The notes below the pieces were generated by a model. It saw only the letters and a program-made list of their open reading frames with translations, did not search any database and was not told the origin of the DNA. Source: an uncultured Bifidobacterium sp. (lineage in GTDB: Bacteria; Verrucomicrobiota; Verrucomicrobiia; Limisphaerales; JADLHS01). Taken from it: DNA of 64,000 nt. Numbering within the stretch: position 1 is the stretch's first letter; each line of letters opens with the position of its first letter. The stretch spans positions 267-64,266 of the forward strand of contig CAZKMR010000010.1 of assembly GCA_964553795.1 (NCBI GenBank), in the 5' to 3' direction. A program made the position numbers and the translations under genes. Below, piece after piece: positions 1 through 64,000 of the stretch.

Positions 1-1436
1 TCACCAGAGGGAGTAGGGCGGACCTCGACACTTTGAATTATTGCAGCCCGGCCCGAAACCGTAAGCACTTGCATCCCGTTCGCGATGGTTACTTCGCTGG
101 AGCTTTCAGCGCGTTTCAAAAGTTCAGCTGCTTTTTCTGAGGAGAGCGTAAGTGTATTGCTGGGCCTTTCATCGTCGTTCTTGAAATCTGCGATTCCAAG
201 CTCAACGGCGGCGGCATCGGTGTATTCGATTACTTTGGAATTAATCCTGATCTGTTGTGAATCTCCAAATCGCTCAATCGTTGACAGGGCAACTGCTCGT
301 CTTCCGTTCGGAATCTTCCACCCTCCTTGCATCAATGTTTGGTTCCAGGGAACACTCATGGCAGTGGTGGCCACAAAGGTTCTGACCGGTGCTGTATTGG
401 AAAGCACGTCGAGAACTCTCGACTGAAAGGCAAGCGCTTCATTTGCCTTGGTGGATAGTTCGGCTGACTCCCTTCGCGATCTTGCCACTTCACCTCGAAG
501 TCTGAGCAGTTCGGTTGAATCATTTTGGCTTTCATTCCGTGCGAGCGGTTGACCGGACTTCCCGGCGTTCTGCGATTCTAACTGCCGGACTTGTTCTTGT
601 AGCGCGGCTTGCTGATTTTGAAGAGTTTGATTTTGTACGCGCAGCCGCGAAACTTGGCGGGCTTCATAAATTCCAACTCCGGCCAGAACGACAACGGTGG
701 CGGTGACGACGGTTTTCTGAAGTGCAGTCATGGCGATGGCTTTGGTGGCGGTGACGGTTGCGGCAGTAGCGAGCGTTGTTCCGGTCAGCGCGGCAGCGGT
801 GGAAATAGTGAGGGCCAAACCCACCGGCGCGGCTTGCACGGCGTTGGCGGAGATGACGACGGCGAGTCCGCTCGCGCCGATGGTGAGGCCGCGTTTGGCA
901 AAGAGTTCGCGCAGGCGCTCCACGGCGCGGCTCACGCGTTTTTGCGCGGCATCGTCGCTGATGCCGAGCGTTGTGCCGACGGTGCGGAGATCGTGGTTCT
1001 TGAAATAGCGGAGGAGCAGGGCATCGCGGTCGGTTTCGTCGAGCTCTGCCATGGCATCGTCGAGGGCGGGGCGGAGTTGTTCCCAGTCGGGAGCGGATTC
1101 GGGTGTGGGATGAACTTGTTCCATGGCCTGCCTTTCGCGTTGGGTGCGGCGGATTTCAGTGCGATTCAGGTCGCGCGCGGCGAACCGCGTGCCGCGATAC
1201 AGCCAGCCGACGAGCGAAGCTTCCGGACTCAGTTTGAAACTGACTTCTCGCGCCTTCCGGGCTAGATCAGTGAAGACGCTTTGGGTCACGTCGCGGGCGA
1301 GATCAGGCGAATTGACCTGACGCAGCGCGGCCGAATAGACGAGGTCTGTGTGGCGCGTGACGATTTCGGCGAAGGCGCTTTCCGTGCCGTGTTCGGCGTA
1401 GGCGCGGAGCAGTTGAGCGTCGGAGCGGTCGTCCAT
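1..1436 (-). CDS. ECF-type sigma-70 family factor fused to a membrane-spanning, coiled-coil C-terminal extension (3' end runs off the left window edge)
   Basis: Absent from the ORF track because it is open to the window edge. My own reverse-strand translation from the ATG at 1436..1434 gives MDDRSDAQLLRAYAEHGTESAFAEIVTRHTDLVYSAALRQV (sigma region 2-like). It continues to DRDALLLRYFKNHDLRTVGTTLGISDDAAQKRVSRAVERLRELF (region 4 HTH), a hydrophobic TALQKTVVTATVVVLAGVGIY segment and a heptad-like RLRVQNQTLQNQQAALQEQVRQLESQ. I saw no stop down to position 3. Confidence 0.8.
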   Translation of the reverse strand, partial: MDDRSDAQLLRAYAEHGTESAFAEIVTRHTDLVYSAALRQVNSPDLARDVTQSVFTDLARKAREVSFKLSPEASLVGWLYRGTRFAARDLNRTEIRRTQRERQAMEQVHPTPESAPDWEQLRPALDDAMAELDETDRDALLLRYFKNHDLRTVGTTLGISDDAAQKRVSRAVERLRELFAKRGLTIGASGLAVVISANAVQAAPVGLALTISTAAALTGTTLATAATVTATKAIAMTALQKTVVTATVVVLAGVGIYEARQVSRLRVQNQTLQNQQAALQEQVRQLESQNAGKSGQPLARNESQNDSTELLRLRGEVARSRRESAELSTKANEALAFQSRVLDVLSNTAPVRTFVATTAMSVPWNQTLMQGGWKIPNGRRAVALSTIERFGDSQQIRINSKVIEYTDAAAVELGIADFKNDDERPSNTLTLSSEKAAELLKRAESSSEVTIANGMQVLTVSGRAAIIQSVEVRPTPSG

Positions 1437-1485
1437 TCACCTATTAAACAGCCGCCCTTCAAAAAATCCGACAAACATTTTTTAA

Positions 1486-1730
1486 CCACGGATGGACACG
1501 GATTTACACGGATGGGGAACGGTAGTGGATGATGCATTTGGTCACAGCCGATTTTGGACTGCGCCAGCAGAGCGCAGCGGCGACGGCGCTTTCGGATGGA
1601 GCAACCGGTCAAAGGGAAAGGATGAGTTGCAATGGTGCAGAAAGCGGTGTGGTGCTTCGCTTCCCACCGCAGTCCAAGACGCAACCGGTTCGCCGGGACT
1701 TTATCTGTGTTCATCCGTGTCCATCCGTGG
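1486..1730. repeat. Nested palindromic MITE/REP-like intergenic element
   Basis: Perfect 18-bp terminal inverted repeat CCACGGATGGACACGGAT (1486-1503) / ATCCGTGTCCATCCGTGG (1713-1730), extendable to about 28 bp imperfect and built of tandem 9-10-mers (CACGGATGG ACACGGATTT ACACGGATGG). It encloses a 128-bp inner palindromic unit (1552-1679) with arms TTTTGGACTGCGCCAGCAGAGCGCAGCGGCGACGGCGCTTTCG and GAAAGCGGTGTGGTGCTTCGCTTCCCACCGCAGTCCAAGA. A second copy of the inner unit lies at 10298-10426. Confidence 0.75.
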
Positions 1731-1779
1731 TTGAATCAGTCTGGTTTTGGTGCGGCACTGACCGTAAGCTGCGCGCGTC

Positions 1780-2700
1780 ATGTATCGCGTCAAAGTCGGT
1801 TGTCAGCTTAGTTACGCCACGGCGGCAGTCACGCCCGCGGTATTCATTGTGCAACCGCCGCCGCACACGCGGCACATGCTGGCGAGCGAGGAACTCCAAC
1901 TGGTCACCGCCACGCCGGCCGACGATTTCGTGGACAACTACGGCAATCGCTGCAAACGCATTCTGCTCGCGCCGGGCGATAACGTGATTCGCTACGACGC
2001 GACGGTGACGGTGTCGCCGGAGGCTGATGCGATGCGTCCGAACGCGCGGCAAATTCCGCCGCAGGAATTGCCGCCGCACTTGCTGCGGTACACGTTGCCG
2101 AGTCGTTATGCGGAGACAGATGAGTTGTTAAATTTCGCGTGGGAGAACTTCGGCAAAGTTCCGGCCGGTTGGGAGCGGGCGAAGGCGATCTGCGATTGGG
2201 TGCATAAACATATCGAGTATCAACTCGGCTCCAGTTTTCCCGATTGGTCGGCGGCGGACACGATCTTGCGGCGCAAAGGCGTGTGTCGCGACATGGCGCA
2301 TGTGGTGATTGCGCTATGTCGGGCATTCAACATGCCGGCGCGCTATTCGGTGGCATATCTGCCGGACATTGAAGTGCCGGAGGACGGGTTGCCGATGGAT
2401 TTTCATGCGTATGCCGAGGTTTGGCTGGAAGGCGGCTGGCAGGTGTTCGATCCGCACGACAACATTCCGCGTAAGGGTCGCATCTTTATCGCGAGCGGAT
2501 TGGATGCGACGGACACGGCCTTTGCAACGATTTATGGCGCGGCGCGACTGACGAAGTTTCAGGTGTGGGCCGATCCGGTGAATGAGCGCGGCGAGAGGTT
2601 GAAGTTGGCCACGCCCAGGAAAGAAGTGGCAGCGCCCAACGTGGTGCAGTTGCAATTGGATCAGCCGATTGAACCGCGGCGCACGGAGATTACGTTGTGA
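1780..2700 (+). CDS. Transglutaminase-like cysteine protease family protein
   Basis: 306-aa ORF. Transglutaminase-core signature GVCRDMAHVVIALCRAFNMPARYSVAYL ... FHAYAEVWLEGGWQVFDP (Cys/His/Asp triad context). The N-terminus MYRVKVGCQLSY resembles the Bact_transglu_N start. Confidence 0.85.
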   Translation: MYRVKVGCQLSYATAAVTPAVFIVQPPPHTRHMLASEELQLVTATPADDFVDNYGNRCKRILLAPGDNVIRYDATVTVSPEADAMRPNARQIPPQELPPHLLRYTLPSRYAETDELLNFAWENFGKVPAGWERAKAICDWVHKHIEYQLGSSFPDWSAADTILRRKGVCRDMAHVVIALCRAFNMPARYSVAYLPDIEVPEDGLPMDFHAYAEVWLEGGWQVFDPHDNIPRKGRIFIASGLDATDTAFATIYGAARLTKFQVWADPVNERGERLKLATPRKEVAAPNVVQLQLDQPIEPRRTEITL

Positions 2701-2736
2701 CGTTGGGACTCAAGAGGGGTGATTTCAGCTTGAAGG

Positions 2737-3588
2737 ATGCGCGGTATGAACGAGCCGAAAGGTCGCAGGAGAAATAGAATGGTGTCGTTTCTGACAACCG
2801 CGGTGTGTGTTTATGTGTTGCTGTTGATCGGCGGCTGTGTGTGGCAGAGAAGTTTGTTGTATTTCCCGACGAGATTCAGTCTTGAACAGGCGGAAATGCT
2901 CGCGCCGCAAACCGGCATGGCGGCCTGGAAAAATTCCTCGGGCGAAGTCATCGGCTGGAAGATTCCCGCGAGTGGCGCGGCCACGGGAAGTGTGTTGATC
3001 GTTCATGGCAACGCGGGTTGCGCGTTGCAGCGGGGTTATTTCGCGCAGCCGATTCATCAGGCCAGCGATCTGGATGTGTATGTGATGGAATATCCCGGCT
3101 ACGGCGCGCGTGACGGCACGCCGACGATGACGAGTTGGCTGGCGGCAGGAGAGGAAGCGTTTGCGTTGTTGCCGGAGGATCGCGCGATTTACCTCGTGAG
3201 CGAGTCGCTCGGCGCGGGCGTTGCGGCGCATTTGGCAAAACAGCATCCGCGCGAAGTTTCTGGTCTGGTGATGTTCGTGCCGTACGACAGTCTGGCGTCA
3301 TTGGCGCAGAGCAAAATGCCGTGGCTGTTTCCCTATTTCTTCCTGCGCGATCGTTACGAGCCGGCGGAGTGGCTGAGTGATTATCGCGGACCGCTCAAGG
3401 TTGTGGTGGCCGAATGGGATGAGATCATTCCGCCCAAGTTCGGCCAACGTTTGCACAACTCGTATGCCGGCCCGAAATCTTTGGAAATCATCCGGGGGGC
3501 GAACCACAACGACGTCGCCGCACAATCGCCGGAATGGTGGCGGGAGGTGTTGGAGTTCTGGCAGCAGGAGGCGGGTAACGAAAAGTAA
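2737..3588 (+). CDS. Alpha/beta hydrolase, membrane-anchored
   Basis: 283-aa ORF. N-terminal TM helix MVSFLTTAVCVYVLLLIGGCVW, an HGNAG oxyanion-type motif, a nucleophile elbow SESLGAG (GxSxG-like) and a C-terminal GANHND His region. The start may instead be the Met at 2779. Confidence 0.8.
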   Translation: MRGMNEPKGRRRNRMVSFLTTAVCVYVLLLIGGCVWQRSLLYFPTRFSLEQAEMLAPQTGMAAWKNSSGEVIGWKIPASGAATGSVLIVHGNAGCALQRGYFAQPIHQASDLDVYVMEYPGYGARDGTPTMTSWLAAGEEAFALLPEDRAIYLVSESLGAGVAAHLAKQHPREVSGLVMFVPYDSLASLAQSKMPWLFPYFFLRDRYEPAEWLSDYRGPLKVVVAEWDEIIPPKFGQRLHNSYAGPKSLEIIRGANHNDVAAQSPEWWREVLEFWQQEAGNEK

Positions 3589-3740
3589 ATTTAGTGCCTG
3601 TTTGTTGATCAGACATCACTGATTGCCGACTCGCGTCGCGCGTTGTTCGCACGGGAATTTCTTTCCTCGCTTCAATCCTGCATTTATGGCTTCCTGTGCG
3701 CCGCTCGGAGTAGTTCCCAGCGATACTGTTTACAAAAATT

Positions 3741-4943
3741 ATGGAATCATTGCCTACTGTTATCTTAAAACCCGGCGAAGCGGATCGCGTCGTGGCGGGT
3801 CATCCCTGGGTTTATCACGGTTCAATTCTGCGGATGACCGCGCAAGCGGGCGACGGCGAACTCGTGCAGGTCAAAGATCATCGCCAACGCCTGCTCGGCT
3901 GCGGCTTTTACAATTCCAAATCCAAGATCAACGTGCGCGTGCTCGCGCCGGAACGCATCGAGGTGGACCAAAAGTTTTTCGACGAACGCATCGCCGCCGC
4001 GCTCGCAGTGCGGAAACGGCATTTGCCGAACGCGACCTCGTTTCGCGTGGTGAATGCGGAGAGCGATTTTCTGACGGGCCTGATCATTGATAAATACGAG
4101 GACGTGATCGTGATTCAGATTTCCGCGCTCGGCATGGAGAAGCGGAAGGAGAAAATTGTGGCCGCGGTGCAAAAGCTGTTTTCGCCACGCGCCATCCTGG
4201 AGCGGAGCGATGTGGCGTCACGCAAGTTCGAAGGTTTAGAGGAGGCGAATGGAGTCATCGCCGGCGAATTTAGCGGCACGGTAGCGGTGAATCTGAACGG
4301 CCTCAAATTTGAGACCGACATTCTCGGCGGACACAAGACGGGCATGTATCTGGATCAACAGACGAGTTATGAGGCGGTGGCGCAGGTCGCGAAGGGCGCG
4401 AGTGTGCTTGATTGCTTCAGCTTTCTGGGCGGATTCGGATTGCACGCGGCCCGCGCGGGCGCGAAGCAGGTGTTGATGTTGGATCAGAGTGCGGACGCGG
4501 TGAAAGCGTCCTTGCGCAACGCGGAGTTGAACGGTCTGAGGAAAAACGTGAGCGCGGAGGCGATGAATGTCTTCGATTGGCTCAAAGCCAACACCGCGGT
4601 GAAGCCGCATGAACGCGTCATTCCGCGTTTCGATCTGATTGTGCTCGATCCGCCGTCGTTCACGCGGAATCGCGCGTCGGTGGGCGACGCGCTGCGCGGC
4701 TACAAGGAAATCCACATTCGCGCGCTCAAGTTGCTGAAGCCGGGCGGCACGCTGGCGACGTTCTGTTGTTCGCATCACGTGGACGCGGTGACATTTCAGG
4801 ACGTGATTCTGTCGGCGGCATTCGACACGCGGCGGATTCTGCGTCGCGTCGCGACTTATGCGCAATCGCCGGATCATCCGATCATCCCCATGATTCCCGA
4901 GACAGAATATCTGAAGGGATTTGCGTTTGAGTTGGTGCGGTGA
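3741..4943 (+). CDS. rlmI: 23S rRNA (cytosine-C5) SAM-dependent methyltransferase, RlmI/YccW family
   Basis: 400 aa. PUA-like N-terminus LKPGEADRVVAGHPWVYHGSI, a SAM-binding region VLDCFSFLGGFGLHAA, and DLIVLDPPSF plus FCCSHH motifs typical of RlmI. Confidence 0.85.
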   Translation: MESLPTVILKPGEADRVVAGHPWVYHGSILRMTAQAGDGELVQVKDHRQRLLGCGFYNSKSKINVRVLAPERIEVDQKFFDERIAAALAVRKRHLPNATSFRVVNAESDFLTGLIIDKYEDVIVIQISALGMEKRKEKIVAAVQKLFSPRAILERSDVASRKFEGLEEANGVIAGEFSGTVAVNLNGLKFETDILGGHKTGMYLDQQTSYEAVAQVAKGASVLDCFSFLGGFGLHAARAGAKQVLMLDQSADAVKASLRNAELNGLRKNVSAEAMNVFDWLKANTAVKPHERVIPRFDLIVLDPPSFTRNRASVGDALRGYKEIHIRALKLLKPGGTLATFCCSHHVDAVTFQDVILSAAFDTRRILRRVATYAQSPDHPIIPMIPETEYLKGFAFELVR

Positions 4944-4968
4944 AGGCCGGATTTCCCGAAGTCATACA

Positions 4969-6369
4969 ATGAATCTGATCGAGTCATTGGAGCGAACCGC
5001 GGCGCGAGTGCCGCAAAAGGCGGCGTTAATCGAGGACGCCACGACGGTGACGTATGCGGAACTCTTGCAGCGGGTGAACAGTTTTGCGGATGGATTGCGG
5101 GCGCAACAGGTTTCGTCCGGGCAACGCATCGGGTTGGCGTTTCCGAATGGCGTGGCCTACGTGGCGCTGACGTATGCGTTGTGGCGTTGCGGCGTGGTGG
5201 TCGTGCCCGTGCCGACGGAATGTTCCGAAGACGAAATTCAGGAAATCATCGCCGCGATGCAGTTGCAGGGCATCGTGACGCCCAAGCCGCGCGGCGACAG
5301 CGTGTCGCTTGCGCCGGATGTTTTCTTCACGCGCCTCCAACCAACTGCTCCGCCCGATAATCACGGGCTTAATCTCGCGTTCATCCGGTTCACGTCCGGC
5401 ACAACGAGCGCGCGCAAGGGCGTGGCGTTGTCGCACGAAACGATTCGCGATCGCGTCGCTTCCGCAAATAAAGCGTTCGGCATCACGGCAGACGACACCA
5501 TCATCTGGTGTCTGCCGATGGCGCATCATTTTCTCATCACCATCGTGCTCTACATCGAAGTCGGCGCGACGATTGTGCTCGCACGGCACGTGACGGCGAA
5601 ACCGTTTCTCGAGGCGGTGAATCGCTGGAACGGCACGGTGCTTTACGCGGCGCCGTTTCATTACTCGATGTTGGCGCGGGACAATTCCGGCGCGCAAATT
5701 CCCTCGGTGCGATTGGCGGTTTCGACCACGTGCGCTTTGCCCGAGAACGTGGCGCAGGATTTTCTGAAACGCTTCAATCTCCCGCTTGTGCAGGCGTTGG
5801 GCGTGATTGAACTTGGCTTAGTCGCATTGAACACCGGCGATCCGCGCGGGCGTTGGAATTCTGTTGGGCGCGCGGCGGGCGACTTTGAGTTGCGCATTGA
5901 GAAGCCGGATGCGGAAGGATGCGGCGAATTGGCCGTGCGCGGGCCAGGAATTTGCGATGCGTATGTCGCGCCGTGGGTAGCGCGCGAACAGATTTTGCGC
6001 GATGGCTGGTTCTTCACCGGCGACATCGGGCGCTTCGATGCGGACGGATTTTTGCATCTGCTCTCACGCAAGACGGCAGTGATCAATCTGGCCGGGCGCA
6101 AAGTTTTCCCCGAGGAAATTGAAAGCGTGTTGAATCAACATCCCGATGTCCGCGAGTCGCGCGTGTTCGGCACGACACATCCGCACCTCGGCGAAGTGGT
6201 GGAAGCCGAATTGGTGATGGCGCAACCGGACGCGAAGTTGGATTCCGTGCGCGCGTATTGCCGCGATCACCTGGCGTCCTACAAAATTCCGATGCGCTTT
6301 CACATCGTCGCCGCCTTGCCTCGCACGCCGGTTACCGGCAAAATCCGCCGCGCCGCTCCGGTGGCTTGA
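4969..6369 (+). CDS. Acyl-AMP/acyl-CoA ligase (class I adenylate-forming enzyme)
   Basis: In frame with track ORF 4921..6369. Likely start is MNLIESLERTAARVPQKAALI. AMP-binding core FTSGTTSARKGVALSHE, then a later GWFFTGDIGRFDADGFLHLLSRK motif and a C-terminal PRTPVTGKIRR. The ACP gene starts 6 nt downstream. Confidence 0.85.
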   Translation: MNLIESLERTAARVPQKAALIEDATTVTYAELLQRVNSFADGLRAQQVSSGQRIGLAFPNGVAYVALTYALWRCGVVVVPVPTECSEDEIQEIIAAMQLQGIVTPKPRGDSVSLAPDVFFTRLQPTAPPDNHGLNLAFIRFTSGTTSARKGVALSHETIRDRVASANKAFGITADDTIIWCLPMAHHFLITIVLYIEVGATIVLARHVTAKPFLEAVNRWNGTVLYAAPFHYSMLARDNSGAQIPSVRLAVSTTCALPENVAQDFLKRFNLPLVQALGVIELGLVALNTGDPRGRWNSVGRAAGDFELRIEKPDAEGCGELAVRGPGICDAYVAPWVAREQILRDGWFFTGDIGRFDADGFLHLLSRKTAVINLAGRKVFPEEIESVLNQHPDVRESRVFGTTHPHLGEVVEAELVMAQPDAKLDSVRAYCRDHLASYKIPMRFHIVAALPRTPVTGKIRRAAPVA

Positions 6370-6374
6370 AACGA

Positions 6375-6629
6375 ATGATTGCCGCAGCCGAAATTGAAAC
6401 GAAACTCATCGACTTCCTGAAACGCGAAGTGTTCGCGCCGGATGTCGCCGTCACGCCTGAAACCGATCTCGTCGCGGCGGGATTTGATTCCATGTCGCTC
6501 GTGCGGATGTTGGTCTTCATCGAAACCGACTACGGTTTTTGGATTCCCGAGAGCGAAATCACCGGCGATGCGCTGCAGAACGTTCGCACGCTCGCCGAGA
6601 CCATCGCGCGGTTGCTCAATGCCCGCTGA
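6375..6629 (+). CDS. Acyl carrier protein
   Basis: 84 aa, from the internal Met of track ORF 6258..6629. Phosphopantetheine attachment motif GFDSMSLV in a typical ACP helix II context. Confidence 0.85.
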   Translation: MIAAAEIETKLIDFLKREVFAPDVAVTPETDLVAAGFDSMSLVRMLVFIETDYGFWIPESEITGDALQNVRTLAETIARLLNAR

Positions 6630-7890
6630 CCTGCCACTGAACGGCTGCGATTACCTGATGCTGGGGTTTGATTACGAACTCCGTCGCAACGGTTACGCCG
6701 GAAATTCCTGCCAGATCATCCTCGAACTGGATCGCGTTATCGCTGCCGAGGCATTGCGCCAGCGGCTGGAAATGCTGGTGCAACGACATCCCAATTTACG
6801 TGCGCGGCCTGGGGGATTGTTCAAGACGAAGTGGAGACCGTTGCTGGCGGAGAGCGGGTTTCCCCGCGTCCGCGTTCACAAAAAGAACTTGGTTCACCTC
6901 GATCAACTTTGCGATCAACCGCTCGACGTGCGAAATGGCGAACTGTTCCGCTTCGATTTGATTGAAAAGGCGAACGGCGGAATGGACGTTGTGTTTACCT
7001 GGACGCACGCGTTGATGGACGCGCCGAGCGCGGAACATTTTCTCGCGGTCGTGGGGCGGGAGGATGTTGCGGTGCCGGCAGTCACACCGCCCGCACCAAG
7101 ACCAAAGAAGCCACTGAAGGAACGACTGCTGTTGGCACGCAAAAACGTCGAGCAGTTGACGGAGTTTTGCAAAGCCGCGCCACGCACGGTGGGCGTGCGA
7201 TTTCCGAATGCGCCGCGAACTCAGCGCTATCACATCGAAAAGTTTTCCGCCGAAGAAACGGCCCGCGTGCGCGCGAACGGTGTGAAGCTCTGCGGCGCAT
7301 TGGGTGATGCGCAATTTCACGCGGCGGTGGCGGTGATGGAATTGCATCGCTTGCATGAACGCGTCGGAAAACCGTCGCCGAGTTATGTGTTGCCCGTGCC
7401 GGTGAGCTTTCGGCCTAAAGGCACGGTCGAGCCGCTATTCAGCAATCAGGTGGCGATGCTGATGGTGCAATTTTTGCCCGAGCAACTTGCGACGACGAGC
7501 GCGGCGGTCGCCGTGCTCAAGACGCAACTGGCGCAGGCGTTGCGCGAGCGGCGTATTGAAGCCGGCGTGGCGATCACGGAACTGTCGCGCGGCATGCCTT
7601 TCCCGCTATATCTCTACGTGCTGAAGCATCATGGGTTGAAGGGTGAGATTTGCTCGTTCTTTTACGGCGACACCGCAAATGTCACGCCGCTGCTCAACAG
7701 CTTTTGTGGTGCGACGATTACCGACTTCGCGCATGTCGGCGCGACCACGCCATCGCCGGGCATTGGCGCGATCTTTTATTACTTCGCTGGCAAAATGCGC
7801 GTCACGGTTTTTCATTTGGAGACGCATTTCTCTCGTCACGAAGCAGCAGAATTCGCCTCGAATCTGCGGAAACGATTACTCGAACCGTGA
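6619..7890 (+). CDS. Condensation-domain-like acyltransferase (HxxxD family), paralog 1
   Basis: 423 aa from the internal ATG at 6619, which overlaps the ACP stop. FTWTHALMDAPSAEHF contains an HxxxD motif like those of NRPS C-domains, PapA5 and WS/DGAT. Full-length paralog of 14547..15818, with the same length. Confidence 0.7.
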   Translation: MPADLPLNGCDYLMLGFDYELRRNGYAGNSCQIILELDRVIAAEALRQRLEMLVQRHPNLRARPGGLFKTKWRPLLAESGFPRVRVHKKNLVHLDQLCDQPLDVRNGELFRFDLIEKANGGMDVVFTWTHALMDAPSAEHFLAVVGREDVAVPAVTPPAPRPKKPLKERLLLARKNVEQLTEFCKAAPRTVGVRFPNAPRTQRYHIEKFSAEETARVRANGVKLCGALGDAQFHAAVAVMELHRLHERVGKPSPSYVLPVPVSFRPKGTVEPLFSNQVAMLMVQFLPEQLATTSAAVAVLKTQLAQALRERRIEAGVAITELSRGMPFPLYLYVLKHHGLKGEICSFFYGDTANVTPLLNSFCGATITDFAHVGATTPSPGIGAIFYYFAGKMRVTVFHLETHFSRHEAAEFASNLRKRLLEP

Positions 7891-9035
7891 AATCGCACGT
7901 GGACATCGCGGTGGTCGGTGCGGGAGCGGCGGGAATCGCGGCAGCGGTGAGCGCGGCGCGTGCGGGGGCAAAGACGTTGCTGTTGGATGCGCGGTCGGCA
8001 GCAGGCGGCACGGGAGGCTTCAGCGGGTTGACGACGTTGTGTGGGTTGTACGATGACGCGGGGAATCTTTTGAATGACGGTTTTTCGCGGGAATTTGCCG
8101 AAGCGATTGCGGAGCGCCGGCCTCCGGCACGGCTCGATTCTAAGTCCGAGCCCCAACGCGCCGGGCCGGAGGCCGGCGCTCCGATCAGAATGGGCCGCGT
8201 CTGGGTGTTGCCGTATCGTCCGGAGAAATTTTGCGAAGTGGCAGCGCAGTTGATTTCAGCAACGGCGAATCTGACAACGCAATGGAGCACGCCGCTGGCG
8301 AATGTTCATTTGGAATCCGGTCGCATATCGCAACTCAATGATGTTTCGGTCGGTGCGGTGATTGATTGCAGCGGCACGGCCGAAGTAGCGCAGGCCGTCG
8401 GCGCGGAAACCCTGGCAACTGACGAATCAACTCAAGCATCTGCGGTCATCTTCACACTGCGCAATGTGCAGAAGCCGCTCGCGACCCCAGCGGACATGGC
8501 GCAAGTGTTGTTGCCGCTGGCGCGCGCAGGATTTCCAACGCTCAATCTTCAAGCCGGCATCGCCCCGGGAGAATTCACCGCGAAGTTCGCGGGAACTCCG
8601 GCGCAAGTGCCGGAGCTGATTTCTTTCTTGCGAGCAAATGTTGCCGGTTTTGAACAATGCGAAACGCCGCAGCGGGAATTCACCATCGCGCGCCGCGCCG
8701 GCAGGATGATTATTGGTCAATGTATCCTGACCGGCGCAGACGTTTTGGCGGGGCGAAAGTTTCCTGATGCGGTGGCGCGATGCGCCTGGCCCATCGAGCA
8801 ATGGGACAGCAAAGGTGTCGCGCGCTTCAAATATCTTCCGGCGGGGGCGCACTATGAAATTCCAGCGCGTTCGCTGCGCGCGGCGCGAGTGGAGAATTTG
8901 TTCATGGCCGGCAAAACCATCAGCGCGGACGTGGACGCGATTGCCAGCGCGCGGGTGATGGGCTGTTGTCTCGCCACTGGTGCGGCGGCTGGAGTTCTGG
9001 CGGCGGACTACGTAAACTCGGGCCGAACCAAGTGA
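7887..9035 (+). CDS. FAD-dependent oxidoreductase
   Basis: The GTG at 7887 overlaps the upstream stop (GTGA). Rossmann motif DIAVVGAGAAGIAAAVSAARAGAKTLLLD. C-terminal FMAGKTISADVDAIASARVMGCCLATGAAAG is typical of the FAD_oxidored-type family. Confidence 0.75.
   Translation: MKSHVDIAVVGAGAAGIAAAVSAARAGAKTLLLDARSAAGGTGGFSGLTTLCGLYDDAGNLLNDGFSREFAEAIAERRPPARLDSKSEPQRAGPEAGAPIRMGRVWVLPYRPEKFCEVAAQLISATANLTTQWSTPLANVHLESGRISQLNDVSVGAVIDCSGTAEVAQAVGAETLATDESTQASAVIFTLRNVQKPLATPADMAQVLLPLARAGFPTLNLQAGIAPGEFTAKFAGTPAQVPELISFLRANVAGFEQCETPQREFTIARRAGRMIIGQCILTGADVLAGRKFPDAVARCAWPIEQWDSKGVARFKYLPAGAHYEIPARSLRAARVENLFMAGKTISADVDAIASARVMGCCLATGAAAGVLAADYVNSGRTK
8111..8182. repeat. 72-bp perfect-armed palindromic element embedded in frame inside the FAD oxidoreductase CDS
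   Basis: GGAGCGCCGGCCTCCGG (8111-8127) is the exact reverse complement of CCGGAGGCCGGCGCTCC (8166-8182). There is an inner GGCTCG...CGAGCC stem. The right arm plus flank (GGCGCTCCGATCAG) matches the intergenic GGAGATCGGCGCTCCGAT family at 11552-11750 and 15916-15948. Confidence 0.7.
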
Positions 9036-10276
9036 CCAAACCGTTCGATCAACTTTGGGCTGAAACCTTTCGCCATGCGGCAGAACATTCGCCGTATTAT
9101 CGCGAATTGTTTCGCGACGCGAAGGACGTTCCACCGCTCGATTCCGTTCCCACCCTCGATAAGAAGATTTTGTCCGAGCGCAATCTGGATTTCCTCTGCG
9201 TCTCGCGTGATCGCATTGTTGAGATTGTGACAACGAGCGGAACGACGGGTCAGCCGCTGCTCTGGATGTTGACCGAGGCGGACCTGAAGCGGCTCGGAGT
9301 GAACGAGCAACTTTCCTTCGGCTGCGCCGGGCTCACGGCGCGGGACACGGTGCTCGTGGCGGTGGCGATGGATCGTTGTTTCATGGCGGGGTTGGCGTAT
9401 TGGCTGGGGCTGCGCGAAATCGGCTGTGGCGTGGTGCGAACCGGTGCGACGTCGCCGTTGCTGGTGCTGGAAATGATTCAACGCGCGCAACCAACCGCGA
9501 TTGTCGGTGTGCCGTCGTTCCTCCGCATCGTCTCCGACAAAGCGTGGGAAGCGGGCATTGACCTCAAGAAATCTTCGGTCAAAAAACTTGTCTGCATTGG
9601 CGAGCCGATTCGCGATGCTTCGTTCCAATTGAATCACTCGGGAGCGGTACTGGAATCGGCATGGGGCGCGAAGGTTTTTTCCACTTATGGCGTGACCGAA
9701 CTCGCCAATTCGCTTTGTGAATGTGAAGCCGGGCAGGGCGGCCATTTGCACGAGGAACAACTGCACATCGAAATTCTCGATGACGCCGGCCAGTCCGTAC
9801 CAGACAGCGAAGTAGGTGAAGTGGTGGCGACGACGTTTGGCGTCGAGGCAATGCCGGTGATTCGGTATCGCACGGGCGATTGTGCGGCGTTGTATCGCGG
9901 CAAATGTGTGTGCGGTCGCAGCACGCCTCGGCTGGGGCCGATCATCGGACGCAAGAATCAAAAGCTGAAGTTCAAAGGCACATCGCTATATCCGGCGACA
10001 CTTGCGGCGGTGCTCGAACAGGCGCCGGGCGTGGAGGCGTTTGTAATTCAGGCGCGGAAGGAAAGCGAGTTGTCCGACGCGGTTGAAGTGCTGGTGCATG
10101 GTTCAGCGCTCGTGGCGGAATTACGCGAACAGTTTCAGGCGCGGACCAAAATCGCGCCACAAATTCGCCATGCGACGCGGGAGGAAATCGAGTCGCTGCA
10201 AATGCCGCCGCAAGCGCGGAAACGGCGCACGTTTGTGGATTTGCGAAACGAAAGTTCACCCGGAGGAACGATGTGA
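9032..10276 (+). CDS. Phenylacetate-CoA ligase / coenzyme F390 synthetase-like adenylating enzyme
   Basis: The GTG at 9032 overlaps the upstream stop (GTGA). TTSGTTGQPL (adenylation core), YGVTE and RYRTGD motifs. About 414 aa, typical of the PaaK-like family. Confidence 0.75.
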   Translation: MTKPFDQLWAETFRHAAEHSPYYRELFRDAKDVPPLDSVPTLDKKILSERNLDFLCVSRDRIVEIVTTSGTTGQPLLWMLTEADLKRLGVNEQLSFGCAGLTARDTVLVAVAMDRCFMAGLAYWLGLREIGCGVVRTGATSPLLVLEMIQRAQPTAIVGVPSFLRIVSDKAWEAGIDLKKSSVKKLVCIGEPIRDASFQLNHSGAVLESAWGAKVFSTYGVTELANSLCECEAGQGGHLHEEQLHIEILDDAGQSVPDSEVGEVVATTFGVEAMPVIRYRTGDCAALYRGKCVCGRSTPRLGPIIGRKNQKLKFKGTSLYPATLAAVLEQAPGVEAFVIQARKESELSDAVEVLVHGSALVAELREQFQARTKIAPQIRHATREEIESLQMPPQARKRRTFVDLRNESSPGGTM

Positions 10277-10297
10277 TGCCGACGCATTCTGAAGCCA

Positions 10298-10426
10298 TTT
10301 TGGACAGCGGAGGCAAGCGGAGCGCGACCCCGCTTTTTGGGTTGCAGAAATTTCGTGAGAACTCGATTGACTGCTGTGCTTGCGAAAGCGCCGTCGCCGC
10401 TGATGCTCTGCCGGCGCAGTCCAAAA
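10298..10426. repeat. Second copy (opposite orientation) of the 128-129-bp palindromic unit seen at 1552-1679
   Basis: The reverse complement of the right arm, TTTTGGACTGCGCCGGCAGAGCATCAGCGGCGACGGCGCTTTCG, is near-identical to 1552-1594. The left arm TTTTGGACAGCGGAGGCAAGCGGAGCGCGACCCCGCTTTTTGG is its imperfect inverted partner. The element ends 1 nt before the ATG at 10428. Confidence 0.75.
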
Positions 10427-10427
10427 C

Positions 10428-11552
10428 ATGAAGCCGTGCATCGTCATTCCGTGCTACAACCACTCGGCGACTGTCGGCGCGGTGGCTCTGGCGGCGTTAG
10501 CGCATGCGCCGGTGATTGTGGTGGATGACGGCTCAACGGAAGCGTTGCCGGAGTTGCCGGGTTGCGACGTATTGCGCCTGGCGCGAAACAGCGGTAAGGC
10601 AACGGCATTGCGCGCAGGATTTGCGCGTGCGGTCGAGCGAGGATTCACGCACGCGATCACGATGGACGCGGACGGGCAGCACTTCGCAGAGGATTTACCA
10701 AAGTTTCTCGCGGCAGCGGAACAACAGCCAAACGCTTATCTCGTCGGCGTGCGCGATTTGGTGGCAGCGGGTTGTCCGAAACATCGGCAACGCTCGAATC
10801 GCATTTCGACGTTCTGGTATCGTGTGGAAACGGGCGTGCGGATTCGCGATACGCAATGCGGCTTTCGTTGTTACCCGCTGGCGCTGGTGCAGCGACTCAA
10901 GATCAATTCCAATCGCTACGCCTACGAATTGGAATTCATGGTGCGCGCGGCTTGGATCGGAACGCAGATTGTCGCCGTGCCGGTGAAATGCACGTACGCG
11001 CCGGGACAGGCGGGGGCATCGCATTTCCGGACCGTGCGGGATTTTTGCCACATCACGGGCATGAACATCCTGCTCGTGTTTCAATCGTGGCTCGTGCCGC
11101 AAACCGTGCGCATCGCGTGGTCGCAGGGACAACGCTGGGGTTTTCGGAAAACCGCGCGCGAATTTTTTACCGAACACGCTCACAGTCCCGGACGCATGGC
11201 ACTGGCGGTTGGACTGGGTTTATTTTTCGGCATCGTGCCAATCTGGGGTTTTCAAATGGCGGCGGCGGCGGCGAGCGCGCATTGGTTGCGGTTGAACAAA
11301 GCCATCGCGCTCTCGGCGAGCAACATTTCCATGCCTCTGATTGCGCCGTTTATCTTGTGGGGTGCAATGGTGCTGGGACATTGGATGTTCACGGGCGAGA
11401 TTTTGCAACTGACGCGTGAGCAAATGGAGCAATCATCCGTGCGCGAATTTTTACCGCGGTTTTTGGCGGGTAGCGTGGTGTTGGCGATGATTGTGTCGGT
11501 GCTCGGAACGATGATCACCTACGTCATCGCGTGGTTCGTGAAGCGGAAGTAG
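10428..11552 (+). CDS. Family 2 glycosyltransferase fused to a DUF2062-type membrane domain
   Basis: 374 aa. GT2 N-terminus CIVIPCYNHSATV ... VIVVDDGSTE ... MDADGQH. The C-terminal approx 130 aa are polytopic and hydrophobic (GLGLFFGIVPIWGFQM...), as in DUF2062. Confidence 0.8.
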   Translation: MKPCIVIPCYNHSATVGAVALAALAHAPVIVVDDGSTEALPELPGCDVLRLARNSGKATALRAGFARAVERGFTHAITMDADGQHFAEDLPKFLAAAEQQPNAYLVGVRDLVAAGCPKHRQRSNRISTFWYRVETGVRIRDTQCGFRCYPLALVQRLKINSNRYAYELEFMVRAAWIGTQIVAVPVKCTYAPGQAGASHFRTVRDFCHITGMNILLVFQSWLVPQTVRIAWSQGQRWGFRKTAREFFTEHAHSPGRMALAVGLGLFFGIVPIWGFQMAAAAASAHWLRLNKAIALSASNISMPLIAPFILWGAMVLGHWMFTGEILQLTREQMEQSSVREFLPRFLAGSVVLAMIVSVLGTMITYVIAWFVKRK

Positions 11553-11750
11553 CTGGAGCGCCGATCTCCAGATCGGCCAGTTTCGTAGGATAACAGTGAT
11601 TGCCGAATTCGATATCGAATCCAACCCACCCCTAACCCCTCCCGGGAGGGGAACGTGATTGCGAGTGCTTTCGCGTTTTGCTCCCCTCTTGGGAGGGGCT
11701 GGGGGTGGGTTCAGCCACGAGCCGATCAGGAGATCGGCGCTCCGATCAGC
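11552..11750. repeat. Nested inverted repeats filling the gap between convergent genes (possible bidirectional terminator or REP cluster)
   Basis: The outer pair is GGAGCGCCGATCTCCAGATCGGC (left) and GCCGATCAGGAGATCGGCGCTCC (right), each itself a hairpin (GCCGATC-nnnn-GATCGGC). The inner pair is AACCCACCCCTAACCCCTCCCGGGAGGGG and CTCCCCTCTTGGGAGGGGCTGGGGGTGGGTT. Confidence 0.7.
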
Positions 11751-13053
11751 GAATCATCAATTCCTTCGGATCGCGTTTGCTGAGGCCGTGATTTACGACG
11801 AAACGCAGCAGGCCGAGGCTGTAACGGGAATTTGATGCGGCGCCGGTGAAGATTTTTCCGAAGTGATTGCTCATGTGCGGCATCATCAATCGGAAGATAA
11901 AATACTTCTCCACCATCATCTGGCCGACGACGACGGAGTTGAACAAGCTGCCGCTGTAAAAATAATCCACGATTTCGTGCCAGCATTTCAGGTGATGAAT
12001 GGTTTCCTCTTGGTAGTGTTGAAACCCGCGGGCCGTGCCCTTGCGAATCGCCTTTGCCAACTCGACGGCGCCTTGCATGCCGATGAGCAAACCGCTGGAG
12101 AACACGGGATCAATGAAGCCCGCCGTGTCGCCAACCAAAGCCCAACCGTCACCAACGGTGCGATCCGAAACGAGTTGGTAATTGGAGTATTCCATCACGG
12201 GCGTGAGTCGTTTGGCGTCGCCAGCGACCTGTTTCAAAACGGAATCCTGGCGCAGCAGATTGTCGAAACGTTCTTCCTTCGTCGCGCCGTATTTCGGTAG
12301 ATGCTCCGTGCCGATAACCATGCCGACGGACACACGCCCTTGCAGCGGAATGCGCCAACTCCAGCCGTGGTCCATGCGCGTGGTATGAACGTGGCCTTCA
12401 TAATCGAGTTTGGTTCGATCCACGTGGGCAAAGAGCGCGGTGTCTTTACGCCCGCCTTCGCGACTGGGAATGTTCAGAGCATTTGGTAACAGGCGAATGC
12501 GTCCCGTAGCATCCACGATGAAATCCGGAGCACCGGGAAAATGTTGATTCCAGAGCGCCAGGGTTTCGCGGGAGAGTTGCACGCGATCCGTGCCGGGATT
12601 GGCTTCGACGGCTGCGGGTGACTCGATAATTCTCGTGCCCGCCTTCCGCGCGGCGTTGAGCAGCGTTTCGTCAAATTTGTCGCGGGGAACATTGTAGGCG
12701 TAACCGGGCAGCGGACCGCGGATGTTGGAAAACGGGAACGAGAGATTGATTTCTTCCGTGAGATTGATGGTTGCACCGGGTTTGTAGAGTCCGTAAGTGC
12801 GAACTTCATCTTCGACGCCGAGCGTTCGCAAAATGGGAATGATGGCGGGCACGAGCGATTCGCCAACGAGCAACGGTGCTTGGCGCGAGCGATGAAAAAT
12901 CGCGACCTGGATGCCATCGCGGGCGAGTAGCGTTGCGAGCGTGCTCGCCGCCGGTCCGCCGCCGAGAATAGCGACGGTTTTGATCTGGCGATCACGACCA
13001 ATAAATTTGCGCGCGTCGGGGTGGATGATGTCGTTCGGCTGATTGTTCTTCAT
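11746..13053 (-). CDS. Flavin-dependent halogenase-type oxidoreductase, paralog 1
   Basis: 435 aa. GxGxxG motif ILGGGPAAS. Contains the halogenase hallmark WxWxIP as GWSWRIPL, and a conserved Lys in YKPGATINL. Confidence 0.8.
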   Translation of the reverse strand: MKNNQPNDIIHPDARKFIGRDRQIKTVAILGGGPAASTLATLLARDGIQVAIFHRSRQAPLLVGESLVPAIIPILRTLGVEDEVRTYGLYKPGATINLTEEINLSFPFSNIRGPLPGYAYNVPRDKFDETLLNAARKAGTRIIESPAAVEANPGTDRVQLSRETLALWNQHFPGAPDFIVDATGRIRLLPNALNIPSREGGRKDTALFAHVDRTKLDYEGHVHTTRMDHGWSWRIPLQGRVSVGMVIGTEHLPKYGATKEERFDNLLRQDSVLKQVAGDAKRLTPVMEYSNYQLVSDRTVGDGWALVGDTAGFIDPVFSSGLLIGMQGAVELAKAIRKGTARGFQHYQEETIHHLKCWHEIVDYFYSGSLFNSVVVGQMMVEKYFIFRLMMPHMSNHFGKIFTGAASNSRYSLGLLRFVVNHGLSKRDPKELMIR

Positions 13054-13241
13054 CAGGGCGGATTCAGGTTAGAAGCCAACCCGGATGATGGCAATGGCAG
13101 TTCCAGCGTGTATGTCTCGCGACCGGAAATCCGCTTGAGTGCGTCCGAGTGCATTTTAGAATAGCAGCGCTTGCCGAACTCAGAAGTAATCGCTGTGATC
13201 GACGCGAACTCGGCAGCAAACCAAACTCAGATGCGTTACGC

Positions 13242-14507
13242 ATGAGCAGTTTGAACGGGCACACCAAGAAATATCAGAACATCGCGATTCTGGGCGGCGG
13301 GCCGGCGGCGAGTACGCTGGCGATTTTGTTGCGCCGCGCGGGTCGCGGCGTGGTGATGTTTCATCGCCCGAAGCAAGTCGCGCTCACGGTCGGCGAATCG
13401 CTCGTGCCGGCGATTGTCACGATGTTGCGGCAGTTGGGCGTGGAAGAAGAAGTGCGCGCGTTCAGCATGATGAAGCCTGGCGCGACGTTTAACATCACGC
13501 CGGAAGACCATTTTGCGTTCTGGTTCGAGCGGTTGCCGAAGAAGACGCCGCATTATTCCTACAACACGCCGCGCGATCAGTTTGATGAAACTATTCTGAA
13601 AGCCGCGCGTAAGGCAGGCGCGCACGTGGTCGAAGCGGCGGCGCAAGTAGAACGCGTGAATCAAACCGATCGCGTGCGATTGACGGGAGATTCGCTGGTC
13701 GCGTGGAATCAGTTTTTTTCAGGCGAACCGGAATTGATTGTGGATGCAACAGGGCGGGCGCGAGTGATTCCGGGCTTGTTGAATTTGCCGAGTCACACGG
13801 GGCCGCGGAAAGACACGGCGCTCTTTGCGCACGTGGACAAAGCAAATCTTGATCATGAAGGTCACGTACACACGACGCGCATGAATCACGGCTGGAGCTG
13901 GCAGATTCCGCTGCCGAATCGCGTGTCGGTGGGATTGGTCGTCGGATCGGAATTTCTTGCGCCGTTCGGAGCAACGAAAGAGGAACGCTACGACAATTGG
14001 CTCAAACAAGATCCGATGTTGAAACGCGTGACGGGCGAATCCAGACGCGTAACCCCGGTGCTGGAATACTCCAATTACCAGCTCGTGTCGGATCGCATGG
14101 TGGGGGACGGCTGGGTGCTGGTGGGCGATACGGCGGGGTTTGTGGACCCGGTTTTTTCGAGCGGCCTGTTGATCGGAATGTATGGCGCGATGAAATTGTG
14201 CGACGCGATTCAGATGGGAACGGCGCGGGCGTTCGCGGATTATGAACGCGAGATGAAGGAGCAACTCAACATTTGGCAGGAGATCGTGGACTATTTTTAC
14301 AACGGACGACTGTTCACTTTTTTCCGCGCGGGTGAGCGATTGAAAGACAATGTTTTCATCAAGCTGACGCGCCCGCATCTGGTGGCGAATCTCGGCGGCA
14401 TTTTCAGCGGGGCGGCTTCGACGTCGGCGTATTCGACCGGGCTGTTGCGCTTTTTGATGAAACACGCGTTGCGCGATGAAGACCCGGCGGAGTTGGCGGT
14501 GCGTTAA
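13242..14507 (+). CDS. Flavin-dependent halogenase-type oxidoreductase, paralog 2
   Basis: 421 aa from the internal ATG of track ORF 13149..14507 (MSSLNGHTKKYQNIAILGGGPAAS). WxWxIP motif as GWSWQIPL (nt 13893-13910) and Lys in MKPGATFNI. Collinear similarity to 11746..13053 throughout. Confidence 0.8.
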   Translation: MSSLNGHTKKYQNIAILGGGPAASTLAILLRRAGRGVVMFHRPKQVALTVGESLVPAIVTMLRQLGVEEEVRAFSMMKPGATFNITPEDHFAFWFERLPKKTPHYSYNTPRDQFDETILKAARKAGAHVVEAAAQVERVNQTDRVRLTGDSLVAWNQFFSGEPELIVDATGRARVIPGLLNLPSHTGPRKDTALFAHVDKANLDHEGHVHTTRMNHGWSWQIPLPNRVSVGLVVGSEFLAPFGATKEERYDNWLKQDPMLKRVTGESRRVTPVLEYSNYQLVSDRMVGDGWVLVGDTAGFVDPVFSSGLLIGMYGAMKLCDAIQMGTARAFADYEREMKEQLNIWQEIVDYFYNGRLFTFFRAGERLKDNVFIKLTRPHLVANLGGIFSGAASTSAYSTGLLRFLMKHALRDEDPAELAVR

Positions 14508-14546
14508 TTTGGAGTAAATGAATTTCATGATGAGGAGTTATCCCCG

Positions 14547-15818
14547 ATGAGCAGTGTCTGGCCGCAGAATGGCTGCGATTATTTGATGCGGAGTTTTGAC
14601 TGGGAATTGCGCCGGCACGGTTATGCGGGCAATTCGTGTCAGATCATCCTCGAACTGGCCGCACCCATTCAACCCGAGGCGTTGCGCGCACGGTTGAAGA
14701 TGTTGGCGGAGCGATATCCGATTTTGAATGCGCGTTCTGCGGGAGTTTTTCGACGGCGTTGGAAATTGCCGAGTGGTGAGGTCAAACCGCCTCAAGTCCG
14801 TGTGCATCCGGATGCGCCCGAGTTGATGCAACGACTCGTCAACGAAGGGCTCGCTTCGGATAACGGCGAGTTGATGCGTTTTGATTTGATCGAGTGCGGC
14901 GCTGGGCGAATGAAAGTGTTGTTTACCTGGGCGCACGCATTGATGGATGCGCATAGCGCGGAACACTTCATCGGCGTAGTGGGACGCGAGGATTTGGCGT
15001 TGCCGGCGACGGAATATCAACCGCCGGCGGGACCGCGTTTGCCGTTCAAGGAGCGGAGTCGTCGTGCGCTGAAAAACTTTCAGGCGTACAATCAATTCCG
15101 CAATCAAGCGCCGCGTTCGCCGGGAGTGCGACATGCGAATGCGCCCGCGATTTTGCAACATCGCGTGGAGTTATTCACCGCAGTGGAAACGGCGCAGGTG
15201 CGGGCGAATGCGCGCAAACATGCCGGGGCGTTGGGCGAAGCGCAATTTCACGCGGCGGTTTCTATTTTGGAAGTGCATGAACTGCACAAGCGGATTGGGT
15301 GCGTGAGTCCGAGTTATTTGTTGCCCGTGCCGGTGGGCTTGCGACCCAAGGGCAATGTTGAGCCGCTGTTCAGCAATCAGGTGACGATGTTGTTGTTGCA
15401 GTTTTTGCCGGAGCATCTGACGGACATGGCGAAAACCATCGCGCACTTGAAGACGCAGACCAGTCAAGCGATGCGAGACGGCGTGGTGGATGGCGGGGTG
15501 ATGTTTTTGGAAATGCTGCGCGTGTTGCCGCTGCCGGCGCATCAGGGCTTCACGAAGATGGGATTGAAAGGTGAGGTGTGTTCGATTTTTTACGGCAACA
15601 CAGCGGCGGTGAGTGCGGTGGTGACAAAGTTTCTTGGGGTGGAGATTGTGGATTTCACGCATATCGCGGCGGTGCCGCCGTCGCCGGGCATGGGAGTGAT
15701 TTTTTACAACTTTCGTGGCTTGCTGCGCGTGACGATTTTGCATCTGGCGAAGACGTTGAACGAAGCGGAGGCGGCGGATTTTGCGGCGGGATTGCGGCGG
15801 CGGCTGTTGGGAGGATGA
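14547..15818 (+). CDS. Condensation-domain-like acyltransferase (HxxxD family), paralog 2
   Basis: 423 aa. FTWAHALMDAHSAEHF. Shares long identical blocks with 6619..7890: NGCDYLM, GYAGNSCQIILEL, EPLFSNQV, PSPG.G.IFY. Confidence 0.7.
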   Translation: MSSVWPQNGCDYLMRSFDWELRRHGYAGNSCQIILELAAPIQPEALRARLKMLAERYPILNARSAGVFRRRWKLPSGEVKPPQVRVHPDAPELMQRLVNEGLASDNGELMRFDLIECGAGRMKVLFTWAHALMDAHSAEHFIGVVGREDLALPATEYQPPAGPRLPFKERSRRALKNFQAYNQFRNQAPRSPGVRHANAPAILQHRVELFTAVETAQVRANARKHAGALGEAQFHAAVSILEVHELHKRIGCVSPSYLLPVPVGLRPKGNVEPLFSNQVTMLLLQFLPEHLTDMAKTIAHLKTQTSQAMRDGVVDGGVMFLEMLRVLPLPAHQGFTKMGLKGEVCSIFYGNTAAVSAVVTKFLGVEIVDFTHIAAVPPSPGMGVIFYNFRGLLRVTILHLAKTLNEAEAADFAAGLRRRLLGG

Positions 15819-15915
15819 GGAACGCGGAGGCGCAGAGGACGCGGAGAGGCACGGAGGCATTCGGCGATCCATATTCAATTTTCATTCGGCTGCGTTTCTT
15901 CGTGATTCAGATTCA

Positions 15916-15948
15916 GGCCGATTCGGAGATCGGCGCTCCGATTGCAGG
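15916..15948. repeat. Copy of the GGAGATCGGCGCTCCGAT hairpin element, preceded by degenerate CRCRGAGG tandem repeats (15823-15858)
   Basis: GGCCGATTCGGAGATCGGCGCTCCGATTGCAGG closely matches 11721-11750. Just after the stop at 15818 lies ACGCGGAGG CGCAGAGG ACGCGGAGAGG CACGGAGG. Confidence 0.65.
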
Positions 15949-16054
15949 AACGGAAGCGACTGGTTTTCGCGCTTGGCTTCGCTAAACTTCGCGGGCCGAA
16001 CATGACGGAACTTTCTGCAACTGGCCTCGCTTGGGAGGCAACGCGCGCGAAGCG

Positions 16055-19000
16055 ATGAACTTCGATCTCTACTCGCGCTTGTATCTCTGGCTCGTGGCGC
16101 ATCGGCGGCTCACGTTGTTCCTCACGCTCGTCGTCACGTTGGTTTGCACCGTGGTGTCGCTGCAAATCCGCACCAAGGAAGACATGCTCGACATGTTGCC
16201 GAGCGGCGATGAGCGCGTGGAGGAGTATCGCTACGCGTTGCGTAAATTCCGGCAGATTGACCGCGTTTACATGGACATCGGTATCAATCGCGATGATCCG
16301 GAAACGTTGGCGCGCGCGGCGGATGCGATGTACGAACGGCTCGCGACGAACAGCGCGTTTGGGCGAATTCAATATCGCGTCGAGATGGGCAACCAGGATC
16401 AGATCGTGAGTTATCTGACCGGCGCATTGCCAAATCTTTTCACGGCAGAAGACGCGCGGGAATTGGAAGCGAAGCTTCAGCCGGAGGAAGTGCGGGATTA
16501 TCTCACCACGATGCGGCGCAAGTTGGCCGGGCCGGAAGGCATGGTGCTGAAGAATGTGATCGAAGCCGATCCGATTGGCAGCAGTGGGTTGGTGGTGAAG
16601 AAAGTGTTGCCGTTGCAGGCGGGTTTTGGCGGCGCGGAGATTGTGGAAGGTCGCATCACGAGTAGCGACGGGCGGCACGTGTTGATGTTGGCCGAACCAA
16701 AATTTCCATCGTCGGATTCGGGCGCGAGCGCGGAATTGGTGCGCGAGATGGTGCGCGCGGCGCGTGACGTGGAGCAGCAATTTCCCGGGGTGCATGTCGC
16801 CATCACGGGCGGGCATCGCATGTCGGTGGACAACGCGACGATCATCCGCGCCGATGCGCAACGCTGTATCGCGATCGGCATGGTGGCGATGATTGTTTTG
16901 TTCCTCTTCGCGTATCGGCGGCGTTGGTTGGCAATGGTGACGTTTCTGCCTTCCTTCTTTGGGACAACCGTCGCGGGCGTGATGTTGGCGATCTGGCACG
17001 ATCAACTTTCCGCGATTGCGCTGGGGTTTGCGTCCATCGCCGTGGGCATCACGGTGGATTACGCGATTCACGTCATCTATCACCTCGATGACGCTGGAGC
17101 AGCCGATCACCCGAAGCGCGCGAAGCATCTGACGCAATTGGTGTATCCGATTTCGGTGGGCGTGATTACGACGGTGGCGGCGTTCATGGTGATGCTGGCG
17201 TCGCCGATCAACGGTTACCGGCAACTTGGCATGCTGGGCACGGTGGGCGTGGTGTTCTCGGCGGCGTTTGCGTTGATTATTTTGCCGTTGCTGGTGCCGC
17301 CGGCGAAAGGCGGCAGCGTGGCGCCGTTGCGATTGACGGGATTGTGGGAACGCTTCTTCCAGTGGCAGGCGAAGCGTCGCGGCATCGTGGTGTTGATCGC
17401 GCTCGTGCTGACGCTGGTTGCGGTGTTCGGCGTGCGGCATCTGCGGTTCGAGGGCGACATCACGAAGATGAATGGCATCACCGATTCCACGCGTGCGGAT
17501 GAGGCGTTGATCAGTAAAACGTGGGGCGACGCGGTGGGTATGACGTTGGTGGTCACGCGCGGCGAAACTCCGGCGGAAGCGCTGGCGCAGAATGATCGCT
17601 TGGCGGCGGCGTTGGCGGGGAACACGAACGTGACGGCGGTATATTCGTTGGCGGCGATTTGTCCCGCGCCGGAAACACAGCGCGAAAACATGCAACGCTG
17701 GCGCGAGTTTTGGACGGTAGAGCGGCGCGAGAATTTGCGGCAAACGCTGACGCAGGTCGCAGGCGAATTGGGTTTTCGTGCCGATGCATTTGCGAGGTTC
17801 TGGCAACAACTGGAGAGCGAACCGGAGTTGTTGACGCTGGAACAGTTTCGCGGCACGCCGTTGGAGAAAGCGCTTGATGAGCGGGTGGCATTGGCGGAAG
17901 GCGATAACGCGATCAGCACCGTCGTGCGATTGGCGGATCGAGCGCAGGCGGGACAACTGCGGGAGTTGGTGCCGGGCGCGATTGTTTTGGACGGAAAAGA
18001 TTTCGCCACGCATTTAGCGGCGATTGCGAAAGACGGACTGAAGGCGTTTGCCGTTGGGACGACGATTGCCGTCGGCATTTTGCTCGCGGTGTGTTTGGCG
18101 TCCCTCGAGCTGATGGCGGTAACGCTCGTGCCGATTGTCGTGGGCCTGCTGTGGACGTTCGGGGCAATGGCTTGGTTGGGGCTGCCGATTGATTTGATGA
18201 ACAGCATTTTTGTGATCTTCATCATTGGTGTGGGTGAGGATTACGCGGTGTTTCTGGTGACGAGTCGGTTGGATGAATGGCGCGGGCGCGCGAGTCATTC
18301 GGCGGTGGCCAGTGCGTCGGTGTTCGTGTCGGCGGCAACGACGATTTTTGGTTTCGGCGTGATGGTGTTGGCGGATCATCCGGTATTGTTTTCGATGGGC
18401 GCAACGGTGCTCATCGGGATGTTGTTCACGTTCGTGGCCACGCTACTGCTCACGCCGCTGTGCATGGACGTGTTGTTGTTCAATCCCATGCCGCGCGGCG
18501 CGCCGAAGTGGTGGCATGTGCTGGGCACAATCTGGGTGACGCTGCACCTGGGCGGGATTCAGGTTTATCTCTACACGGTGTTGCGACCGGTGCTGAAGTT
18601 GTTTCGCGTGCGCAACGGCGACGCTTTTCTGCGGGCGAGCGCGCGATATCTGGTGCGCGGTTTGATTAAAGCGATGCCCTTTGGACGAACGCGCTTGCAC
18701 GACATCACTCCGGAGACATTTAAGAAACCCTCAATCGTCATCAGCAATCATCAATCGGCGGTGGATACGTTATTGGTCAAAGGATTGCCCGGTGACGTGC
18801 GGCAAACGGCGAAAAAGCGCGTGTTCGATTCGCCGCTGTTGGGTTTCAGTTGCAAATATCTCGGTGAAGTGATGGTCGAGCCGAACAATCCGGAAGGCAC
18901 CTTGCAACGGGCGCGAGAAGTGTTGCGGAGCGGAGCGTCGGTGCATTTTTATCCGGAAGGCACGCGGTCGCTGGACGGCTCGGTGCAACGCTTTCGCCGG

Positions 19001-19885
19001 GGCGCGTTTGAACTGGCGGTGGAATTGAAGCAGGAGATTCTGCCGATTGTGATTTGCGATTCAAACACCGCGATGCCGCGTGATGCATTTTGGTTTGAGC
19101 CCTATCGCCTCACGATGCGGGCATTGCCGCGCATCACGCCGGAGAATTTCGACTATTCGCAAGGTGTCGGGCCGTTGATGAAACATTGCGAGGAGATTGT
19201 GCGCGCGGGCTTGCAGGCAGAAATGGATCGCCTCAACACGCCGGCTACTGTGCGGCGGAAGATTCGCCGGCTCTTTCGGTATCAAGGCGTGATGGTGGAA
19301 GAGTTCGTGAAATGGAAACTCAAACTTGATCCGGTGTTTTCGGTGTTGGATGAAGTTGTGCCGCGGCGGGCGCACGTTTTGGATCTCGGTTGCGGATACG
19401 GCTTGGCGACGCATTGGCTGGCGGCATTCACGGATACGCGAACGTTTGTCGGTTACGATTACGACGAAAATAAAATTCGCGTGGCGAAACGCACGGCGGC
19501 GGAGCAGCAGCGGATTCGCTTCGAGGCAGCGGACGTGTTGACGGCGGAGTATCCGGCGTGCGACGTGGTCTTGTTGTTGGACGTGTTGCATTACTGGACG
19601 GCGGAAAAGCAATTGCAGATGCTGACGAAGGCGCGGCAGGCATTGCGACCGGGTGGGCGATTGGTGTTGCGCGATGGCATTCGCGCGGAAACGGAAGCGC
19701 ATCAAAAGGTCTATCGTTGGGAACGGTTTGCCACGCGAGTGGGGATGAATCGCACGGTGGAAGGGTTGCATTTTCAGACGCAGGAAGAGTTGCAGACTTT
19801 GTTGCGGCAAGCGGGATTTGTGCGGTGGGAATTCAAGGCCGGGGCCGGCAAGGATTCGAACGTCATGCTGGTCGCATCTGCCTGA
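16055..19885 (+). CDS. Triple fusion: MMPL/RND-type 'predicted exporter' + PlsC-family (LPLAT) acyltransferase + class I SAM methyltransferase
   Basis: ATG at 16055, within track ORF 16031..19885. The N-terminal approx 800 aa carry two polytopic hydrophobic bundles separated by soluble loops. Next come the acyltransferase motifs SNHQSAVDTLL (HX4D) and FYPEGTRS. The C-terminus has the methyltransferase motif I VLDLGCGYGLATHWLA and LRPGGRLVLRD. Confidence 0.8.
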   Translation: MNFDLYSRLYLWLVAHRRLTLFLTLVVTLVCTVVSLQIRTKEDMLDMLPSGDERVEEYRYALRKFRQIDRVYMDIGINRDDPETLARAADAMYERLATNSAFGRIQYRVEMGNQDQIVSYLTGALPNLFTAEDARELEAKLQPEEVRDYLTTMRRKLAGPEGMVLKNVIEADPIGSSGLVVKKVLPLQAGFGGAEIVEGRITSSDGRHVLMLAEPKFPSSDSGASAELVREMVRAARDVEQQFPGVHVAITGGHRMSVDNATIIRADAQRCIAIGMVAMIVLFLFAYRRRWLAMVTFLPSFFGTTVAGVMLAIWHDQLSAIALGFASIAVGITVDYAIHVIYHLDDAGAADHPKRAKHLTQLVYPISVGVITTVAAFMVMLASPINGYRQLGMLGTVGVVFSAAFALIILPLLVPPAKGGSVAPLRLTGLWERFFQWQAKRRGIVVLIALVLTLVAVFGVRHLRFEGDITKMNGITDSTRADEALISKTWGDAVGMTLVVTRGETPAEALAQNDRLAAALAGNTNVTAVYSLAAICPAPETQRENMQRWREFWTVERRENLRQTLTQVAGELGFRADAFARFWQQLESEPELLTLEQFRGTPLEKALDERVALAEGDNAISTVVRLADRAQAGQLRELVPGAIVLDGKDFATHLAAIAKDGLKAFAVGTTIAVGILLAVCLASLELMAVTLVPIVVGLLWTFGAMAWLGLPIDLMNSIFVIFIIGVGEDYAVFLVTSRLDEWRGRASHSAVASASVFVSAATTIFGFGVMVLADHPVLFSMGATVLIGMLFTFVATLLLTPLCMDVLLFNPMPRGAPKWWHVLGTIWVTLHLGGIQVYLYTVLRPVLKLFRVRNGDAFLRASARYLVRGLIKAMPFGRTRLHDITPETFKKPSIVISNHQSAVDTLLVKGLPGDVRQTAKKRVFDSPLLGFSCKYLGEVMVEPNNPEGTLQRAREVLRSGASVHFYPEGTRSLDGSVQRFRRGAFELAVELKQEILPIVICDSNTAMPRDAFWFEPYRLTMRALPRITPENFDYSQGVGPLMKHCEEIVRAGLQAEMDRLNTPATVRRKIRRLFRYQGVMVEEFVKWKLKLDPVFSVLDEVVPRRAHVLDLGCGYGLATHWLAAFTDTRTFVGYDYDENKIRVAKRTAAEQQRIRFEAADVLTAEYPACDVVLLLDVLHYWTAEKQLQMLTKARQALRPGGRLVLRDGIRAETEAHQKVYRWERFATRVGMNRTVEGLHFQTQEELQTLLRQAGFVRWEFKAGAGKDSNVMLVASA

Positions 19886-20063
19886 TGCGGCGGCGCGGCC
19901 GGTGGTGAGGCAGAAGTTGCCGGGTTGTATGACAGTGGAGTTTTTGTGGGTTTACTGGAGGAATACCTCCATGGACTTGGATATCAAGGTGGTGAAACAG
20001 TTTGGGGTGACGCCCGGGACTGCCCCGGGGGCACTGGTTTAGAATCTGCTTCTACGCGGCGGG

Positions 20064-22139
20064 ATGTATTGCAGGACGCACCCTTGTGACCAGTTGCAGA
20101 GCACAAGCTGCGATTGCCCGTCTGGGACGGCAACGCGGCGGCGAAGAGGGTTCTGGGTTGTCGTTCTAGGGTTTTTCCTAGTGCTCCAATCAACCGCGGA
20201 AGAGACGCCCGTGTCGAACGGCGGCTTGATGGCATTAAGTTTGGAGCAGTTGATGGAAGTCAACGTGGACAAGGTTTACTCCGCTTCGAAGTACGAACAA
20301 CGCGTGTCGCAAGCGCCGGCGGCCGTCAGCCTCGTAACACGGGAGGAAATACAGAAGCAGGGCTATCGGACCTTGGCGGACGTGTTGCGGAGTGTGAATG
20401 GCCTGTACGTTACCGATGACCGGAATTATTCGTACCTCGGTATTCGGGGTTTCAATCGCCCTGGCGACTACAATTCCCGCGTGCTGCTGTTGGTGGATGG
20501 ACATCGGCTCAACGACAGCGTCTATGATCAGGGCCTGTATGGAACGGAAGCGTTCCTCGACGTGGATTTGATTGAACGGGTGGAAGTGGTGCGCGGGCCG
20601 AGTTCTTCAATTTACGGAAACAATGCGTTCTTCGGGGTGGTGAATGTCATTACGCGGCGAGGGCGGGCTCTGAACGGTTTTGAAACCACAGGTGAAGTGG
20701 GCGACCACGAAACTGTCAAAAGCGGTTTTCGCTACGGCAAGCAATACGACAGTGGCTGGGAAGTTTTGTTCTCCGGGTCGTTCTACGATTCCGCCGGTGA
20801 GCGCAGTATTTATTTTCCCGAATTCGATGCCCCGGCGACGAATAATGGTCGCGCCCAGGATTCGGATGGTGATCGGGCCTACAACTTTTACGGGTCGCTG
20901 GGTTATGGCGATGTGACGCTGAGGGGTGGTTGGGCCTGGCGGCGGAAGGATATTCCCACGGCGTCGTATGGAACGACTTTTAATGACGGCGGCGAACTCA
21001 CCGAAGACACGCGAGCGTATGTGGCGTTGAATCTCGATCATGACTGGAGTGATTCACTTAAAGTGCTGGGCAGCGTGGCGTATGATTATTCCTGGTATCG
21101 CGGCGAATATCCCTACGGCGCGGGGGTGGGGCGCGTGTTGAATCTGGATGAAGCGCTGGGCCAATCTGTCAGCGGCAACTGGCAATTGAACTGGCAGGCG
21201 TTGGAATGGTGCAAATTGGTATTGGGCGGTGAAATTCGCGAGCAACTCACGGTGCGGCAGGAAAATTGGGACGCCGTGCCCTTTGCGTTGTATTTGAACG
21301 ACGAGCGCGAGGGCCGCACTCTTGGCGCATTCGCGCAGGCCGAAGTCAATTTGCGGACCAATCTGGTGGTGAACGTGGGCGGGCGTTTTGATCATTACAG
21401 CACGTTCGGTGATACGGTCAATCCACGCCTGGCGCTGATTTATGCGCCGTTGGCGGCGACGACGTTGAAGGTTTTATATGGTGCGGCGTATCGCGCGCCG
21501 AATGCTTACGAACTTTATTACAGCTACCCGGGCCAGGCGAAAGGCAACCCGAGTCTGCAACCGGAAGACATTCGCACCTACGAGTTGGTATGGGAACAGG
21601 GCCTGCCCGCCAATCTACGGTTCACGGCTTCGGCGTATCATTACGACGTGAAGAATCTGGCGGCGCAAGGGTTCGATCCGAGTGACGGCTTGTTAGTGTT
21701 TCAGAATGTGGACACGGTGGAGGCCAACGGAGTGGAATTTGGATTGGAACGGCGAGCCACCAATGGACTGATGGCACGCGTTGGTTATGCCTTGCAACAA
21801 ACCGAGGATGAAACGACCGGGTTGCAGTTGAGCAATTCACCGCGCCATCTGGCGAAGTTCAATCTCAGTGCGCCCGTGTGGGCGGACAAGGTTTTCGCTG
21901 GGCTTGATCTGCAATATGCCAGTCCGGTCAGCACACTGATGGGTAATCGCAGTGAGGAGGTCTGGTGGTTGAACGTCACCCTGTTCAGCCGGCCTTGCGG
22001 CGAGAATCTCGAGTTGTCCGCTTCGATTTACAATTTGCTCGACGAGCGTCGTGGTTTCTCGGCCTCGAGCGAACACGCGCTGGACACGATTCCACTGCCC
22101 GGGCGCACCTTCCGCGTGAAACTGACGTTACGGTTTTAA
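20064..22139 (+). CDS. TonB-dependent outer-membrane receptor
   Basis: 691 aa. Signal-like RRRGFWVVVLGFFLVLQSTA. Plug domain VYSASKYEQRVSQAPAAVSLVTREEIQKQGYRTLADVLRSVNGLYV, beta-barrel repeats, and a terminal aromatic residue (...FRVKLTLRF). The exact start is uncertain. Confidence 0.85.
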   Translation: MYCRTHPCDQLQSTSCDCPSGTATRRRRGFWVVVLGFFLVLQSTAEETPVSNGGLMALSLEQLMEVNVDKVYSASKYEQRVSQAPAAVSLVTREEIQKQGYRTLADVLRSVNGLYVTDDRNYSYLGIRGFNRPGDYNSRVLLLVDGHRLNDSVYDQGLYGTEAFLDVDLIERVEVVRGPSSSIYGNNAFFGVVNVITRRGRALNGFETTGEVGDHETVKSGFRYGKQYDSGWEVLFSGSFYDSAGERSIYFPEFDAPATNNGRAQDSDGDRAYNFYGSLGYGDVTLRGGWAWRRKDIPTASYGTTFNDGGELTEDTRAYVALNLDHDWSDSLKVLGSVAYDYSWYRGEYPYGAGVGRVLNLDEALGQSVSGNWQLNWQALEWCKLVLGGEIREQLTVRQENWDAVPFALYLNDEREGRTLGAFAQAEVNLRTNLVVNVGGRFDHYSTFGDTVNPRLALIYAPLAATTLKVLYGAAYRAPNAYELYYSYPGQAKGNPSLQPEDIRTYELVWEQGLPANLRFTASAYHYDVKNLAAQGFDPSDGLLVFQNVDTVEANGVEFGLERRATNGLMARVGYALQQTEDETTGLQLSNSPRHLAKFNLSAPVWADKVFAGLDLQYASPVSTLMGNRSEEVWWLNVTLFSRPCGENLELSASIYNLLDERRGFSASSEHALDTIPLPGRTFRVKLTLRF

Positions 22140-22142
22140 GAC

Positions 22143-22760
22143 GTGAACCCGACGACAAACATGCTAAGGCGACTTGCGCGGCGTCAGTGGCTGGCGCCGG
22201 GGGCGGTGCTGCGGCAGGCCCTGGCAGTGGTCGTGGCGGCGCAATTCGCCGTGGCGGCGGCGCGAGCCAGCGAGGTGAACGCCGTCGAGTACGGCGTGAA
22301 AGGCGCCTTTCTGGTCAAGTTCGGCATGTTCGTCGAGTGGCCGACGGGAACTTTTTCCGAGACTCAATCGGTGTTCCGGATTGGCATCCTGGGGGACGAT
22401 CCGTTTGGACCGGAATTTGAAGCGGCGGCGCAAAAGGAAAAAATTGCGGGTCGGACCGTGGAGATTCGGCGCGGCCGACGACCGGAAGAACTGAAGGATT
22501 GCCAGATTGTCTTTCTCAGCGCCGCTGAATCGGCGCGGTTGGCCGAGTGGATTGCCGCGTTGGGGGAGAAAGGCATTTTGCTGGTGGCCGACGCACCGGA
22601 GTTTGTGGCGCGCGGCGGGATGATTGGGTTCATCAAAGAAGAGGGCAAGATTCGGTTTGAGATCAATCCGGCGGCGGCCGAGCGGGCCGGACTGAAGATC
22701 AGTTCAAAATTACTTCAGGTGGGCAAGCGCGTGAATCGCGTGGAGACGGTGGCAGGCTGA
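22143..22760 (+). CDS. YfiR-like DUF4154 periplasmic protein
   Basis: 205 aa. VEYGVKGAFLVKFGMFVEWP ... ILLVADAPEFVARGGMIGFIKEEGKIRFEINPAAAERAGLKISSKLLQVG matches the DUF4154/YfiR pattern end to end. Starts 3 nt after the receptor stop. Confidence 0.8.
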   Translation: MNPTTNMLRRLARRQWLAPGAVLRQALAVVVAAQFAVAAARASEVNAVEYGVKGAFLVKFGMFVEWPTGTFSETQSVFRIGILGDDPFGPEFEAAAQKEKIAGRTVEIRRGRRPEELKDCQIVFLSAAESARLAEWIAALGEKGILLVADAPEFVARGGMIGFIKEEGKIRFEINPAAAERAGLKISSKLLQVGKRVNRVETVAG

Positions 22761-22761
22761 T

Positions 22762-25215
22762 ATGAAACGCATCAGTGACTATTCAATTCGGGGCAAGGTG
22801 ACGTTGATCATCATGATCACGACAGGGGTCGCGTTGTTGCTGGCCATTGGCGCGATGGGGTTCTTTGACCTGTGGAACTACCGGGCGCAATTGCGGCGGG
22901 ACGCGGTGGTCATCGCGGGCATCGTGGCCAACAACAGCACGGCGGCGTTGAGTTTCAACGACGCGCCCGCGGCGCAGGAAATTCTATCGGCGTTGACGGT
23001 CGATCCGCATCTAGGCGCAACGGTTATCTGGGATGCGAATGGCGAGCAACTGGCGCAGTATCGGCGCAAGGATTGGAATTATGTTCCTCCTGCGGATTTG
23101 AACCAGAGCGTGGTGACGTTTTCAGCGCAGGCCATCGAAGTGGTGCAACCGGTAATGCTGAACGGCAAGCGGATTGGCACGGTGACGCTGCAAATGGACG
23201 TGAACGAATTTTATCAGCGGTTACGCCGGGGCTTGGTGGCGGGATTCATCGTGCTGCTGATGGCGGCGGGGACCGGCTACTTGCTGACGATTCGATTGCA
23301 ACAGTACATCGCTGCGCCGATTCAACAATTGGCCCGGGCGTCCAGCGAAGTGGCGACGCAAAAGAATTACGCCATTCGCGTGGCGAAACCTGGCAACGAC
23401 GAACTCGGGCAGTTGGTGGACAACTTCAATCACATGCTCGCGCAAATTGAAACGGGCGACAAAGCCCTGCGCGAAGCGCAGGCCGAGTTGGAGCGCCGGG
23501 TGGCGGACCGCACGCGCGAACTGTTCGGCACGAATCAGCAATTGTTTCAGGAGGTCAGCAATCACAAACGCGCGCGGGAAGAATCAGACGCGTTGCGATC
23601 GCGCTTGCAGACGGCCTACGAGAATCTGCAAAAGGAAGCGGCGGAACGCCTCACGATGCAGGAGCAGTTGAAGTCGTCGGAGGAGCGGTTTTCCAAAGCG
23701 TTCAGCGCCAGTCCGGTGCCGCTCGCGATTTTGACGCGCCGTTCACGCGGCTTTGTGGACGTGAACGATCGGTTCGCGCGATTGGTGGGACGTCCCCGGA
23801 CGGCTTTCATCGGCCGCGATTTGTTCAGCCTGCCGTTGTGGTCCGAGTCAGAAACGCGGGCGCGAATCGAGCAGTTATTGGCCGACGGTCAAAGCCTGCG
23901 CAATTGGGAATGTCACATCAACGGGCCGGACGGCAAGCCGCGGCACGCGCTGTTATCCGCTGAGGCGTTTCAGTTGGGCACGGAACCGTGCTTGTTGTTG
24001 ATGACCGAAGACATTTCCGACCGGGTCAATCTGGAAGGTCAACTCCGGCAATCGCAAAAGATGGAAGCCGTCGGGCAACTCGCCGCCGGCGTGGCACATG
24101 ACTTCAACAATTTGCTGACGGTGATTCAGGGTTACACCCAATTGCTCCTGGCAATGCAGCCGCCGGGCAGTGTCGGGCAGGAGGCGCTCGAGAAAATCAT
24201 CAGCACCACCCAACGCGCGGCGGGATTGACCAGTCAATTGCTGACGTTCAGTCGCAAGCAAGTCACGCAAGCCAAGGCGGTGGATTTGAACAAAGTGGTC
24301 AGCAACGTGGCCGGCATGTTGCGGCCGCTGCTGGGAGAAACGATTCGCTTGAATCTACAACCGGCGCCGACGTTGCCATCCATCATGGCGGATGCCGCGA
24401 TGTTGGAACAGGTGTTGGTCAATCTTTCCGTTAATGCTCGCGACGCCATGCCGCGCGGCGGCGATTTGATTGTGACCACGTTCACGACGGAACTCGACGA
24501 GAGTTACGTGAAATACCATCCGCAGGCCAGTGCCGGAATGTTTGTTTGCTTGCAAGTGAGCGACTCCGGCATGGGCATGGATCCGGCAACGATGGAGCGG
24601 ATTTTCGAGCCGTTCTTTACCACCAAAGGCGCGGGCAAAGGCACGGGACTGGGCTTGGCGACGGTGTATGGCATCGTCAAACAGCATCGCGGCTGGGTGG
24701 AAGTTGCGAGTCAGGTGGGCGTGGGCACGACGTTCAAAGTGTTCATTCCCGCGGTGCAATCCACGGTCGAACATACCGAGTTGATTCAGAATCCTGACGT
24801 GGTGCGCGGCGGCGACGAAACCATTCTCGTGGTTGAGGACGAGCCAGCCTTGCGCGAACTCGTCACCAAAGTGCTGCGCAATTACGGCTATCAGGTGTTG
24901 GAAGCCGCACATGGGAAAGAAGCCATCCAGGTCTGGCGCGGCACGGAATCCAAGCCGGCGTTGTTACTCACGGACATGATGATGCCCGAGGGCATGACCG
25001 GCTGGGAATTGGCCAGTCACATTCGCGCTGAAGCGCCGGAGGTGAAAGTGCTGTTTACCAGTGGTTACAGTCCGGAGATTTTCGGCACGGACGTGCAATT
25101 GGATGCGCGCGTGAATTTCCTGCCCAAGCCCTATCATCCGCGCATGCTCGCGCGCACGGTGCGACGTTGCCTCGACAACGAACGTCCCGATCGTCCACAG
25201 CCGATCCTCGCGTAG
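22762..25215 (+). CDS. Hybrid sensor histidine kinase/response regulator (periplasmic CHASE8-like sensor, HAMP, coiled coil, PAS, HisKA, HATPase, REC)
   Basis: 817 aa. Two TM helices bracket an approx 130-aa periplasmic domain. HAMP region IAAPIQQLARASSEV...; H-box VAHDFNNLLTVIQGY; ATPase G-boxes DSGMGMD and GKGTGLGLATVYGIV; receiver ILVVEDEPALREL...LLLTDMMMPEGMTG. Confidence 0.9.
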   Translation: MKRISDYSIRGKVTLIIMITTGVALLLAIGAMGFFDLWNYRAQLRRDAVVIAGIVANNSTAALSFNDAPAAQEILSALTVDPHLGATVIWDANGEQLAQYRRKDWNYVPPADLNQSVVTFSAQAIEVVQPVMLNGKRIGTVTLQMDVNEFYQRLRRGLVAGFIVLLMAAGTGYLLTIRLQQYIAAPIQQLARASSEVATQKNYAIRVAKPGNDELGQLVDNFNHMLAQIETGDKALREAQAELERRVADRTRELFGTNQQLFQEVSNHKRAREESDALRSRLQTAYENLQKEAAERLTMQEQLKSSEERFSKAFSASPVPLAILTRRSRGFVDVNDRFARLVGRPRTAFIGRDLFSLPLWSESETRARIEQLLADGQSLRNWECHINGPDGKPRHALLSAEAFQLGTEPCLLLMTEDISDRVNLEGQLRQSQKMEAVGQLAAGVAHDFNNLLTVIQGYTQLLLAMQPPGSVGQEALEKIISTTQRAAGLTSQLLTFSRKQVTQAKAVDLNKVVSNVAGMLRPLLGETIRLNLQPAPTLPSIMADAAMLEQVLVNLSVNARDAMPRGGDLIVTTFTTELDESYVKYHPQASAGMFVCLQVSDSGMGMDPATMERIFEPFFTTKGAGKGTGLGLATVYGIVKQHRGWVEVASQVGVGTTFKVFIPAVQSTVEHTELIQNPDVVRGGDETILVVEDEPALRELVTKVLRNYGYQVLEAAHGKEAIQVWRGTESKPALLLTDMMMPEGMTGWELASHIRAEAPEVKVLFTSGYSPEIFGTDVQLDARVNFLPKPYHPRMLARTVRRCLDNERPDRPQPILA

Positions 25216-25952
25216 GTCAAAAAGATTTCGGCGTCAACTTGACGAAACGCGTGCAACTGCAATTGCGCGGCGGCGGCCAATCGTTCGAAGCCGCGGCCAT
25301 CGGCAATCGTCGGGGCGGTGCGGCCGCCGAAGATTTTCGGGCAAACAGTAACATGCAATTCGTCCACGAGTCCGGCGCGGAAAAGTTCGCCGTTCAGTTC
25401 GCCGCCGCCTTCGCAGAGCAGGCGTTTGACCTTGTGCGTCTTGCGCAGCCATTGAAGGAAGGCGGCAAAATCAATTTCAGTGTTGCCGCAACCGATCACT
25501 TCCGCCAGATGCAGCAGCGGCTTTGCAACCCGCTTCATTGCCCGTTTGGTCGTCAGGATAATGATGGGGCTGAACTGGTGTTTGAAGACCGCGGCATCCG
25601 GGTCAACCGAGCCACTCCCGCTGACGATGATTCGCAGATTGTATTCGGCCAACCCGCGCCGGAGTCGCAGCCGTCGGAACTTCGCCGGACCAGGACCGAG
25701 GTTGATGTCATTCAAATCAGCGGTACGTGCGCCGCACATCACCGCATCGGCGGTGGCGCGCAGTTCGAGCAGGTGCTCGTGATCACGCTGGCTGCCGAAC
25801 GATGAGACGGCGCGATTGGCGGTGGCGATTTTGCCATCAGCCGTCATTGCCATGTTGACCAGGACGAAGGGTAGCCGCCGACGTGAGGAGGTGGACTTCG
25901 GGGCGATTATTCCCGCCTCGTTACCTCGGCGGCTACGGGACTTGGCACTCAT
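25134..25952 (-). CDS. RibD C-terminal-domain-type pyrimidine reductase (diaminohydroxyphosphoribosylaminopyrimidine reductase-like)
   Basis: 272 aa. VNMAMTADGKIA, LLCEGGGELNGELFRAGLVDELHVTVCPKIFGG. Its ATG overlaps the queA stop (ATGA at 25949-25952). Its 3' tail overlaps the convergent kinase gene by 82 nt. Confidence 0.75.
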   Translation of the reverse strand: MSAKSRSRRGNEAGIIAPKSTSSRRRLPFVLVNMAMTADGKIATANRAVSSFGSQRDHEHLLELRATADAVMCGARTADLNDINLGPGPAKFRRLRLRRGLAEYNLRIIVSGSGSVDPDAAVFKHQFSPIIILTTKRAMKRVAKPLLHLAEVIGCGNTEIDFAAFLQWLRKTHKVKRLLCEGGGELNGELFRAGLVDELHVTVCPKIFGGRTAPTIADGRGFERLAAAAQLQLHAFRQVDAEIFLTYARIGCGRSGRSLSRQRRTVRASMRG

Positions 25953-27118
25953 AAAATCAACATGGCATCGCCGTAACTGAAGAAGCGGTAGCGTTCGCGA
26001 ATCGCCTCGGCATACGCGCTGAGAACGAGTTCGCGTCCATTTAATTGGCCTGGTGCGGCGAAAGCGCTGACCAGCATCAACAGCGTAGAGCAGGGGAGAT
26101 GGAAGTTGGTGAGCAAGCCATTCACGATGGCGAACTCGCGCGGCGGATGGATAAAAATTTTCGTGCGGCCGGGGCCGGAACGGATGGAAAAAGCGGAATT
26201 TGCGGCGGCGCTTAACTCCCTCGCCCCTCCCTGGGGGGAAGAGAGGGAGGAAACGGTTGCTTTAGTTTGCGCGGCGCTTTCGAGGACGCGCACACTGGTG
26301 GTGCCGACGGCGATGACGCGGCGACCTTCAGATTTCGCTTGGTTGACGGCCTTGGCCACGGTCTCGCTGACTTCAAATCGTTCCTCGTGCATGACGTGGT
26401 CGGCGATGTTCGCGGCTTTGACGGGAGCGAAAGTGCCGAGGCCGACGTGCAACGTGACAAAATGAATTTCCACGCCCAACGCGCGAAGTTCGGCGAGCAG
26501 CTTTTCAGTGAAGTGCAATCCCGCCGTGGGCGCGGCCACCGAACCAGCCGGATTGGCGAAGACGGTTTGGTAACGTTCCTTGTCGCTGGCGGGCAGTTGT
26601 TTTGGGTCGCGCTCGATGTAGGGCGGCAGCGGAAGTTCGCCCAATGCATCGAGTTCGGCGCAGATATTGTCCGTGCCCGAGAAACTGAGGCGGCGATGAC
26701 CTTCCGGGTTGATTGCGGTGACGATCGCGTGAATGGCTTTGGATTCAGAGTCCGGACTTCGCAGGGTGATGCGGGTGCCGACGCGGGCGCGTTTGCCGGG
26801 TTTCATCATCGCCCACCAATCGTTGGTGGTGTTTTCTTCCAGCAAAAGGATTTCAAAATTACCACCGGTCTCGGTGTTGACGCCCCTCAGCCGCGCCGGA
26901 ATAACCCGGGAATTATTCAGGATTAGCACGTCTCCCGACCGCAGATAACGTTTAAGGTCGGGAAAAATCCGGTGTTCCATTTGGCCGGAAGACCGATGCA
27001 ATACCAAAAGGCGCGATTGATCTCTTTGCGCCGCCGGATGCTGGGCAATCAGCTCGGGCGGCAAATTGAAATCAAAGTCGGCGGTGTGCACGCGCAGAGG
27101 GTAGTGAGCGCGCGCCAA
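25949..27118 (-). CDS. queA: S-adenosylmethionine:tRNA ribosyltransferase-isomerase
   Basis: 389 aa. FDFNLPPELIAQHPA, AAPTAGLHFT, AVGTTSVRVLESAA, TNFHLPCSTLLMLVSAF and YRFFSYGDAMLI are all classic QueA blocks. Confidence 0.9.
   Translation of the reverse strand: MARAHYPLRVHTADFDFNLPPELIAQHPAAQRDQSRLLVLHRSSGQMEHRIFPDLKRYLRSGDVLILNNSRVIPARLRGVNTETGGNFEILLLEENTTNDWWAMMKPGKRARVGTRITLRSPDSESKAIHAIVTAINPEGHRRLSFSGTDNICAELDALGELPLPPYIERDPKQLPASDKERYQTVFANPAGSVAAPTAGLHFTEKLLAELRALGVEIHFVTLHVGLGTFAPVKAANIADHVMHEERFEVSETVAKAVNQAKSEGRRVIAVGTTSVRVLESAAQTKATVSSLSSPQGGARELSAAANSAFSIRSGPGRTKIFIHPPREFAIVNGLLTNFHLPCSTLLMLVSAFAAPGQLNGRELVLSAYAEAIRERYRFFSYGDAMLIL
26216..26249. repeat. G/C palindromic element (CTCCCTC...GAGGGAG) inside the queA coding sequence
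   Basis: CTCCCTCGCCCCTCCCTGGGGGGAAGAGAGGGAG. Its reverse complement (..CCAGGGAGGGGCGAGGGAG) resembles the intergenic TTGGGAGGGGCTGGGGGTGGG element at 11681-11712. Confidence 0.55.
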
Positions 27119-27323
27119 TTTCCAATTTCAGAATTGTCGATGCTGGACGGATTCTTCGACTCGTTGAACTGATGAACTACATCTTGGGGAGATCGCGATG
27201 CGACTACCAGCGGTTGGGCTTTTTTTGGAGGGGGGAAAAGGAGGTTCAGAGTGGCAGCGAAAGGTTTTTCACCACTTGTCTTCAACGTGTGAATAAGTTC
27301 TGAAAAAAACTTCCCGATAGGTG

Positions 27324-27352
27324 TTGACTAAGAAAGGCGCTGGGTGTTTAAC
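27324..27352 (+). promoter_or_regulatory. Candidate sigma-70-type promoter of the dcw cluster
   Basis: TTGACT (27324-27329), a 17-nt spacer, then TTTAAC (27347-27352), about 30 nt upstream of mraZ. TGGG/GGGG-containing boxes follow (CTGGGT, AGGGGC, TGTGGC, ATGGGG) but lack the regular 10-bp phasing of characterised MraZ operators. Confidence 0.3.
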
Positions 27353-27383
27353 AGGGGCGTGAAATGTAGCGTTCTGTGGCAAA

Positions 27384-27884
27384 ATGGGGCAGCCACAAAA
27401 TGCCTGTGAACAAATGTCGAATTCCGCCATAGCCACGACGCCGATTTACAATTCCGTGTACCGCCACGGTTGTGATGAGAAGCGACGCATTCAAATCCCG
27501 GCGATGTGGCGACCGACGGAAGAAGGCGTGCAGTTCACATTGATCGTGTGGCCGCAACGAAACGAAGGTCCGTGTTTGCGCGTGTTGCCGCCGAAAGAAA
27601 TGGCGGAACTGATGGCGGAGTTGGATGCAATGCCAAACAGCAATCAAAACAAAACGGTGCTCAAGCGCATCATCGGTTCGAAGTCCACCCAGGTGGCTTT
27701 GGACAAGGCGGGGCGGATTTGTGTGCCGGAAGATTTGGCGGCGGCGGCGGGCATCAAAGTCGGAATGGAAGTGGTGCTCGTCGGTTTGTTGGATCGATTT
27801 GAGATTTGGGAGCCGGCGCGTTATGCGCGCGTTGATGCGGCAGACGATGTCCTGGCCTCGGAAGCCTTCAAGTTAATGGAATAA
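27384..27884 (+). CDS. mraZ: Transcriptional regulator MraZ
   Basis: 166 aa. Two SpoVT/AbrB-like repeats, CDEKRRIQIPAMWR and LDKAGRICVPEDLAAAAGI. First gene of the dcw cluster. The start may be the Met at 27414. Confidence 0.85.
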   Translation: MGQPQNACEQMSNSAIATTPIYNSVYRHGCDEKRRIQIPAMWRPTEEGVQFTLIVWPQRNEGPCLRVLPPKEMAELMAELDAMPNSNQNKTVLKRIIGSKSTQVALDKAGRICVPEDLAAAAGIKVGMEVVLVGLLDRFEIWEPARYARVDAADDVLASEAFKLME

Positions 27885-27890
27885 ACGAAC

Positions 27891-28445
27891 ATGAGCTTTG
27901 GACGATTATTGGCAGCGGGAAAAAGTCTGGTGAACGGCAATGTCGCCGGTCGCTATCAAATGCAGCGCGGCATGGCGTTGCCGCAATTTATTTCGCCGAA
28001 GAATCCCTTTAAGCAGGAAGCGGTGGCCAAACCGGTCGCGCCCCCGCCGGTGGTTGCCGCCCCTGCTACGAATTTGTCCGCTAGCGCGTCCGCGCCCGAG
28101 AGTACGTCGGCTCGTTTGCCAGTGGGCAAACTGTCGGCGGCACGGTCGGTCTCGCTGGTTCAGCGTGCGAAGAACGCGGGCACGATTCTTGGCGCGAAGC
28201 TCCGGGGCGGGGTGAAGCTGCGGGGTAGCGCGAAGTGGCTGGGAGGCGCAATGCAACGCGCGATGTTGTTTTGCCTGGATCACAATCCGTTTTCAGCCAT
28301 TGGCCGACCGAAGTTGATGGGCATTCCGCGCTTCGGCAAAGCGGCCGAACAAGGCGAGTTGTCGTTGGATCGTGTGAAAGTGGTGCGCAACGATTTAACG
28401 CATGCCGACCTGGAAGTGGTGCAGGTCGGCGGTGGCCAAAAATAA
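27891..28445 (+). CDS. Hypothetical protein inserted between mraZ and rsmH
   Basis: 184 aa. Starts 7 nt after the mraZ stop. Strong G/C third-position bias like its neighbours. Ala/Pro-rich linker (KPVAPPPVVAAPATNLSASASAP) and a C-terminal ELSLDRVKVVRNDLTHADLEVV. I recognise no family. Confidence 0.5.
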   Translation: MSFGRLLAAGKSLVNGNVAGRYQMQRGMALPQFISPKNPFKQEAVAKPVAPPPVVAAPATNLSASASAPESTSARLPVGKLSAARSVSLVQRAKNAGTILGAKLRGGVKLRGSAKWLGGAMQRAMLFCLDHNPFSAIGRPKLMGIPRFGKAAEQGELSLDRVKVVRNDLTHADLEVVQVGGGQK

Positions 28446-28466
28446 TTTCAGCGGCAGCGATGCAGA

Positions 28467-29393
28467 GTGAGCGAGTTCATTCACAAGCCCGTGTTGATGG
28501 CGGAAGTGCTCGCAGCACTGCAACCAAAGTCGGGTGGCAAATATGCCGACGGGACGCTGGGCGGCGCGGGTCACGCGGCGGCAGTGCTGGCGGCGAGCGC
28601 GCCGGACGGATGGTTGTGGGGTTGTGACCGGGACGGAGTTGCGCTCGAAGCGGCGGCCCAGCGATTGGCGGAATTTGCGGGCCGGTTTGAGTTGCGCCGC
28701 GGCAACTATGCGGAGTTGAGTGATTGGGTACCGGTGGCGAGTTGCGACGGGGTGCTGTTGGATCTGGGCGTGAGTAGTCCGCAGTTGGACGTGGCAGAGC
28801 GCGGATTCAGTTTCCAGGCCGATGGTCCGTTGGACATGCGGATGGATACACGGCAACCGGTGACCGCGGCCACGCTAATCAATACGGCGAGCGCGGAAGA
28901 GCTCGCGAAGATTTTTTGGGAATACGGCGACGAACGGGAATCGCGGCGGTTGGCGCGGGCAATCGTGCATGATCGCGAGTTGCGACCGTTCACGACGACG
29001 CGGCAGTTGGCGGAGTTGATGGAGCGATTATCGCCGCGGGCCGGTCGCAAGGCGCATCCGGCGACGCGGGTGTTCCAGGCGTTGCGCATCGCGGTGAACG
29101 ACGAGATCGGGTCGCTGGAACGCGGACTGAATGGCGCATTGAGGATTTTGAGACCCGGCGGGCGATTGGCGGTAATCACGTTTCACAGTCTCGAAGATCG
29201 TGTGGTGAAACGCTGGGGGCGCGAGCGGGCGCGGGATTACACCTTTGAAGGCGAGGATGTGCCCGAGCTGCGAACGCCGCGCGCGCCGGAGTTGCAATTG
29301 ATTTCGCGCAAGGCAATCACGCCGGGCGCAACCGAGTTGACGGAAAATCCGCGCAGCCGCAGCGCGCAATTGCGGGTGATGGAGAAATTATAA
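28467..29393 (+). CDS. rsmH: 16S rRNA (cytosine1402-N4)-methyltransferase
   Basis: 308 aa, GTG start. HKPVLMAEVL, DGTLGGAGHA, LLDLGVSSPQLD, RGFSF and ITFHSLEDR are the canonical RsmH/MraW blocks. Confidence 0.9.
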   Translation: MSEFIHKPVLMAEVLAALQPKSGGKYADGTLGGAGHAAAVLAASAPDGWLWGCDRDGVALEAAAQRLAEFAGRFELRRGNYAELSDWVPVASCDGVLLDLGVSSPQLDVAERGFSFQADGPLDMRMDTRQPVTAATLINTASAEELAKIFWEYGDERESRRLARAIVHDRELRPFTTTRQLAELMERLSPRAGRKAHPATRVFQALRIAVNDEIGSLERGLNGALRILRPGGRLAVITFHSLEDRVVKRWGRERARDYTFEGEDVPELRTPRAPELQLISRKAITPGATELTENPRSRSAQLRVMEKL

Positions 29394-29762
29394 ATGGCCA
29401 AGAATCGTAGAAATCAATCGGCGGCGATCCGGTTCGGTCCGGCGCTGAAGGCGGTGGGGCTGTGCCTGTTCATCGGCGGCGCGGCGGTGGGTTATGTCTG
29501 GCAAAAAAATCAGATCGATGTGTTGGGCCGGCAGATCAAAGCGCGGGAAATCAAGCTCGCGGAATTGCGCGATCAAAACAAGAAGCTACGGGATCAACTG
29601 GCCGTGTTGCATTCGCCGGCGCGATTGCTGGAGAAAGTGCAGCAATTGAATTTGGGGCTGGTGCCGCCGTCGCCGCGCGATGTGTGGCGAGTGGCGGAAC
29701 CGCTGGAGCGTCCGGCCGAAGCGGCGCCGGAATCCGGGGCGCGCCAATTGGCGGCGCGGTGA
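29394..29762 (+). CDS. ftsL: Cell division protein FtsL-like (bitopic, coiled coil)
   Basis: 122 aa. One TM helix AVGLCLFIGGAAVGYVW followed by a heptad-like IKAREIKLAELRDQNKKLRDQLAVL. Sits at the position between rsmH and ftsI. Confidence 0.7.
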   Translation: MAKNRRNQSAAIRFGPALKAVGLCLFIGGAAVGYVWQKNQIDVLGRQIKAREIKLAELRDQNKKLRDQLAVLHSPARLLEKVQQLNLGLVPPSPRDVWRVAEPLERPAEAAPESGARQLAAR

Positions 29763-29947
29763 GAAAGATTTTTTTGCCGCCGCCCGGGCTGCGGTCGTGA
29801 GGAACCGACTGCGCCGGGTGGCTGGCAAAAATTTGGCCGAAACCGAAACCTGAGCGGACTGAGTCCGCGGTGCGAGAAAGAGTTTTACCGCCGCCCGCGA
29901 CACGTTGGTTGAGGAACCGACGGTTGCGGGCGGTTGGTGAATTTTCA
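29755..29947 (+). repeat. Tandem duplication (period about 111 bp) of a hairpin-containing leader between ftsL and ftsI
   Basis: Copy 1 (29755-29836): GCGGTGAGAAAGATTTTTTTGCCGCCGCCCGGGCTGCGGTCGTGAGGAACCGACTGCGCCGGGTGGCTGG. Copy 2 (29866-29947): GCGGTGCGAGAAAGAGTTTTACCGCCGCCCGCGACACGTTGGTTGAGGAACCGACGGTTGCGGGCGGTTGG. Each folds into an extended stem with a conserved GAGGAAC apex. Confidence 0.7.
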
Positions 29948-31871
29948 GATGGGCAAAAAATTACAACTGAAGCGGGTGTTGCTGGTGGTAGGCGGTCTGG
30001 TCGGCATCTTCATCCTGTTGGGCGTGCGCCTGGCGGAGTTGCAAGTGTGGCGGCACGAGGAATTGAAGGCGCTCGCGCTGGAGAACACTGTCTATCGGCA
30101 GCGGATTCCGGCGCGCCGGGGCAACATTCTCGATGCGAGAGGCAATTTGCTGGCTTCGAGCACGCTGGTGAAAAATGTCTGTGCCGATCCCACGCTGATT
30201 GGCAATCGGCAGGCGGACGTGGCGCGGGCGATTGCGCCAATTCTCGGGATGAGGGAGGAGGAGGTTTATCAAAAATTGCTGCCGGGGACTTTCGTGCGGG
30301 ATGGGAAAACCAATGTCCTGCGTTATTCACGCATCAAGAAGGAAGTGCCGGTGGAGACCTGGCTCAAAGTCAAGGAGGCCATGGCCAATCTGGTGTTTCC
30401 GGGAGTGGATGAGAAAACGTTGCCGCGGTCGGAACGTCTCTTCCTGGCAAATTTGCGACAAAGCGCCATTGCCACGGAACGTGAGGACGATCAGGTGCGC
30501 AACTATCCCAACGGCGCCTTGGCGGCGCATGTGCTGGGGTTCGTGGGCCGCAATGGCGATACTAACTCGATTGATTACGGGCAGTTGATTGGCGCGGAAG
30601 GCATCGAACGCGTGTTCGACGACAAACTCGCGGGCACGTCGGGTTGGCGGGTCACCGAACGGGATCGGCGCGGCAACGAAGTGGTGGCATTGCGCGATCA
30701 GGATGTGCCGGCGCGGGACGGTTACAACGTGGTGCTGACGATTGATTCGGTGGTGCAAAACATTTTGGAACGCGCGTTGGAGGAAGCGTGCGAAAAACAT
30801 ACGCCGGCCAATATCACCGGAATCGTGATGCGCCCGCGCACGGGCGAGATTCTGGCGATGGCGTCGTTGCCGGACTTCGATCCGAACAACGTCCCGCGGG
30901 ATCCCGAACTGCGGCGCAATCGCTTGATCACCGATGTGTGCGAGCCGGGATCGACGTTCAAAATCGTGGTGGCGGCCGGCGCGCTGAATGACGGCAAGGT
31001 GTCGCTTGGGAAAGTTTACGATTGCGAACGCGGGCAGTTCCGGTTCGGGGGGCGAATTCTGCATGATCATGATCCTTACGGCGCGCTTTCGGTGCTGGGC
31101 ATTATCACCAAGTCGTCGAACATCGGCGCGGCGAAGATCGGCATCGATTTGGGAGAAGACCGGCTTTACGAATACATGTGTGATTTTGGCTTTGGCATGC
31201 CGACGGGCGTGCAGTTGCCGGGTGAATCCCGCGGCATTCTGCATCCGGTGAAGAAGTGGAGCAAAGTTTCCATCGCGCAGATTCCGATGGGCCACGGCGT
31301 GGCGACGACGCGATTGCAAATGGTGATGGCGATGGCGGCGATGGCTAACGACGGTTGGTTGATGCGCCCGATGCTGGTGAGTCAATTGCGGGATACGACC
31401 GGCAACGTGGTGACGCAATATCAGCCGCAACGCGTGCGTCAGGTTGTGAGCGCCAACACCGCCGCGCAGATGGTCAAAGCGCTGAAGACGGTGGTTTCCA
31501 CGGAAGGCACCGCGCCGAAAGCGGTCATGACCAACTACGTCGTCGCCGGTAAGACCGGCACGGCGCAAAAGCCCGGTCCGGGCGGTTACATGCCGGGCAA
31601 ATATATTTCTTCGTTCATTGGCTTTTTCCCCGCCGATAATCCGGAGGTGTGCATCTCCGTCGTGTTGGATGAACCCAAGCGCGGCTATTATGGCGGGGTG
31701 GTGGCGGCTCCGGTGTTCAAGGATGTGGCCACGGAGGTTGCCAGCTATTTGCACATCCCCCCGGACAGCGGTGTCCTGGGGAGCGCGGACCTCGCGGACC
31801 GCGCGCCGGATGTGTCAACCGCCCTGCGCCCGTGGCGAACTGTGGCGGCACAGCAAACCCGAACCCCCTGA
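29934..31871 (+). CDS. ftsI: Peptidoglycan D,D-transpeptidase FtsI (class B PBP)
   Basis: 645 aa (the ATG at 29949 is an alternative start). N-terminal TM helix. Transpeptidase motifs STFK, SSN and KTGTA are present. Confidence 0.9.
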   Translation: MVNFQMGKKLQLKRVLLVVGGLVGIFILLGVRLAELQVWRHEELKALALENTVYRQRIPARRGNILDARGNLLASSTLVKNVCADPTLIGNRQADVARAIAPILGMREEEVYQKLLPGTFVRDGKTNVLRYSRIKKEVPVETWLKVKEAMANLVFPGVDEKTLPRSERLFLANLRQSAIATEREDDQVRNYPNGALAAHVLGFVGRNGDTNSIDYGQLIGAEGIERVFDDKLAGTSGWRVTERDRRGNEVVALRDQDVPARDGYNVVLTIDSVVQNILERALEEACEKHTPANITGIVMRPRTGEILAMASLPDFDPNNVPRDPELRRNRLITDVCEPGSTFKIVVAAGALNDGKVSLGKVYDCERGQFRFGGRILHDHDPYGALSVLGIITKSSNIGAAKIGIDLGEDRLYEYMCDFGFGMPTGVQLPGESRGILHPVKKWSKVSIAQIPMGHGVATTRLQMVMAMAAMANDGWLMRPMLVSQLRDTTGNVVTQYQPQRVRQVVSANTAAQMVKALKTVVSTEGTAPKAVMTNYVVAGKTGTAQKPGPGGYMPGKYISSFIGFFPADNPEVCISVVLDEPKRGYYGGVVAAPVFKDVATEVASYLHIPPDSGVLGSADLADRAPDVSTALRPWRTVAAQQTRTP

Positions 31872-31874
31872 CCT

Positions 31875-32075
31875 ATGAATCCAAACAGCATCTCGCACCG
31901 GTTGTTTGCCGCCTCATTGTCGCAGGCCGCCCCGGCGCCAGCGAAACGTCCCGTTCGGACGCCGGCGAAAATCGCGTTCAAAGCGCATGCTTCGAAAGTG
32001 TCGCCGGCCATCAACGCCGCGGCGCGCAACATCAGCGAGTGGTCCTGGAGTGGTTGGCAACACACGACCACCTGA
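31875..32075 (+). CDS. Small hypothetical protein (66 aa) in the dcw cluster
   Basis: ATG 3 nt after the ftsI stop and stop 3 nt before the next ATG. G/C-rich third positions. No recognisable family. Confidence 0.4.
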   Translation: MNPNSISHRLFAASLSQAAPAPAKRPVRTPAKIAFKAHASKVSPAINAAARNISEWSWSGWQHTTT

Positions 32076-32078
32076 CGC

Positions 32079-32819
32079 ATGAACGGAATCGCGAAACCGC
32101 ATTTGCTCGGACTGGTGGCGGGATTTTTTCTCGCCACCGGGCTGGTGGTTTCGGCGCTGCTGGCGACCACGGCCTGGCTCAAAGTCAAAAACACGCAGTT
32201 CATCACGGTGAAAGGCTCGGCGCGCAAAAATGTGCGGGCGGATTTGACGGTGTGGCGGGGAACGTTCAGCACTCAAGCGGCAACCTTGCTGGAGGCGCAA
32301 CGACAATTGAAAGGGGACGCCGAAAAAGTGCGGGCGTTTATCGCGGCGCGCGGCGTGACCAATTTTTCCTTCACGCCTATCGGCATTGATGACGTGCGCG
32401 GCACGTTGACCGATGCGACCGGACTGACACAGCCGCAGATTTTGGGGTATCGGTTGAGTCAGACCGTGCGCGTTGAATCGAGCGAGGTAGATTTGATGAA
32501 TGAACTGGATCGCGATTCGGTGGCGCTGGTGGAACAAGGCGTTTTGTTCACGGCGCAGGCGCCGGAGTTTTTGTACACCAAAGCCGGCGAAGCGAAGGTG
32601 GAGATGCTGGCGGAAGCCACGCGCGATGCGCGGACCCGCGCCGAACAGATTGCCCAGCAAGGGGCGCGGCAAATTGCGCGCTTGCACGACGCGAACATGG
32701 GCGTGATTCAGATTGTTCCAATTTACAGCGGCCAGACCAGTTGGGAGGGGATGAATGATACATCCTCGCTGGACAAGACCATCACGGCGGTGGTGACCGC
32801 GACGTTTGCCTTGAAATGA
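32079..32819 (+). CDS. SIMPL (DUF541) domain protein, membrane-anchored
   Basis: 246 aa. N-terminal TM helix LLGLVAGFFLATGLVVSALLA. ITVKGSARKNVRADLTVWRGTFSTQAATLLEAQRQLKGDAEKV resembles the SIMPL/26-kDa periplasmic protein family. Occupies the slot usually held by murE. Confidence 0.65.
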   Translation: MNGIAKPHLLGLVAGFFLATGLVVSALLATTAWLKVKNTQFITVKGSARKNVRADLTVWRGTFSTQAATLLEAQRQLKGDAEKVRAFIAARGVTNFSFTPIGIDDVRGTLTDATGLTQPQILGYRLSQTVRVESSEVDLMNELDRDSVALVEQGVLFTAQAPEFLYTKAGEAKVEMLAEATRDARTRAEQIAQQGARQIARLHDANMGVIQIVPIYSGQTSWEGMNDTSSLDKTITAVVTATFALK

Positions 32820-32822
32820 ATT

Positions 32823-34220
32823 GTGGAAACCAGGGATGTGGAATTTGTAGTGGCGGCGGGTGCCGGGGAACTCGTGCAGGGTTCGCCCGCGACGCCCATT
32901 CGGCGCGTGAACACGGATTCGCGGCAGGCGCAGCCGGGAGATTTGTTTGTTGCCTTGAGTGGAGAACGATTCGATGGCCATGAATTTATTGCGGAAGTGG
33001 CGCAAAAAGGCGCGGCGGCGGTCCTCGTCGAAGAAACGCGTCGTTTGCCTGCGCTGCCGAATTGTGTGGTGATTGCCGTGGCGAATACCCGGCAGGCCTA
33101 CGGTCGGATTGCGGCGGCGTATCGAAAACAATTCACGCTGCCGATGATCGCGGTGGGCGGCTCGAACGGCAAGACGAGCACGAAGGAACTTATTGCGGCG
33201 GTGTTGCGGCAGAAACTAAACCCGCTGTGGAGCGAAGCCAGTTTCAATAATGATGTCGGCGTGCCGGCGACGTTGTTGCGGTTGGACCAAACGCACCGGG
33301 CGGCAGTGCTGGAAGTGGGTACCAATCATCCCGGCGAACTGGCGGCGCTGGTGGGGCTGATTGAACCGCAGTTCGGGGTGATCACGAATATCGGCCGCGA
33401 GCATTTGGAATTTTTCACGGATTTGGAAGGCGTGGCGCGCGAGGAAGGGGCGCTGGCGGAAGCGTTGCCAGCAAATGGTAAATTGTTTTTGAACGGTGAT
33501 GACGAATGGAGCGATGCAATTGCGAAACGCACGCAAGCGGTGGTGACGCGCGTCGGAAGCGGCGCACATTGCGAGTGGCGCGTGAGCACCGTGAAGATGG
33601 ACAAGAACGGTTCGACATTCACCGTGACCGCGCCGACGAAGGAATTCAGTGGTGCGTATCGCATCAGTCTGTTGGGCCGACATCAGGTCGGCAACGCGTT
33701 GTTCGCCATTGCACTGGGCGCGGAACTGGGATTGAACCGCGCGGAAATCAAACAAGGGTTGGCGACATGCGAACCGGCGAAGATGCGGTTGCAACTGTAT
33801 GAAGCGGCCGGGGTGCGCGTGTTGGATGACGCCTACAATGCGAATGCGGATTCGATGGTGGCGGCGTTGCAGGTGTTGCAGGAATTGCCGTGCAAAGGTC
33901 GGCGCGTGGCGGTGCTTGGCGACATGGCGGAACTCGGGGCGCACAGCGAAAGCGCGCATGCCGAAGTCGGACGACGCGCGGCGGAGTTGGGCGTGGAACA
34001 ATTGATCGCGGTGGGCAAGATGGCCGGCACGATGGCTCAAGCGGCGCGCGGCGCGGGGTTGAGTCGTGTGATTGAATTGGCCGATGCCGAAGCGGCGGCC
34101 ACGGCAATCAAATCATTTTTGAAACCCGGCGATACGGTGTTGCTGAAAGCGTCGCGGTCATCGCGATTGGAACGCATCGCCCAGGCGTTGAAAGCGGAAG
34201 AAGCGGGCAAGCGCAATTGA
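32823..34220 (+). CDS. murF: UDP-N-acetylmuramoyl-tripeptide--D-alanyl-D-alanine ligase
   Basis: 465 aa. TDSRQAQPGDLFVALSGERFDGHEF, GGSNGKTSTKE, GTNHPGEL and DAYNANADSM are MurF-type blocks rather than MurE-type. Confidence 0.9.
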   Translation: METRDVEFVVAAGAGELVQGSPATPIRRVNTDSRQAQPGDLFVALSGERFDGHEFIAEVAQKGAAAVLVEETRRLPALPNCVVIAVANTRQAYGRIAAAYRKQFTLPMIAVGGSNGKTSTKELIAAVLRQKLNPLWSEASFNNDVGVPATLLRLDQTHRAAVLEVGTNHPGELAALVGLIEPQFGVITNIGREHLEFFTDLEGVAREEGALAEALPANGKLFLNGDDEWSDAIAKRTQAVVTRVGSGAHCEWRVSTVKMDKNGSTFTVTAPTKEFSGAYRISLLGRHQVGNALFAIALGAELGLNRAEIKQGLATCEPAKMRLQLYEAAGVRVLDDAYNANADSMVAALQVLQELPCKGRRVAVLGDMAELGAHSESAHAEVGRRAAELGVEQLIAVGKMAGTMAQAARGAGLSRVIELADAEAAATAIKSFLKPGDTVLLKASRSSRLERIAQALKAEEAGKRN

Positions 34221-34289
34221 CCGACGCGCGAGCCAGGTGGGACTGGAGCGCGACAATGCGCGAACCAGAGCGCGAACGAATGGAAGCGA

Positions 34290-35474
34290 ATGTTATTTTA
34301 TCTCAGTCAGGCAATCCTCGGATGGGCGGAGGGCACGGATTGGGCGCCGTATGTGTCGTTTCTGCGGCTGTTCCGCTACATCACGTTTCGCTCGGCCGGC
34401 GCGGCCATCACGGCGTTTCTGCTGAGTCTGTGGCTCGGGCCGAAAGTGATCGCCTGGCTAAAGCGTTTGAAATTCGGACAGGAGTACAAGGACCTCGCGG
34501 ATCAGGCGGGGGATTTCAAGACGCGGGTGTTGAGCAAAAAGGGAACGCCGACGATGGGCGGAATTCTCATCGTGTTGGTGCTGAATCTGACCGCGATTTT
34601 GTGGGCGGAGATGAATCCGTTGCTGGAGTTGACGTTGTTGGCGGTGCTGGTGCTGACGGGATTGGGGTTTTACGACGATTACGCGAAGATCATCAAACAG
34701 CAGGGGGGCGGGGCGCCGCCGCACGTGAAGTTGTGGGTGCAGTTTGCGGTGGCGATTTTTGTGGCGGTGTATTTGTGGAAGTTGCCGATGTCGAGTTGGC
34801 TGCGGTTGCCGGAACTGGCGTCACCGTTGCAGAACAACCTGGTCAGTACGTTGATGCTGCCGTTTTACAAGTATCCGATTCAATGCGGGGCGGTGATTGG
34901 ATTGATTGTGGTGGTGCTGACGATTGTGGGCAGTTCCAATGCGGTGAATCTGACCGACGGACTCGATGGTTTGGCGATTGGCTGCACCGTGATCACGTCC
35001 ATCGTGTTTCTTGTGCTGACGTATCTGGCGAGCAATTTCAAGTATGCGACGTATTTGCAGATACCCTATGTGCATGGCGCGGGCGAGTTAACGGTGTTTT
35101 GTGCGGCGATGATCGGCGCGGGCATGGGGTTTTTATGGTTCAACTGTCATCCGGCGCAGGTGTTCATGGGCGACACCGGGTCGCTGGCGCTGGGCGGGGC
35201 GTTGGGATTGATTGCCGTTTTGATTCATCAACCGTTTCTGCTGGTGATTGCCGGCGGCGTGTTTGTGATGGAAGCCGGGTCGGTGATCATCCAGAAGGGC
35301 TGGTTCAAGTACACGCGGAAACGGTTTGGGGAAGGTCGGCGATTCTTTTTAATGGCGCCGATTCATCATCATTTTGAGAAGAAGGGCTGGTATGAAGCGC
35401 AGGTGGTGACGCGGTTTTACATTTTATGTGTGTTGTTTGCGGTGGTGGCTTTGAGCACGCTAAAGATTCGGTGA
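34290..35474 (+). CDS. mraY: Phospho-N-acetylmuramoyl-pentapeptide transferase
   Basis: 394 aa. FRYITFRSAGAAITAF, KKGTPTMGGILI, NAVNLTDGLDGLA, FMGDTGSLALGG and APIHHHFE are canonical MraY motifs. Confidence 0.95.
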   Translation: MLFYLSQAILGWAEGTDWAPYVSFLRLFRYITFRSAGAAITAFLLSLWLGPKVIAWLKRLKFGQEYKDLADQAGDFKTRVLSKKGTPTMGGILIVLVLNLTAILWAEMNPLLELTLLAVLVLTGLGFYDDYAKIIKQQGGGAPPHVKLWVQFAVAIFVAVYLWKLPMSSWLRLPELASPLQNNLVSTLMLPFYKYPIQCGAVIGLIVVVLTIVGSSNAVNLTDGLDGLAIGCTVITSIVFLVLTYLASNFKYATYLQIPYVHGAGELTVFCAAMIGAGMGFLWFNCHPAQVFMGDTGSLALGGALGLIAVLIHQPFLLVIAGGVFVMEAGSVIIQKGWFKYTRKRFGEGRRFFLMAPIHHHFEKKGWYEAQVVTRFYILCVLFAVVALSTLKIR

Positions 35475-35942
35475 TTTACCCGGAGTGCGAGCCAGCCGCC
35501 TGCTGCTAAAGCGGATGGCGCGCCGGTGGGAGCGGTCGGGGGAGTGTGATGCGGACGTGGCGGAACGCTGCGGAAAATGGTCGTGGAATCGGGCGCTTTA
35601 CTCCTTGCGGCTGGTGCGGTTCGTTGTTAGAAAATCTGTCGAAGCGGAGCTGTTTTGTCAGTGCTGAGCGGTTAGTGCGGCAAGCAGCCCGTGGATTTCC
35701 TGCTTCGACGGTTTTTCGCGTCAGTGTTTTTGATGTGAAAGCCTTTGAAGGTGAGGGAAATCAATTAGTAGGGGTGCGCGAATGTCGCACCCCAAGATAC
35801 GCGGCAAAAATGACAATCCGCCCGAGTGCGAGCGGCGGTTGCCGGAAGCGAAGAATTTGCTGTCGGTTCTTTTGAGGGAAGAACCCGCAACAGAAATTAA
35901 CCAAACAAACCTCAATGAAAGGACGCGATTCGCGCCAAGACA

Positions 35943-36647
35943 ATGAATAGCCCCAGTCCGTTGATCCCCCAAGGTTCCAATTTGGAACAACAGAACAAAG
36001 CCCGCTCCAGTCTCAAAGTAAAAATCTTTTGCGCGTTGGGCGTGAACGTCGCCGTGTTGCTGGTGTTGCTGATGCAAGGTTGCAAACGCGAGCAACCGCA
36101 GATGGAAACCATCACCAGCGATCTGCCGCCGGTGTATGACGAATCCAATCAACCGCCGGTGCTCACGGATTATGGCCAGCCAGGCATCGCCGATCCGGGC
36201 ACGAGCAATATCCCGCCCTCGACCGCTACGATCCCGGGATTGCCGCCTGTGACGGAAACTTACGTGCCGCCGACGCCACCGCCACCCGCGCCGGAAGTGG
36301 CGGCGACCGAATACACCATTCAGCGCGGCGACACCTACTCGTCCATCGCGCCCAAGTTCAACATCAGCGTTAGCGCCTTGCAGGCGGCGAATCCGAGTGT
36401 GGATCCGACGCGTTTGCAGATTGGCAAGAAATTGGTGATCCCCGCGCCGACGGCGTCCACCGGTGCGAGCACTGCTCCGACAGTGAATGCCGCGCTGGGC
36501 GAAACCATTTATACGGTGAAATCCGGCGACACGCTCAGCCGCATCGCGAGCCAGTATCGCACCACCGTTTCGGCCATCAAAGCGGCCAATGGCTTGCAAA
36601 CGGACCGCATCAAGGTGGGCGATAAGCTGAAGATTCCGGCCAAGTAA
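35943..36647 (+). CDS. Membrane-anchored protein with two LysM domains
   Basis: 234 aa. TM helix [17 protein letters not shown], a Pro-rich linker, then two LysM repeats: [44 protein letters not shown] and [43 protein letters not shown]. Confidence 0.8.
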
Positions 36648-36660
36648 ATTACGCCGACTG

Positions 36661-36694
36661 CCGCCGCGGCAAATTCCGCGGCGGTTTGCGTTGG
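36661..36694 (+). terminator. Intrinsic-terminator-like hairpin immediately upstream of ftsW
   Basis: CCGCCGCGG-CAAATT-CCGCGGCGG (perfect 9-bp GC stem, 36661-36684) followed by TTTGCGTTGG. The ftsW start (36691/36697) lies within or just after the T-rich tail. Confidence 0.45.
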
Positions 36695-37848
36695 ACATGA
36701 AAACCGCCGTCACCACGCTCGCCTTTTGCATCGCTGCCCTGCTGACGCTCGGGCTGGTGATGTTGTACAGCGCGAGTATGAACATGCCGGACAAACAGCA
36801 AGTGATGAAGGGGGCGCAGTTGCTGATGACGCAGGCGGTTTGGTGCGGGCTGGGTTTGGTGGCCTGCTTCGTGGCGGCGAGTCTGGATTACCGATTGCTC
36901 CGGAAGTTTGCGTGGCCGATTTTCATCGTCGGTCTGATTCTGCTGGTCCTCGTGTTGGTGCCCGGCATCGGCCATCGCATCAAGGGCGCCAGCCGGTGGT
37001 TCAAATTTGCCGGCGTCAGTTTTCAACCGTCCGAACTGGCCAAGATCGCGCTCGTCATCGTGCTCGCGTGGTATTGCGAGCGTTACCAACGGCAAATGCG
37101 CGATTGGAAACGCGGCGTGGTGATTCCGGGAATTATCATCGCGCCGATGTTGGCGTTGATCTTTGTCGAGCCGGATCGCGGCACGACGATTCTGTTGGCG
37201 GCGGTTTGTGGCGGGATGCTGGTGCTGGCCGGCGTGCAATGGCGCTTCATTATTCCACCGGTGCTGTTGGGCATTGCGGGACTGGCGGTTTCCTTGTGGC
37301 ACGATCCCATGCGCATGAAACGCATCTTTAGTTGGCTGTACCTCGAGGAAAATAAAGAAGGCGTCGGCTATCAGGCGTATCAAGCGATGATTGCACTCGG
37401 TTCAGGTGGTTGGTTCGGCCTCGGGTTGGGGAATGGCCGGCAGAAACTGGGTTTTGTGCCCGAGCATCACACGGATTTTATTCTCTCCATCATCGGCGAG
37501 GAACTGGGGCTCGTTGCCACCTTGGGCGTGGTGCTGGGATTTGCGTTGATCGTGATTTGCGGTTTTTACATCGCGGTGCATGCGCGCGATACGTTCGGCA
37601 TGATGCTCGCCTCCGGCGTCACTTTGCTCATTGGCTTGCAGGCGTTCATCAACATCGGCGTTGTCACGAGCGCGCTGCCGAATAAAGGCCTGGCCTTGCC
37701 ATTCATCAGTTACGGTGGCTCGAATCTGGTCGCGATGCTGACATGTGCCGGGTTGTTATTTGGTGTGGCGCGCCAGGCGCGCGCTCCCGAATTCAAGTCA
37801 GCCAATCCCTTCGCCGCCTCGGAACTTCCCACGGCGCAAACCACATGA
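36691..37848 (+). CDS. ftsW: SEDS-family peptidoglycan glycosyltransferase FtsW
   Basis: 385 aa (the ATG at 36697 is an alternative start). Polytopic. SRWFKFAGVSFQPSELAKIALVI, DRGTTILL, PEHHTDFI and GLALPFISYGGS are FtsW/RodA blocks. Confidence 0.9.
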   Translation: MDMKTAVTTLAFCIAALLTLGLVMLYSASMNMPDKQQVMKGAQLLMTQAVWCGLGLVACFVAASLDYRLLRKFAWPIFIVGLILLVLVLVPGIGHRIKGASRWFKFAGVSFQPSELAKIALVIVLAWYCERYQRQMRDWKRGVVIPGIIIAPMLALIFVEPDRGTTILLAAVCGGMLVLAGVQWRFIIPPVLLGIAGLAVSLWHDPMRMKRIFSWLYLEENKEGVGYQAYQAMIALGSGGWFGLGLGNGRQKLGFVPEHHTDFILSIIGEELGLVATLGVVLGFALIVICGFYIAVHARDTFGMMLASGVTLLIGLQAFINIGVVTSALPNKGLALPFISYGGSNLVAMLTCAGLLFGVARQARAPEFKSANPFAASELPTAQTT

Positions 37849-39041
37849 GTTCCCGGCGCGAATCCTCAGCCCACGTCGCGATTGCCTGCGGCGGCACGGG
37901 CGGACACCTATTTCCCGGGTTGGCCGTGGCGGCAGAATTACAAGCGCGTGGCAGCGCGGTCAGCGTGTTGATTTCGCCCAAAGAAGTGGATCAACAGGCC
38001 GTAAAATCCGCGCGCGACGTGCAAGTGTTCACGCTGCCCGCCGTTGCGTTGCAACGCGGCAATCGGCTCGCATTCGGTTATGGTTTTGGGCGCTCCTGGC
38101 TCGCCGCGCGGCGACTGTTCAAGAACACGCGCCCGACGGCCGTGTTGGCCATGGGCGGATTCACTGCCGCTCCCCCGGTGTTGGCGGCGCGTTGGTTGGG
38201 CGTGAAGACGTTCCTGCACGAATCCAACACCATTCCCGGTCGCGCCAACCGCTGGTTGGCGCGTTGGGTGGATCAGGCCTTTGTCGGTTTTCCGCAAACG
38301 GAAGGGCGACTCTCGGCCCGCACAGTCAGTGTGACTGGCACGCCGGTGCGACCGACATTTCAAGTGCGGGAAGCGACGGCTTGTCGCACCGCCCTCGGAC
38401 TCGACCCGAATCGCCCGGTCGTTCTCGTCATGGGCGGCAGTCAGGGCGCGAGTGGGATCAACGATCTGGTGATCAAGGCGCTTCCCGGTTGGGCGCGCCA
38501 CGCCGACACGTGGCAATGGTTGCATCTCACGGGACCCAACGATGTCGAAAAGGTACAACGCGCCTACGTGCAACATCGCTGCACCGCCGTTGTGCGACCG
38601 TTTCTGGCGGAAATGGATTTGGCGCTGGGCGCGGCCACCGCTTGCATCAGCCGGGCCGGTGCGTCTTCGCTCGCGGAATTGGCGGCGGTGCGCTTGCCCG
38701 CGCTGCTCGTGCCCTATCCCACGGCCGCGGACAATCATCAATGGCACAACGCGCGCGCCTTCGAAGAAACCGGCGCCGCGCAAACGCTGGATCAACGACT
38801 GGCGACACCGGAAAAAGTATGTCGCGCGTTGGTTGAATTGATGGAAGACGAAGGCGAACGCGCCAGCATCAAAGCGGCTTTGGCGCGATGGCACGCGCCG
38901 CGCGCGGCAGAGATCATTGCAGAAAAAATTCTGCAAAGTGTCATCCAGCCCAATGGCGCTGGCGCTGTAAATGCGGCGTCAGACTTGAAATCTGCCGCGG
39001 AGGAAAATCGCGCGGTGCTGGAGCGCGCGCCGGTCGCATGA
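37845..39041 (+). CDS. murG: UDP-N-acetylglucosamine--N-acetylmuramyl-(pentapeptide) pyrophosphoryl-undecaprenol GlcNAc transferase
   Basis: Internal ATG of track ORF 37743..39041, overlapping the ftsW stop (ATGA). IACGGTGGHLFPGLAVAAEL G-loop and a HQWHNARAF motif. Carries an approx 35-aa C-terminal tail beyond typical MurG. Confidence 0.9.
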   Translation: MSSRRESSAHVAIACGGTGGHLFPGLAVAAELQARGSAVSVLISPKEVDQQAVKSARDVQVFTLPAVALQRGNRLAFGYGFGRSWLAARRLFKNTRPTAVLAMGGFTAAPPVLAARWLGVKTFLHESNTIPGRANRWLARWVDQAFVGFPQTEGRLSARTVSVTGTPVRPTFQVREATACRTALGLDPNRPVVLVMGGSQGASGINDLVIKALPGWARHADTWQWLHLTGPNDVEKVQRAYVQHRCTAVVRPFLAEMDLALGAATACISRAGASSLAELAAVRLPALLVPYPTAADNHQWHNARAFEETGAAQTLDQRLATPEKVCRALVELMEDEGERASIKAALARWHAPRAAEIIAEKILQSVIQPNGAGAVNAASDLKSAAEENRAVLERAPVA

Positions 39042-39985
39042 ACGTTTTGGCAGCCATGACCGTTTCGCAGCAATCTGAATCACCGCTGGTGCCGGCACTC
39101 CGGCAAGGCGTCTCGGCGGAAACGGTGGTGCGAGTTCACGAACCGCTCGCAAAGCGCACGACGCTGCGGGTCGGTGGTCCGGCGGATGTTTACGTTGAGC
39201 CCGCGAACGAAACTGATTTAGCAGCGGTGTTGCGAATTTGTGCGGCGCAGGGAACGAAATCTTTCGTGCTGGGGCGTGGGTCGAATTTGCTGATTCGCGA
39301 CGGTGGTTTTCGCGGCGTGGTGATTTGTCTGGCGCAGCCGCATTTCAGCGCAGTGGAAATCGACGGCGAACGCATTCGGTGCGGTGCGGGCGCAAAATTA
39401 AAACAAGTCGCGGTGGAAGCGAAGCGGGCCGAGTTGACGGGCGTGGAATTTCTGGAAGGCATTCCGGGCAGTGTGGGGGGGGCGTTGCGCATGAATGCAG
39501 GCGCGATGGGCGGCGAGACGTTTCAATCGGTGGAGTCGGTTCGCCTCATGGATTACGCCGGCAACGCCCGCGATGTGGTCGCGGCGGAAATTCAGGCGGA
39601 ATATCGATGCTGCGCGGTGTTGAAGCATCACATCGCTTTGGGCGCGGTATTTCGTGGTTCGCGCGCGACCCGCGCTGAGATTGAGCAACGCATGAACGGG
39701 TTCAGTCACAAGCGCTGGGATTCGCAGCCTGCCGCTCCCAGCGCGGGTTGTTGTTTCAAGAATCCCGCCACCATTCCCGCCGGCAAATTGGTCGAAGAAC
39801 TCGGACTCAAAGGCATGAAACTCGGGGGCGCGATGGTGTCGTTCGAGCACGGAAATTTTATCACCAACGACGGCACCGCCACGGCGCGAGACGTGTTGGA
39901 TTTGATCGAATTGATCAAAACGAAAGCGCGACTGGCGCGCGGCATCGAGTTGCATACGGAAGTTGAAATCGTCGGGGAAGATTAA
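39038..39985 (+). CDS. murB: UDP-N-acetylenolpyruvoylglucosamine reductase
   Basis: Internal ATG overlapping the murG stop (ATGA). PLAKRTTLRVGGPADVYVEP, LGRGSNLLIRDGG, AGAMGGE and PSAGCCFKNP are MurB blocks. Confidence 0.9.
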   Translation: MNVLAAMTVSQQSESPLVPALRQGVSAETVVRVHEPLAKRTTLRVGGPADVYVEPANETDLAAVLRICAAQGTKSFVLGRGSNLLIRDGGFRGVVICLAQPHFSAVEIDGERIRCGAGAKLKQVAVEAKRAELTGVEFLEGIPGSVGGALRMNAGAMGGETFQSVESVRLMDYAGNARDVVAAEIQAEYRCCAVLKHHIALGAVFRGSRATRAEIEQRMNGFSHKRWDSQPAAPSAGCCFKNPATIPAGKLVEELGLKGMKLGGAMVSFEHGNFITNDGTATARDVLDLIELIKTKARLARGIELHTEVEIVGED

Positions 39986-39988
39986 GCT

Positions 39989-40897
39989 ATGGGCAGTATT
40001 TCCAAATTAAGCATCACGGTCATGTTGGGCGGGCCGAGTGCCGAGCGCGAAGTGTCGTTGCGCTCGGGCGCGTCGGTCGCGGCGGCCTTGCGGTCGCTCG
40101 GACACGAGGTGAACGAATTGGATCCGCGCCAGGCGGGCTGGCAGATTCCGCGGAACACGAACGTGGTGTTTTTGGCGTTGCACGGCACCTATGGCGAAGA
40201 CGGCACAGTGCAAGCGGCGCTGGAGAAGATTGGCGTGCCCTATACCGGTTGCGATGCCGAGGCGAGCCGGATTGGTTTTGACAAGGCGTTGACGAAACAA
40301 AAATGCGTGGCCGCCAAAGTGCCGACCGCGCGCTCGCTGGTCATGGATTCCGCCAAGACGGCCTGGCCGATGGGCTGGAATCCGCCGCTCGTAATCAAAC
40401 CGGTGCGCCAGGGATCGAGTGTGGGATTGCAGTTCGTGGAACGTGTCGAGGAATGGCCGGCGGCGTTGACCGAAGCATTGCGCCATGATTCGCAAGTGTT
40501 GATTGAAGAAAAGATTATCGGGCGCGAAACGACCGTCGGCATTCTGGACGATCAGGCGTTGCCCGTGGTGGAAGTGCGGCCCAAGTCCGGCGTGTACGAC
40601 TATCGGACCAAGTACAGTGTCGGGGCTTCGGATTATTTTTGTCCGGCGTTGTTCGATGTACCGACGACGCAGCGCATCCAGGCGGCGGGACTGGCGGCGT
40701 TTCGCGCGATTGGCGGACGCGATTATGCGCGGGTGGATGTGATGGTGCGCGCCAACGGCGATCCCGTGGTGCTGGAGGTCAACACGCTGCCCGGCATGAC
40801 TGAGACCAGTTTGTTGCCCAAAGCGGCGGCGGCGGCCGGCATCGGTTACGCGCAGTTATGTCAACGCATGGTGGAACTAGCTTTACGCCGAAAATGA
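39989..40897 (+). CDS. ddl: D-alanine--D-alanine ligase
   Basis: 302 aa. GGPSAEREVSLRSG, HGTYGEDGTVQAALE, KPVRQGSSVG and LEVNTLPGMTETSL are Ddl blocks. Confidence 0.9.
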   Translation: MGSISKLSITVMLGGPSAEREVSLRSGASVAAALRSLGHEVNELDPRQAGWQIPRNTNVVFLALHGTYGEDGTVQAALEKIGVPYTGCDAEASRIGFDKALTKQKCVAAKVPTARSLVMDSAKTAWPMGWNPPLVIKPVRQGSSVGLQFVERVEEWPAALTEALRHDSQVLIEEKIIGRETTVGILDDQALPVVEVRPKSGVYDYRTKYSVGASDYFCPALFDVPTTQRIQAAGLAAFRAIGGRDYARVDVMVRANGDPVVLEVNTLPGMTETSLLPKAAAAAGIGYAQLCQRMVELALRRK

Positions 40898-41859
40898 GTT
40901 GGATCAAACGCAAAGCGAAAAATCGCAAGTTGGGACGCATGCACGTGCTGGACGTGAAGCTGCGTTCGGATCAGGTGCGCAAATCGCGGCTGCGCCTCGC
41001 GGCACTGGCGATGACCGCGTTGGTTGGCACGGTGCTGGGCGTGTTTGCGTTGTGGCGCGGCGGGGAATGGTTATTGAACCGCATGATCTATGAGAACTCC
41101 GCGTTCGCCATTCGCTCGGTCGAAGCGCACACCGATGGCGTGATTGCCCCGCAACAATTGCAGCGGTGGGCCAATGTGCGGGTGGGGCAAAACCTGCTCG
41201 CGTTGGACCTCGATAAGATCAAACGCAATCTCGAGATGGTGCCGGCCATCGAAACGGTATCGCTCGAACGCGTCCTGCCCCGGACATTGCGCATTCGCGT
41301 AACGGAGCGCGAGCCCATCGTGCAAGTGGCGGTATTGCGAACCAATGGGCCGGGCGAGTTTGAGCACGTCATCTTCTTGTTGGACGGAAAAGGTGTGGTG
41401 ATGCAACCACTGACGCCGCACGATAAAGTGCGCCCGATCGGCCAATTGGACCACGGTTTGCCCCGCTTGTTAGGTTTGATGCGGCTTGATTTGCAGCCAG
41501 GCCGGCGCGTGGAATTGCCCGGCGTACAGGCCGCGCTCCGGCTCGCGCAGGAATTCGCCTACTCGCCGATGGCGGGGTTGGTGGATCTGAAGCAGATCGA
41601 AGTCAGTTCGCCTGACGTGTTGGTTGTGACCACGGAACAAGGCAGTGAAGTGACGTTCGGGCTCTACGACATCGATCAGCAATTGCGCCGCTGGCGGCAG
41701 GTGCATGACGAAGGGCTGCGCCAGCGCAAAGGGCATCTCGCCACGCTTGATTTGTCGGTGGCCAACAACGCTCCGGCCCGCTGGCTTGATCCGAAGATTG
41801 TCCCCGCCCCGGCGAAACCGGTGAAAACCACGCGAACCAGAAGACAACGCAATGTTTGA
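40894..41859 (+). CDS. ftsQ: Cell division protein FtsQ (POTRA-containing)
   Basis: Internal ATG overlapping the ddl stop (ATGA). One TM helix LAALAMTALVGTVLGVFALW followed by a POTRA-like IRSVEAHTDGVIAPQQLQRWANVRVGQNLLALDLDKIKRNLEMVPAIETVSLERVLPRTLRIRVTER. Confidence 0.75.
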   Translation: MSWIKRKAKNRKLGRMHVLDVKLRSDQVRKSRLRLAALAMTALVGTVLGVFALWRGGEWLLNRMIYENSAFAIRSVEAHTDGVIAPQQLQRWANVRVGQNLLALDLDKIKRNLEMVPAIETVSLERVLPRTLRIRVTEREPIVQVAVLRTNGPGEFEHVIFLLDGKGVVMQPLTPHDKVRPIGQLDHGLPRLLGLMRLDLQPGRRVELPGVQAALRLAQEFAYSPMAGLVDLKQIEVSSPDVLVVTTEQGSEVTFGLYDIDQQLRRWRQVHDEGLRQRKGHLATLDLSVANNAPARWLDPKIVPAPAKPVKTTRTRRQRNV

Positions 41860-43069
41860 TTCCTCCTCCATCATCGTCGGCTTGGAGATCGGCACCTCCA
41901 AGGTTTGCGCCGTCGTGGGCGAAGTGAACGACGAAGGCGCGCTCAATATTGTCGGAATTGGCCAATGTCGCTCCCGCGGTGTGCGCAAAGGCGAAATCGT
42001 GGACGCGCGCTCCGTCGAGGAAGACGTGCGCCACGCCATTGTGGAAGCCGAGCAAATGGCCGATGTGGAAATCCGCAGCGTTTATCTTGGAGTCAGCGGC
42101 GGCCACATCCGCGGCTTCAACAATCGCGGCATGCATCCGGTGGTTTCGGCGGACCGCGAAATCACCAGCGACGACGTGCTCGACGTGGTGAAGAACGCGA
42201 AGGCGATCAACTTGCCGCAGGACCACACGGTGTTGCACGCCATGCGCCAACACTTCTTTGTCGATGGCCAGGATGGGGTGAAAGATCCCGTCGGGATGCT
42301 GGGCGCGCGCTTGGAAGTGGACGTGCATGTGGTCCATGGCCACTTGAATCGTTTGCAAAATGCGATTCGCGTGGTGAAAGGCATGCAACTGGAGGTCGAA
42401 GAAGTCGTGTTCAACGGCTTGGCTTCCTCGTTGGCTGTGCTGTCGCCCGCGCAAAAGGAACTGGGCGCACTGGTGATTGATTTGGGCGCGGGCACGACCA
42501 ATTACGTGGTTTATTCCGGCGGCGTCATCAAGCACACGGGTGCGCTGGCGGTGGGCGGCGACCACGTGACGAACGATTTGGCGTTCGGGCTCAAAGTGCC
42601 GCAAGGCCGCGCCGATCAGCTCAAGATCGAAAACGGCCATGCGTTCATGGATGAATCAGTGGCCGGTCGGAAGATGAATCTCAAGAGCGACTTGGGCTTA
42701 CCGCTCAACACTGTGAATCTCGGCCACCTGCGCCGCATCATGGCGCTGCGACTCGAGGAGATATTCCAGTTGGTGGCACAGGACGTCGAGCAGGCTGGTC
42801 TGCTGGAGTACTTGCGCGCGGGAGTTTTTCTTTGCGGCGGCGGTTCGCGCATTCCGGAAATCACGCGGCTGGCAGAGGAGACACTGCAACTGCCGGCCGT
42901 GGTCGGCAAAACCACTTGTGTGAGTGGCTTGAAATCCACGCTGGATCAGCCCGAATTCGCGACCGCCATCGGCCTCGTGCGATTCGGTTCACTGAAGGTG
43001 CGGCGGCAGGAGAAATCATCGTTGGTCAAAAACATCAAACACGTCTTCGGTCGGCTGTTGCCGCGCTGA
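41852..43069 (+). CDS. ftsA: Cell division protein FtsA
   Basis: 405 aa. VGLEIGTSKVCAVVGEV, the actin-fold phosphate motifs LVIDLGAGTTNYVVY and VFLCGGGSRIP. Confidence 0.9.
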   Translation: MFDSSSIIVGLEIGTSKVCAVVGEVNDEGALNIVGIGQCRSRGVRKGEIVDARSVEEDVRHAIVEAEQMADVEIRSVYLGVSGGHIRGFNNRGMHPVVSADREITSDDVLDVVKNAKAINLPQDHTVLHAMRQHFFVDGQDGVKDPVGMLGARLEVDVHVVHGHLNRLQNAIRVVKGMQLEVEEVVFNGLASSLAVLSPAQKELGALVIDLGAGTTNYVVYSGGVIKHTGALAVGGDHVTNDLAFGLKVPQGRADQLKIENGHAFMDESVAGRKMNLKSDLGLPLNTVNLGHLRRIMALRLEEIFQLVAQDVEQAGLLEYLRAGVFLCGGGSRIPEITRLAEETLQLPAVVGKTTCVSGLKSTLDQPEFATAIGLVRFGSLKVRRQEKSSLVKNIKHVFGRLLPR

Positions 43070-43080
43070 CGTTTGTTGCC

Positions 43081-44388
43081 ATGAATGCTGAAACTCAATC
43101 CCCCTCTTCGAATGCTGCCGTGCCGCGAATTAAGATCATCGGCGTCGGCACGGCGGGCACGCTGATGGTGGACCAGTTGGCGCGCGAAGAATTCGCCACC
43201 GCTGAATTTGCCTTCATCAACACGGACGCCACCGCGCCGTCGGTGCCGACGCGGCATCTGCTGCTGGAGTCGAAAACTCTGCGCGGGCTCGGGACTGGCG
43301 GTGATCCCGAACGCGGTCGGATGCTGGCCGAAGAACATTTCCCGGCAGTGAAATCACTTTGCAGCGAAACCGAAGTGGTTTTCCTGGTCAGCGGTCTGGG
43401 CAGTGGCGCGGGTTCGGGAGTGACGCCCGTGGTGGCGCGCGCGGCGCGCGAAGCGGGGGCGTTGGTGTTGGCGTTTGTCACGTTGCCGTTTGACTGCGAG
43501 GGAAACCGCCGGCAACAACAGGCGCGCCATGCGTTGGAACAACTCCGCGTTGCCTGTGATGGCGTGATTTGCCTGCCGAACCAAAAAGCGTTCGCATTGC
43601 TGGCGGCCGACAGTAGTTTTCGCGACGCGTTTCGCACGACGGGCCGGCTGCTGACCGAAGGCTTGCGCGGCGTCTGGCGGTTATTGCGATTTCGCGGTTT
43701 GATTGAGGTTCATTTCCCGGACTTGTGCGCGGTGTTGCGGGAGCGGCATGCCGAGAGCGCGTTTGCCACGTTTGAAGCCGCCGGTCCAAATCGAGCAACG
43801 GAAGTTTTGGCGGCATTGCCGTCGCATCCGTTGCTGGATGGCGGGGAAGCGTTGAACGGTGCGGCCAACCTATTGGTGAGTATTTGCGGCGGGCCAGACC
43901 TCACGATGACGGAGGTGAACCGCTTGATGGCTGAGATCAACAACCGTTGCGGCAACGCGCGAATTATCATGGGCGGCGCCGTGGATGAACAATTCGGCGA
44001 CCGGCTTTCGGTGACGATCATCGCCACGAAAGCGCGTCCGGCGGAATTGCCCGCCGCGCCGGATGCCAACGCGCCGGCCAGTCCCGATGCCGTAACCCCG
44101 CCGGAATTCAGCACGGAACTGTTGCATCCGAGTGAAACGGAACGCCCCAAAACGCGGTTCGTGCCGCCGGCGCCCACGCTGACGGCCACACAGCGCGAAG
44201 AGATTATCACCAAGCAAACGGGCAAATCCGTCCGGGCACGCAAAGGCGTCGGGCCGCGCATGCGGCAAACCACGTTGCCGTTGGATATTGTGAACAAGGG
44301 TCGCTTTGACAAGAGCGAGCCGACGATCCACAAGGGGGAGGACCTCGACTTGCCGACTTACATTCGGCGTGGCGTTTCGCTGAATTGA
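43081..44388 (+). CDS. ftsZ: FtsZ homologue with non-canonical nucleotide-binding motifs
   Basis: Internal ATG of track ORF 42832..44388 (MNAETQ...). IKIIGVGTAGTLMV, NTDATAP, GLGTGGDPERG, VSGLGSGAGSGVTPVVA and LPFDCEGNRR are collinear with FtsZ. A C-terminal DLDLPTYIRRG peptide resembles the conserved FtsA-binding tail. Confidence 0.85.
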   Translation: MNAETQSPSSNAAVPRIKIIGVGTAGTLMVDQLAREEFATAEFAFINTDATAPSVPTRHLLLESKTLRGLGTGGDPERGRMLAEEHFPAVKSLCSETEVVFLVSGLGSGAGSGVTPVVARAAREAGALVLAFVTLPFDCEGNRRQQQARHALEQLRVACDGVICLPNQKAFALLAADSSFRDAFRTTGRLLTEGLRGVWRLLRFRGLIEVHFPDLCAVLRERHAESAFATFEAAGPNRATEVLAALPSHPLLDGGEALNGAANLLVSICGGPDLTMTEVNRLMAEINNRCGNARIIMGGAVDEQFGDRLSVTIIATKARPAELPAAPDANAPASPDAVTPPEFSTELLHPSETERPKTRFVPPAPTLTATQREEIITKQTGKSVRARKGVGPRMRQTTLPLDIVNKGRFDKSEPTIHKGEDLDLPTYIRRGVSLN

Positions 44389-44625
44389 CCGGGATAGAGT
44401 TGCCTTCAGAAAGAAATCTTTGGATCAGACTGCGGCGGCGGCGCGCTTCGACCAGGCGATGCGTGCGCTTCGGAACGGCGTTTCAGATCGAGGTAAACAA
44501 TTTCCCCCGCTCACATTCGTAATATCCCGGATGGCTTGAGGGCGGGCGGCGAATGAATTTCGAAGGCGTGGCCGCAACGGAAATTTTGTTGGAAAAAGTG
44601 CGGCAGGGTAGGGCAGATTAGAGGC

Positions 44626-46383
44626 ATGGCCGATAGCAGTGATACCGTCATTCTCAGCAAGCCGGTGGTCTCTCTCGATGAGGTGCAGCGCGATTGGATG
44701 GATTTGAAGTCGCGGGTTGGGCAACTGGAGGGCGAACGCGCGGTGTTGGAACAGGAAAACAAAACGCTACGCACGTTGTTGGAACGCGTGGTGGAACATC
44801 GGCAACGCTCGCACGGAGAACTGGTGCATCTGCTCACGAATCTGGTCAGCAAACTGCCCATCAACGACGTCGGCGTGGTGGTCTCAAAGCTGGTCGAGCA
44901 CAACAGCAACGTTGCCGAAGTGTGCGCGGCGCTGTCCAAAGGCACGGTGGATGCCGCGCTGCCGCAACCGACGGTGCTCAAGAATCTCGAGCAATCCAAG
45001 CGCGACTTGCTGGCCGCCATCAAGCCGGCTGTGGACGAGTTGCTCCAATCCGATCCGCCGCTGGAAACGGCCATGATAAAAAAGCTCGCGGAGGATCCGG
45101 AGACGTTCTTTTCACCCGTCGTGGTGCGGGCCACGCGTTGTTTCATCAAAGGGCAGGTGACGCGGGAACGGATTGTGCGCGATTTCGGCGAGGAAGCGCT
45201 GGCATTTTTCAATGACCTGACGACTGATCCCAAGCTTAATCCGCGTCCCAAGCCGGAGGAAATCGTATTGGCGTTCAAGCCCGACTTCGAAACGTTGTTG
45301 CAGCAGAACACGGCGTTGGCCGGTAACAAACGCCAGGAGTTGAGCGCACTGTTCCAACGTGTCCAGAAGGGGCGTGCGAACACCGACGCGGCGCGCGCGC
45401 AAAAGAATGCGTTTCTCCGCATGTCCTTTCTCATCGAGCTGTGGCACTACTACGAGAACCAGGCCACGGAAGCGCCGGACGTGGTCTTTGCGCTGCGCTT
45501 GCCGGGTCTGCTGGAGCAACTGGTCCTCACGCCCGGTCAGGAGCAATTGGAGGAAAAATGGATTCGCCAGGCGGAAAGTCTGTTGGAATTCATCATCAAT
45601 CCCGATCAGCGCTTGATGACCATCAACAACGTGGGGAAAGCCGGCGGACCGGCGCGCTTGCTGAAGTTCGTGTTGCGTCTGCGCGCGGACAGATTGCCGG
45701 ACGAAAACGAAGTCGTGCACGAATTTGTGCGGGCGTTGATTCCGGCTGCGCCACAGACGCCGCCGGAAGCCAAGGAAGTGGCGCAGTTGTTACGGTTGCT
45801 GCCCGACGCTTCCCGGCAAAAACTGGTCGTGCGCGGTGTCATGGCTTCGGATCGGATGAAACGCGTGGATGCCGAATTGCTCGGGCGCGCCATCGGGACG
45901 GAACTCAAGTTGAAAGGTCTCGACGAAGAAACGCGCGTGCAAGCGACGTTGTCGCCGGAAGTGGAGCGGCAACTGGCGTGGGACAAGGTGAAGGAGTTGA
46001 TTACGCGGCGCGCGGATCCGGCGCAGATTGCGACCGCGATTCGGGACCGGTTGCATGCCAAGTATGATGGCGACGAAATGCGCCAGAGTTGGCTGACCCT
46101 GAACGAAACCGAGCCGATTTCGCTGATTCGCGTGTTTTGTCAGTTGCCGTATCTGGCGGATGGGCGAACCGACCCGATTGCCCGCGCGGTGTTGGAAAGT
46201 TACGTAACGCGGCTGACGCACGAAAAGTACGCGGCGACGTACGTCAAAGTGATCACCAGTTTGAAGAACATGTTCAAGGCCAAGCCGGACAGTCCGATCC
46301 TGCTCAACTTCATGGCGCTCGTGAAATGGGTGGACGCGGATGCCGCCAAGAAGATGAGCGCCGACGTCGGGTTGCCGGCCTGA
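44626..46383 (+). CDS. Hypothetical all-helical protein (N-terminal coiled coil) downstream of ftsZ
   Basis: 585-aa ORF with coherent composition. The overlapping minus-strand ORFs are Arg/Ser-rich shadows. N-terminal heptad region DLKSRVGQLEGERAVLEQENKTLRTLLERV. I recognise no family. Confidence 0.6.
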   Translation: MADSSDTVILSKPVVSLDEVQRDWMDLKSRVGQLEGERAVLEQENKTLRTLLERVVEHRQRSHGELVHLLTNLVSKLPINDVGVVVSKLVEHNSNVAEVCAALSKGTVDAALPQPTVLKNLEQSKRDLLAAIKPAVDELLQSDPPLETAMIKKLAEDPETFFSPVVVRATRCFIKGQVTRERIVRDFGEEALAFFNDLTTDPKLNPRPKPEEIVLAFKPDFETLLQQNTALAGNKRQELSALFQRVQKGRANTDAARAQKNAFLRMSFLIELWHYYENQATEAPDVVFALRLPGLLEQLVLTPGQEQLEEKWIRQAESLLEFIINPDQRLMTINNVGKAGGPARLLKFVLRLRADRLPDENEVVHEFVRALIPAAPQTPPEAKEVAQLLRLLPDASRQKLVVRGVMASDRMKRVDAELLGRAIGTELKLKGLDEETRVQATLSPEVERQLAWDKVKELITRRADPAQIATAIRDRLHAKYDGDEMRQSWLTLNETEPISLIRVFCQLPYLADGRTDPIARAVLESYVTRLTHEKYAATYVKVITSLKNMFKAKPDSPILLNFMALVKWVDADAAKKMSADVGLPA

Positions 46384-46476
46384 CGGGGAGGCTCGTTTGC
46401 GGTTTATCATCGGCGGTCGGGATACTGCTCCCGACGCGCCGTGGCTCCCGCGCTCAGAATTTCCGATATCGCAAAC

Positions 46477-46734
46477 TCAACGTCCGTTCGTGCTCGATAC
46501 CGGCGGATGGGTGATCAGGTGGTAGATGTAATCCTTGAGTTTGGCCCGGCGCATCTTGCGTTCATCAATTTCCTGATCGGTGGCGAAGTCGATTTCTTCT
46601 TCAATGCGGTAAATTTCGTCGTCCAGCCGGTGATATTCGTCGTAGAGGTTGCGGAAGTGGGTGTCGCCTTGCAGGCGTTTGATGGTGTCGCGATGTGCCG
46701 GGAATTCACGCAAGATAGGATGATGTAGGTCCAT
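46477..46734 (-). CDS. DUF465 (YdcH-like) family protein
   Basis: 85 aa. HPILREFPAHRDTIKRLQGDTHFRNLYDEYHRLDDEIYRIEE...KMRRAKLKDYIYHLI follows the DUF465 pattern. Confidence 0.8.
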   Translation of the reverse strand: MDLHHPILREFPAHRDTIKRLQGDTHFRNLYDEYHRLDDEIYRIEEEIDFATDQEIDERKMRRAKLKDYIYHLITHPPVSSTNGR

Positions 46735-46854
46735 GGGAGGATCTCCTGGTTGAGGTTTGCGGGCTGATGACCATGGTTGTCACGATGATAACTCTGGTTC
46801 GCCCCCAATTAACTCCCGATAGCGCGCGAGCGCTAGTCTGATTTTGCCGGAATT

Positions 46855-49311
46855 TTACCGGCGTTTGGCAGGCGGCGGCGGAATGTATTCCAATCCAACG
46901 ATGCAAACGTCGTCTTCAAACTCGTTTTTGGTGGCGAACTCGCTGGTTTCCTTCAGTAACGCGTCGAACAATTCTTCCTTGGCCAAAGGCAAATGCTTTT
47001 GGGCCGCTGCAACCAGCATGTCCCGGGTGTACAACGTCTGGTCTGGCGCATGAACTTCGTAGAGGCCATCAGTGAACAACATGACGAGGTCGCGAGGAGC
47101 AAGTTTGATTTCGGACGTCTGGTATTTGAAGTTTTCAAACAGGCCCAGCGCCGCCTGGCTTTTCGCGCCGTTATGATTCTTGATTTCCTCGACGGCGCTG
47201 GATTCGCGGCGCAGCAGAAAGGGTTTGGGGTGACCGGCGTTCACGTAACGCATCTGGCCGGTGGCGGAATGGACGACCAGGAAAAACGCCGTGGTCAGGA
47301 CGGGCGAGCCGCCGGGCTTGAGAATGGCGAACAACTCCGCATTGAGTTCTGTCATGAATTGTCCGGGGTTGTGCGCCACGGGCCGGAGATTTTCCACGAG
47401 CGCCCGAATCATTGTGGTTATCAGCGCGGAACGCACGCCGTGCCCCGCGACATCGCAGAGAAACACCCCCACTTCCTGATCTGAAATGGGCGTGATGCTG
47501 AAAAAATCGCCGCCCACCGTGCCGCTGGGGATATACCGGTGCGTGAAACGAAAGACACTGTCTTCGTCCGACACGCCGCGCGGCAACACCGGGTATTGCT
47601 GGGGCAACATCGCCAGTTGGATTTCCCGCGCGGTCTTGAGGTCGTTTTCCATTTGCAGGTTTTTCTCCCGCAACTGTTCCTCGCTGGCCGCGAGTTTGTC
47701 CTTGGCTTCGCTGATGCGTTTCTCGGCGAGCTTGATGTCGGTGATGTCCCAGAACATGCCCTGCAAACCGGTCACGGTGCCGTTGGCATCAATGATGGGG
47801 ATTTTCAGCACCTGAATGTATTGCGCGTCCGAACCGGGGAATTTGCTCTCCTCGATCAGCGTCACCGGTTTGCGCGAACGCATCACGCGTTCGTCATCCG
47901 CCTGGCGCAGTTTGGCCGCGTCCGGTGGCAGAAAGTCGAAGATGGTTTTTCCGATGACTGCTTCCGGCGAGCGGGCGATGAACCGGCAAAATTCTTTGTT
48001 GGCGAACGTGTAGCGGCCCTCGAGGTCCTTGCGGAAAATGCACTGCGGCATCGTGTCCACCAGCGAGTGATACAGTGCCTCGGAAATCCGTAGATTTTCC
48101 TGCGCTTCGCGAATGCGTTCCTCCGCGAGCTTCTGTTCGGTGATGTCCCAAAAAATTCCCTGCAATCCGGTGACCGTGCCGTCTTTGCCATACAACGGCG
48201 TTTTGACCACCTGCACATAACTTTTCTTTTGGCCGATCGGTTGGTGCTCTTCGACAATTTCGTATGATTGACCGGTGACCATCACGCGGTGGTCGTCGGC
48301 TTGATATTTCCTGGCCAGCTCGACCGGGAAGAAATCGAAATCCGTTTTGCCGAGAATTTCTTCGAGGGCCAAACCCGCGTGCCGACAATATTGTTGATTG
48401 GCAAAAGTGAAACGCCCCTGCAAATCCTTGCGGAACACATTTTGCGGCATCGTTTCCACCAGCGAGTGATACAAGGCTTCGGACTCCGCCACACTTTCCT
48501 GCGCCTGGCGTCGCGCTGTGATGTCTTCCACCGTGCCTTCGTAATGCATCAATCGGCCCTTGGCATCGCGGATGGCGCGACAGTTTTCCGAAATCCAGAT
48601 GATGCTGCCGTCCTTGCGGAAAATCTGCGATTCAAACCCGGTGATCGTATCGTGTTCGTCCATGATACGCCGGAATTCCTCGCGCCGTCCGGGTTGCACA
48701 TAAAGACTCTCCCCGATGTCCGTCACGCTCTGCAATAAATCCTCCGGCGAGCTGTAACCGTAAATCCGCGCCAGCGCCATGTTCGCCAGCAAATATCGGC
48801 CGTCCGGCGTGCTTTGAAAAATTCCCTCCACCAGATGATCGAAGATGTTGTGATACTTTTCCTCCTGGGCGATCAAGGCGACTTCGGCTTCGTGTCGCTC
48901 AATGGTGTAACGAATCGAACGCAGCAACCAACTCGGGTTCAGCTGGCTTTTGACAATGTAATCCTGTGCCCCCGCATGCACGGCCTCCACGGCAATCGCT
49001 TCATCATCTGCCGCGCCCAGCACGATGATTGGCGTATGCGGCGCGGCTTCCTGCAAGACCACGATGTTGGCCAGCCCGGCGCCGTCCGGCATGAAAAACT
49101 CCAACAAAATGACGCCGAATTCCTCGCGGCTCATGAGGTCCAGCGCTTTGGCGAGCGAAGGCGCGACGACCACGGCCCCAAGCGTCTCGCGTGCCTGATG
49201 CAGAATTCCGGTCACCATCCGCGCAAACGCTTCGTCGTGCTCGATTAACAGAATTCGCAACGACTGTCGTCGCGACACCTGTGCCGTATCGTGAATATTG
49301 CGTCCCAACAT
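46855..49311 (-). CDS. Response-regulator receiver + multiple PAS domains + PP2C/SpoIIE-type serine phosphatase (RsbU-like)
   Basis: 818 aa. REC domain ILLIEHDEAF...ILLEFFMPDG. At least three PAS repeats, each with recurring ALYHSLVETMPQNVFRKDL / ALYHSLVDTMPQCIFRKDL blocks. SpoIIE core VGGDFFSITPISDQEVGVFLCDVAGHGVRSAL ... LFTDGLYE. Confidence 0.9.
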   Translation of the reverse strand: MLGRNIHDTAQVSRRQSLRILLIEHDEAFARMVTGILHQARETLGAVVVAPSLAKALDLMSREEFGVILLEFFMPDGAGLANIVVLQEAAPHTPIIVLGAADDEAIAVEAVHAGAQDYIVKSQLNPSWLLRSIRYTIERHEAEVALIAQEEKYHNIFDHLVEGIFQSTPDGRYLLANMALARIYGYSSPEDLLQSVTDIGESLYVQPGRREEFRRIMDEHDTITGFESQIFRKDGSIIWISENCRAIRDAKGRLMHYEGTVEDITARRQAQESVAESEALYHSLVETMPQNVFRKDLQGRFTFANQQYCRHAGLALEEILGKTDFDFFPVELARKYQADDHRVMVTGQSYEIVEEHQPIGQKKSYVQVVKTPLYGKDGTVTGLQGIFWDITEQKLAEERIREAQENLRISEALYHSLVDTMPQCIFRKDLEGRYTFANKEFCRFIARSPEAVIGKTIFDFLPPDAAKLRQADDERVMRSRKPVTLIEESKFPGSDAQYIQVLKIPIIDANGTVTGLQGMFWDITDIKLAEKRISEAKDKLAASEEQLREKNLQMENDLKTAREIQLAMLPQQYPVLPRGVSDEDSVFRFTHRYIPSGTVGGDFFSITPISDQEVGVFLCDVAGHGVRSALITTMIRALVENLRPVAHNPGQFMTELNAELFAILKPGGSPVLTTAFFLVVHSATGQMRYVNAGHPKPFLLRRESSAVEEIKNHNGAKSQAALGLFENFKYQTSEIKLAPRDLVMLFTDGLYEVHAPDQTLYTRDMLVAAAQKHLPLAKEELFDALLKETSEFATKNEFEDDVCIVGLEYIPPPPAKRR

Positions 49312-49489
49312 AACGACTCAACGATTGATCCGTTTCGTCAATAAATGACAGGCGCAGGACGCCGCGGCAAGCGGATTGGCGGCCGCTGTTGATCTTAAAC
49401 GTCTGTTTCTTGAACTTCCTGCCTCCTCCCTCGAAAGTCTCCTTTCCAGCGCGCCCGGTTTCTGCCTAGACTTTTGGCCACTCTGCATC

Positions 49490-50845
49490 ATGCCGAGCGT
49501 TTACATCAAAACTTACGGTTGCCAGATGAACGAGCGCGACAGCGAAGCCGTCGCCGCGCAACTCGTTGCGAAAGGTTACACCATTGCCGCGTCGGAATAC
49601 GTCGCGGATGTCGTGCTGCTCAACACGTGCAGCGTGCGCGACAACGCCGAGCAAAAGGCCATCAACAAGATGGAGAATCTCGCTGCCGACATCCGTAAGA
49701 ATCGGCCGAATGTCGTGCTCGGTTTCATGGGTTGTATGGCGCAAAGCCGGGGCAAGGAGTTGATTGATCGTTTGCCCGACGTGGATCTCGTGGTCGGCAC
49801 GCAGAAATTTCATCGCACGGTGGATTACCTCGACGAAATTCTTCAGGGTAAACGCGACAAGATCGTGGACACGGCGGAAGAGCAGGGGAGCGAGGCGACG
49901 ATCAAGGAACATCTTCTGAACGGCACGGCCAAAGATAAATCTGTCGCTGCCTTCGTCAGCATCATGCAGGGCTGCAATCAATATTGCACGTTTTGCATCG
50001 TGCCCTATACGCGCGGCGAAGAACGCAGCCGCACCATCCCTGACATTGTGACTGAATGCCGGCAACTGGTCGCGCAAGGTGTGCGGGAAATCACCTTGCT
50101 CGGCCAGATCGTGACGAGCTATGGCAAGCGGGAGATTCCAAAGCGCGACGACAAATCCGCCTTCGTCCAACTCATCGAAGCCGTGCACGAGATCGATGGT
50201 CTCGAACGCATCCGTTTCACCTCGCCGCATCCGAAAGGATATGGCGATGACTTGGTGGAAGCTTACGGTCGTTTGCCAAAACTGGTCGAGAGCGCGCATC
50301 TGCCCGTGCAAAGCGGCAGTGACCGCATTTTGAAACTGATGCACCGCGGCTACACGCGCGAACGTTTCCTGGAAATTATTCGCAAACTCCGGGCGGTGCG
50401 ACCGGGCATCGGCCTTACCACCGATATCATTGTGGGTTTCCCCGGCGAGACGGAGGACGATTTTGAACTCACGCTGTCGCTCTGTCGCGAGATCGAATTC
50501 GACAACGCTTTTCTCTTCAAGTATTCGCCGCGGAAAGACACGCCCGCCGCCGCGATGCCGGATCAATTGCCGGAAGCATTGATTGAGGAACGTCACGCGC
50601 GGTTGCTGGAGCTCGTGAACCGCATCGGAAAGCGCAAGTACGACACTTACGTCGGACAACAGGTGCAAATTCTGGTCGAAGGTCCCAGCCGGAAGAACGA
50701 AGCCCGCATGATGGGCCGCACTCCTTGCAACAAACTCGTGTTGTTCGACGGCAGCGAGCGACATCGCGGTCAACTCATGGATGTTCGCATCACCCGCACT
50801 GGCAGCTTCACGCTTTACGGCGATCCGGCAATCGTCGGATTTTGA
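49490..50845 (+). CDS. miaB: tRNA-2-methylthio-N6-dimethylallyladenosine synthase
   Basis: Internal ATG of track ORF 49376..50845 (MPSVYIKTYGCQMNERDSE). Radical-SAM cluster motif CNQYCTFCIVPYTRG and a C-terminal TRAM domain. Confidence 0.9.
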   Translation: MPSVYIKTYGCQMNERDSEAVAAQLVAKGYTIAASEYVADVVLLNTCSVRDNAEQKAINKMENLAADIRKNRPNVVLGFMGCMAQSRGKELIDRLPDVDLVVGTQKFHRTVDYLDEILQGKRDKIVDTAEEQGSEATIKEHLLNGTAKDKSVAAFVSIMQGCNQYCTFCIVPYTRGEERSRTIPDIVTECRQLVAQGVREITLLGQIVTSYGKREIPKRDDKSAFVQLIEAVHEIDGLERIRFTSPHPKGYGDDLVEAYGRLPKLVESAHLPVQSGSDRILKLMHRGYTRERFLEIIRKLRAVRPGIGLTTDIIVGFPGETEDDFELTLSLCREIEFDNAFLFKYSPRKDTPAAAMPDQLPEALIEERHARLLELVNRIGKRKYDTYVGQQVQILVEGPSRKNEARMMGRTPCNKLVLFDGSERHRGQLMDVRITRTGSFTLYGDPAIVGF

Positions 50846-51298
50846 TTTCCCGCCGCGGAAAAAATCGTTGTGCGATTCACTCTCGGTTTTCGTAGTTTGC
50901 TTCGCCAGTTGTCCCACTTGCAGGACTCTCGCGCGAGCTTTGGCGCCATCCCTACGGGCACGAATAAAAAATTAGACAAAAATTCTAAATCTCCTTGTTT
51001 GTGCTCCGGTGTTTAGTTGCAAATAGTTAATTAAAAGACACTAATGAGTTTATTGGCCTGCTGCTGTTTTGTTTCCTTAAAAGTTAGACAGAAATTTGAC
51101 ATGTGTTCAAAACCGAAACAACTTCGGCGTAAGTTCGGCCGCCTTTTTGTGGTGAGTCGAGCGAAACCTATGAGTCTCCAAAGTCAACTGTCGGGAACTG
51201 GACGGGAGCGTAGTCGCTTCAAGCGAGACGCTAGTGCAATGTCCCGGTCGGGTTGGTGGTGGTTCATGGAACAACAAACAAGCACAACCGAAAATAGC

Positions 51299-51796
51299 AT
51301 GAAGACATTTCGTAACCTCACACTCGCAGCACTGGCGTTGGCCGCAACTTCGTTGCCGTTGGCGCAAGCTTATGACAAACCCGCTCCAAAAGGTGACATC
51401 GTCGCGGTGGCATCCAGCGCAGGAAGCTTCAATACCCTGGTCGCCGCTGTGAAGGCGGCTGGTTTAGTGGAAACGTTGCAAGGACCAGGGCCGTTCACGG
51501 TGTTCGCTCCGACCGATGAAGCGTTCGCCAAACTTCCGAAAGGCACGGTGGAAGATCTGCTCAAACCCGAGAACAAAGAAAAACTCGTGGCGATCCTGAC
51601 TTACCACGTCGTGCCAGGCAAAGTTACGGCTGCCGACGTCAAAACGATGAAAGCCAAGACGGTCAACGGCAAAGAGCTCAACCTCAAGGTTGCGGACGGC
51701 AAGGTGTCAGTGGACAACGCCACTGTGGTAAAAGCCGATGTAATGGCCAAGAACGGGGTCATTCACGTCATTGATCACGTCGTTCTGCCACAATAA
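51299..51796 (+). CDS. Secreted single-FAS1 (fasciclin) domain protein
   Basis: Internal ATG of track ORF 51044..51796. Signal peptide [27 protein letters not shown]1 blocks [25 protein letters not shown] and [13 protein letters not shown]. Confidence 0.85.
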
Positions 51797-51808
51797 TCAC
51801 CCGTCATC

Positions 51809-51846
51809 CCCGGTGCGCCAGGACCACCGGATTTCGGCGCACCGGG
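51809..51846 (+). terminator. Strong hairpin between the two fasciclin genes (no U-tract)
   Basis: CCCGGTGCGCC (51809-51819) pairs perfectly with GGCGCACCGGG (51836-51846) across a 16-nt loop. It is followed by ACAAAACAGG rather than a T-run. Confidence 0.35.
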
Positions 51847-51888
51847 ACAAAACAGGATCACACCCCATCCTTTAATTGTTTAATTGTT

Positions 51889-53232
51889 ATGAAAACTTTG
51901 CTCCATCTCCGTAACGCTTCCAGATTCTTGGCGGTCATTTTGGGTTTCAGCCTGACATTTAGTCCGGATGCGGCCTCGGCCGGTCAACGTGGCGGTAATG
52001 GCAATCTGGTTCAACGCCTGGAACGTGACGGCCGCTTCACGACGCTCTTGACGGCACTTGAAGTCGCGGGACTCAAAGACACCGTTGCATCCGGTGGCAC
52101 ATTCACCCTGTTTGCGCCAACGGACGCCGCCTTCGCCAGTCTGCCGCCCGGCACCGTGGAATCCCTGGTGACCAACGTGCCCGCGTTGCAAAACGTTTTG
52201 CTCTATCACGTATTGGGAGGGCGGGAGAGCCTCTTCGACCTCGTGAAGCAAAGCACCGCGACGACGCTCCAGGGAAATCCGGTCCTTGCGTTGCGCGAAG
52301 GATTCAAAATCCGCATCAACGGGCAAAAAGTTGATTACCCGTCCTTGCCGGCATCGAACGGAATTATTCATCCTGTCGCGGGCGTATTGATTCCACCGGC
52401 GGAAGATATTCAGATCAACAGTCTGGTGGACGTGCTGGCACTGGATGGCCGGTTCACCACGCTCATTACTGCGGTGCAAGCGGCTGGGCTAGCTGACGCG
52501 TTGACCACCGGTGGCCCGTTGACGGTCTTCGCCCCGACCGACGACGCTTTCGCGGCGCTGCCGCCTGGCACAGTCGAATCGCTCATCACCAATGTGCCCG
52601 CGTTGCAGAACATTCTGCTTTATCACGTTGTGGGAAAAGAAATCAGCGGGTTGAAGTTGCTGGATCGCCGGCCGATTGAGACGTTGCAAGGCGCTACGGT
52701 GGACACCACATTCAAGCGCAGCGGCTTGTTTATCAACGATGCGGAAGTCATCAACGCCGATGTGAACACACCCAATGGCGTTATCCACGTGATCGGTGGC
52801 GTGCTGTTGCCGCCCCCGCCCAAATCCAATCTGCTCGATCTGCTCAAGAACGACGGCCGTTACACAACGCTCGTCACCGCGCTCGAGTTGGCCGGGTTGG
52901 ATGGCGCGTTGACCGGTGATTCTGCCTTGACCGTATTCGCCCCCACGGACGAGGCTTTCGCCAAAGTGCCTGCCGCTGCGCTTGCGGATTTGATCGCTGA
53001 TAAAGAGGCGTTGACGGCGGTGCTGCTTTATCACGTGGTCGATGGCGACCAATCCGCGCGGGAACTATTGCGGGAACGCAAGGTGGAAACCCTCCAGGGT
53101 TCGGACGTATGGGTTTATTACTGGCGCGGCAAAGTCCTCGTGAACAAATCACAGGTGATTGACGCCGATCGCGAAGCCAGTAACGGCCGCATCCACGGGA
53201 TCAACGCCGTTTTGTTCCCTCCGGCGCATTGA
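51889..53232 (+). CDS. Secreted protein with three tandem FAS1 (fasciclin) domains
   Basis: 447 aa. Three repeats, each containing FT(L/V)FAPTD(A/D/E)AFA, LLYHVV/LLYHVL and NG(I/V)IH motifs. Confidence 0.85.
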   Translation: MKTLLHLRNASRFLAVILGFSLTFSPDAASAGQRGGNGNLVQRLERDGRFTTLLTALEVAGLKDTVASGGTFTLFAPTDAAFASLPPGTVESLVTNVPALQNVLLYHVLGGRESLFDLVKQSTATTLQGNPVLALREGFKIRINGQKVDYPSLPASNGIIHPVAGVLIPPAEDIQINSLVDVLALDGRFTTLITAVQAAGLADALTTGGPLTVFAPTDDAFAALPPGTVESLITNVPALQNILLYHVVGKEISGLKLLDRRPIETLQGATVDTTFKRSGLFINDAEVINADVNTPNGVIHVIGGVLLPPPPKSNLLDLLKNDGRYTTLVTALELAGLDGALTGDSALTVFAPTDEAFAKVPAAALADLIADKEALTAVLLYHVVDGDQSARELLRERKVETLQGSDVWVYYWRGKVLVNKSQVIDADREASNGRIHGINAVLFPPAH

Positions 53233-53295
53233 GACCGATGCGCCGGTGTCGGGTTCGACCGATCAAACCTGGCTGAATCAAGGAAGGCAGGTTTG

Positions 53296-53332
53296 GAGGC
53301 GGAGAGCGACGGCTCTCCGCCTCGATTTGTTG
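53296..53332 (+). terminator. Rho-independent terminator after the fasciclin genes
   Basis: GAGGCGGAGAGC-GACG-GCTCTCCGCCTC (perfect 12-bp stem, 53296-53323) followed by GATTTGTTGG. Confidence 0.6.
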
Positions 53333-53625
53333 GTGTCAACGTTCTTGAATCCGGGGAGAATTCGGCTTGTGCACAATCCTGACCCTTCATTTTCCTCAAT
53401 GGACATTCTTATACCGGCGTCATTTGTCACCGGCCTGATAATGGGCCTTCCTTCGGTTCGGTGACAAAGCCCGGTCTGCCGTTTAGCCTCCCAGAATACG
53501 AGGAATTTTTTTCAGTGGAGCGGCACTGGATACTTCTGTGCTATGCGCTGATTCGGGTTAAGTGCGCAATCTAAGCGGAGTTGGATTCCACTTTTGAGGC
53601 AGAAATTGGCGGAGTGAAGTCGTGC

Positions 53626-53766
53626 TCAGGAAACCGGCAGCGGGCGCAACAACGCCAGCGCGACGCCGATGATGACGCCCAAAAGTGTTGCCAGCAGGAT
53701 TTTCCGTCCGGTCAAGCCGAGCTCGCGGCGCAAATCGTTGAGTTGGCGGGATGCCGTCAAATTCAT
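53626..53766 (-). CDS. Possible 46-aa tail-anchored small membrane protein
   Basis: My own translation, below the ORF-track size cutoff: MNLTASRQLNDLRRELGLTGRKILLATLLGVIIGVALALLRPLPVS. One clean TM helix, but no obvious RBS, so this is weak. Confidence 0.25.
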   Translation of the reverse strand: MNLTASRQLNDLRRELGLTGRKILLATLLGVIIGVALALLRPLPVS

Positions 53767-54400
53767 GCTTGGAGAACAAGCACGGCGAATACCAGGCGCC
53801 GATGATTGCCAATCAGCGAAACAAAAACCGGGTCAACTAGCCAGAGGGTGGCCGGATGACCCGGGGAATTTCGATTAGTTCAAGTGCGAGACCGTGTAGG
53901 GACCGATGCCGACCGGAACTATCAGCCGACATCGAAATTGTAAATTCTTCAAAGAGCAATTCGGCTGGAAGCCGGGGCGTTGCATTTTGAGGCAACGCAA
54001 ATTCACAGGGTAAGACGGGATTGGCTTTTTTGTGTTCAAAAATTTTCGCCCGATTTTTTCAAATGCGAGGTCAGGTGGAGTGCGGCGGTGGACTCATCGG
54101 GTGGCTGCGTGATGCGGTGGCGGCTGGCGTGGACGCGGGTGTTCATTGTTAACAGGAGAGGATGGCAGTTAGGATTACGCCCACGCCGGCCGCTTCGCAT
54201 GTATCGAGGGAAAGTCTCACCAGATTGAAATTTGCGGTGCAGCCGTGTTTGCGCCGCGGCGTTGAAGATTTGGTTCGCAACTTTCCCGGTAGTTTGTGGT
54301 TTGGAAATCAGGCGCAACGACAGGCTGGCAAAGCGGTTGGAGCCATGATTGGAAGTATTGGGAAAACAAAAACACGTTCATGTGGCTTCTGGATTCGTGA

Positions 54401-55960
54401 TTGAGAGCGCAAGTTATGGTCGATAACAATATGCGAATGTTTTCGAAAGCACTAACAGGGGCCACTCTCGTGTGGCTGGGGGGCATGCTTTCCGGCGGTA
54501 GCACCGCAGCGGAATACAAAGGCAAACAAACCGTGTCCAACCCGGCGGCGACAGCGAACATTCATCCACCGCAAGTGAAGCGGGAATTTCGCGGCGTGTG
54601 GATCGCAACGGTGGACAACATTGATTGGCCGTCGCGCAATGACTTGAGCACGGCGGAACAGAAAGCGGAGTTGCTCGTGCTGCTGGACCGGGCCGTGGCG
54701 TTGAAGCTCAATGCGATTATTTTCCAGGTGCGGCCCCAGTGCGACGCGCTGTATCCCTCAGCGCTGGAGCCGTGGTCGGAGTTTCTGACGGGACGGATGG
54801 GCAGGGCGCCGAGTCCGGCGTGGGATCCGTTGGAGTTCATCATTGCGGAATCGCACAAGCGCGGCTTGGAGTTGCACGCCTGGTTCAATCCTTATCGCGC
54901 CTTGCATCCGGCGGCGAAAGGGCCGGTGTCCGCCAATCACATCAGCAAAACCAAACCGCAGTTGGTCCGGGAATACGGCAAGTATCTCTGGCTGGATCCC
55001 GGAGAACGCGAAGTGCAGGACTTTTCATTGGCTGTCATCATGGACGTCGTGAAACGCTACGATGTCGATGGCGTGCACATGGATGACTATTTTTATCCGT
55101 ATCCGGAGAAGGATGCGCACGGTGCGGACATCAGTTTTCCTGACGACGCCAGTTGGCAGAAGTATGGCAAGAACACGAAGCTCAGTCGGGACGACTGGCG
55201 CCGCGAGAATGCCAATGTCTTCGTGCGGCGCGTCCATGAAGCCGTTCAAAGAGAGAAGCCGTGGGTGAAATTTGGCGTCAGTCCATTCGGGATCTGGCGT
55301 CCGGGCCATCCGGCCCAAATCAAAGGTTTTGATCAATACGGAAAGCTGTATGCGGACGCGCGCAAATGGTTGATGAACGGTTGGGTCGATTACTTTGCCC
55401 CGCAATTGTATTGGCCGATTGATCAGCCGGCACAGAGTTTTCCGGTCTTGCTAAATTGGTGGCATCAACAGAATCCAAAGAAGCGTCACATTTGGCCGGG
55501 GTTAGCAATTTCGCGTTTGAACGAAGGCTGGAAAGCGGAGGAAATTGTGCGGCAGGTGCAGTTGACGCAAAAGCAGCCTGTCAGTGCCGGACAGATTTTC
55601 TTCAGCATGAAACATTTCAACCGGCACGCGAGTTTGGTGAAGGCGCTGGAAGCCGGGCCGTTCAGTGAACCCGCCTTGATTCCTGAATCGCCGTGGCTGG
55701 CCACGCCGCCGCCAGCAAAACCCACCGTGACGGCCTCGCGCGGGAATTCCACGCACATCAATTGGACTGCCGGTGTGGGTGAGTCGCCGGCGCAGTGGGT
55801 TTTGCAGGTGCGCCTGCCGACCGGCTGGCAAACTCGGATTCTTTCAGGCGACACCCGCTCGGTGACGTTAGCGTCCGACGATGTGGATGCGGTGGCGGTG
55901 AGCGCGGTCAATCGGGCGGGCGTCACCAGTAGTCCCGCCGTCAGCCGGGTCAAACGTTGA
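54401..55960 (+). CDS. Glycoside-hydrolase-like family 10 (YddW/YngK-type) protein
   Basis: 519 aa. The start is possibly the Met at 54431 (MRMFSKALTGATLVWLGG signal). EFRGVWIATVDNIDWPS, LHAWFNPYR, DGVHMDDYFYPY and VKFGVSPFGIWR are typical of the GHL10/DUF187 family. Confidence 0.75.
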   Translation: MRAQVMVDNNMRMFSKALTGATLVWLGGMLSGGSTAAEYKGKQTVSNPAATANIHPPQVKREFRGVWIATVDNIDWPSRNDLSTAEQKAELLVLLDRAVALKLNAIIFQVRPQCDALYPSALEPWSEFLTGRMGRAPSPAWDPLEFIIAESHKRGLELHAWFNPYRALHPAAKGPVSANHISKTKPQLVREYGKYLWLDPGEREVQDFSLAVIMDVVKRYDVDGVHMDDYFYPYPEKDAHGADISFPDDASWQKYGKNTKLSRDDWRRENANVFVRRVHEAVQREKPWVKFGVSPFGIWRPGHPAQIKGFDQYGKLYADARKWLMNGWVDYFAPQLYWPIDQPAQSFPVLLNWWHQQNPKKRHIWPGLAISRLNEGWKAEEIVRQVQLTQKQPVSAGQIFFSMKHFNRHASLVKALEAGPFSEPALIPESPWLATPPPAKPTVTASRGNSTHINWTAGVGESPAQWVLQVRLPTGWQTRILSGDTRSVTLASDDVDAVAVSAVNRAGVTSSPAVSRVKR

Positions 55961-56036
55961 TGGCGGCAACGGGAATTTGTGCGGCATCGCGTTGGAACGC
56001 TTGCATTGGAGCGGGCGGGTTTTCTATGCTACAGCC

Positions 56037-56192
56037 ATGAATTTGCTTTGGGCCACGTTGATTCATCTCTTCATTGCTGCTCTGCTCGGAGCAGGCATCA
56101 TCATGTTGATGCATGGCAAGCCGGCGTTGTTGATTGTCGGCGGACTCGTTTACACGCTGGTTTTCGCCAAAGTCGGCTGCGCGTCGCATTGA
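56037..56192 (+). CDS. Possible small two-TM membrane protein (51 aa)
   Basis: Internal Met of track ORF 55977..56192: MNLLWATLIHLFIAALLGAGIIMLMHGKPALLIVGGLVYTLVFAKVGCASH, giving two hydrophobic helices. Confidence 0.35.
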   Translation: MNLLWATLIHLFIAALLGAGIIMLMHGKPALLIVGGLVYTLVFAKVGCASH

Positions 56193-56199
56193 GCGGCGT

Positions 56200-57624
56200 T
56201 CATTTTCCGGCCGGAATAATCAGCAATTGCTGAATTTTGGGGATGACTTGCGTCCAGGGAAGTCCCGAAGTGTCGGCCACGCCCGCCGCTACCCCGGCGG
56301 CCGCAGCGGAGGAAACGGACGTGCCGCGTGAGGCATACACCAAGCCGTTGAAGTAAAACAACACCACGCCCGGCGCCGCCGCATCTGGAGTGGTCCCCAC
56401 ATTTGCGTATGAAGCGACCTGACCGCGCTCCGTGGCTGTCACTGCCACGACATCCGGGATGGCCGCGGGATAAAAAGGGACGTTGCTCCCGTCATTGCCA
56501 ACAGCCGCGAAGACCGGGACGTTTTGTTCGCTGAGAAATTTCACCACGTCGTAAAGCACCTGCGTTTCGCCATACCCGCCAAGGCTGTCGTTGATGACGG
56601 TGGCGCCGCGTTTGTAGGCTTCGTACATTCCGAGCGCGACCGAAAACGTATCCGCTGTCGGGCTGTTGCCAAAAACATCCACGGAGATGACTTGCACGGA
56701 AGTGTTGTTGTTGCCGACCGCTTGTTGCAGGGCCTGAGCCAGAGCGTTCAGCATCGCATCGGCATGAGTGGGGGACGACGAACTGGTCGTGGTGTCGCCG
56801 GCCAACGAAAGGCGTTCTTTGATCAGTTGTTCCAGCGTTGCGTCCTGCTTTTGCAACGCGGTATCCACGAGCCCTACGACGACCTGATTGCCGTCCCGTT
56901 GCACGGGGGAGAAGTTGAGTTTGGTCTGGGGCGCGGCGCGACCGCCGAGATTCTGCGGCGTGAACGGCGGATCGACGTAATAATTATACTCCACCCCGGC
57001 GACGTCTGAATTCGCCAACAATTTCTGGCGCGCGGCTTCGGCGGCTTCCTCGGATTCGAATTGGAAGCGATACGCGTGCAACTCCGGAATGCGGTCCACG
57101 ATTTTGGCGCCGAGCGACCTGGCCAGGGCTTCAACATCCGTGCCGGGTTTGACGCGCACGATGAGTTCGTTGGGAACGCGTTTGGGCTGGGGCACAGATC
57201 GCACATGCGCATTGCGGACCTGACGCGTGGCGTTGTTCATCGCGGTGCGAAAGACGTAGAGGCGCGGCGGCCCGTTGGTTTGCGGCAACAGGGCGTAGTT
57301 CATTTCGCCCAACAACCGCCGCAACGCCTGGTTTACCGGAAGCTCGCTAAATTTGACGGACGAACGGAAACGGTCATCCGGCTCGACGAACACGTGCCAG
57401 CCGGTTTGCTCCGCGATGTTTTCCAGCAAGCTGAGCAATTCCCAATCCCGCACATCGGCGGACATTCGTTCCTTATCCTTGTCCCACACGAGCGAGTTGG
57501 TCTCGGCCGCGGCTGACGAGGCGGCGCACCAGCCGGCCAGCAGCAACAACCCCGCGAGCATCAGCCGGTGTGGAAAAAATGCCTTCACTCGTGGTTGGAT
57601 GGTAAAAGTGCTTCTCATGTTCAA
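56200..57624 (-). CDS. S8 (subtilisin-like) serine peptidase with I9 propeptide and an extra N-terminal domain
   Basis: 474 aa. Signal/TM segment. I9-like propeptide LIVRVKPGTDVEALARSLGAKIVDRIPELHAYRFQF. Catalytic contexts are VGLVDTAL (Asp), PTHADAM (His), AAVGNDG (Asn) and SRGTSVSSAAAAG (Ser). Confidence 0.85.
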   Translation of the reverse strand: MNMRSTFTIQPRVKAFFPHRLMLAGLLLLAGWCAASSAAAETNSLVWDKDKERMSADVRDWELLSLLENIAEQTGWHVFVEPDDRFRSSVKFSELPVNQALRRLLGEMNYALLPQTNGPPRLYVFRTAMNNATRQVRNAHVRSVPQPKRVPNELIVRVKPGTDVEALARSLGAKIVDRIPELHAYRFQFESEEAAEAARQKLLANSDVAGVEYNYYVDPPFTPQNLGGRAAPQTKLNFSPVQRDGNQVVVGLVDTALQKQDATLEQLIKERLSLAGDTTTSSSSPTHADAMLNALAQALQQAVGNNNTSVQVISVDVFGNSPTADTFSVALGMYEAYKRGATVINDSLGGYGETQVLYDVVKFLSEQNVPVFAAVGNDGSNVPFYPAAIPDVVAVTATERGQVASYANVGTTPDAAAPGVVLFYFNGLVYASRGTSVSSAAAAGVAAGVADTSGLPWTQVIPKIQQLLIIPAGK

Positions 57625-57631
57625 GCAGGCC

Positions 57632-60220
57632 TCACGGAGTTTTCACACGATAAAACTGTTGGCCGGCGGCATGGTTTGTTTCCGTCCATTGTCCCCACGA
57701 GTTTGTCGGCGTGACGGCGGCGCGCAATCCGAAATTCTCCACTAGACTCGTCGTGCTGAGAATCTGATAACTGCGTCCTGCCGTAGCCGGCCAGGCGAGC
57801 GTCGGCTGCGCCGCCAACACCGCGACCTTGAAGGGCGGTTCCGCGCCGATGATGCGCATCCACCTGGTCTCGGTGCGGTATTGCGTCCCGTTGTTATGGG
57901 TCACCACCGCGTAAAAGGGATGTCGGCCAATGCCGAGGTAAGCGGCAGGAATGGCGAACGTCGCGCTGGTTACATTATTCGACGCGCCGAGTGAGCCACC
58001 GGTGCTGAACAATTCGATTCGCGCGATGCCGCTGGTGTTCGCGGCCACGGCGAATTGCAGCGTGGCTTCGAGCGCGGTGTTGGTGTCGCCCAAGAGTGTC
58101 GTGAACGTCGCGGACCACGGATTATTCTGAATGCGAATCGAACGGCGGATGTGCGTTTGCGTGCGGACGTGGCTGCCTTCGTAGGCGACCGCGGTCAACT
58201 CGTGATAACCATCGGCGTTCGTGGTGGTTTGAAATGGAAAACTCAAAGTCCAATTCGTCAACCCGGCAGTAAGATAGAGATGATTGCGCGGGCGCAAGTC
58301 GGCGAGATTGTCCTCCAACCTTCCAGTCATGGTTGGGCTGATCGAGAACGAGCCGGTCAAGTGTGCTTGAATTTGCGCTTCGTGCCAGCCCGCCGCGCGG
58401 GCCCGCAGATTGAATACCGCGGCTGGATCGTTGTTGGCGGTTGCACCGACGATCAAATCCTCTGCGATGACCCCATCCGAACCGGTCAACGCCACGTTGG
58501 CGTTGATCGCGTTCACCAGTGATTGCGCAAAAATCTGCATGTCCACGTAGATGTTGCCGCTGCTGGGCGACGTGTTGGTTACCGAAATTGTCGTCATCAA
58601 ACCATTGGTCCGAGTGACGGTCATTTGCAAATAATCATTCGTGACGACTTCGCCAACGATGGTGAACTGCCGAATGCCGCGAGCGGGCGTATCGAGAAAA
58701 TTACTGCGACTGGCAGATATGAAAGACGTCAGCAACGCGGCACTGCCGATGGAACTGGTGGCGCTGACCGCGACATTCGAACCGGGAGTGTTCAAACTCA
58801 TGCTCTGCAATTCAATGCGGTCGCCGTGGGCAAAGGCCGCTACTTTGGTCGCATTGCTGAACGCATTTGCGTTCAACCGCAGCACCAGATTGCTGGTCAC
58901 CGCGGCGAGGGTCGCATTCGCCGGCACTGTGTAGTTTGTGGTGAAGCCATTCAGGGTCACTGAGAGAATGTTGTTTTGACGCGGAGGCATGTTGCTCACG
59001 GTATGCAGCAGTTGTCCGTTGAGAAACAAATCCACTTGTTGCACGGGGCGAGTGATGGAATCGGAAACATATTGAATACTCAAGTTGGTCGTTCCACTGA
59101 GCACGGCGTTCTCGGGCGGGTTGTTCCATGCGCCATGAGCCGGGAGCGCGAATGGGGCGGCGAGGGGTTCGCCGACGAGAATGCCTTGATATGGATTGGT
59201 CAGGCTTTGGTAGTAGCATTCCGCGATGGAGAAGCCGCGCGCCTGGTAGAAATAATTTTGCGCCGCGGGGAATTTGCCGGGATACGCGCAAGGTTCGGTG
59301 ACGGTGCCGTAGCTGGCGGTCGCGCCATGGTTGATGAAATCCATCGCCGTCGTGTGGTCAATGGGTTCAAAGAGAAATCCGCCAAAGGACGTCAGGTTGT
59401 CCACCATGGCGCCGGGCACAATCGGCGGATTGAACAGAGTGAAAACCTGTACGCCATTCTGAAACCCGAGCAGCGGTCCGAGCCCCGTGGTGGTGGAAAT
59501 GTTGGTGAGTGCGACGCGATAATTGCCGCGCAATCGCGTGTTCTGGATCACATTGTCCGCTTGCAAATAACGCAGACGCCGCACGACATCGAATGTCTTG
59601 GCGATGAATACCGTTTGGGTTGGGAACGTGGCGTCGCTGGCGACGCCCAGATCGACCAGCGCTTTGGCCTTGGTGAGATTGGTGGCGGTCAGGAGAAACG
59701 TCAGCCACGAATTACTCGTGGCGCTGATGGGCGGCGTAGCGCGGAAAATACTTTCGCTGCCGGCGTAGAGATTCGTGGTGCCATTGGCCATGGTGCAGGC
59801 CAGGAACGGATCAGCGGGATTATCCTTGAAACCATAGAACAGCGCTGCGGTGGTGCTGTTGAAATTATTCGTCACGTTGACGGTGCTGTTGGTGATGCGA
59901 TACGGGATGTCCATGCCCAAGACCACGAAATCAATCTGATTGGTCAGCTGGCGATTGGCCAACGCCGTGGTCAGGGGAAGGCGCAGGGAAGATTCAAATT
60001 CCGCCAACGTCCAGGTCGTGTTGCCGCCGGGCCAGTTGATGCGCAGTAGATTTTGGGGCGGCACGCCGCGCTGTTCACAGTAATAGTTGCCGAGCTGGAC
60101 GGAATTGGTGCTGTTCTGATTGACGACGACCAACACATTCAGGCCGCTGCCGCCAGCCCAGGTCGTCCCGCCGGAGGCAAACAGCCACAACAACAAAATG
60201 ATCGGTCGGATCCGTGCCAT
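57632..60220 (-). CDS. Large secreted Asn/Thr-rich protein of unknown function
   Basis: In frame with track ORF 57632..60409. Likely start is MARIRPIILLLWLFASGGTTWA (signal peptide). The N-terminal LNVLVVVNQNSTNSVQLGNYYCEQRGVPPQNLLRINWPG block recalls an uncharacterised family recurrent in PVC/Acidobacteria genomes. Ends ...GQQFYRVKTP. Its stop is 8 nt upstream of the S8 peptidase start. Confidence 0.75.
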   Translation of the reverse strand: MARIRPIILLLWLFASGGTTWAGGSGLNVLVVVNQNSTNSVQLGNYYCEQRGVPPQNLLRINWPGGNTTWTLAEFESSLRLPLTTALANRQLTNQIDFVVLGMDIPYRITNSTVNVTNNFNSTTAALFYGFKDNPADPFLACTMANGTTNLYAGSESIFRATPPISATSNSWLTFLLTATNLTKAKALVDLGVASDATFPTQTVFIAKTFDVVRRLRYLQADNVIQNTRLRGNYRVALTNISTTTGLGPLLGFQNGVQVFTLFNPPIVPGAMVDNLTSFGGFLFEPIDHTTAMDFINHGATASYGTVTEPCAYPGKFPAAQNYFYQARGFSIAECYYQSLTNPYQGILVGEPLAAPFALPAHGAWNNPPENAVLSGTTNLSIQYVSDSITRPVQQVDLFLNGQLLHTVSNMPPRQNNILSVTLNGFTTNYTVPANATLAAVTSNLVLRLNANAFSNATKVAAFAHGDRIELQSMSLNTPGSNVAVSATSSIGSAALLTSFISASRSNFLDTPARGIRQFTIVGEVVTNDYLQMTVTRTNGLMTTISVTNTSPSSGNIYVDMQIFAQSLVNAINANVALTGSDGVIAEDLIVGATANNDPAAVFNLRARAAGWHEAQIQAHLTGSFSISPTMTGRLEDNLADLRPRNHLYLTAGLTNWTLSFPFQTTTNADGYHELTAVAYEGSHVRTQTHIRRSIRIQNNPWSATFTTLLGDTNTALEATLQFAVAANTSGIARIELFSTGGSLGASNNVTSATFAIPAAYLGIGRHPFYAVVTHNNGTQYRTETRWMRIIGAEPPFKVAVLAAQPTLAWPATAGRSYQILSTTSLVENFGLRAAVTPTNSWGQWTETNHAAGQQFYRVKTP

Positions 60221-60430
60221 GCTCACAAAACTTCGGTGAACTACCCGGCAAGTTACCGGCTCTGGCGCAACTTGCAGGTAAAATCTAAACATTCTTTCGG
60301 CCGGCAAACGGAGCGAAGTCGCTTGCCCGAAATTGCGATAATTAGCGGTCGTTTGCGGTGTTTTCGCCCGGCAAATTGCAAAACCAAACTTGCCCACGCC
60401 GACGCCCACTCATAGCCTGAACAACCTTTA

Positions 60431-62749
60431 ATGCAGGCGGCAAAACAAGTTTCGGGAGGCGCTTCCCAACTGACCTACGTCGTCTTGACCGGCAATCCCA
60501 ATTGCGGCAAGACGACTTTGTTTAATTCCCTTACCGGGTTGCGCGCCAAGGTCGGCAATTACGCCGGCGTTACCGTCGAACGCAAGGAAGGCAAACTCAC
60601 CGGCGTGGAAGGTGGCGAAAAAATCCGCGTTCTGGATTTACCCGGCACTTACAGTCTCAGTCCCAATTCGCTCGATGAACAGGTTTCGCGCGACGTCTTG
60701 CTCGGGCGTTTGCCGGAAATCCCGGCGCCGGGCGCCATCGTGGTGGTAGTGGATGCCTCGAACCTGCAACGTAATCTTTATTACGCCACGCAAGTCATCG
60801 AACTTGGTCACCCGACGATTCTCGCGTTGAACATGGTGGACGTGGCCGAAGGCATCGGGCACACGGTGGATGCAACCAAGCTTTCCGAGCAACTTGGCGT
60901 ACCGGTCGTGCCGATTGTGGCGAGCACCGGCTTCGGCATCAAAGCATTGCGGTCGGAAATCTTGATCGCGCTGGAGCAAAAAAAGAAAATCGAGCCGCGG
61001 CTGTTTTGTCAGTTGCCGGGCTTGTTTCGCATTGAAGCCACGGCGCTGGCGGACTTGCTCGCGCAGACGTATCACGAACGCCGGTTGCAGGCGACGGCGG
61101 AAGCGTTGTTGATTCTGAGCAACGAAAAAGCCTTGGCGTCGTCTTCCTCGCACTATCCGGCGGCGATTCAGGATGCCGTCGCAGCGGCGCGCAAACGACT
61201 CGACGCCGCAGGCGTGGACTGGCGCGGCGCACCAATTGAATGGCGCTACGCGCGCGTCGCCGAGATTCAGCAGGCGGTTACGACGGAACTGGAACCGCCG
61301 GGAGAAACCTTCAGTGACCGCCTGGACCGGGTGGTCACCCACAAGATTTGGGGGACGCTGATTTTCATCGTCGTCATGGCGACGATTTTCCAAAGCATTT
61401 TCACGTTTGCCGAGTATCCGATGACGTGGCTGGAAAGCGGCGTCACCTGGGCCGGTGACAATGTCGGCGCCCTGATTCCGCCGGGCGATTTGCATGATTT
61501 GCTGGTCAACGGTGTGATTGCCGGCGTGGGCGCCGTGGTGGTGTTTCTGCCGCAGATCCTGATGCTCTTTCTGTTCATCGGTCTGTTGGAAGACACGGGC
61601 TACATGGCGCGGGCGGCGTTTTTGATGGACCGCCTGATGAGCAAGGTGGGGTTGCACGGCAAAAGTTTCATTCCCATGCTCAGCTCGTTTGCGTGCGCCA
61701 TCCCGGGCATCATGGCGACGCGCACGATTGAAAGCCCGAAGGATCGACTGGTCACCATTCTCGTGGCGCCACTGATGAGTTGTTCGGCGCGGTTGCCGGT
61801 GTACACGCTGCTGATCGGTGCGTGTATTCCCGATCGCGTGTTGGGGAATCTGAACTACCAACTCAATCTGGGCTTCACCGAGTTCAATGTGTTCGGATTT
61901 CTCGGCCTGCGCGGGCTCACGATGCTGGCGATGTATTTGCTGGGGATTGTGGTGGCGCTGTTGATGGCGTGGGTGTTCAAGAAAACCTTGCTCAAAGGCG
62001 AAACGCCGATGCTCATCATGGAATTGCCGCCTTACAAAAGGCCGTTATTCCGCGTCGTGCTGCGGCACATCTGGGATCGCTCGAAATTATTTCTCACGCG
62101 AGCGGGCACGGTCATTCTGGGCATCAGCATCATTCTGTGGTTTCTGGCGACGTATCCGAAGAGCAGTCAGTTGGACGCGGAGTTCGAGGCGCGGCGCAGT
62201 GAGATTACGAATTCCTTCAACGCCGTCAGCTTGAACACTGGCACTGGCCAGGCTTCCAATCAATTGGCCAGCTTGCAGGAACAGATAGAGGCGGTGGACA
62301 AAGAGGAAGCCGGGGAAAAACTACGCCGCAGCATCGCCGGCAAACTGGGCCGCGCCATCGAGCCGGTGATTGCGCCGCTGGGATTCGATTGGAAAATCGG
62401 CATTGGCATCGTGGCGTCGTTCGCGGCCCGCGAGGTATTCGTGAGCACCATGTCCACCGTTTATAATGTCGGCGAGTTTGCCGATTCCGACGAAGGGATG
62501 GTGACGCTGGAAGAAACGTTGCGGCAGCAGCAACGCGACGATGGTTCGGCGGTCTATACGACGCTGACGGGGATCACGTTGATGGTGTTTTACGTTTTCG
62601 CGATGCAATGTGTCAGCACGGTGGCGGTGGTGCGGCGGGAGACGGCTTCCTGGAAATGGCCATTCTTTCAGTGGCTCTACATGGGCGTGCTCGCCTGGGT
62701 GCTTGCATTCATCACGTATCAAGGAGGCAAAGCATTGGGCTGGGGATGA
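60431..62749 (+). CDS. feoB: Ferrous iron transporter FeoB
   Basis: 772 aa. N-terminal G-domain LTGNPNCGKTTLFNSLTG, DLPGTYSL, NMVD. Polytopic C-terminal gate-motif region. I see no feoA-sized ORF upstream. Confidence 0.9.
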   Translation: MQAAKQVSGGASQLTYVVLTGNPNCGKTTLFNSLTGLRAKVGNYAGVTVERKEGKLTGVEGGEKIRVLDLPGTYSLSPNSLDEQVSRDVLLGRLPEIPAPGAIVVVVDASNLQRNLYYATQVIELGHPTILALNMVDVAEGIGHTVDATKLSEQLGVPVVPIVASTGFGIKALRSEILIALEQKKKIEPRLFCQLPGLFRIEATALADLLAQTYHERRLQATAEALLILSNEKALASSSSHYPAAIQDAVAAARKRLDAAGVDWRGAPIEWRYARVAEIQQAVTTELEPPGETFSDRLDRVVTHKIWGTLIFIVVMATIFQSIFTFAEYPMTWLESGVTWAGDNVGALIPPGDLHDLLVNGVIAGVGAVVVFLPQILMLFLFIGLLEDTGYMARAAFLMDRLMSKVGLHGKSFIPMLSSFACAIPGIMATRTIESPKDRLVTILVAPLMSCSARLPVYTLLIGACIPDRVLGNLNYQLNLGFTEFNVFGFLGLRGLTMLAMYLLGIVVALLMAWVFKKTLLKGETPMLIMELPPYKRPLFRVVLRHIWDRSKLFLTRAGTVILGISIILWFLATYPKSSQLDAEFEARRSEITNSFNAVSLNTGTGQASNQLASLQEQIEAVDKEEAGEKLRRSIAGKLGRAIEPVIAPLGFDWKIGIGIVASFAAREVFVSTMSTVYNVGEFADSDEGMVTLEETLRQQQRDDGSAVYTTLTGITLMVFYVFAMQCVSTVAVVRRETASWKWPFFQWLYMGVLAWVLAFITYQGGKALGWG

Positions 62750-62867
62750 GGTTGCCGGACGCAAGTTTACGATGAACTGAGCCGGCGTGGATTTCGAGTT
62801 TCGCCCGCGAGGACGTTTCGGTAAGCTTCCGGCGTGGCGCTTAACAGCCTCGACTTCCTCCAGCACG

Positions 62868-64000
62868 ATGCAGACTGAAACCGGTTCGGACGAAAACGCT
62901 CCGCCGGCGAGCGATTCTGCGGCTGTCTCCCAACCGCAAGCGACCCCGGGTGCCACGCGCCTGACCGCGATGGCCTTGGCGGCGCTGGGGGTGGTTTACG
63001 GCGACATTGGCACCAGCCCGCTCTACGCGTTGCGCAGTTGTTTCTCGTTGCATGGCGGCGTTGTGGCCACGCAGGAGAATGTAATCGGGCTGCTGTCGTT
63101 GATCTTCTGGTCGCTGATCCTGGTTGTCTCGGTCAAGTATCTCGCTCTGGTGATGCGGGCGGACAACCGCGGTGAAGGCGGCATTCTGTCGTTGCTCGCG
63201 TTGGCGGTGCCCGTGAAGGCGCAAATCTCGCCCCGGCGGCGCATCTGGTTCTTCGCCACGTTAGGAGTTTGCGGCGCGGCCTTTCTGTACGGTGAGGGCT
63301 TAATCACCCCGGCCATTTCGGTTTTGAGCGCCGTGGAGGGATTGGAGGTCGCCACGCCGGCGCTGAAATCCTACGTGATTCCGGTGACCATCGCATTGTT
63401 GGTGGGGCTTTTCAGTTTACAGCGCATCGGCACGGGCAACGTCGGCAGTATTTTCGGCTGGGTGATGTTGGTGTGGTTCAGCACGCTGGCCGTTCTGGGC
63501 TTGATGCATATCTGGAAATCGCCCGAGGTCTTCCGCGCCATCAATCCCTACTACGGCTGGCAGTTTCTGGCCAGCAATGGACTGAATGGTTTTCATCAAT
63601 TGGGCGCGGTGTTTTTGGTTTTAACGGGGGTGGAAGCGCTTTATGCGGACATGGGGCATTTCGGTAAGAAACCGATTCGCGCCGCGTGGTTCAGTTTCGT
63701 TTTGCCGGCGCTGTTCTTAAATTATCTGGGGCAGGGCGCTTTGGTGTTAAGCAACCCGGCGGCGGCGACGAATCCATTCTTCCGCATGGCGCCCGAGTGG
63801 GCGTTGTATCCCCTGGTTTTTCTGGCCAGCAGCGCGGCGATTATCGCGTCGCAAGCCCTCATCTCCGGCGCGTTTTCTTTGACCATGCAAGCCATGCATC
63901 TCGGTTACCTGCCGCGCTTGTCCATTGAACACACTTCATCAGCGACGCGCGGTCAGATTTATATGCCTTGGATCAACTGGGGACTGATGTTTGGATGCAT
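62868..64000 (+). CDS. kup: Kup/HAK/KT-family potassium transporter (3' end beyond the right window edge)
   Basis: Absent from the track because it is open to the edge. My translation from the ATG at 62868: [10 protein letters not shown]...[25 protein letters not shown]...[16 protein letters not shown]...[18 protein letters not shown]...[14 protein letters not shown], all canonical Kup blocks. Confidence 0.85.

Follow-up and report, generated by a model that had tools for sequence, protein, structure and literature searches.

A ten-gene block with predicted tailoring, lipid-anchoring and export functions in a probable two-operon flexirubin/aryl-polyene-type cluster

Gene content of the block

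A block of ten genes (g1–g10) occupies positions 4969–19885 of the window, the whole 64-kb stretch of DNA that was analysed. All ten ORFs are found where an earlier note on this DNA had placed them. Searches with Pfam and NCBIfam support the domains named there for the two ligases, the acyl carrier protein (ACP), the flavoprotein, the GT2-DUF2062 protein, the halogenases and the triple fusion, but both condensation-like proteins stay below the Pfam threshold. The block is not entirely head to tail as had been described, because g7 lies on the minus strand while the other nine genes lie on the plus strand. Gaps of about 150–240 nt separate some of the genes (10277–10427, 11553–11745, 13054–13241 and 15819–16054). 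The reported GTGA start/stop overlaps are present at 7887/7890 and 9032/9035; the overlap of g2 and g3 at 6619/6629 is 11 nt long (ATGCCCGCTGA) and is not of the ATGA type. Sigma-70 promoter sites are not enriched (3 observed, 5.3 expected) and terminator-like sites number 33 against 23.8 ± 5.1 expected. No transcript structure is deduced from these scans.

The first gene, g1 (4969–6369), encodes a FadD/MenE-like adenylating ligase of the ANL type (Pfam AMP-binding, 190 bits, plus AMP-binding_C), the presumed loader of the adjacent ACP. Among PDB entries it is closest to oxalyl-CoA, o-succinylbenzoate, feruloyl, fatty-acyl and benzoate ligases, and because they are spread over so many substrates, no substrate is assigned. 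The ACP itself is encoded by g2 (6375–6629; 84 aa, PP-binding 29 bits) and carries its serine in a GFDSMS motif. Downstream of g3, g4 (7887–9035) encodes an FAD-dependent oxidoreductase of family PF12831 (FAD_oxidored, 212 bits). A fold search with its AlphaFold model (pLDDT 70) returns only generic two-dinucleotide-binding flavoproteins with a TM score of 0.48 or lower, and a sequence search of the PDB likewise gives only generic FAD/NAD(P)-binding matches that point to no function.

Two standalone proteins of the condensation family (C-family) are encoded by g3 (6619–7890) and g9 (14547–15818), which are 54% identical. Against the Pfam Condensation model they give 16.6 bits or no match. The AlphaFold (AF2) model of g9 (pLDDT 80, pTM 0.85) finds AzeD (TM 0.75) and C/Cy domains of NRPSs as its best PDB matches, with a Foldseek probability of 1.0. 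The HxxxD motif reads T-H-A-L-M-D-A in g3, with the histidine at H130, and takes the general form [AT]HxLMDA, in which the first His and the Gly of HHxxxDG are not kept. Among 982 representatives at 50% identity, H130 is invariant, while D134 is invariant in close homologues and kept in at least 90% of the family as a whole. The modelled fold of g9 together with the conservation of the motif places both proteins in the NRPS condensation-domain superfamily, with a predicted two-lobed CAT-like fold.

Similar features are found in the AzeD clade and in PapA5-type acyltransferases, which are also standalone proteins with a two-lobed C-domain fold and in which the first His of HHxxxDG is replaced and the catalytic His kept. 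The weak profile match of a C-family protein is to the AzeD chain, called a PapA5-like transferase by its depositors. In contrast to these proteins, to which the identity is only about 14% and from which the sub-threshold Condensation score also sets them apart, the C-family proteins of the window type are always accompanied by an ACP, an ANL ligase and a PF12831 flavoprotein. A PDIM-like (FadD/PapA5/MmpL) reading of the block was considered and is kept as a mechanistic analogy only. For the genome scan the closer alignment of the family (A1) was used, the divergent family alignment (A2) being too variable.

The halogenase cassette and its repeats

Two flavin-dependent halogenases are encoded by g7 (11746–13053, minus strand) and g8 (13242–14507, plus strand), with Pfam Trp_halogenase scores of 85 and 105 bits. 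Both proteins possess the GxGxxG motif, the catalytic Lys, the WxWxIP motif and the GD motif, in the form GGGPAA, KPGAT, WSWRIP and GDTAGFIDP in g7 and GGGPAA, KPGAT, WSWQIP and GDTAGFVDP in g8. The ORF of g8 could also begin at the GTG at 13149. Their best PDB matches are FADH2-dependent halogenases, namely FasV (8zop), Mpy16, CndH, CmlS and PltA. g8 is an inverted paralogue of g7, and the two are linked by a 454-nt inverted repeat.

Together with g9, the halogenases form a cassette that is bordered by repeats. At its left edge lies a repeat-rich spacer (11555–11746) with inverted copies of GCCGATC..GGAGATCGGCGCTCC and a 30-nt G/C-rich inverted repeat. The core 18-mer has four matches, with up to three mismatches allowed, where 0.17 are expected, and three of the four are at the cassette borders. 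At the right edge, a 37-nt direct-repeat copy (15906–15942) is 81% identical to 11710–11746 at a spacing of 4196 nt. The pair of a minus-strand halogenase and a plus-strand C-family gene recurs as a cassette in three related loci (L007, L008 and L013), and the same pair is found in two others (L009 and L010) that do not have the core C-family gene. In the window, the two halogenases and the second C-family gene would be additions brought in by a repeat-flanked cassette.

The combination of an adenylating enzyme, a carrier protein, a flavin oxidoreductase and a variant-B flavin halogenase recalls the logic of PltF/PltL/PltE/PltA, Mpy16 and CndH, and g7 and g8 have halogenases of this type among their closest matches in the PDB. 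Unlike in these systems of tethered halogenation, the ligase of the window is FadD/MenE-like instead of an amino-acid A domain, and the flavoprotein belongs to PF12831 instead of the acyl-CoA dehydrogenases. By analogy with FlxK of the flexirubin clusters, g7 and g8 may act on an aryl head group rather than on a carrier-bound substrate.

Counterparts in pigment clusters and the PKS partner operon

The remaining genes have their counterparts in flexirubin clusters, which include the Chitinophaga pinensis flxA–flxY cluster, the Flavobacterium johnsoniae cluster from Fjoh_1075 onwards and the Persicobacter psychrovividus homologue on pPP6. g5 (9032–10276) encodes a predicted FlxY-like aryl-acid CoA ligase of the PaaK/F390-synthetase type. 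It scores 432 bits against the NCBIfam model FlxY_rubin, whose cut-off is 520, and aligns over its full length (413 aa) with the Persicobacter ligase that occupies the FlxY position, at 40% identity. FlxY itself has been characterised as a 4-coumarate-CoA ligase (PMC3992019). g6 (10428–11552) encodes a glycosyltransferase of the ApeJ/FlxT type in which Pfam finds Glycos_transf_2 and DUF2062. This GT2 feature of the aryl-polyene/flexirubin family is seen in its 35% identity to the Persicobacter GT2-DUF2062 protein (367 aa, E 4e-71) and 40% identity to the N-terminal part of E. coli ApeJ (E 5e-45). The product of g10 (16055–19885; 1276 aa) is a trifunctional protein of the FlxU type, with Pfam domains for an MMPL/RND exporter, a PlsC-type acyltransferase (HQSAVD) and a class I SAM methyltransferase (VLDLGCGYG) in a single ORF. 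It is 26% identical to the trifunctional proteins of Persicobacter and Aureispira at 94–97% coverage (E 1e-104 to 1e-118), with 26–30% to the Persicobacter protein over all three domains. The published flexirubin gene table describes FlxU with the same functions (exporter plus acyl- and methyltransferase), next to FlxT (GT2), FlxY, the halogenase FlxK and the C45 protein FlxW. The earlier note was right to see in this inventory the accessory genes that go with aryl-polyene, flexirubin and xanthomonadin clusters. The triple fusion, the GT2-DUF2062 protein, the predicted FlxY-like ligase and the halogenase have their counterparts in FlxU, FlxT, FlxY and FlxK.

A comparison with the apeA–R cluster of E. 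coli CFT073 and Xenorhabdus doucetiae (APEL cluster) shows a partial correspondence. The GT2 (ApeJ, 40%), the LPLAT (ApeD) and the MMPL/RND exporter (ApeM) are shared, with ApeM and ApeD giving weaker matches in the window than that of ApeJ to g6. How the GT, LPLAT and RND proteins act in aryl-polyene lipid assembly is known from the Xenorhabdus APEL study. By analogy, the likely product is an outer-membrane pigment lipid, as in the APEL cluster. In E. coli, ApeJ has an LpxL-like domain where g6 has DUF2062, three genes instead of one fusion encode exporter, acyltransferase and methyltransferase, and a C-family protein, a PF12831 flavoprotein, a C45 protein and a halogenase are missing. Comparison with ApeH and ApeB gives no significant match to g1, g5 or the methyltransferase domain, and the ligase ApeH is dissimilar to both ligases of the block.

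The biosynthetic core of such clusters is not found in the window. A Pfam search of all large ORFs and tblastn with the E. coli Fab and Ape proteins and with the proteins of a Verrucomicrobial PKS operon find no KS, KR or DH gene in the 64 kb, as the earlier note had said. Ketosynthases or a chain-length factor of the type II PKS (ApeO/ApeC/ApeR or the FlxC/I/L/N/O type), ApeI/ApeP-type dehydratases, a FabG-like ketoreductase, and the LolA-like carrier, polysaccharide deacetylase and C45 protein (FlxQ/FlxP/FlxW) are all absent from the 64-kb window.

This core is present next to the homologous operon in most relatives. Co-conservation of the genes is borne out by about 60 Verrucomicrobiota loci with unrelated flanks, in which a seven-gene core is collinear: the FadD-like ligase (g1), the ACP, a standalone C-family protein, the PF12831 flavoprotein, the FlxY-like ligase, the GT2-DUF2062 protein and the MMPL-LPLAT-methyltransferase fusion. 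Of the 36 loci that extend as far as the 3' end of g10, 26 have a PKS operon adjoining convergently within 2.5 kb downstream of the fusion gene. It encodes a KR, ApeP-like and ApeI-like dehydratases, two ketosynthases, an ACP, an LpxL-like acyltransferase, LolA, a polysaccharide deacetylase, a C45 protein and PlsC; in locus L086 the Pfam assignments are adh_short/KR, Lip_A_acyltrans, ApeP-like (PF22817), two ketoacyl-synt, Polysacc_deac_1, LolA, ApeI-like (PF22818), AAT and Acyltransferase. The proteins of this operon all match the Persicobacter pPP6 cluster collinearly, and C45 (FlxW), the LpxL-like protein (FlxE), the deacetylase (FlxP), LolA (FlxQ), the DH-like proteins (FlxF/FlxS) and KS/CLF stand in the same order as in the flexirubin cluster. 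With the APEL cluster it shares the KS, the KR (45%), the ApeI/ApeP-type dehydratases, the ACP (62%) and LolA. By sequence, the partner operon is the PKS core of an aryl-polyene/flexirubin cluster. On one 2.63-Mb contig the PKS operon (408,590–430,245) and the accessory operon (2,369,634–2,390,779) are 1.95 Mb apart, so split clusters exist.

We conclude, with a probability of roughly 0.7, that the block is the operon for tailoring, lipid anchoring and export in a two-operon cluster of the flexirubin/aryl-polyene-lipid type, typical of Limisphaerales/Pedosphaera-like Verrucomicrobiota. Since the PKS operon adjoins in most relatives and is absent from the window, it is most likely located elsewhere in the same genome. 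The cluster would then differ from flexirubin clusters in its two convergent operons, presumably split in the genome of the window, and neither a tyrosine ammonia-lyase (TAL) nor a FabH-like (DarB-type) gene is found in the Verrucomicrobial loci, unlike in the flexirubin cluster.

The earlier note had proposed an orphan pathway independent of a ketosynthase. A pre-formed aromatic or fatty acid would be adenylated, carried on the ACP, halogenated, transferred to a glycolipid acceptor by C-family and PlsC-type enzymes, methylated and exported, giving a halogenated aryl-acyl lipid that is not a polyene. Besides the missing KS, KR and DH genes and the ten ORFs with their intact catalytic motifs, two loci are consistent with this proposal. 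The closest relative, L006 (about 89% identity), has no PKS operon within 6 kb downstream either, and L089 carries a ligase-ACP-C-family-flavoprotein-halogenase module with no KS called in 10 kb upstream, on a contig that ends about 2.3 kb past the C-family gene. However, adjacency of a KS/KR/DH operon in relatives, which the note itself had named as speaking against its proposal, is the rule (26 of 36), and one genome has a cluster that is split yet complete. Furthermore, g5, g6 and g10 are orthologous to polyene-serving parts of flexirubin-type clusters, and cassette-bearing relatives such as L008 keep the PKS operon adjacent. We thus regard a PKS-free pathway as quite unlikely. It is distinctly unlikely that the PKS operon was lost in the lineage of the window and L006 and that the cassette-enlarged operon alone makes a polyene-free halogenated aryl-acyl glycolipid, with C-family enzymes forming the ester or amide. 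If the PKS-free reading were true, the standalone C-family enzymes would form the ester or amide in a new pathway for envelope lipids. That the block is a decaying remnant after loss of the PKS and makes nothing would also agree with a PKS partner not being seen in the window, but none of the ten ORFs is truncated, their motifs are intact, translational coupling is kept, and the cassette is retained in L006 at 76–100% protein identity, which makes decay highly improbable.

The g1–g4 module and a proposed pathway

What is new in comparison with known clusters is the module of FadD-like ligase, ACP, C-family protein and PF12831 flavoprotein, which would be a lineage-specific addition. Sequence comparison with the E. 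coli CFT073 and Persicobacter clusters finds no counterpart of these extra proteins or of the second C-family protein, and the published C. pinensis gene table lists none. The ACP gene is always immediately 5' of the C-family gene, the two being fused in P0172/L005, and the flavoprotein gene is always 3' of it. The module is common to aryl-polyene-like clusters of Verrucomicrobiota and Desulfobacterales. In the latter it lies inside clusters with KS, KR, PKS-DH, TE, a TAL-like lyase, GT2 and an MMPL-MT fusion.

The module could also have another function. In a split cluster, g1 and g2 would be a starter-loading pair like ApeH/ApeE or XanA2/XanC, and the C-family protein an AzeD-like dehydratase of a tethered intermediate, not an acyltransferase. 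In known starter-loading pairs, too, a ligase and an ACP lie side by side. In structure the C-family protein comes closest to the dehydratase AzeD, which likewise has no first His of HHxxxDG, and the PKS operon of relatives carries only one ACP where the E. coli cluster has two. On the other hand, no similarity between g1 and ApeH is detected, the partner operon already encodes ApeI-like and ApeP-like dehydratases, and a separate starter-type ligase co-occurs in both phyla, namely the FlxY-like ligase in Verrucomicrobiota and an ApeH-like ligase with TAL in Desulfobacteraceae (L078). For the last reason starter loading by g1 and g2 is ranked lower, and we consider it unlikely.

For the tailoring operon of a pigment-lipid cluster, homology suggests the following sequence of steps. 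The FlxY-like ligase would supply the PKS primer by activating an aryl acid, probably 4-coumarate or a related one, and the PKS operon would extend this primer to an aryl polyene. The phenolic head group would receive chlorine or bromine from the halogenases and a methyl group from the methyltransferase domain. The GT2-DUF2062 protein and the PlsC-type domain would build a glyco- or glycerolipid anchor, and the MMPL domain would export the pigment lipid towards the outer membrane. In addition, the FadD-like ligase may load a second carboxylic acid onto its dedicated ACP, where the PF12831 flavoprotein would modify it. The C-family enzyme would either act like PapA5 and transfer this acid to a hydroxyl or amine of the lipid, or act like AzeD and dehydrate it.

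Clusters for aryl polyenes and flexirubins belong to the most widespread biosynthetic clusters of bacteria, and little is understood of their late steps, in which the product is esterified, anchored and exported. When such a cluster is split, its tailoring half will be missed or mislabelled by cluster callers that depend on a KS. Two phyla, Verrucomicrobiota and Desulfobacterota, have gained the conserved ligase/ACP/C-family/PF12831 module in such clusters. Knowledge of its contribution, for which a second acyl group, a modified head group and a dehydration are candidates, could bring to light a new class of pigment lipid. Such knowledge would also assign a function to a large C-domain branch, a family with about 1000 representatives at 50% identity that has neither a Pfam model nor a characterised member.

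Gene content and kinship with flexirubin and aryl-polyene systems

Ten ORFs (g1-g10), all intact, occupy positions 4969-19885. Pfam and NCBIfam searches upheld the domain calls of the earlier note for a FadD/MenE-like ANL ligase (g1), an ACP of 84 aa (g2), a PF12831 FAD oxidoreductase (g4), a PaaK/F390-synthetase-type ligase (g5), a GT2-DUF2062 fusion (g6), two Trp_halogenase-family flavoenzymes (g7 and g8) and a 1276-aa protein joining MMPL, PlsC-type acyltransferase and class I methyltransferase domains (g10). Both flavoenzymes carry the GxGxxG, catalytic Lys, WxWxIP and GD motifs, and their nearest solved structures are FADH2-dependent halogenases. The genes had been described as packed head to tail with start-stop overlaps. 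The tight overlaps are real, with GTGA at 7887 and 9032 and an overlap of 11 nt at 6619-6629, but g7 (11746-13053) lies on the minus strand and spacers of ~150-240 nt break up the operon.

The proposed likeness to an aryl-polyene accessory set proved correct. In the E. coli CFT073 ape locus, ApeJ is 40% identical to g6, and weak similarity links the MMPL to ApeM and the LPLAT to ApeD, and the window ligases have no match to ApeH. The Xenorhabdus APEL study attributes to ApeD, ApeJ and ApeM the construction and export of a GalNAc-phosphoglycerol lipid bearing the aryl polyene. ApeJ itself (8213-9889 of its locus) matches the window GT2 in its N-terminal part and a Verrucomicrobial LpxL-like acyltransferase (k2) in its C-terminal part; the two activities that E. 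coli joins in one protein are thus divided between the two operons in Verrucomicrobia. A tblastn search against plasmids found full-length trifunctional homologues of g10 in Persicobacter and Aureispira. The Persicobacter pPP6 locus, an annotated flexirubin-type cluster, matches g5 (40% identity), g6 (35%) and g10 (26-30% across all three domains), and it matches collinearly all PKS-operon proteins of the related locus L086 (CAZIJO010000006.1). It has no match for g1, g2, g3/g9, g4 or the halogenases. The supplementary table of the flx study lists FlxT as GT2, FlxK as halogenase, FlxW as C45 protein, FlxE as lipid A acyltransferase, FlxP as deacetylase, FlxQ as LolA and FlxF and FlxS as DH-like, together with several KS genes (PMC3992019). 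FlxY, which is F390-synthetase-like, was biochemically shown to be a 4-coumarate-CoA ligase (PMC3992019), and its model is the top NCBIfam hit of g5, at 432 bits against a cut-off of 520. Judged by sequence, the GT2 and the fusion of the FlxU type (the flexirubin exporter/acyltransferase/methyltransferase) place the operon in the flexirubin/aryl-polyene-lipid family; the FlxY-like ligase would, less firmly, be a third such feature.

The PKS operon of relatives and the flanks of the window

A genome scan for the C-family (standalone condensation-domain-like) protein gave 77 loci. The Verrucomicrobial ones share seven core genes in strictly conserved order (ligase, ACP, C-family protein, PF12831 flavoprotein, FlxY-like ligase, GT2-DUF2062, triple fusion), and their outer flanks vary. 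PlsC, C45/AAT and hotdog genes are convergent to g10 in several loci, and the partner operon was traced by walking outward from the C45 gene. In L086 it follows directly after the 7-gene operon on the opposite strand and encodes KR, LpxL-like acyltransferase, ApeP-like DH, KS, a small unknown protein, ACP, a 747-aa KS/Ketoacyl-synt_2 protein, polysaccharide deacetylase, LolA, another unknown protein, ApeI-like DH, C45 and PlsC. This gene set constitutes a type II PKS core of the aryl-polyene/flexirubin kind.

The earlier note had read the gene cluster as an orphan pathway with no KS, KR or DH in it or its flanks. The absence was upheld: tblastn across the 64 kb with E. coli FabH/D/G/F, the full set of CFT073 Ape proteins and a Verrucomicrobial PKS operon returned none. 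The orphan interpretation most likely arose as an artefact, the cluster being split. Among 36 Verrucomicrobial loci with the 3' end of g10, the PKS operon lies ≤2.5 kb downstream in 26 (L003 and L063 being the same contig), and 7 have <3 kb of downstream sequence; it is missing despite ≥3 kb only in the window, its ~89% relative L006, and L009. One 2.63-Mb JGI contig carries both operons far apart, PKS at 408,590-430,245 and accessory at 2,369,634-2,390,779, so non-adjacency is not absence. The family-defining PKS genes are seen in relatives and not in the 64-kb window, whose operon is most likely a variant of the known flexirubin/aryl-polyene kind.

Pfam scans of every large ORF defined the flanks. 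Upstream are a transglutaminase-like gene, an alpha/beta hydrolase and an RlmI-like methyltransferase; downstream are a TonB receptor, YfiR, a hybrid kinase, a RibD_C gene and queA, and farther on come the mraZ-ftsZ division/cell-wall cluster and genes for signalling and fasciclin proteins. The trio directly 3' of the cluster (20064-25215; TonB-dependent receptor, YfiR/HmsC-like DUF4154 protein, CHASE8-HAMP-PAS hybrid histidine kinase) could be a sensing module and bears no relation to the downstream flank of most relatives. The division cluster (27384-44388) runs mraZ, rsmH, ftsI, a SIMPL/DUF541 gene, a single Mur ligase, mraY, ftsW, murG, murB, ddl, ftsQ, ftsA, ftsZ. Between mraY and ftsW, at the usual position of murD, lies a protein of 234 aa (35943-36647) bearing two LysM-like repeats. 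At 46855-53232, a response-regulator-PAS(x3)-SpoIIE phosphatase on the minus strand precedes two fasciclin-domain proteins, the first with a single FAS1 domain and the second with three.

The halogenase cassette and the C-family module

Halogenase content varies among the loci. L001 has none and L003 has one gene between ligase and ACP. A halogenase(-)/C-family(+) pair is inserted besides the core C-family gene in L007, L008 and L013, and is present in L009 and L010, which have no core copy. Between g6 and g10, both the window and L006 have a second C-family gene together with two halogenases. Direct repeats at 11710-11746 and 15906-15942 enclose this 4.2-kb cassette in the window, and an inverted copy lies at 11555-11578. 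For the core 18-mer there are four matches (≤3 mismatches) against 0.17 expected by chance, three of them at the cassette borders. This suggests insertion or recombination at the repeats bracketing the halogenase/C-family cassette. The repeats at 11555-11746 and 15906-15942 are REP-like and palindromic, with the core GGAGATCGGCGCTCCGAT; a 30-nt G/C-rich inverted repeat, AACCCACCCCTAACCCCTCCCGGGAGGGGA / TCCCCTCTTGGGAGGGGCTGGGGGTGGGTT, lies at 11623-11711.

The two C-family proteins of the window, g3 (core copy) and g9, are 54% identical. Both had been called condensation-like; they fall below the Pfam threshold, and support for a C-domain fold comes from structure prediction and conserved motif residues. 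The AlphaFold model of g9 (pLDDT 80, pTM 0.85) best matches AzeD (8s6l, TM 0.75), then many NRPS C and Cy domains. H130 is invariant family-wide, and D134 of the [AT]HxLMDA motif is invariant in close homologues and ≥90% conserved across the family. Hundreds of homologues, all annotated as 'hypothetical protein', come chiefly from Verrucomicrobiia, Limisphaerales and Pedosphaera MAGs; the family as a whole counts 982 representatives at 50% identity. Wherever context was retrieved, an ACP gene precedes the C-family gene, a PF12831 flavoprotein and an ANL ligase follow, and halogenases are often close by. In P0172/L005 (3542-5248) the C-family protein is fused to the ACP, giving a protein of 568 aa. 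Versions of the module (loci L005 and L089) are also found beside several halogenases, an amine oxidase and an N-oxygenase of the AurF type, and its use therefore extends outside Verrucomicrobial pigment clusters.

In Desulfobacterales a B12-radical-SAM gene sits between the C-family and flavoprotein genes, and the surroundings hold KS, KR, PKS-DH, thioesterases, ACPs, LPLAT, an ApeH-like ligase, an aromatic amino-acid lyase, GT2 and an MMPL-methyltransferase fusion. The B12-binding radical SAM insertion is seen in the aryl-polyene-like clusters L069-L080 (e.g. L078 11308-12714); L078 has further genes for a TAL-like lyase and for a DegV/Dak2 fatty-acid-kinase-like protein. From its Verrucomicrobial and Desulfobacterales contexts, the module is therefore an accessory that two phyla have in their aryl-polyene-like clusters. 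AzeD is a dehydratase in which the first His of HHxxxDG is replaced, as it is in the C-family proteins. AzeD-like dehydration, or transfer of an acyl group off a carrier protein in the manner of PapA5, would be the obvious candidate models for C-family chemistry. Two parts deserve follow-up: the conserved module of ligase, ACP, C-family protein and flavoprotein, and the halogenase/C-family cassette with its flanking repeats.

Follow-up and report, generated by a model that had tools for sequence, protein, structure and literature searches.

The window, the whole 64,000-nucleotide stretch of DNA that was analysed, carries an operon whose last gene is a complete ORF that joins a transporter, an acyltransferase and a methyltransferase in one polypeptide. 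The genes and the parts of the fusion protein are:

4969..6369, + strand: fatty-acyl-AMP/CoA ligase, first operon gene (AMP-binding, 190 bits; NCBIfam long-chain fatty-acid ligases)
6375..6629, + strand: acyl carrier protein (ACP), 84 aa, with GFDSMS (PP-binding, 30.8 bits; synteny)
6619..7890, + strand: free-standing condensation-domain enzyme A, PapA5/AzeD-like (weak PF00668; HxxxD motif, HALMD; paralogue of B)
7887..9035, + strand: FAD-dependent oxidoreductase (PF12831), start approximate
8966..10276, + strand: FlxY-like aryl/acyl-CoA ligase of the PaaK/F390-synthetase type (NF053551 FlxY_rubin), start approximate
10428..11552, + strand: FlxT-like GT2 glycosyltransferase fused to a DUF2062 membrane domain (Pfam)
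11746..13053, - strand: flavin-dependent halogenase 1 (Trp_halogenase), in the insert
13242..14507, + strand: flavin-dependent halogenase 2, paralogue of halogenase 1 (~60% identity), in the insert
14547..15818, + strand: condensation-domain enzyme B (53% identity to A), in the insert; modelled
16055..19885, + strand: complete fusion ORF, 1276 aa plus stop, predicted FlxU-type trifunctional protein
16055..18532, + strand: MMPL/RND transporter domain, residues 1-826, ~12 TM (Pfam, HpnN structures, hydropathy)
18509..18673, + strand: pair of long helices (residues 819-849, 855-873) that separates TM12 from the acyltransferase core (AF2 model)
18722..19054, + strand: PlsC/LPLAT acyltransferase core, residues 890-1000 (PF01553, 5KYM, invariant columns)
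19370..19819, + strand: class I SAM-dependent methyltransferase, residues 1106-1255 (Pfam, solved-structure matches, Foldseek)

The fusion ORF starts with the ATG at 16055; a TTG upstream, at 16031, would extend the protein to 1284 aa, and the alignment of homologues from residue 1-4 favours the ATG. As the original prediction had it, this is one uninterrupted frame with Pfam matches for all three activities, each exceeding its curated cut-off: PF03176 (MMPL; 78 bits, cut-off 20.5) in two stretches up to about residue 826, PF01553 (Acyltransferase; 75.7 bits, cut-off 23) at residues 890-1000 and Methyltransf_25/11/12/31 (55-60 bits) at residues 1106-1255. The quoted motifs were all recovered, NHQSAVD at 898-904 (HX4D, N898-H899-x4-D904), FYPEGTRS at 965-972 (EGTR at 968-971, within P967-E968-G969-T970-R971) and VLDLGCGYG at 1108-1116 (methyltransferase motif I, D1110-x-G1112-C-G1114-x-G1116). 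The two-bundle MMPL/RND layout proposed for the N-terminal ~800 aa likewise agrees with the extent of the MMPL match and with hydropathy, which gives 11 clear hydrophobic segments (overlapping windows merged) and one weaker segment in the 1+5 / 1+5 arrangement of MMPL proteins.

Together with this 12-TM arrangement and the Pfam score, two periplasmic domains (~36-265 and ~463-660) and the relay residues D335/Y336 in TM4 and D729/Y730 in TM10 identify the transporter as a member of the MMPL/RND superfamily; such Asp-Tyr pairs form the proton relay in MmpL3 and HpnN. The HpnN structures 5KHN and 6WU0 match the domain with an E-value of 1e-15. Identity with the HpnN hopanoid transporter was rejected, the scores being 133.5 against an equivalog cut-off of 751.85 for TIGR03480 and 75.5 against 1100 for NF052374. 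The 12-TM topology would place the C-terminus in the cytoplasm.

The acyltransferase has the HX4D dyad, the EGTR acceptor motif and the PlsC fold of PlsC/LPLAT enzymes (PF01553), and is matched by the T. maritima PlsC structure 5KYM (E 1.5e-17, the alignment beginning at chain residue 78). An AF2 model of residues 797-1276, a structure prediction that had been proposed as a check, gave a PlsC-like core preceded by the two long helices (pLDDT 82.7, pTM 0.71). These helices are only moderately hydrophobic and are not called TM by hydropathy; in the model we read them as probable PlsC-like membrane-interface helices. TIGR00530, the model for the AGPAT sub-family, scores 68.8 against a cut-off of 102.95 and so does not bear out '1-acyl-sn-glycerol-3-phosphate acyltransferase', the automatic RefSeq/JGI label. 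This label is too narrow for the Verrucomicrobial proteins. For the methyltransferase, the solved structures matched by sequence (PMT, SibL) point to phosphoethanolamine N-methyltransferases and the Foldseek matches (SibL, CysG, RedM, SgvM, DnrK) to natural-product C/O-methyltransferases.

The gene order is identical in all 10 fusion-bearing loci compared, which belong to several families: fatty-acyl-AMP ligase (syntenic in 10/10), ACP, condensation enzyme, FAD oxidoreductase, FlxY-like ligase, FlxT-like glycosyltransferase and, always last, the fusion. The FlxY-like ligase matches NF053551 strongly (E 2e-129), its 432 bits lying under the cut-off of 520, and the GT2 domain and the N-terminal half of ApeJ are orthologues (40% identity, E 4e-46). 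While the FlxT-like gene directly adjoins the fusion in nine related loci, a 4.5-kb insert with the two halogenases and condensation enzyme B lies between them in the window. Among the 10 fusion-bearing Verrucomicrobial loci this three-gene insert occurs at the same gap only in the window and in its 82% relative, and one further locus has a single halogenase at another place in the operon; the insert is lineage-specific. Enzyme B, modelled with AF2 (pTM 0.84), resembles 8S6L (Foldseek TM 0.74; profile E 1.3e-3) and NRPS C domains (0.55-0.70).

The trifunctional protein family

Several features place the fusion, by sequence comparison, in the FlxU-type trifunctional MMPL/LPLAT/methyltransferase family: an ORF of ~1250-1300 aa, the order MMPL, PF01553, class I methyltransferase, collinear full-length homology to RefSeq proteins named 'trifunctional', and a neighbourhood with an FlxT-type gene upstream (here behind the insert) and FlxY- and FlxW-type genes in the cluster. 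The link to FlxU itself comes from a 2014 supplement, in which FlxU (Cpin_1873) is an exporter plus acyl- and methyltransferase domains, and from a 2026 paper (PMC12968099) in which gene U of the flexirubin cluster bears the trifunctional name. The original prediction that this three-way fusion was undescribed therefore has to be abandoned: the architecture is already catalogued and hence is itself not new. The same prediction had named, as what would refute it, an architecture that is common and already annotated with a known function; common and annotated it is, the function so far being a predicted one.

The family is large: clustering at 90% identity gives, from NCBI, JGI, ENA and Logan assemblies, at least 120 clusters that share the Pfam set, a length of 1274-1319 aa and 61-82% identity. 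At 50% identity, about 119 of the best 150 representatives align end to end and have lengths of 1200-1305 aa, and a single 90%-identity cluster from gut Phocaeicola/Bacteroides holds 19,787 sequences, so that the architecture has thousands of database members. Its range covers Bacteroidota (including gut Bacteroides), Planctomycetota and Verrucomicrobiota. BLASTP returned single collinear alignments over residues 9-1254 with WP_131840288.1 from Acetobacteroides hydrogenigenes (E 3e-142), the RefSeq 'trifunctional' protein WP_117885155.1 (E 4e-130) and WP_301062591.1 (E 3e-129); identity to the window protein is 33-36% for Planctomycetota/Brocadiaceae proteins and only ~25% for Bacteroidota members. 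In 125 three-domain representatives the TM10 Asp is present in every one, HX4D in 123, EGR in ~120 and methyltransferase motif I in ~110, and the three sets of catalytic motifs all persist down to 22% identity. The invariant alignment columns include catalytic residues. Two family genes in Bacteroidales-type genomes stand alone, with no pigment cluster around them, which indicates that the family is not strictly tied to aryl-polyene chemistry.

The second half of the cluster and the proposed role

A second contig of the same genome encodes an LpxL-like acyltransferase, a hotdog protein, ketosynthases, an ACP, a polysaccharide deacetylase, a LolA-like carrier, an FlxW-like Ntn hydrolase and a free PlsC-like acyltransferase. 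In two genomes this entire gene set comes directly downstream of the fusion and is oriented convergently to it, and in the 301 genomes of the order the FlxW-like gene of this type and the FlxU-type gene are each found in 28, 27 of which have both. The window operon and the second contig are two halves of one flexirubin/APE-type cluster, and what looks like a 'ketosynthase-free' cluster in this genome is half of a split one. FlxU-type fusions also sit inside complete flexirubin/APE-type clusters in Bacteroides and metagenomes. Neither half of this genome's cluster showed a tyrosine ammonia-lyase, a ketoreductase or an ApeB-type methyltransferase, and the product here may for this reason not be an aryl polyene; DarA/DarB were likewise not seen in the cluster.

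The Rosetta-stone argument of the original prediction, that genes separate elsewhere and fused here act on one lipid, has support for acylation and export. ApeD matches the fused acyltransferase at 22% identity (E 6e-11 for the protein of this genome, 1e-19 for a Bacteroides protein) and the free PlsC-like gene with E 9e-5, so by these scores the fused domain is this genome's best ApeD counterpart; among unfused proteins, the transporter's nearest relatives come from other Verrucomicrobiota classes, where a distinct PlsC-like gene lies at a distance of 4-6 kb. Both observations make the link between acylation and export reasonable. For methylation the argument is not supported, because the fused methyltransferase is not the counterpart of ApeB, the separate methyltransferase of such clusters. 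ApeB consists of PF21212 and PF00891 (Dimerisation2-like and Methyltransf_2), an architecture that the fused domain lacks, and matches the protein of this genome with an E-value of only 0.002. In Bacteroides xylanisolvens a true ApeB orthologue (43% identity, E 2e-113) occurs in one cluster alongside the fused methyltransferase, and the two are unrelated (E 1.2). These comparisons indicate that the fused domain is not an aryl-ring methyltransferase of the ApeB type; conserved as it is, it has no counterpart in known aryl-polyene lipid or flexirubin chemistry.

We propose that the protein is an FlxU-type fusion, the product of the last gene in a pathway for a lipid of the flexirubin/aryl-polyene type, and works by an acylation-methylation-export mechanism, a reading to which we give, as a whole, a probability of about 60%. 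Its likely role would be to acylate and methylate a pigment-type lipid, coupled to proton-driven export. At the cytoplasmic leaflet the acyltransferase would carry out an ApeD-type step, transferring an ACP-bound acyl chain, plausibly supplied by the ligase and ACP of the operon itself, to a lysoglycerolipid-type acceptor. The methyltransferase would then methylate the same lipid or its head group, and the MMPL domain, driven by the proton gradient, would extract the finished lipid and pass it to the LolA-like periplasmic carrier for the outer membrane.

The fusion might instead provide only co-localisation or a fixed stoichiometry, its enzymes acting on intermediates that are not transported, such as a head-group precursor or chains still bound to ACP; no substrate would then pass between domains. 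Members of the family have lost the acyltransferase domain on at least six occasions, leaving MMPL-methyltransferase proteins of 1002-1056 aa that still lie beside FlxT and FlxY; the transporter thus does not need the acyltransferase in cis, and in other classes of the phylum the two stay separate genes. We nevertheless consider this explanation unlikely, given that domain order and linker lengths are rigid across three phyla at 22-35% identity and that the pTM of 0.71 for the modelled acyltransferase-methyltransferase fragment suggests a fixed mutual arrangement.

Lysolipid salvage or membrane remodelling in the manner of LplT/Aas, in which a lysolipid brought to the cytoplasmic face by the transporter is re-acylated by the PlsC-like domain with a chain activated by the operon's ligase and ACP, as part of general envelope maintenance and not of the export of a specialised lipid, seems improbable. 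The Aas model NF006386 does match the acyltransferase region weakly (E 1.4e-9), the operon's acyl-AMP ligase and ACP supply the two other Aas activities, and the stand-alone copies in Bacteroidales-type genomes would suit such a role. Against it stand the ketosynthase, LolA-like and FlxW-like genes, which co-occur with the fusion almost without exception and lie adjacent to it, and the presence of the fusion within complete flexirubin/APE-type clusters in Bacteroides and metagenomes; moreover, characterised MMPL/HAE-type RND proteins move lipids outward, and a salvage cycle has no place for a conserved methyltransferase.

A sequencing or assembly error that masks stops or frameshifts among three genes has a negligible chance of explaining the single frame: four data sources together supply more than 120 independent clusters with the same uninterrupted architecture, which also occurs in RefSeq isolate genomes and in 13 full-length stop-free matches in genomes of the order, and the residues of the inter-domain linkers are themselves conserved. 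Both junctions named in the original prediction, ~18600 and ~19300 (residues 848 and 1082), fall in these linkers. Conservation across clusters excludes a missed stop or frameshift, and on such comparative grounds we take the ORF not to be an assembly artefact. The source genome is a MAG of 162 contigs and 87% completeness; no evidence for an artefact was found.

Returning to the acylation-methylation-export mechanism, a more specific version is doubtful: that the rigid MMPL-PlsC-methyltransferase linkage amounts to synthesis-coupled export, the lipid receiving its acyl chain and methyl group right at the pump entrance and being handed on without diffusing into the membrane, that the lipid anchor carries a methyl group absent from all solved aryl-polyene and flexirubin structures, and that the product here is an undescribed halogenated acyl-glycolipid. 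The halogenated product is a reading drawn from the fatty-acyl ligase, ACP, condensation enzymes and two halogenases, and from an ammonia-lyase and ketoreductase not having been found. The family is a natural test case for the coupling of lipid synthesis to RND-type export.

Comparison with known systems

Flexirubin FlxU shares with the window fusion its three domains, their order and a length of ~1280 aa, and the flexirubin cluster is similar in that an FlxT-type GT2/DUF2062 gene precedes the fusion and an FlxY-type ligase and FlxW-type Ntn hydrolase accompany it. It differs in that the ketosynthase half lies here on a separate contig. Compared with FlxU-type loci the window operon adds the fatty-acyl ligase, the ACP, one or two condensation-domain enzymes and the PF12831 flavoprotein, none of which was seen in the non-Verrucomicrobial fusion loci inspected; the added genes appear to replace the FlxV-type phytoene-desaturase-like reductase.

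In the aryl-polyene lipid pathway of E. coli CFT073 and Xenorhabdus doucetiae, an RND/MMPL exporter (ApeM), a lysophospholipid acyltransferase (ApeD) and a GT2 glycosyltransferase (ApeJ) serve one outer-membrane lipid (bioRxiv 10.1101/2020.12.19.423268, PMC8253772). These three are among the activities of the FlxT-like gene and the fusion and are encoded by separate genes in Proteobacteria. ApeM is 21% identical to the fusion (E 8e-11) and forms a long-branch outgroup in the tree, and ApeJ has an extra C-terminal half without Pfam match where the FlxT-like protein has DUF2062. HpnN (5KHN, 6WU0), to which the transporter domain is more closely related than to any other solved protein, has the same plan of 12 TM segments and two periplasmic domains but no cytoplasmic enzyme domains.

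The mycobacterial FadD-(Pks)-PapA-MmpL loci for PDIM, sulfolipid and polyacyltrehalose encode a ligase, a carrier, a condensation-fold acyltransferase and an MMPL exporter together, and thus follow the same logic as the window operon; the likeness to PapA5-type proteins is at the fold level only (profile E 1.3e-3). Unlike these loci, the window system has no modular PKS, belongs to a Gram-negative envelope with a LolA-like carrier, and has an exporter that bears its own PlsC and methyltransferase domains.

The fused protein and its family

We assessed the protein P0001 (hereafter the fusion) domain by domain with profile and structure-based searches. The original prediction had described one uninterrupted polypeptide, and this was confirmed by a frame of 1276 codons and three Pfam domains above their cut-offs:

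Window 16055-19885, + strand: fusion ORF, 1276 codons from ATG, unbroken frame
Two stretches, up to about residue 826: MMPL domain (Pfam, above curated cut-off)
Residues 890-1000: PF01553 acyltransferase (Pfam, above curated cut-off)
Residues 1106-1255: class I methyltransferase, several models (Pfam, above curated cut-offs)

All the motifs it had quoted were found as well, NHQSAVD at residues 898-904, FYPEGTRS at 965-972 and VLDLGCGYG at 1108-1116. A TTG alternative start at 16031 would give 8 extra residues, but the alignments of homologues begin at residue 1-4, in favour of the ATG. A scan for promoters and terminators around the gene returned nothing informative. By hydropathy, the TM helices are arranged 1+5 / 1+5, and beyond TM12 (~820-850) hydrophobicity is merely moderate. 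Because there are 12 TM helices, the C-terminus should be cytoplasmic, which fits enzymes using acyl-ACP/CoA and SAM.

The nearest solved relatives are HpnN structures for the transporter (E 1e-15) and Thermotoga PlsC 5KYM for the acyltransferase (E 1.5e-17, with the alignment starting at residue 78 of the chain). HpnN, BstA and ActII were ruled out as the identity of the fusion, with scores far under cut-offs. In an AlphaFold2 model covering residues 797-1276 (pLDDT 82.7, pTM 0.71), long helices at 819-849 and 855-873, which we read as putative PlsC-type interface helices, precede the acyltransferase core; behind the core come a helical linker and then the methyltransferase, a Rossmann domain. 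The latter is closest by sequence to phosphoethanolamine N-methyltransferases and SibL, and its Foldseek matches are natural-product C-/O-methyltransferases (SibL, CysG, RedM, SgvM, DnrK).

The three-way fusion had been thought undescribed, a claim that our findings refute. RefSeq holds entries named as trifunctional MMPL/acyltransferase/methyltransferase proteins, the exact name is given to gene U of the flexirubin cluster in a 2026 taxonomic paper (PMC12968099), and BLASTP aligns P0001 collinearly with each of several RefSeq trifunctional proteins in one stretch over residues 9-1254 (E 4e-130 to 3e-142, ~25% identity); thus, the fusion is already catalogued. The same set of domains is widespread and already named in RefSeq. 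Identity is 33-36% to Planctomycetota and Brocadiaceae members. Schöner et al. (2014, supplement) describe FlxU (Cpin_1873) as an exporter with acyl- and methyltransferase domains; it has a BLAST self-score of 2659 bits, consistent with ~1280 aa, its gene lies between flxT (GT2) and flxV, flxW and flxY, and its counterpart Fjoh_1078 is 37% identical.

A search seeded with a distant family member yielded 3637 proteins at E<=1e-80, with RefSeq entries from Bacteroides xylanisolvens, Parabacteroides, Alistipes and Acetobacteroides hydrogenigenes among them, and one cluster of trifunctional-named proteins comprises 19,787 member sequences. This 90%-identity cluster, that of P0335, contains both 1284-aa trifunctional proteins and FlxV-like proteins of 496 aa named ‘phytoene desaturase family’, probably through read-through or merged gene calls at the adjacent flxU-flxV pair of gut Phocaeicola. 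One contig scan seeking Chitinophaga or Flavobacterium FlxU matched close relatives and plain MMPLs only, the Flavobacterium MAG of locus L003 is without the fusion, and a profile search with a diverse alignment gave Verrucomicrobial matches only, with no added names. There was no match at E<=1e-60 in 401 evenly drawn Bacteroidota genomes, although Bacteroidales homologues number thousands in the protein databases, a discrepancy that seems to stem from the tool or the sampling rather than from biological absence. We found no experimental study of the trifunctional family, its function being named from domains alone. P0001 adds a new Verrucomicrobial member, set in a variant operon, to a family that is known and widespread but uncharacterised by experiment.

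The operon and the other half of its cluster on another contig

Comparing the window's genes by tblastn with ten fusion-bearing Verrucomicrobial loci revealed one conserved operon across the ten. The features of the cluster are:

Conserved operon, in order: fatty-acyl ligase, ACP, 420-aa protein, PF12831 flavoprotein, FlxY-like ligase, GT2/DUF2062, fusion
Window 11553-16054: insert of 4.5 kb, with halogenases divergently transcribed and ~60% identical
C34 (another contig of the same genome) 25344-35890, L048, second half of the same biosynthetic cluster: LpxL-like acyltransferase, hotdog protein, ketosynthase, 86-aa ORF, ketosynthase fused to Ketoacyl-synt_2, polysaccharide deacetylase, LolA-like protein, FlxW-like Ntn hydrolase, free PlsC-like acyltransferase

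The FlxY-like ligase matches NF053551 at 432 bits, and the sixth gene, GT2/DUF2062, is FlxT-like. The 420-aa protein, which has no Pfam match and an invariant HxxxD motif, is predicted to adopt a condensation-domain fold (pTM 0.84). Foldseek aligned the condensation-like model with 8S6L at TM 0.74 and with NRPS C domains at 0.55-0.70; a sequence profile matched 8S6L at E 1.3e-3, and single-sequence PDB and NCBIfam searches with the condensation-like proteins were empty.

Among the ten loci, the insert between flxT and the fusion, carrying the two paralogous halogenase genes and another condensation-domain gene (53% identity to that of the 420-aa protein), occurs only in the window and its 82% relative. 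In one further lineage a single halogenase gene sits at a different place in the operon. A gap of 236 bp separates insert and fusion in the window; elsewhere the flxT and fusion genes overlap. Downstream of the fusion, at 20064-25215, the window encodes a TonB-dependent receptor, a periplasmic protein resembling YfiR/HmsC and a hybrid histidine kinase with CHASE8, HAMP and PAS domains. The 82% relative has the kinase gene right after the fusion, with neither receptor nor YfiR-like gene in between.

There is no ketosynthase within the window. In two genomes (G549 and G669), the fusion is followed immediately by the entire C34 set, oriented convergently to it, indicating that the cluster is split in the window's genome, not ketosynthase-free. 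An ‘orphan cluster without ketosynthase’ is thus ruled out, as ketosynthases are present on C34 and adjoin the fusion in other families. Furthermore, the FlxW-like gene of C34 occurs in 28/301 genomes of the order, 27 of which also have a FlxU-type gene. The 86-aa ORF is a possible second ACP.

Beyond this operon, the fusion was seen inside complete flexirubin/APE-type clusters (one metagenomic contig; B. xylanisolvens), accompanied by FlxT alone, and as stand-alone genes (L059 6328-10161 and L061 10001-13855) with no pigment-cluster genes within 10 kb. One stand-alone gene neighbours a LytTR two-component pair, the other an AsnC regulator and a MatE gene.

Proposed mechanism and evolution of the architecture

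Our reference model is the aryl-polyene (APE) lipid pathway of Xenorhabdus (bioRxiv 10.1101/2020.12.19.423268), in which a lysophosphatidylglycerol is acylated at sn-2 by ApeD and receives sugar and chromophore from ApeJ, before ApeM and LolA/LolB-like partners export it. The analogous role of the fused acyltransferase is most likely an ApeD-type acylation at the cytoplasmic leaflet, with an acyl chain that could come from the operon's dedicated ligase and ACP. The fused methyltransferase would modify the same lipid next, and the MMPL domain, in which the Asp-Tyr pairs are intact, would carry the product outward to the LolA-like carrier.

Alternatively, the fusion might simply co-localise its domains with no hand-over between them, an explanation that we consider rather unlikely but take seriously, since the acyltransferase domain has been lost repeatedly in the family. 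In a FastTree tree of the transporter part (155 sequences), all fused forms fall into one clade (147 rows, SH-like support 94), sister to unfused MMPLs of other Verrucomicrobiota classes. Pfam-confirmed MMPL-methyltransferase two-domain proteins of 1002-1056 aa are nested at least six times within it, from which the repeated loss follows. A clade of 85 rows (support 100) contains three-domain forms only, including Bacteroidales proteins and the stand-alone members P0210 (Paludibacteraceae) and P0176. The unfused lineages encode the transporter and a PlsC-like protein separately, 4-6 kb apart.

Two loci of the same order, L052 7505-10663 (-) and L053 7540-10680 (-), encode MMPL-methyltransferase relatives of 1047-1053 aa (identity 38-40%) without the acyltransferase, flanked by FlxY and FlxT and lacking fatty-acyl ligase, ACP and condensation genes; downstream of one of them are genes for a tyrosine/histidine ammonia-lyase, an LpxL-like acyltransferase and a ketosynthase. 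Judging by a single informative locus, the ligase-ACP-condensation set may co-vary with the acyltransferase domain. A further locus, L054 (G444:C23) 2722-11171, carries a Bacteroidales-like flxT-U-V-W-Y block in a 2.6-Mb genome that GTDB assigns to the window's order; its fusion shares 41-42% identity with Bacteroidales proteins, against 24% with P0001, and the block could reflect horizontal transfer or a mis-binned contig.

A salvage function of the LplT/Aas type is improbable, given the tight linkage of the fusion to ketosynthase, LolA and FlxW genes.

The fused architecture itself is well conserved. In a search space of 5.8 billion proteins, at least 120 clusters (90% identity) of 1274-1319 aa share the Pfam set of P0001 at 61-82% identity, deriving from NCBI, JGI, ENA and Logan assemblies and labelled Verrucomicrobiota or Limisphaerales. 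Within the window's order, 28/301 genomes have a strong match, and 13 of the matches cover approximately the full protein (residues 1-4 to 1273-1276) stop-free. When 1.84 billion representatives at 50% identity were scanned exhaustively with HMMER, ~119 of the best 150 matches were full-length proteins (1200-1305 aa), aligned end to end at 24-45% identity. Among 125 three-domain representatives, the TM10 aspartate is kept in all 125, HX4D in 123, EGR in ~120 and methyltransferase motif I in ~110; in two alignments these residues and parts of the linkers are invariant columns. Conservation across clusters, genomes of the order and linker columns thus excludes, for practical purposes, a single frame produced by misassembly.

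Comparison with aryl-polyene genes

Our comparison set comprised the ape genes of the E. coli CFT073 cluster only. P0001 matched the exporter ApeM (21% identity, E 8e-11) and the acyltransferase ApeD (22% identity, E 1e-10), and the window GT2 matched the N-terminal half of the GT2 protein ApeJ (40% identity, E 4e-46). The match to the methyltransferase ApeB (E 0.002) is generic, and the B. xylanisolvens cluster encodes, besides the fused methyltransferase, a genuine orthologue of ApeB (43% identity, E 2e-113) with no significant similarity to it, ruling out the fused domain as the ApeB equivalent. ApeD, in turn, matched fused acyltransferases (E 1e-19 and 6e-11) better than the free PlsC-like gene of C34 (9e-5). 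The Rosetta-stone argument, that acylation, methylation and export act on the same lipid, therefore gains support for the link of acyltransferase and exporter, and loses it for the methyltransferase as a counterpart of ApeB. Taken together, these comparisons indicate that the fusion joins an ApeM-like pump and an ApeD-equivalent acyltransferase with a methyltransferase for which the proteobacterial cluster has no equivalent.
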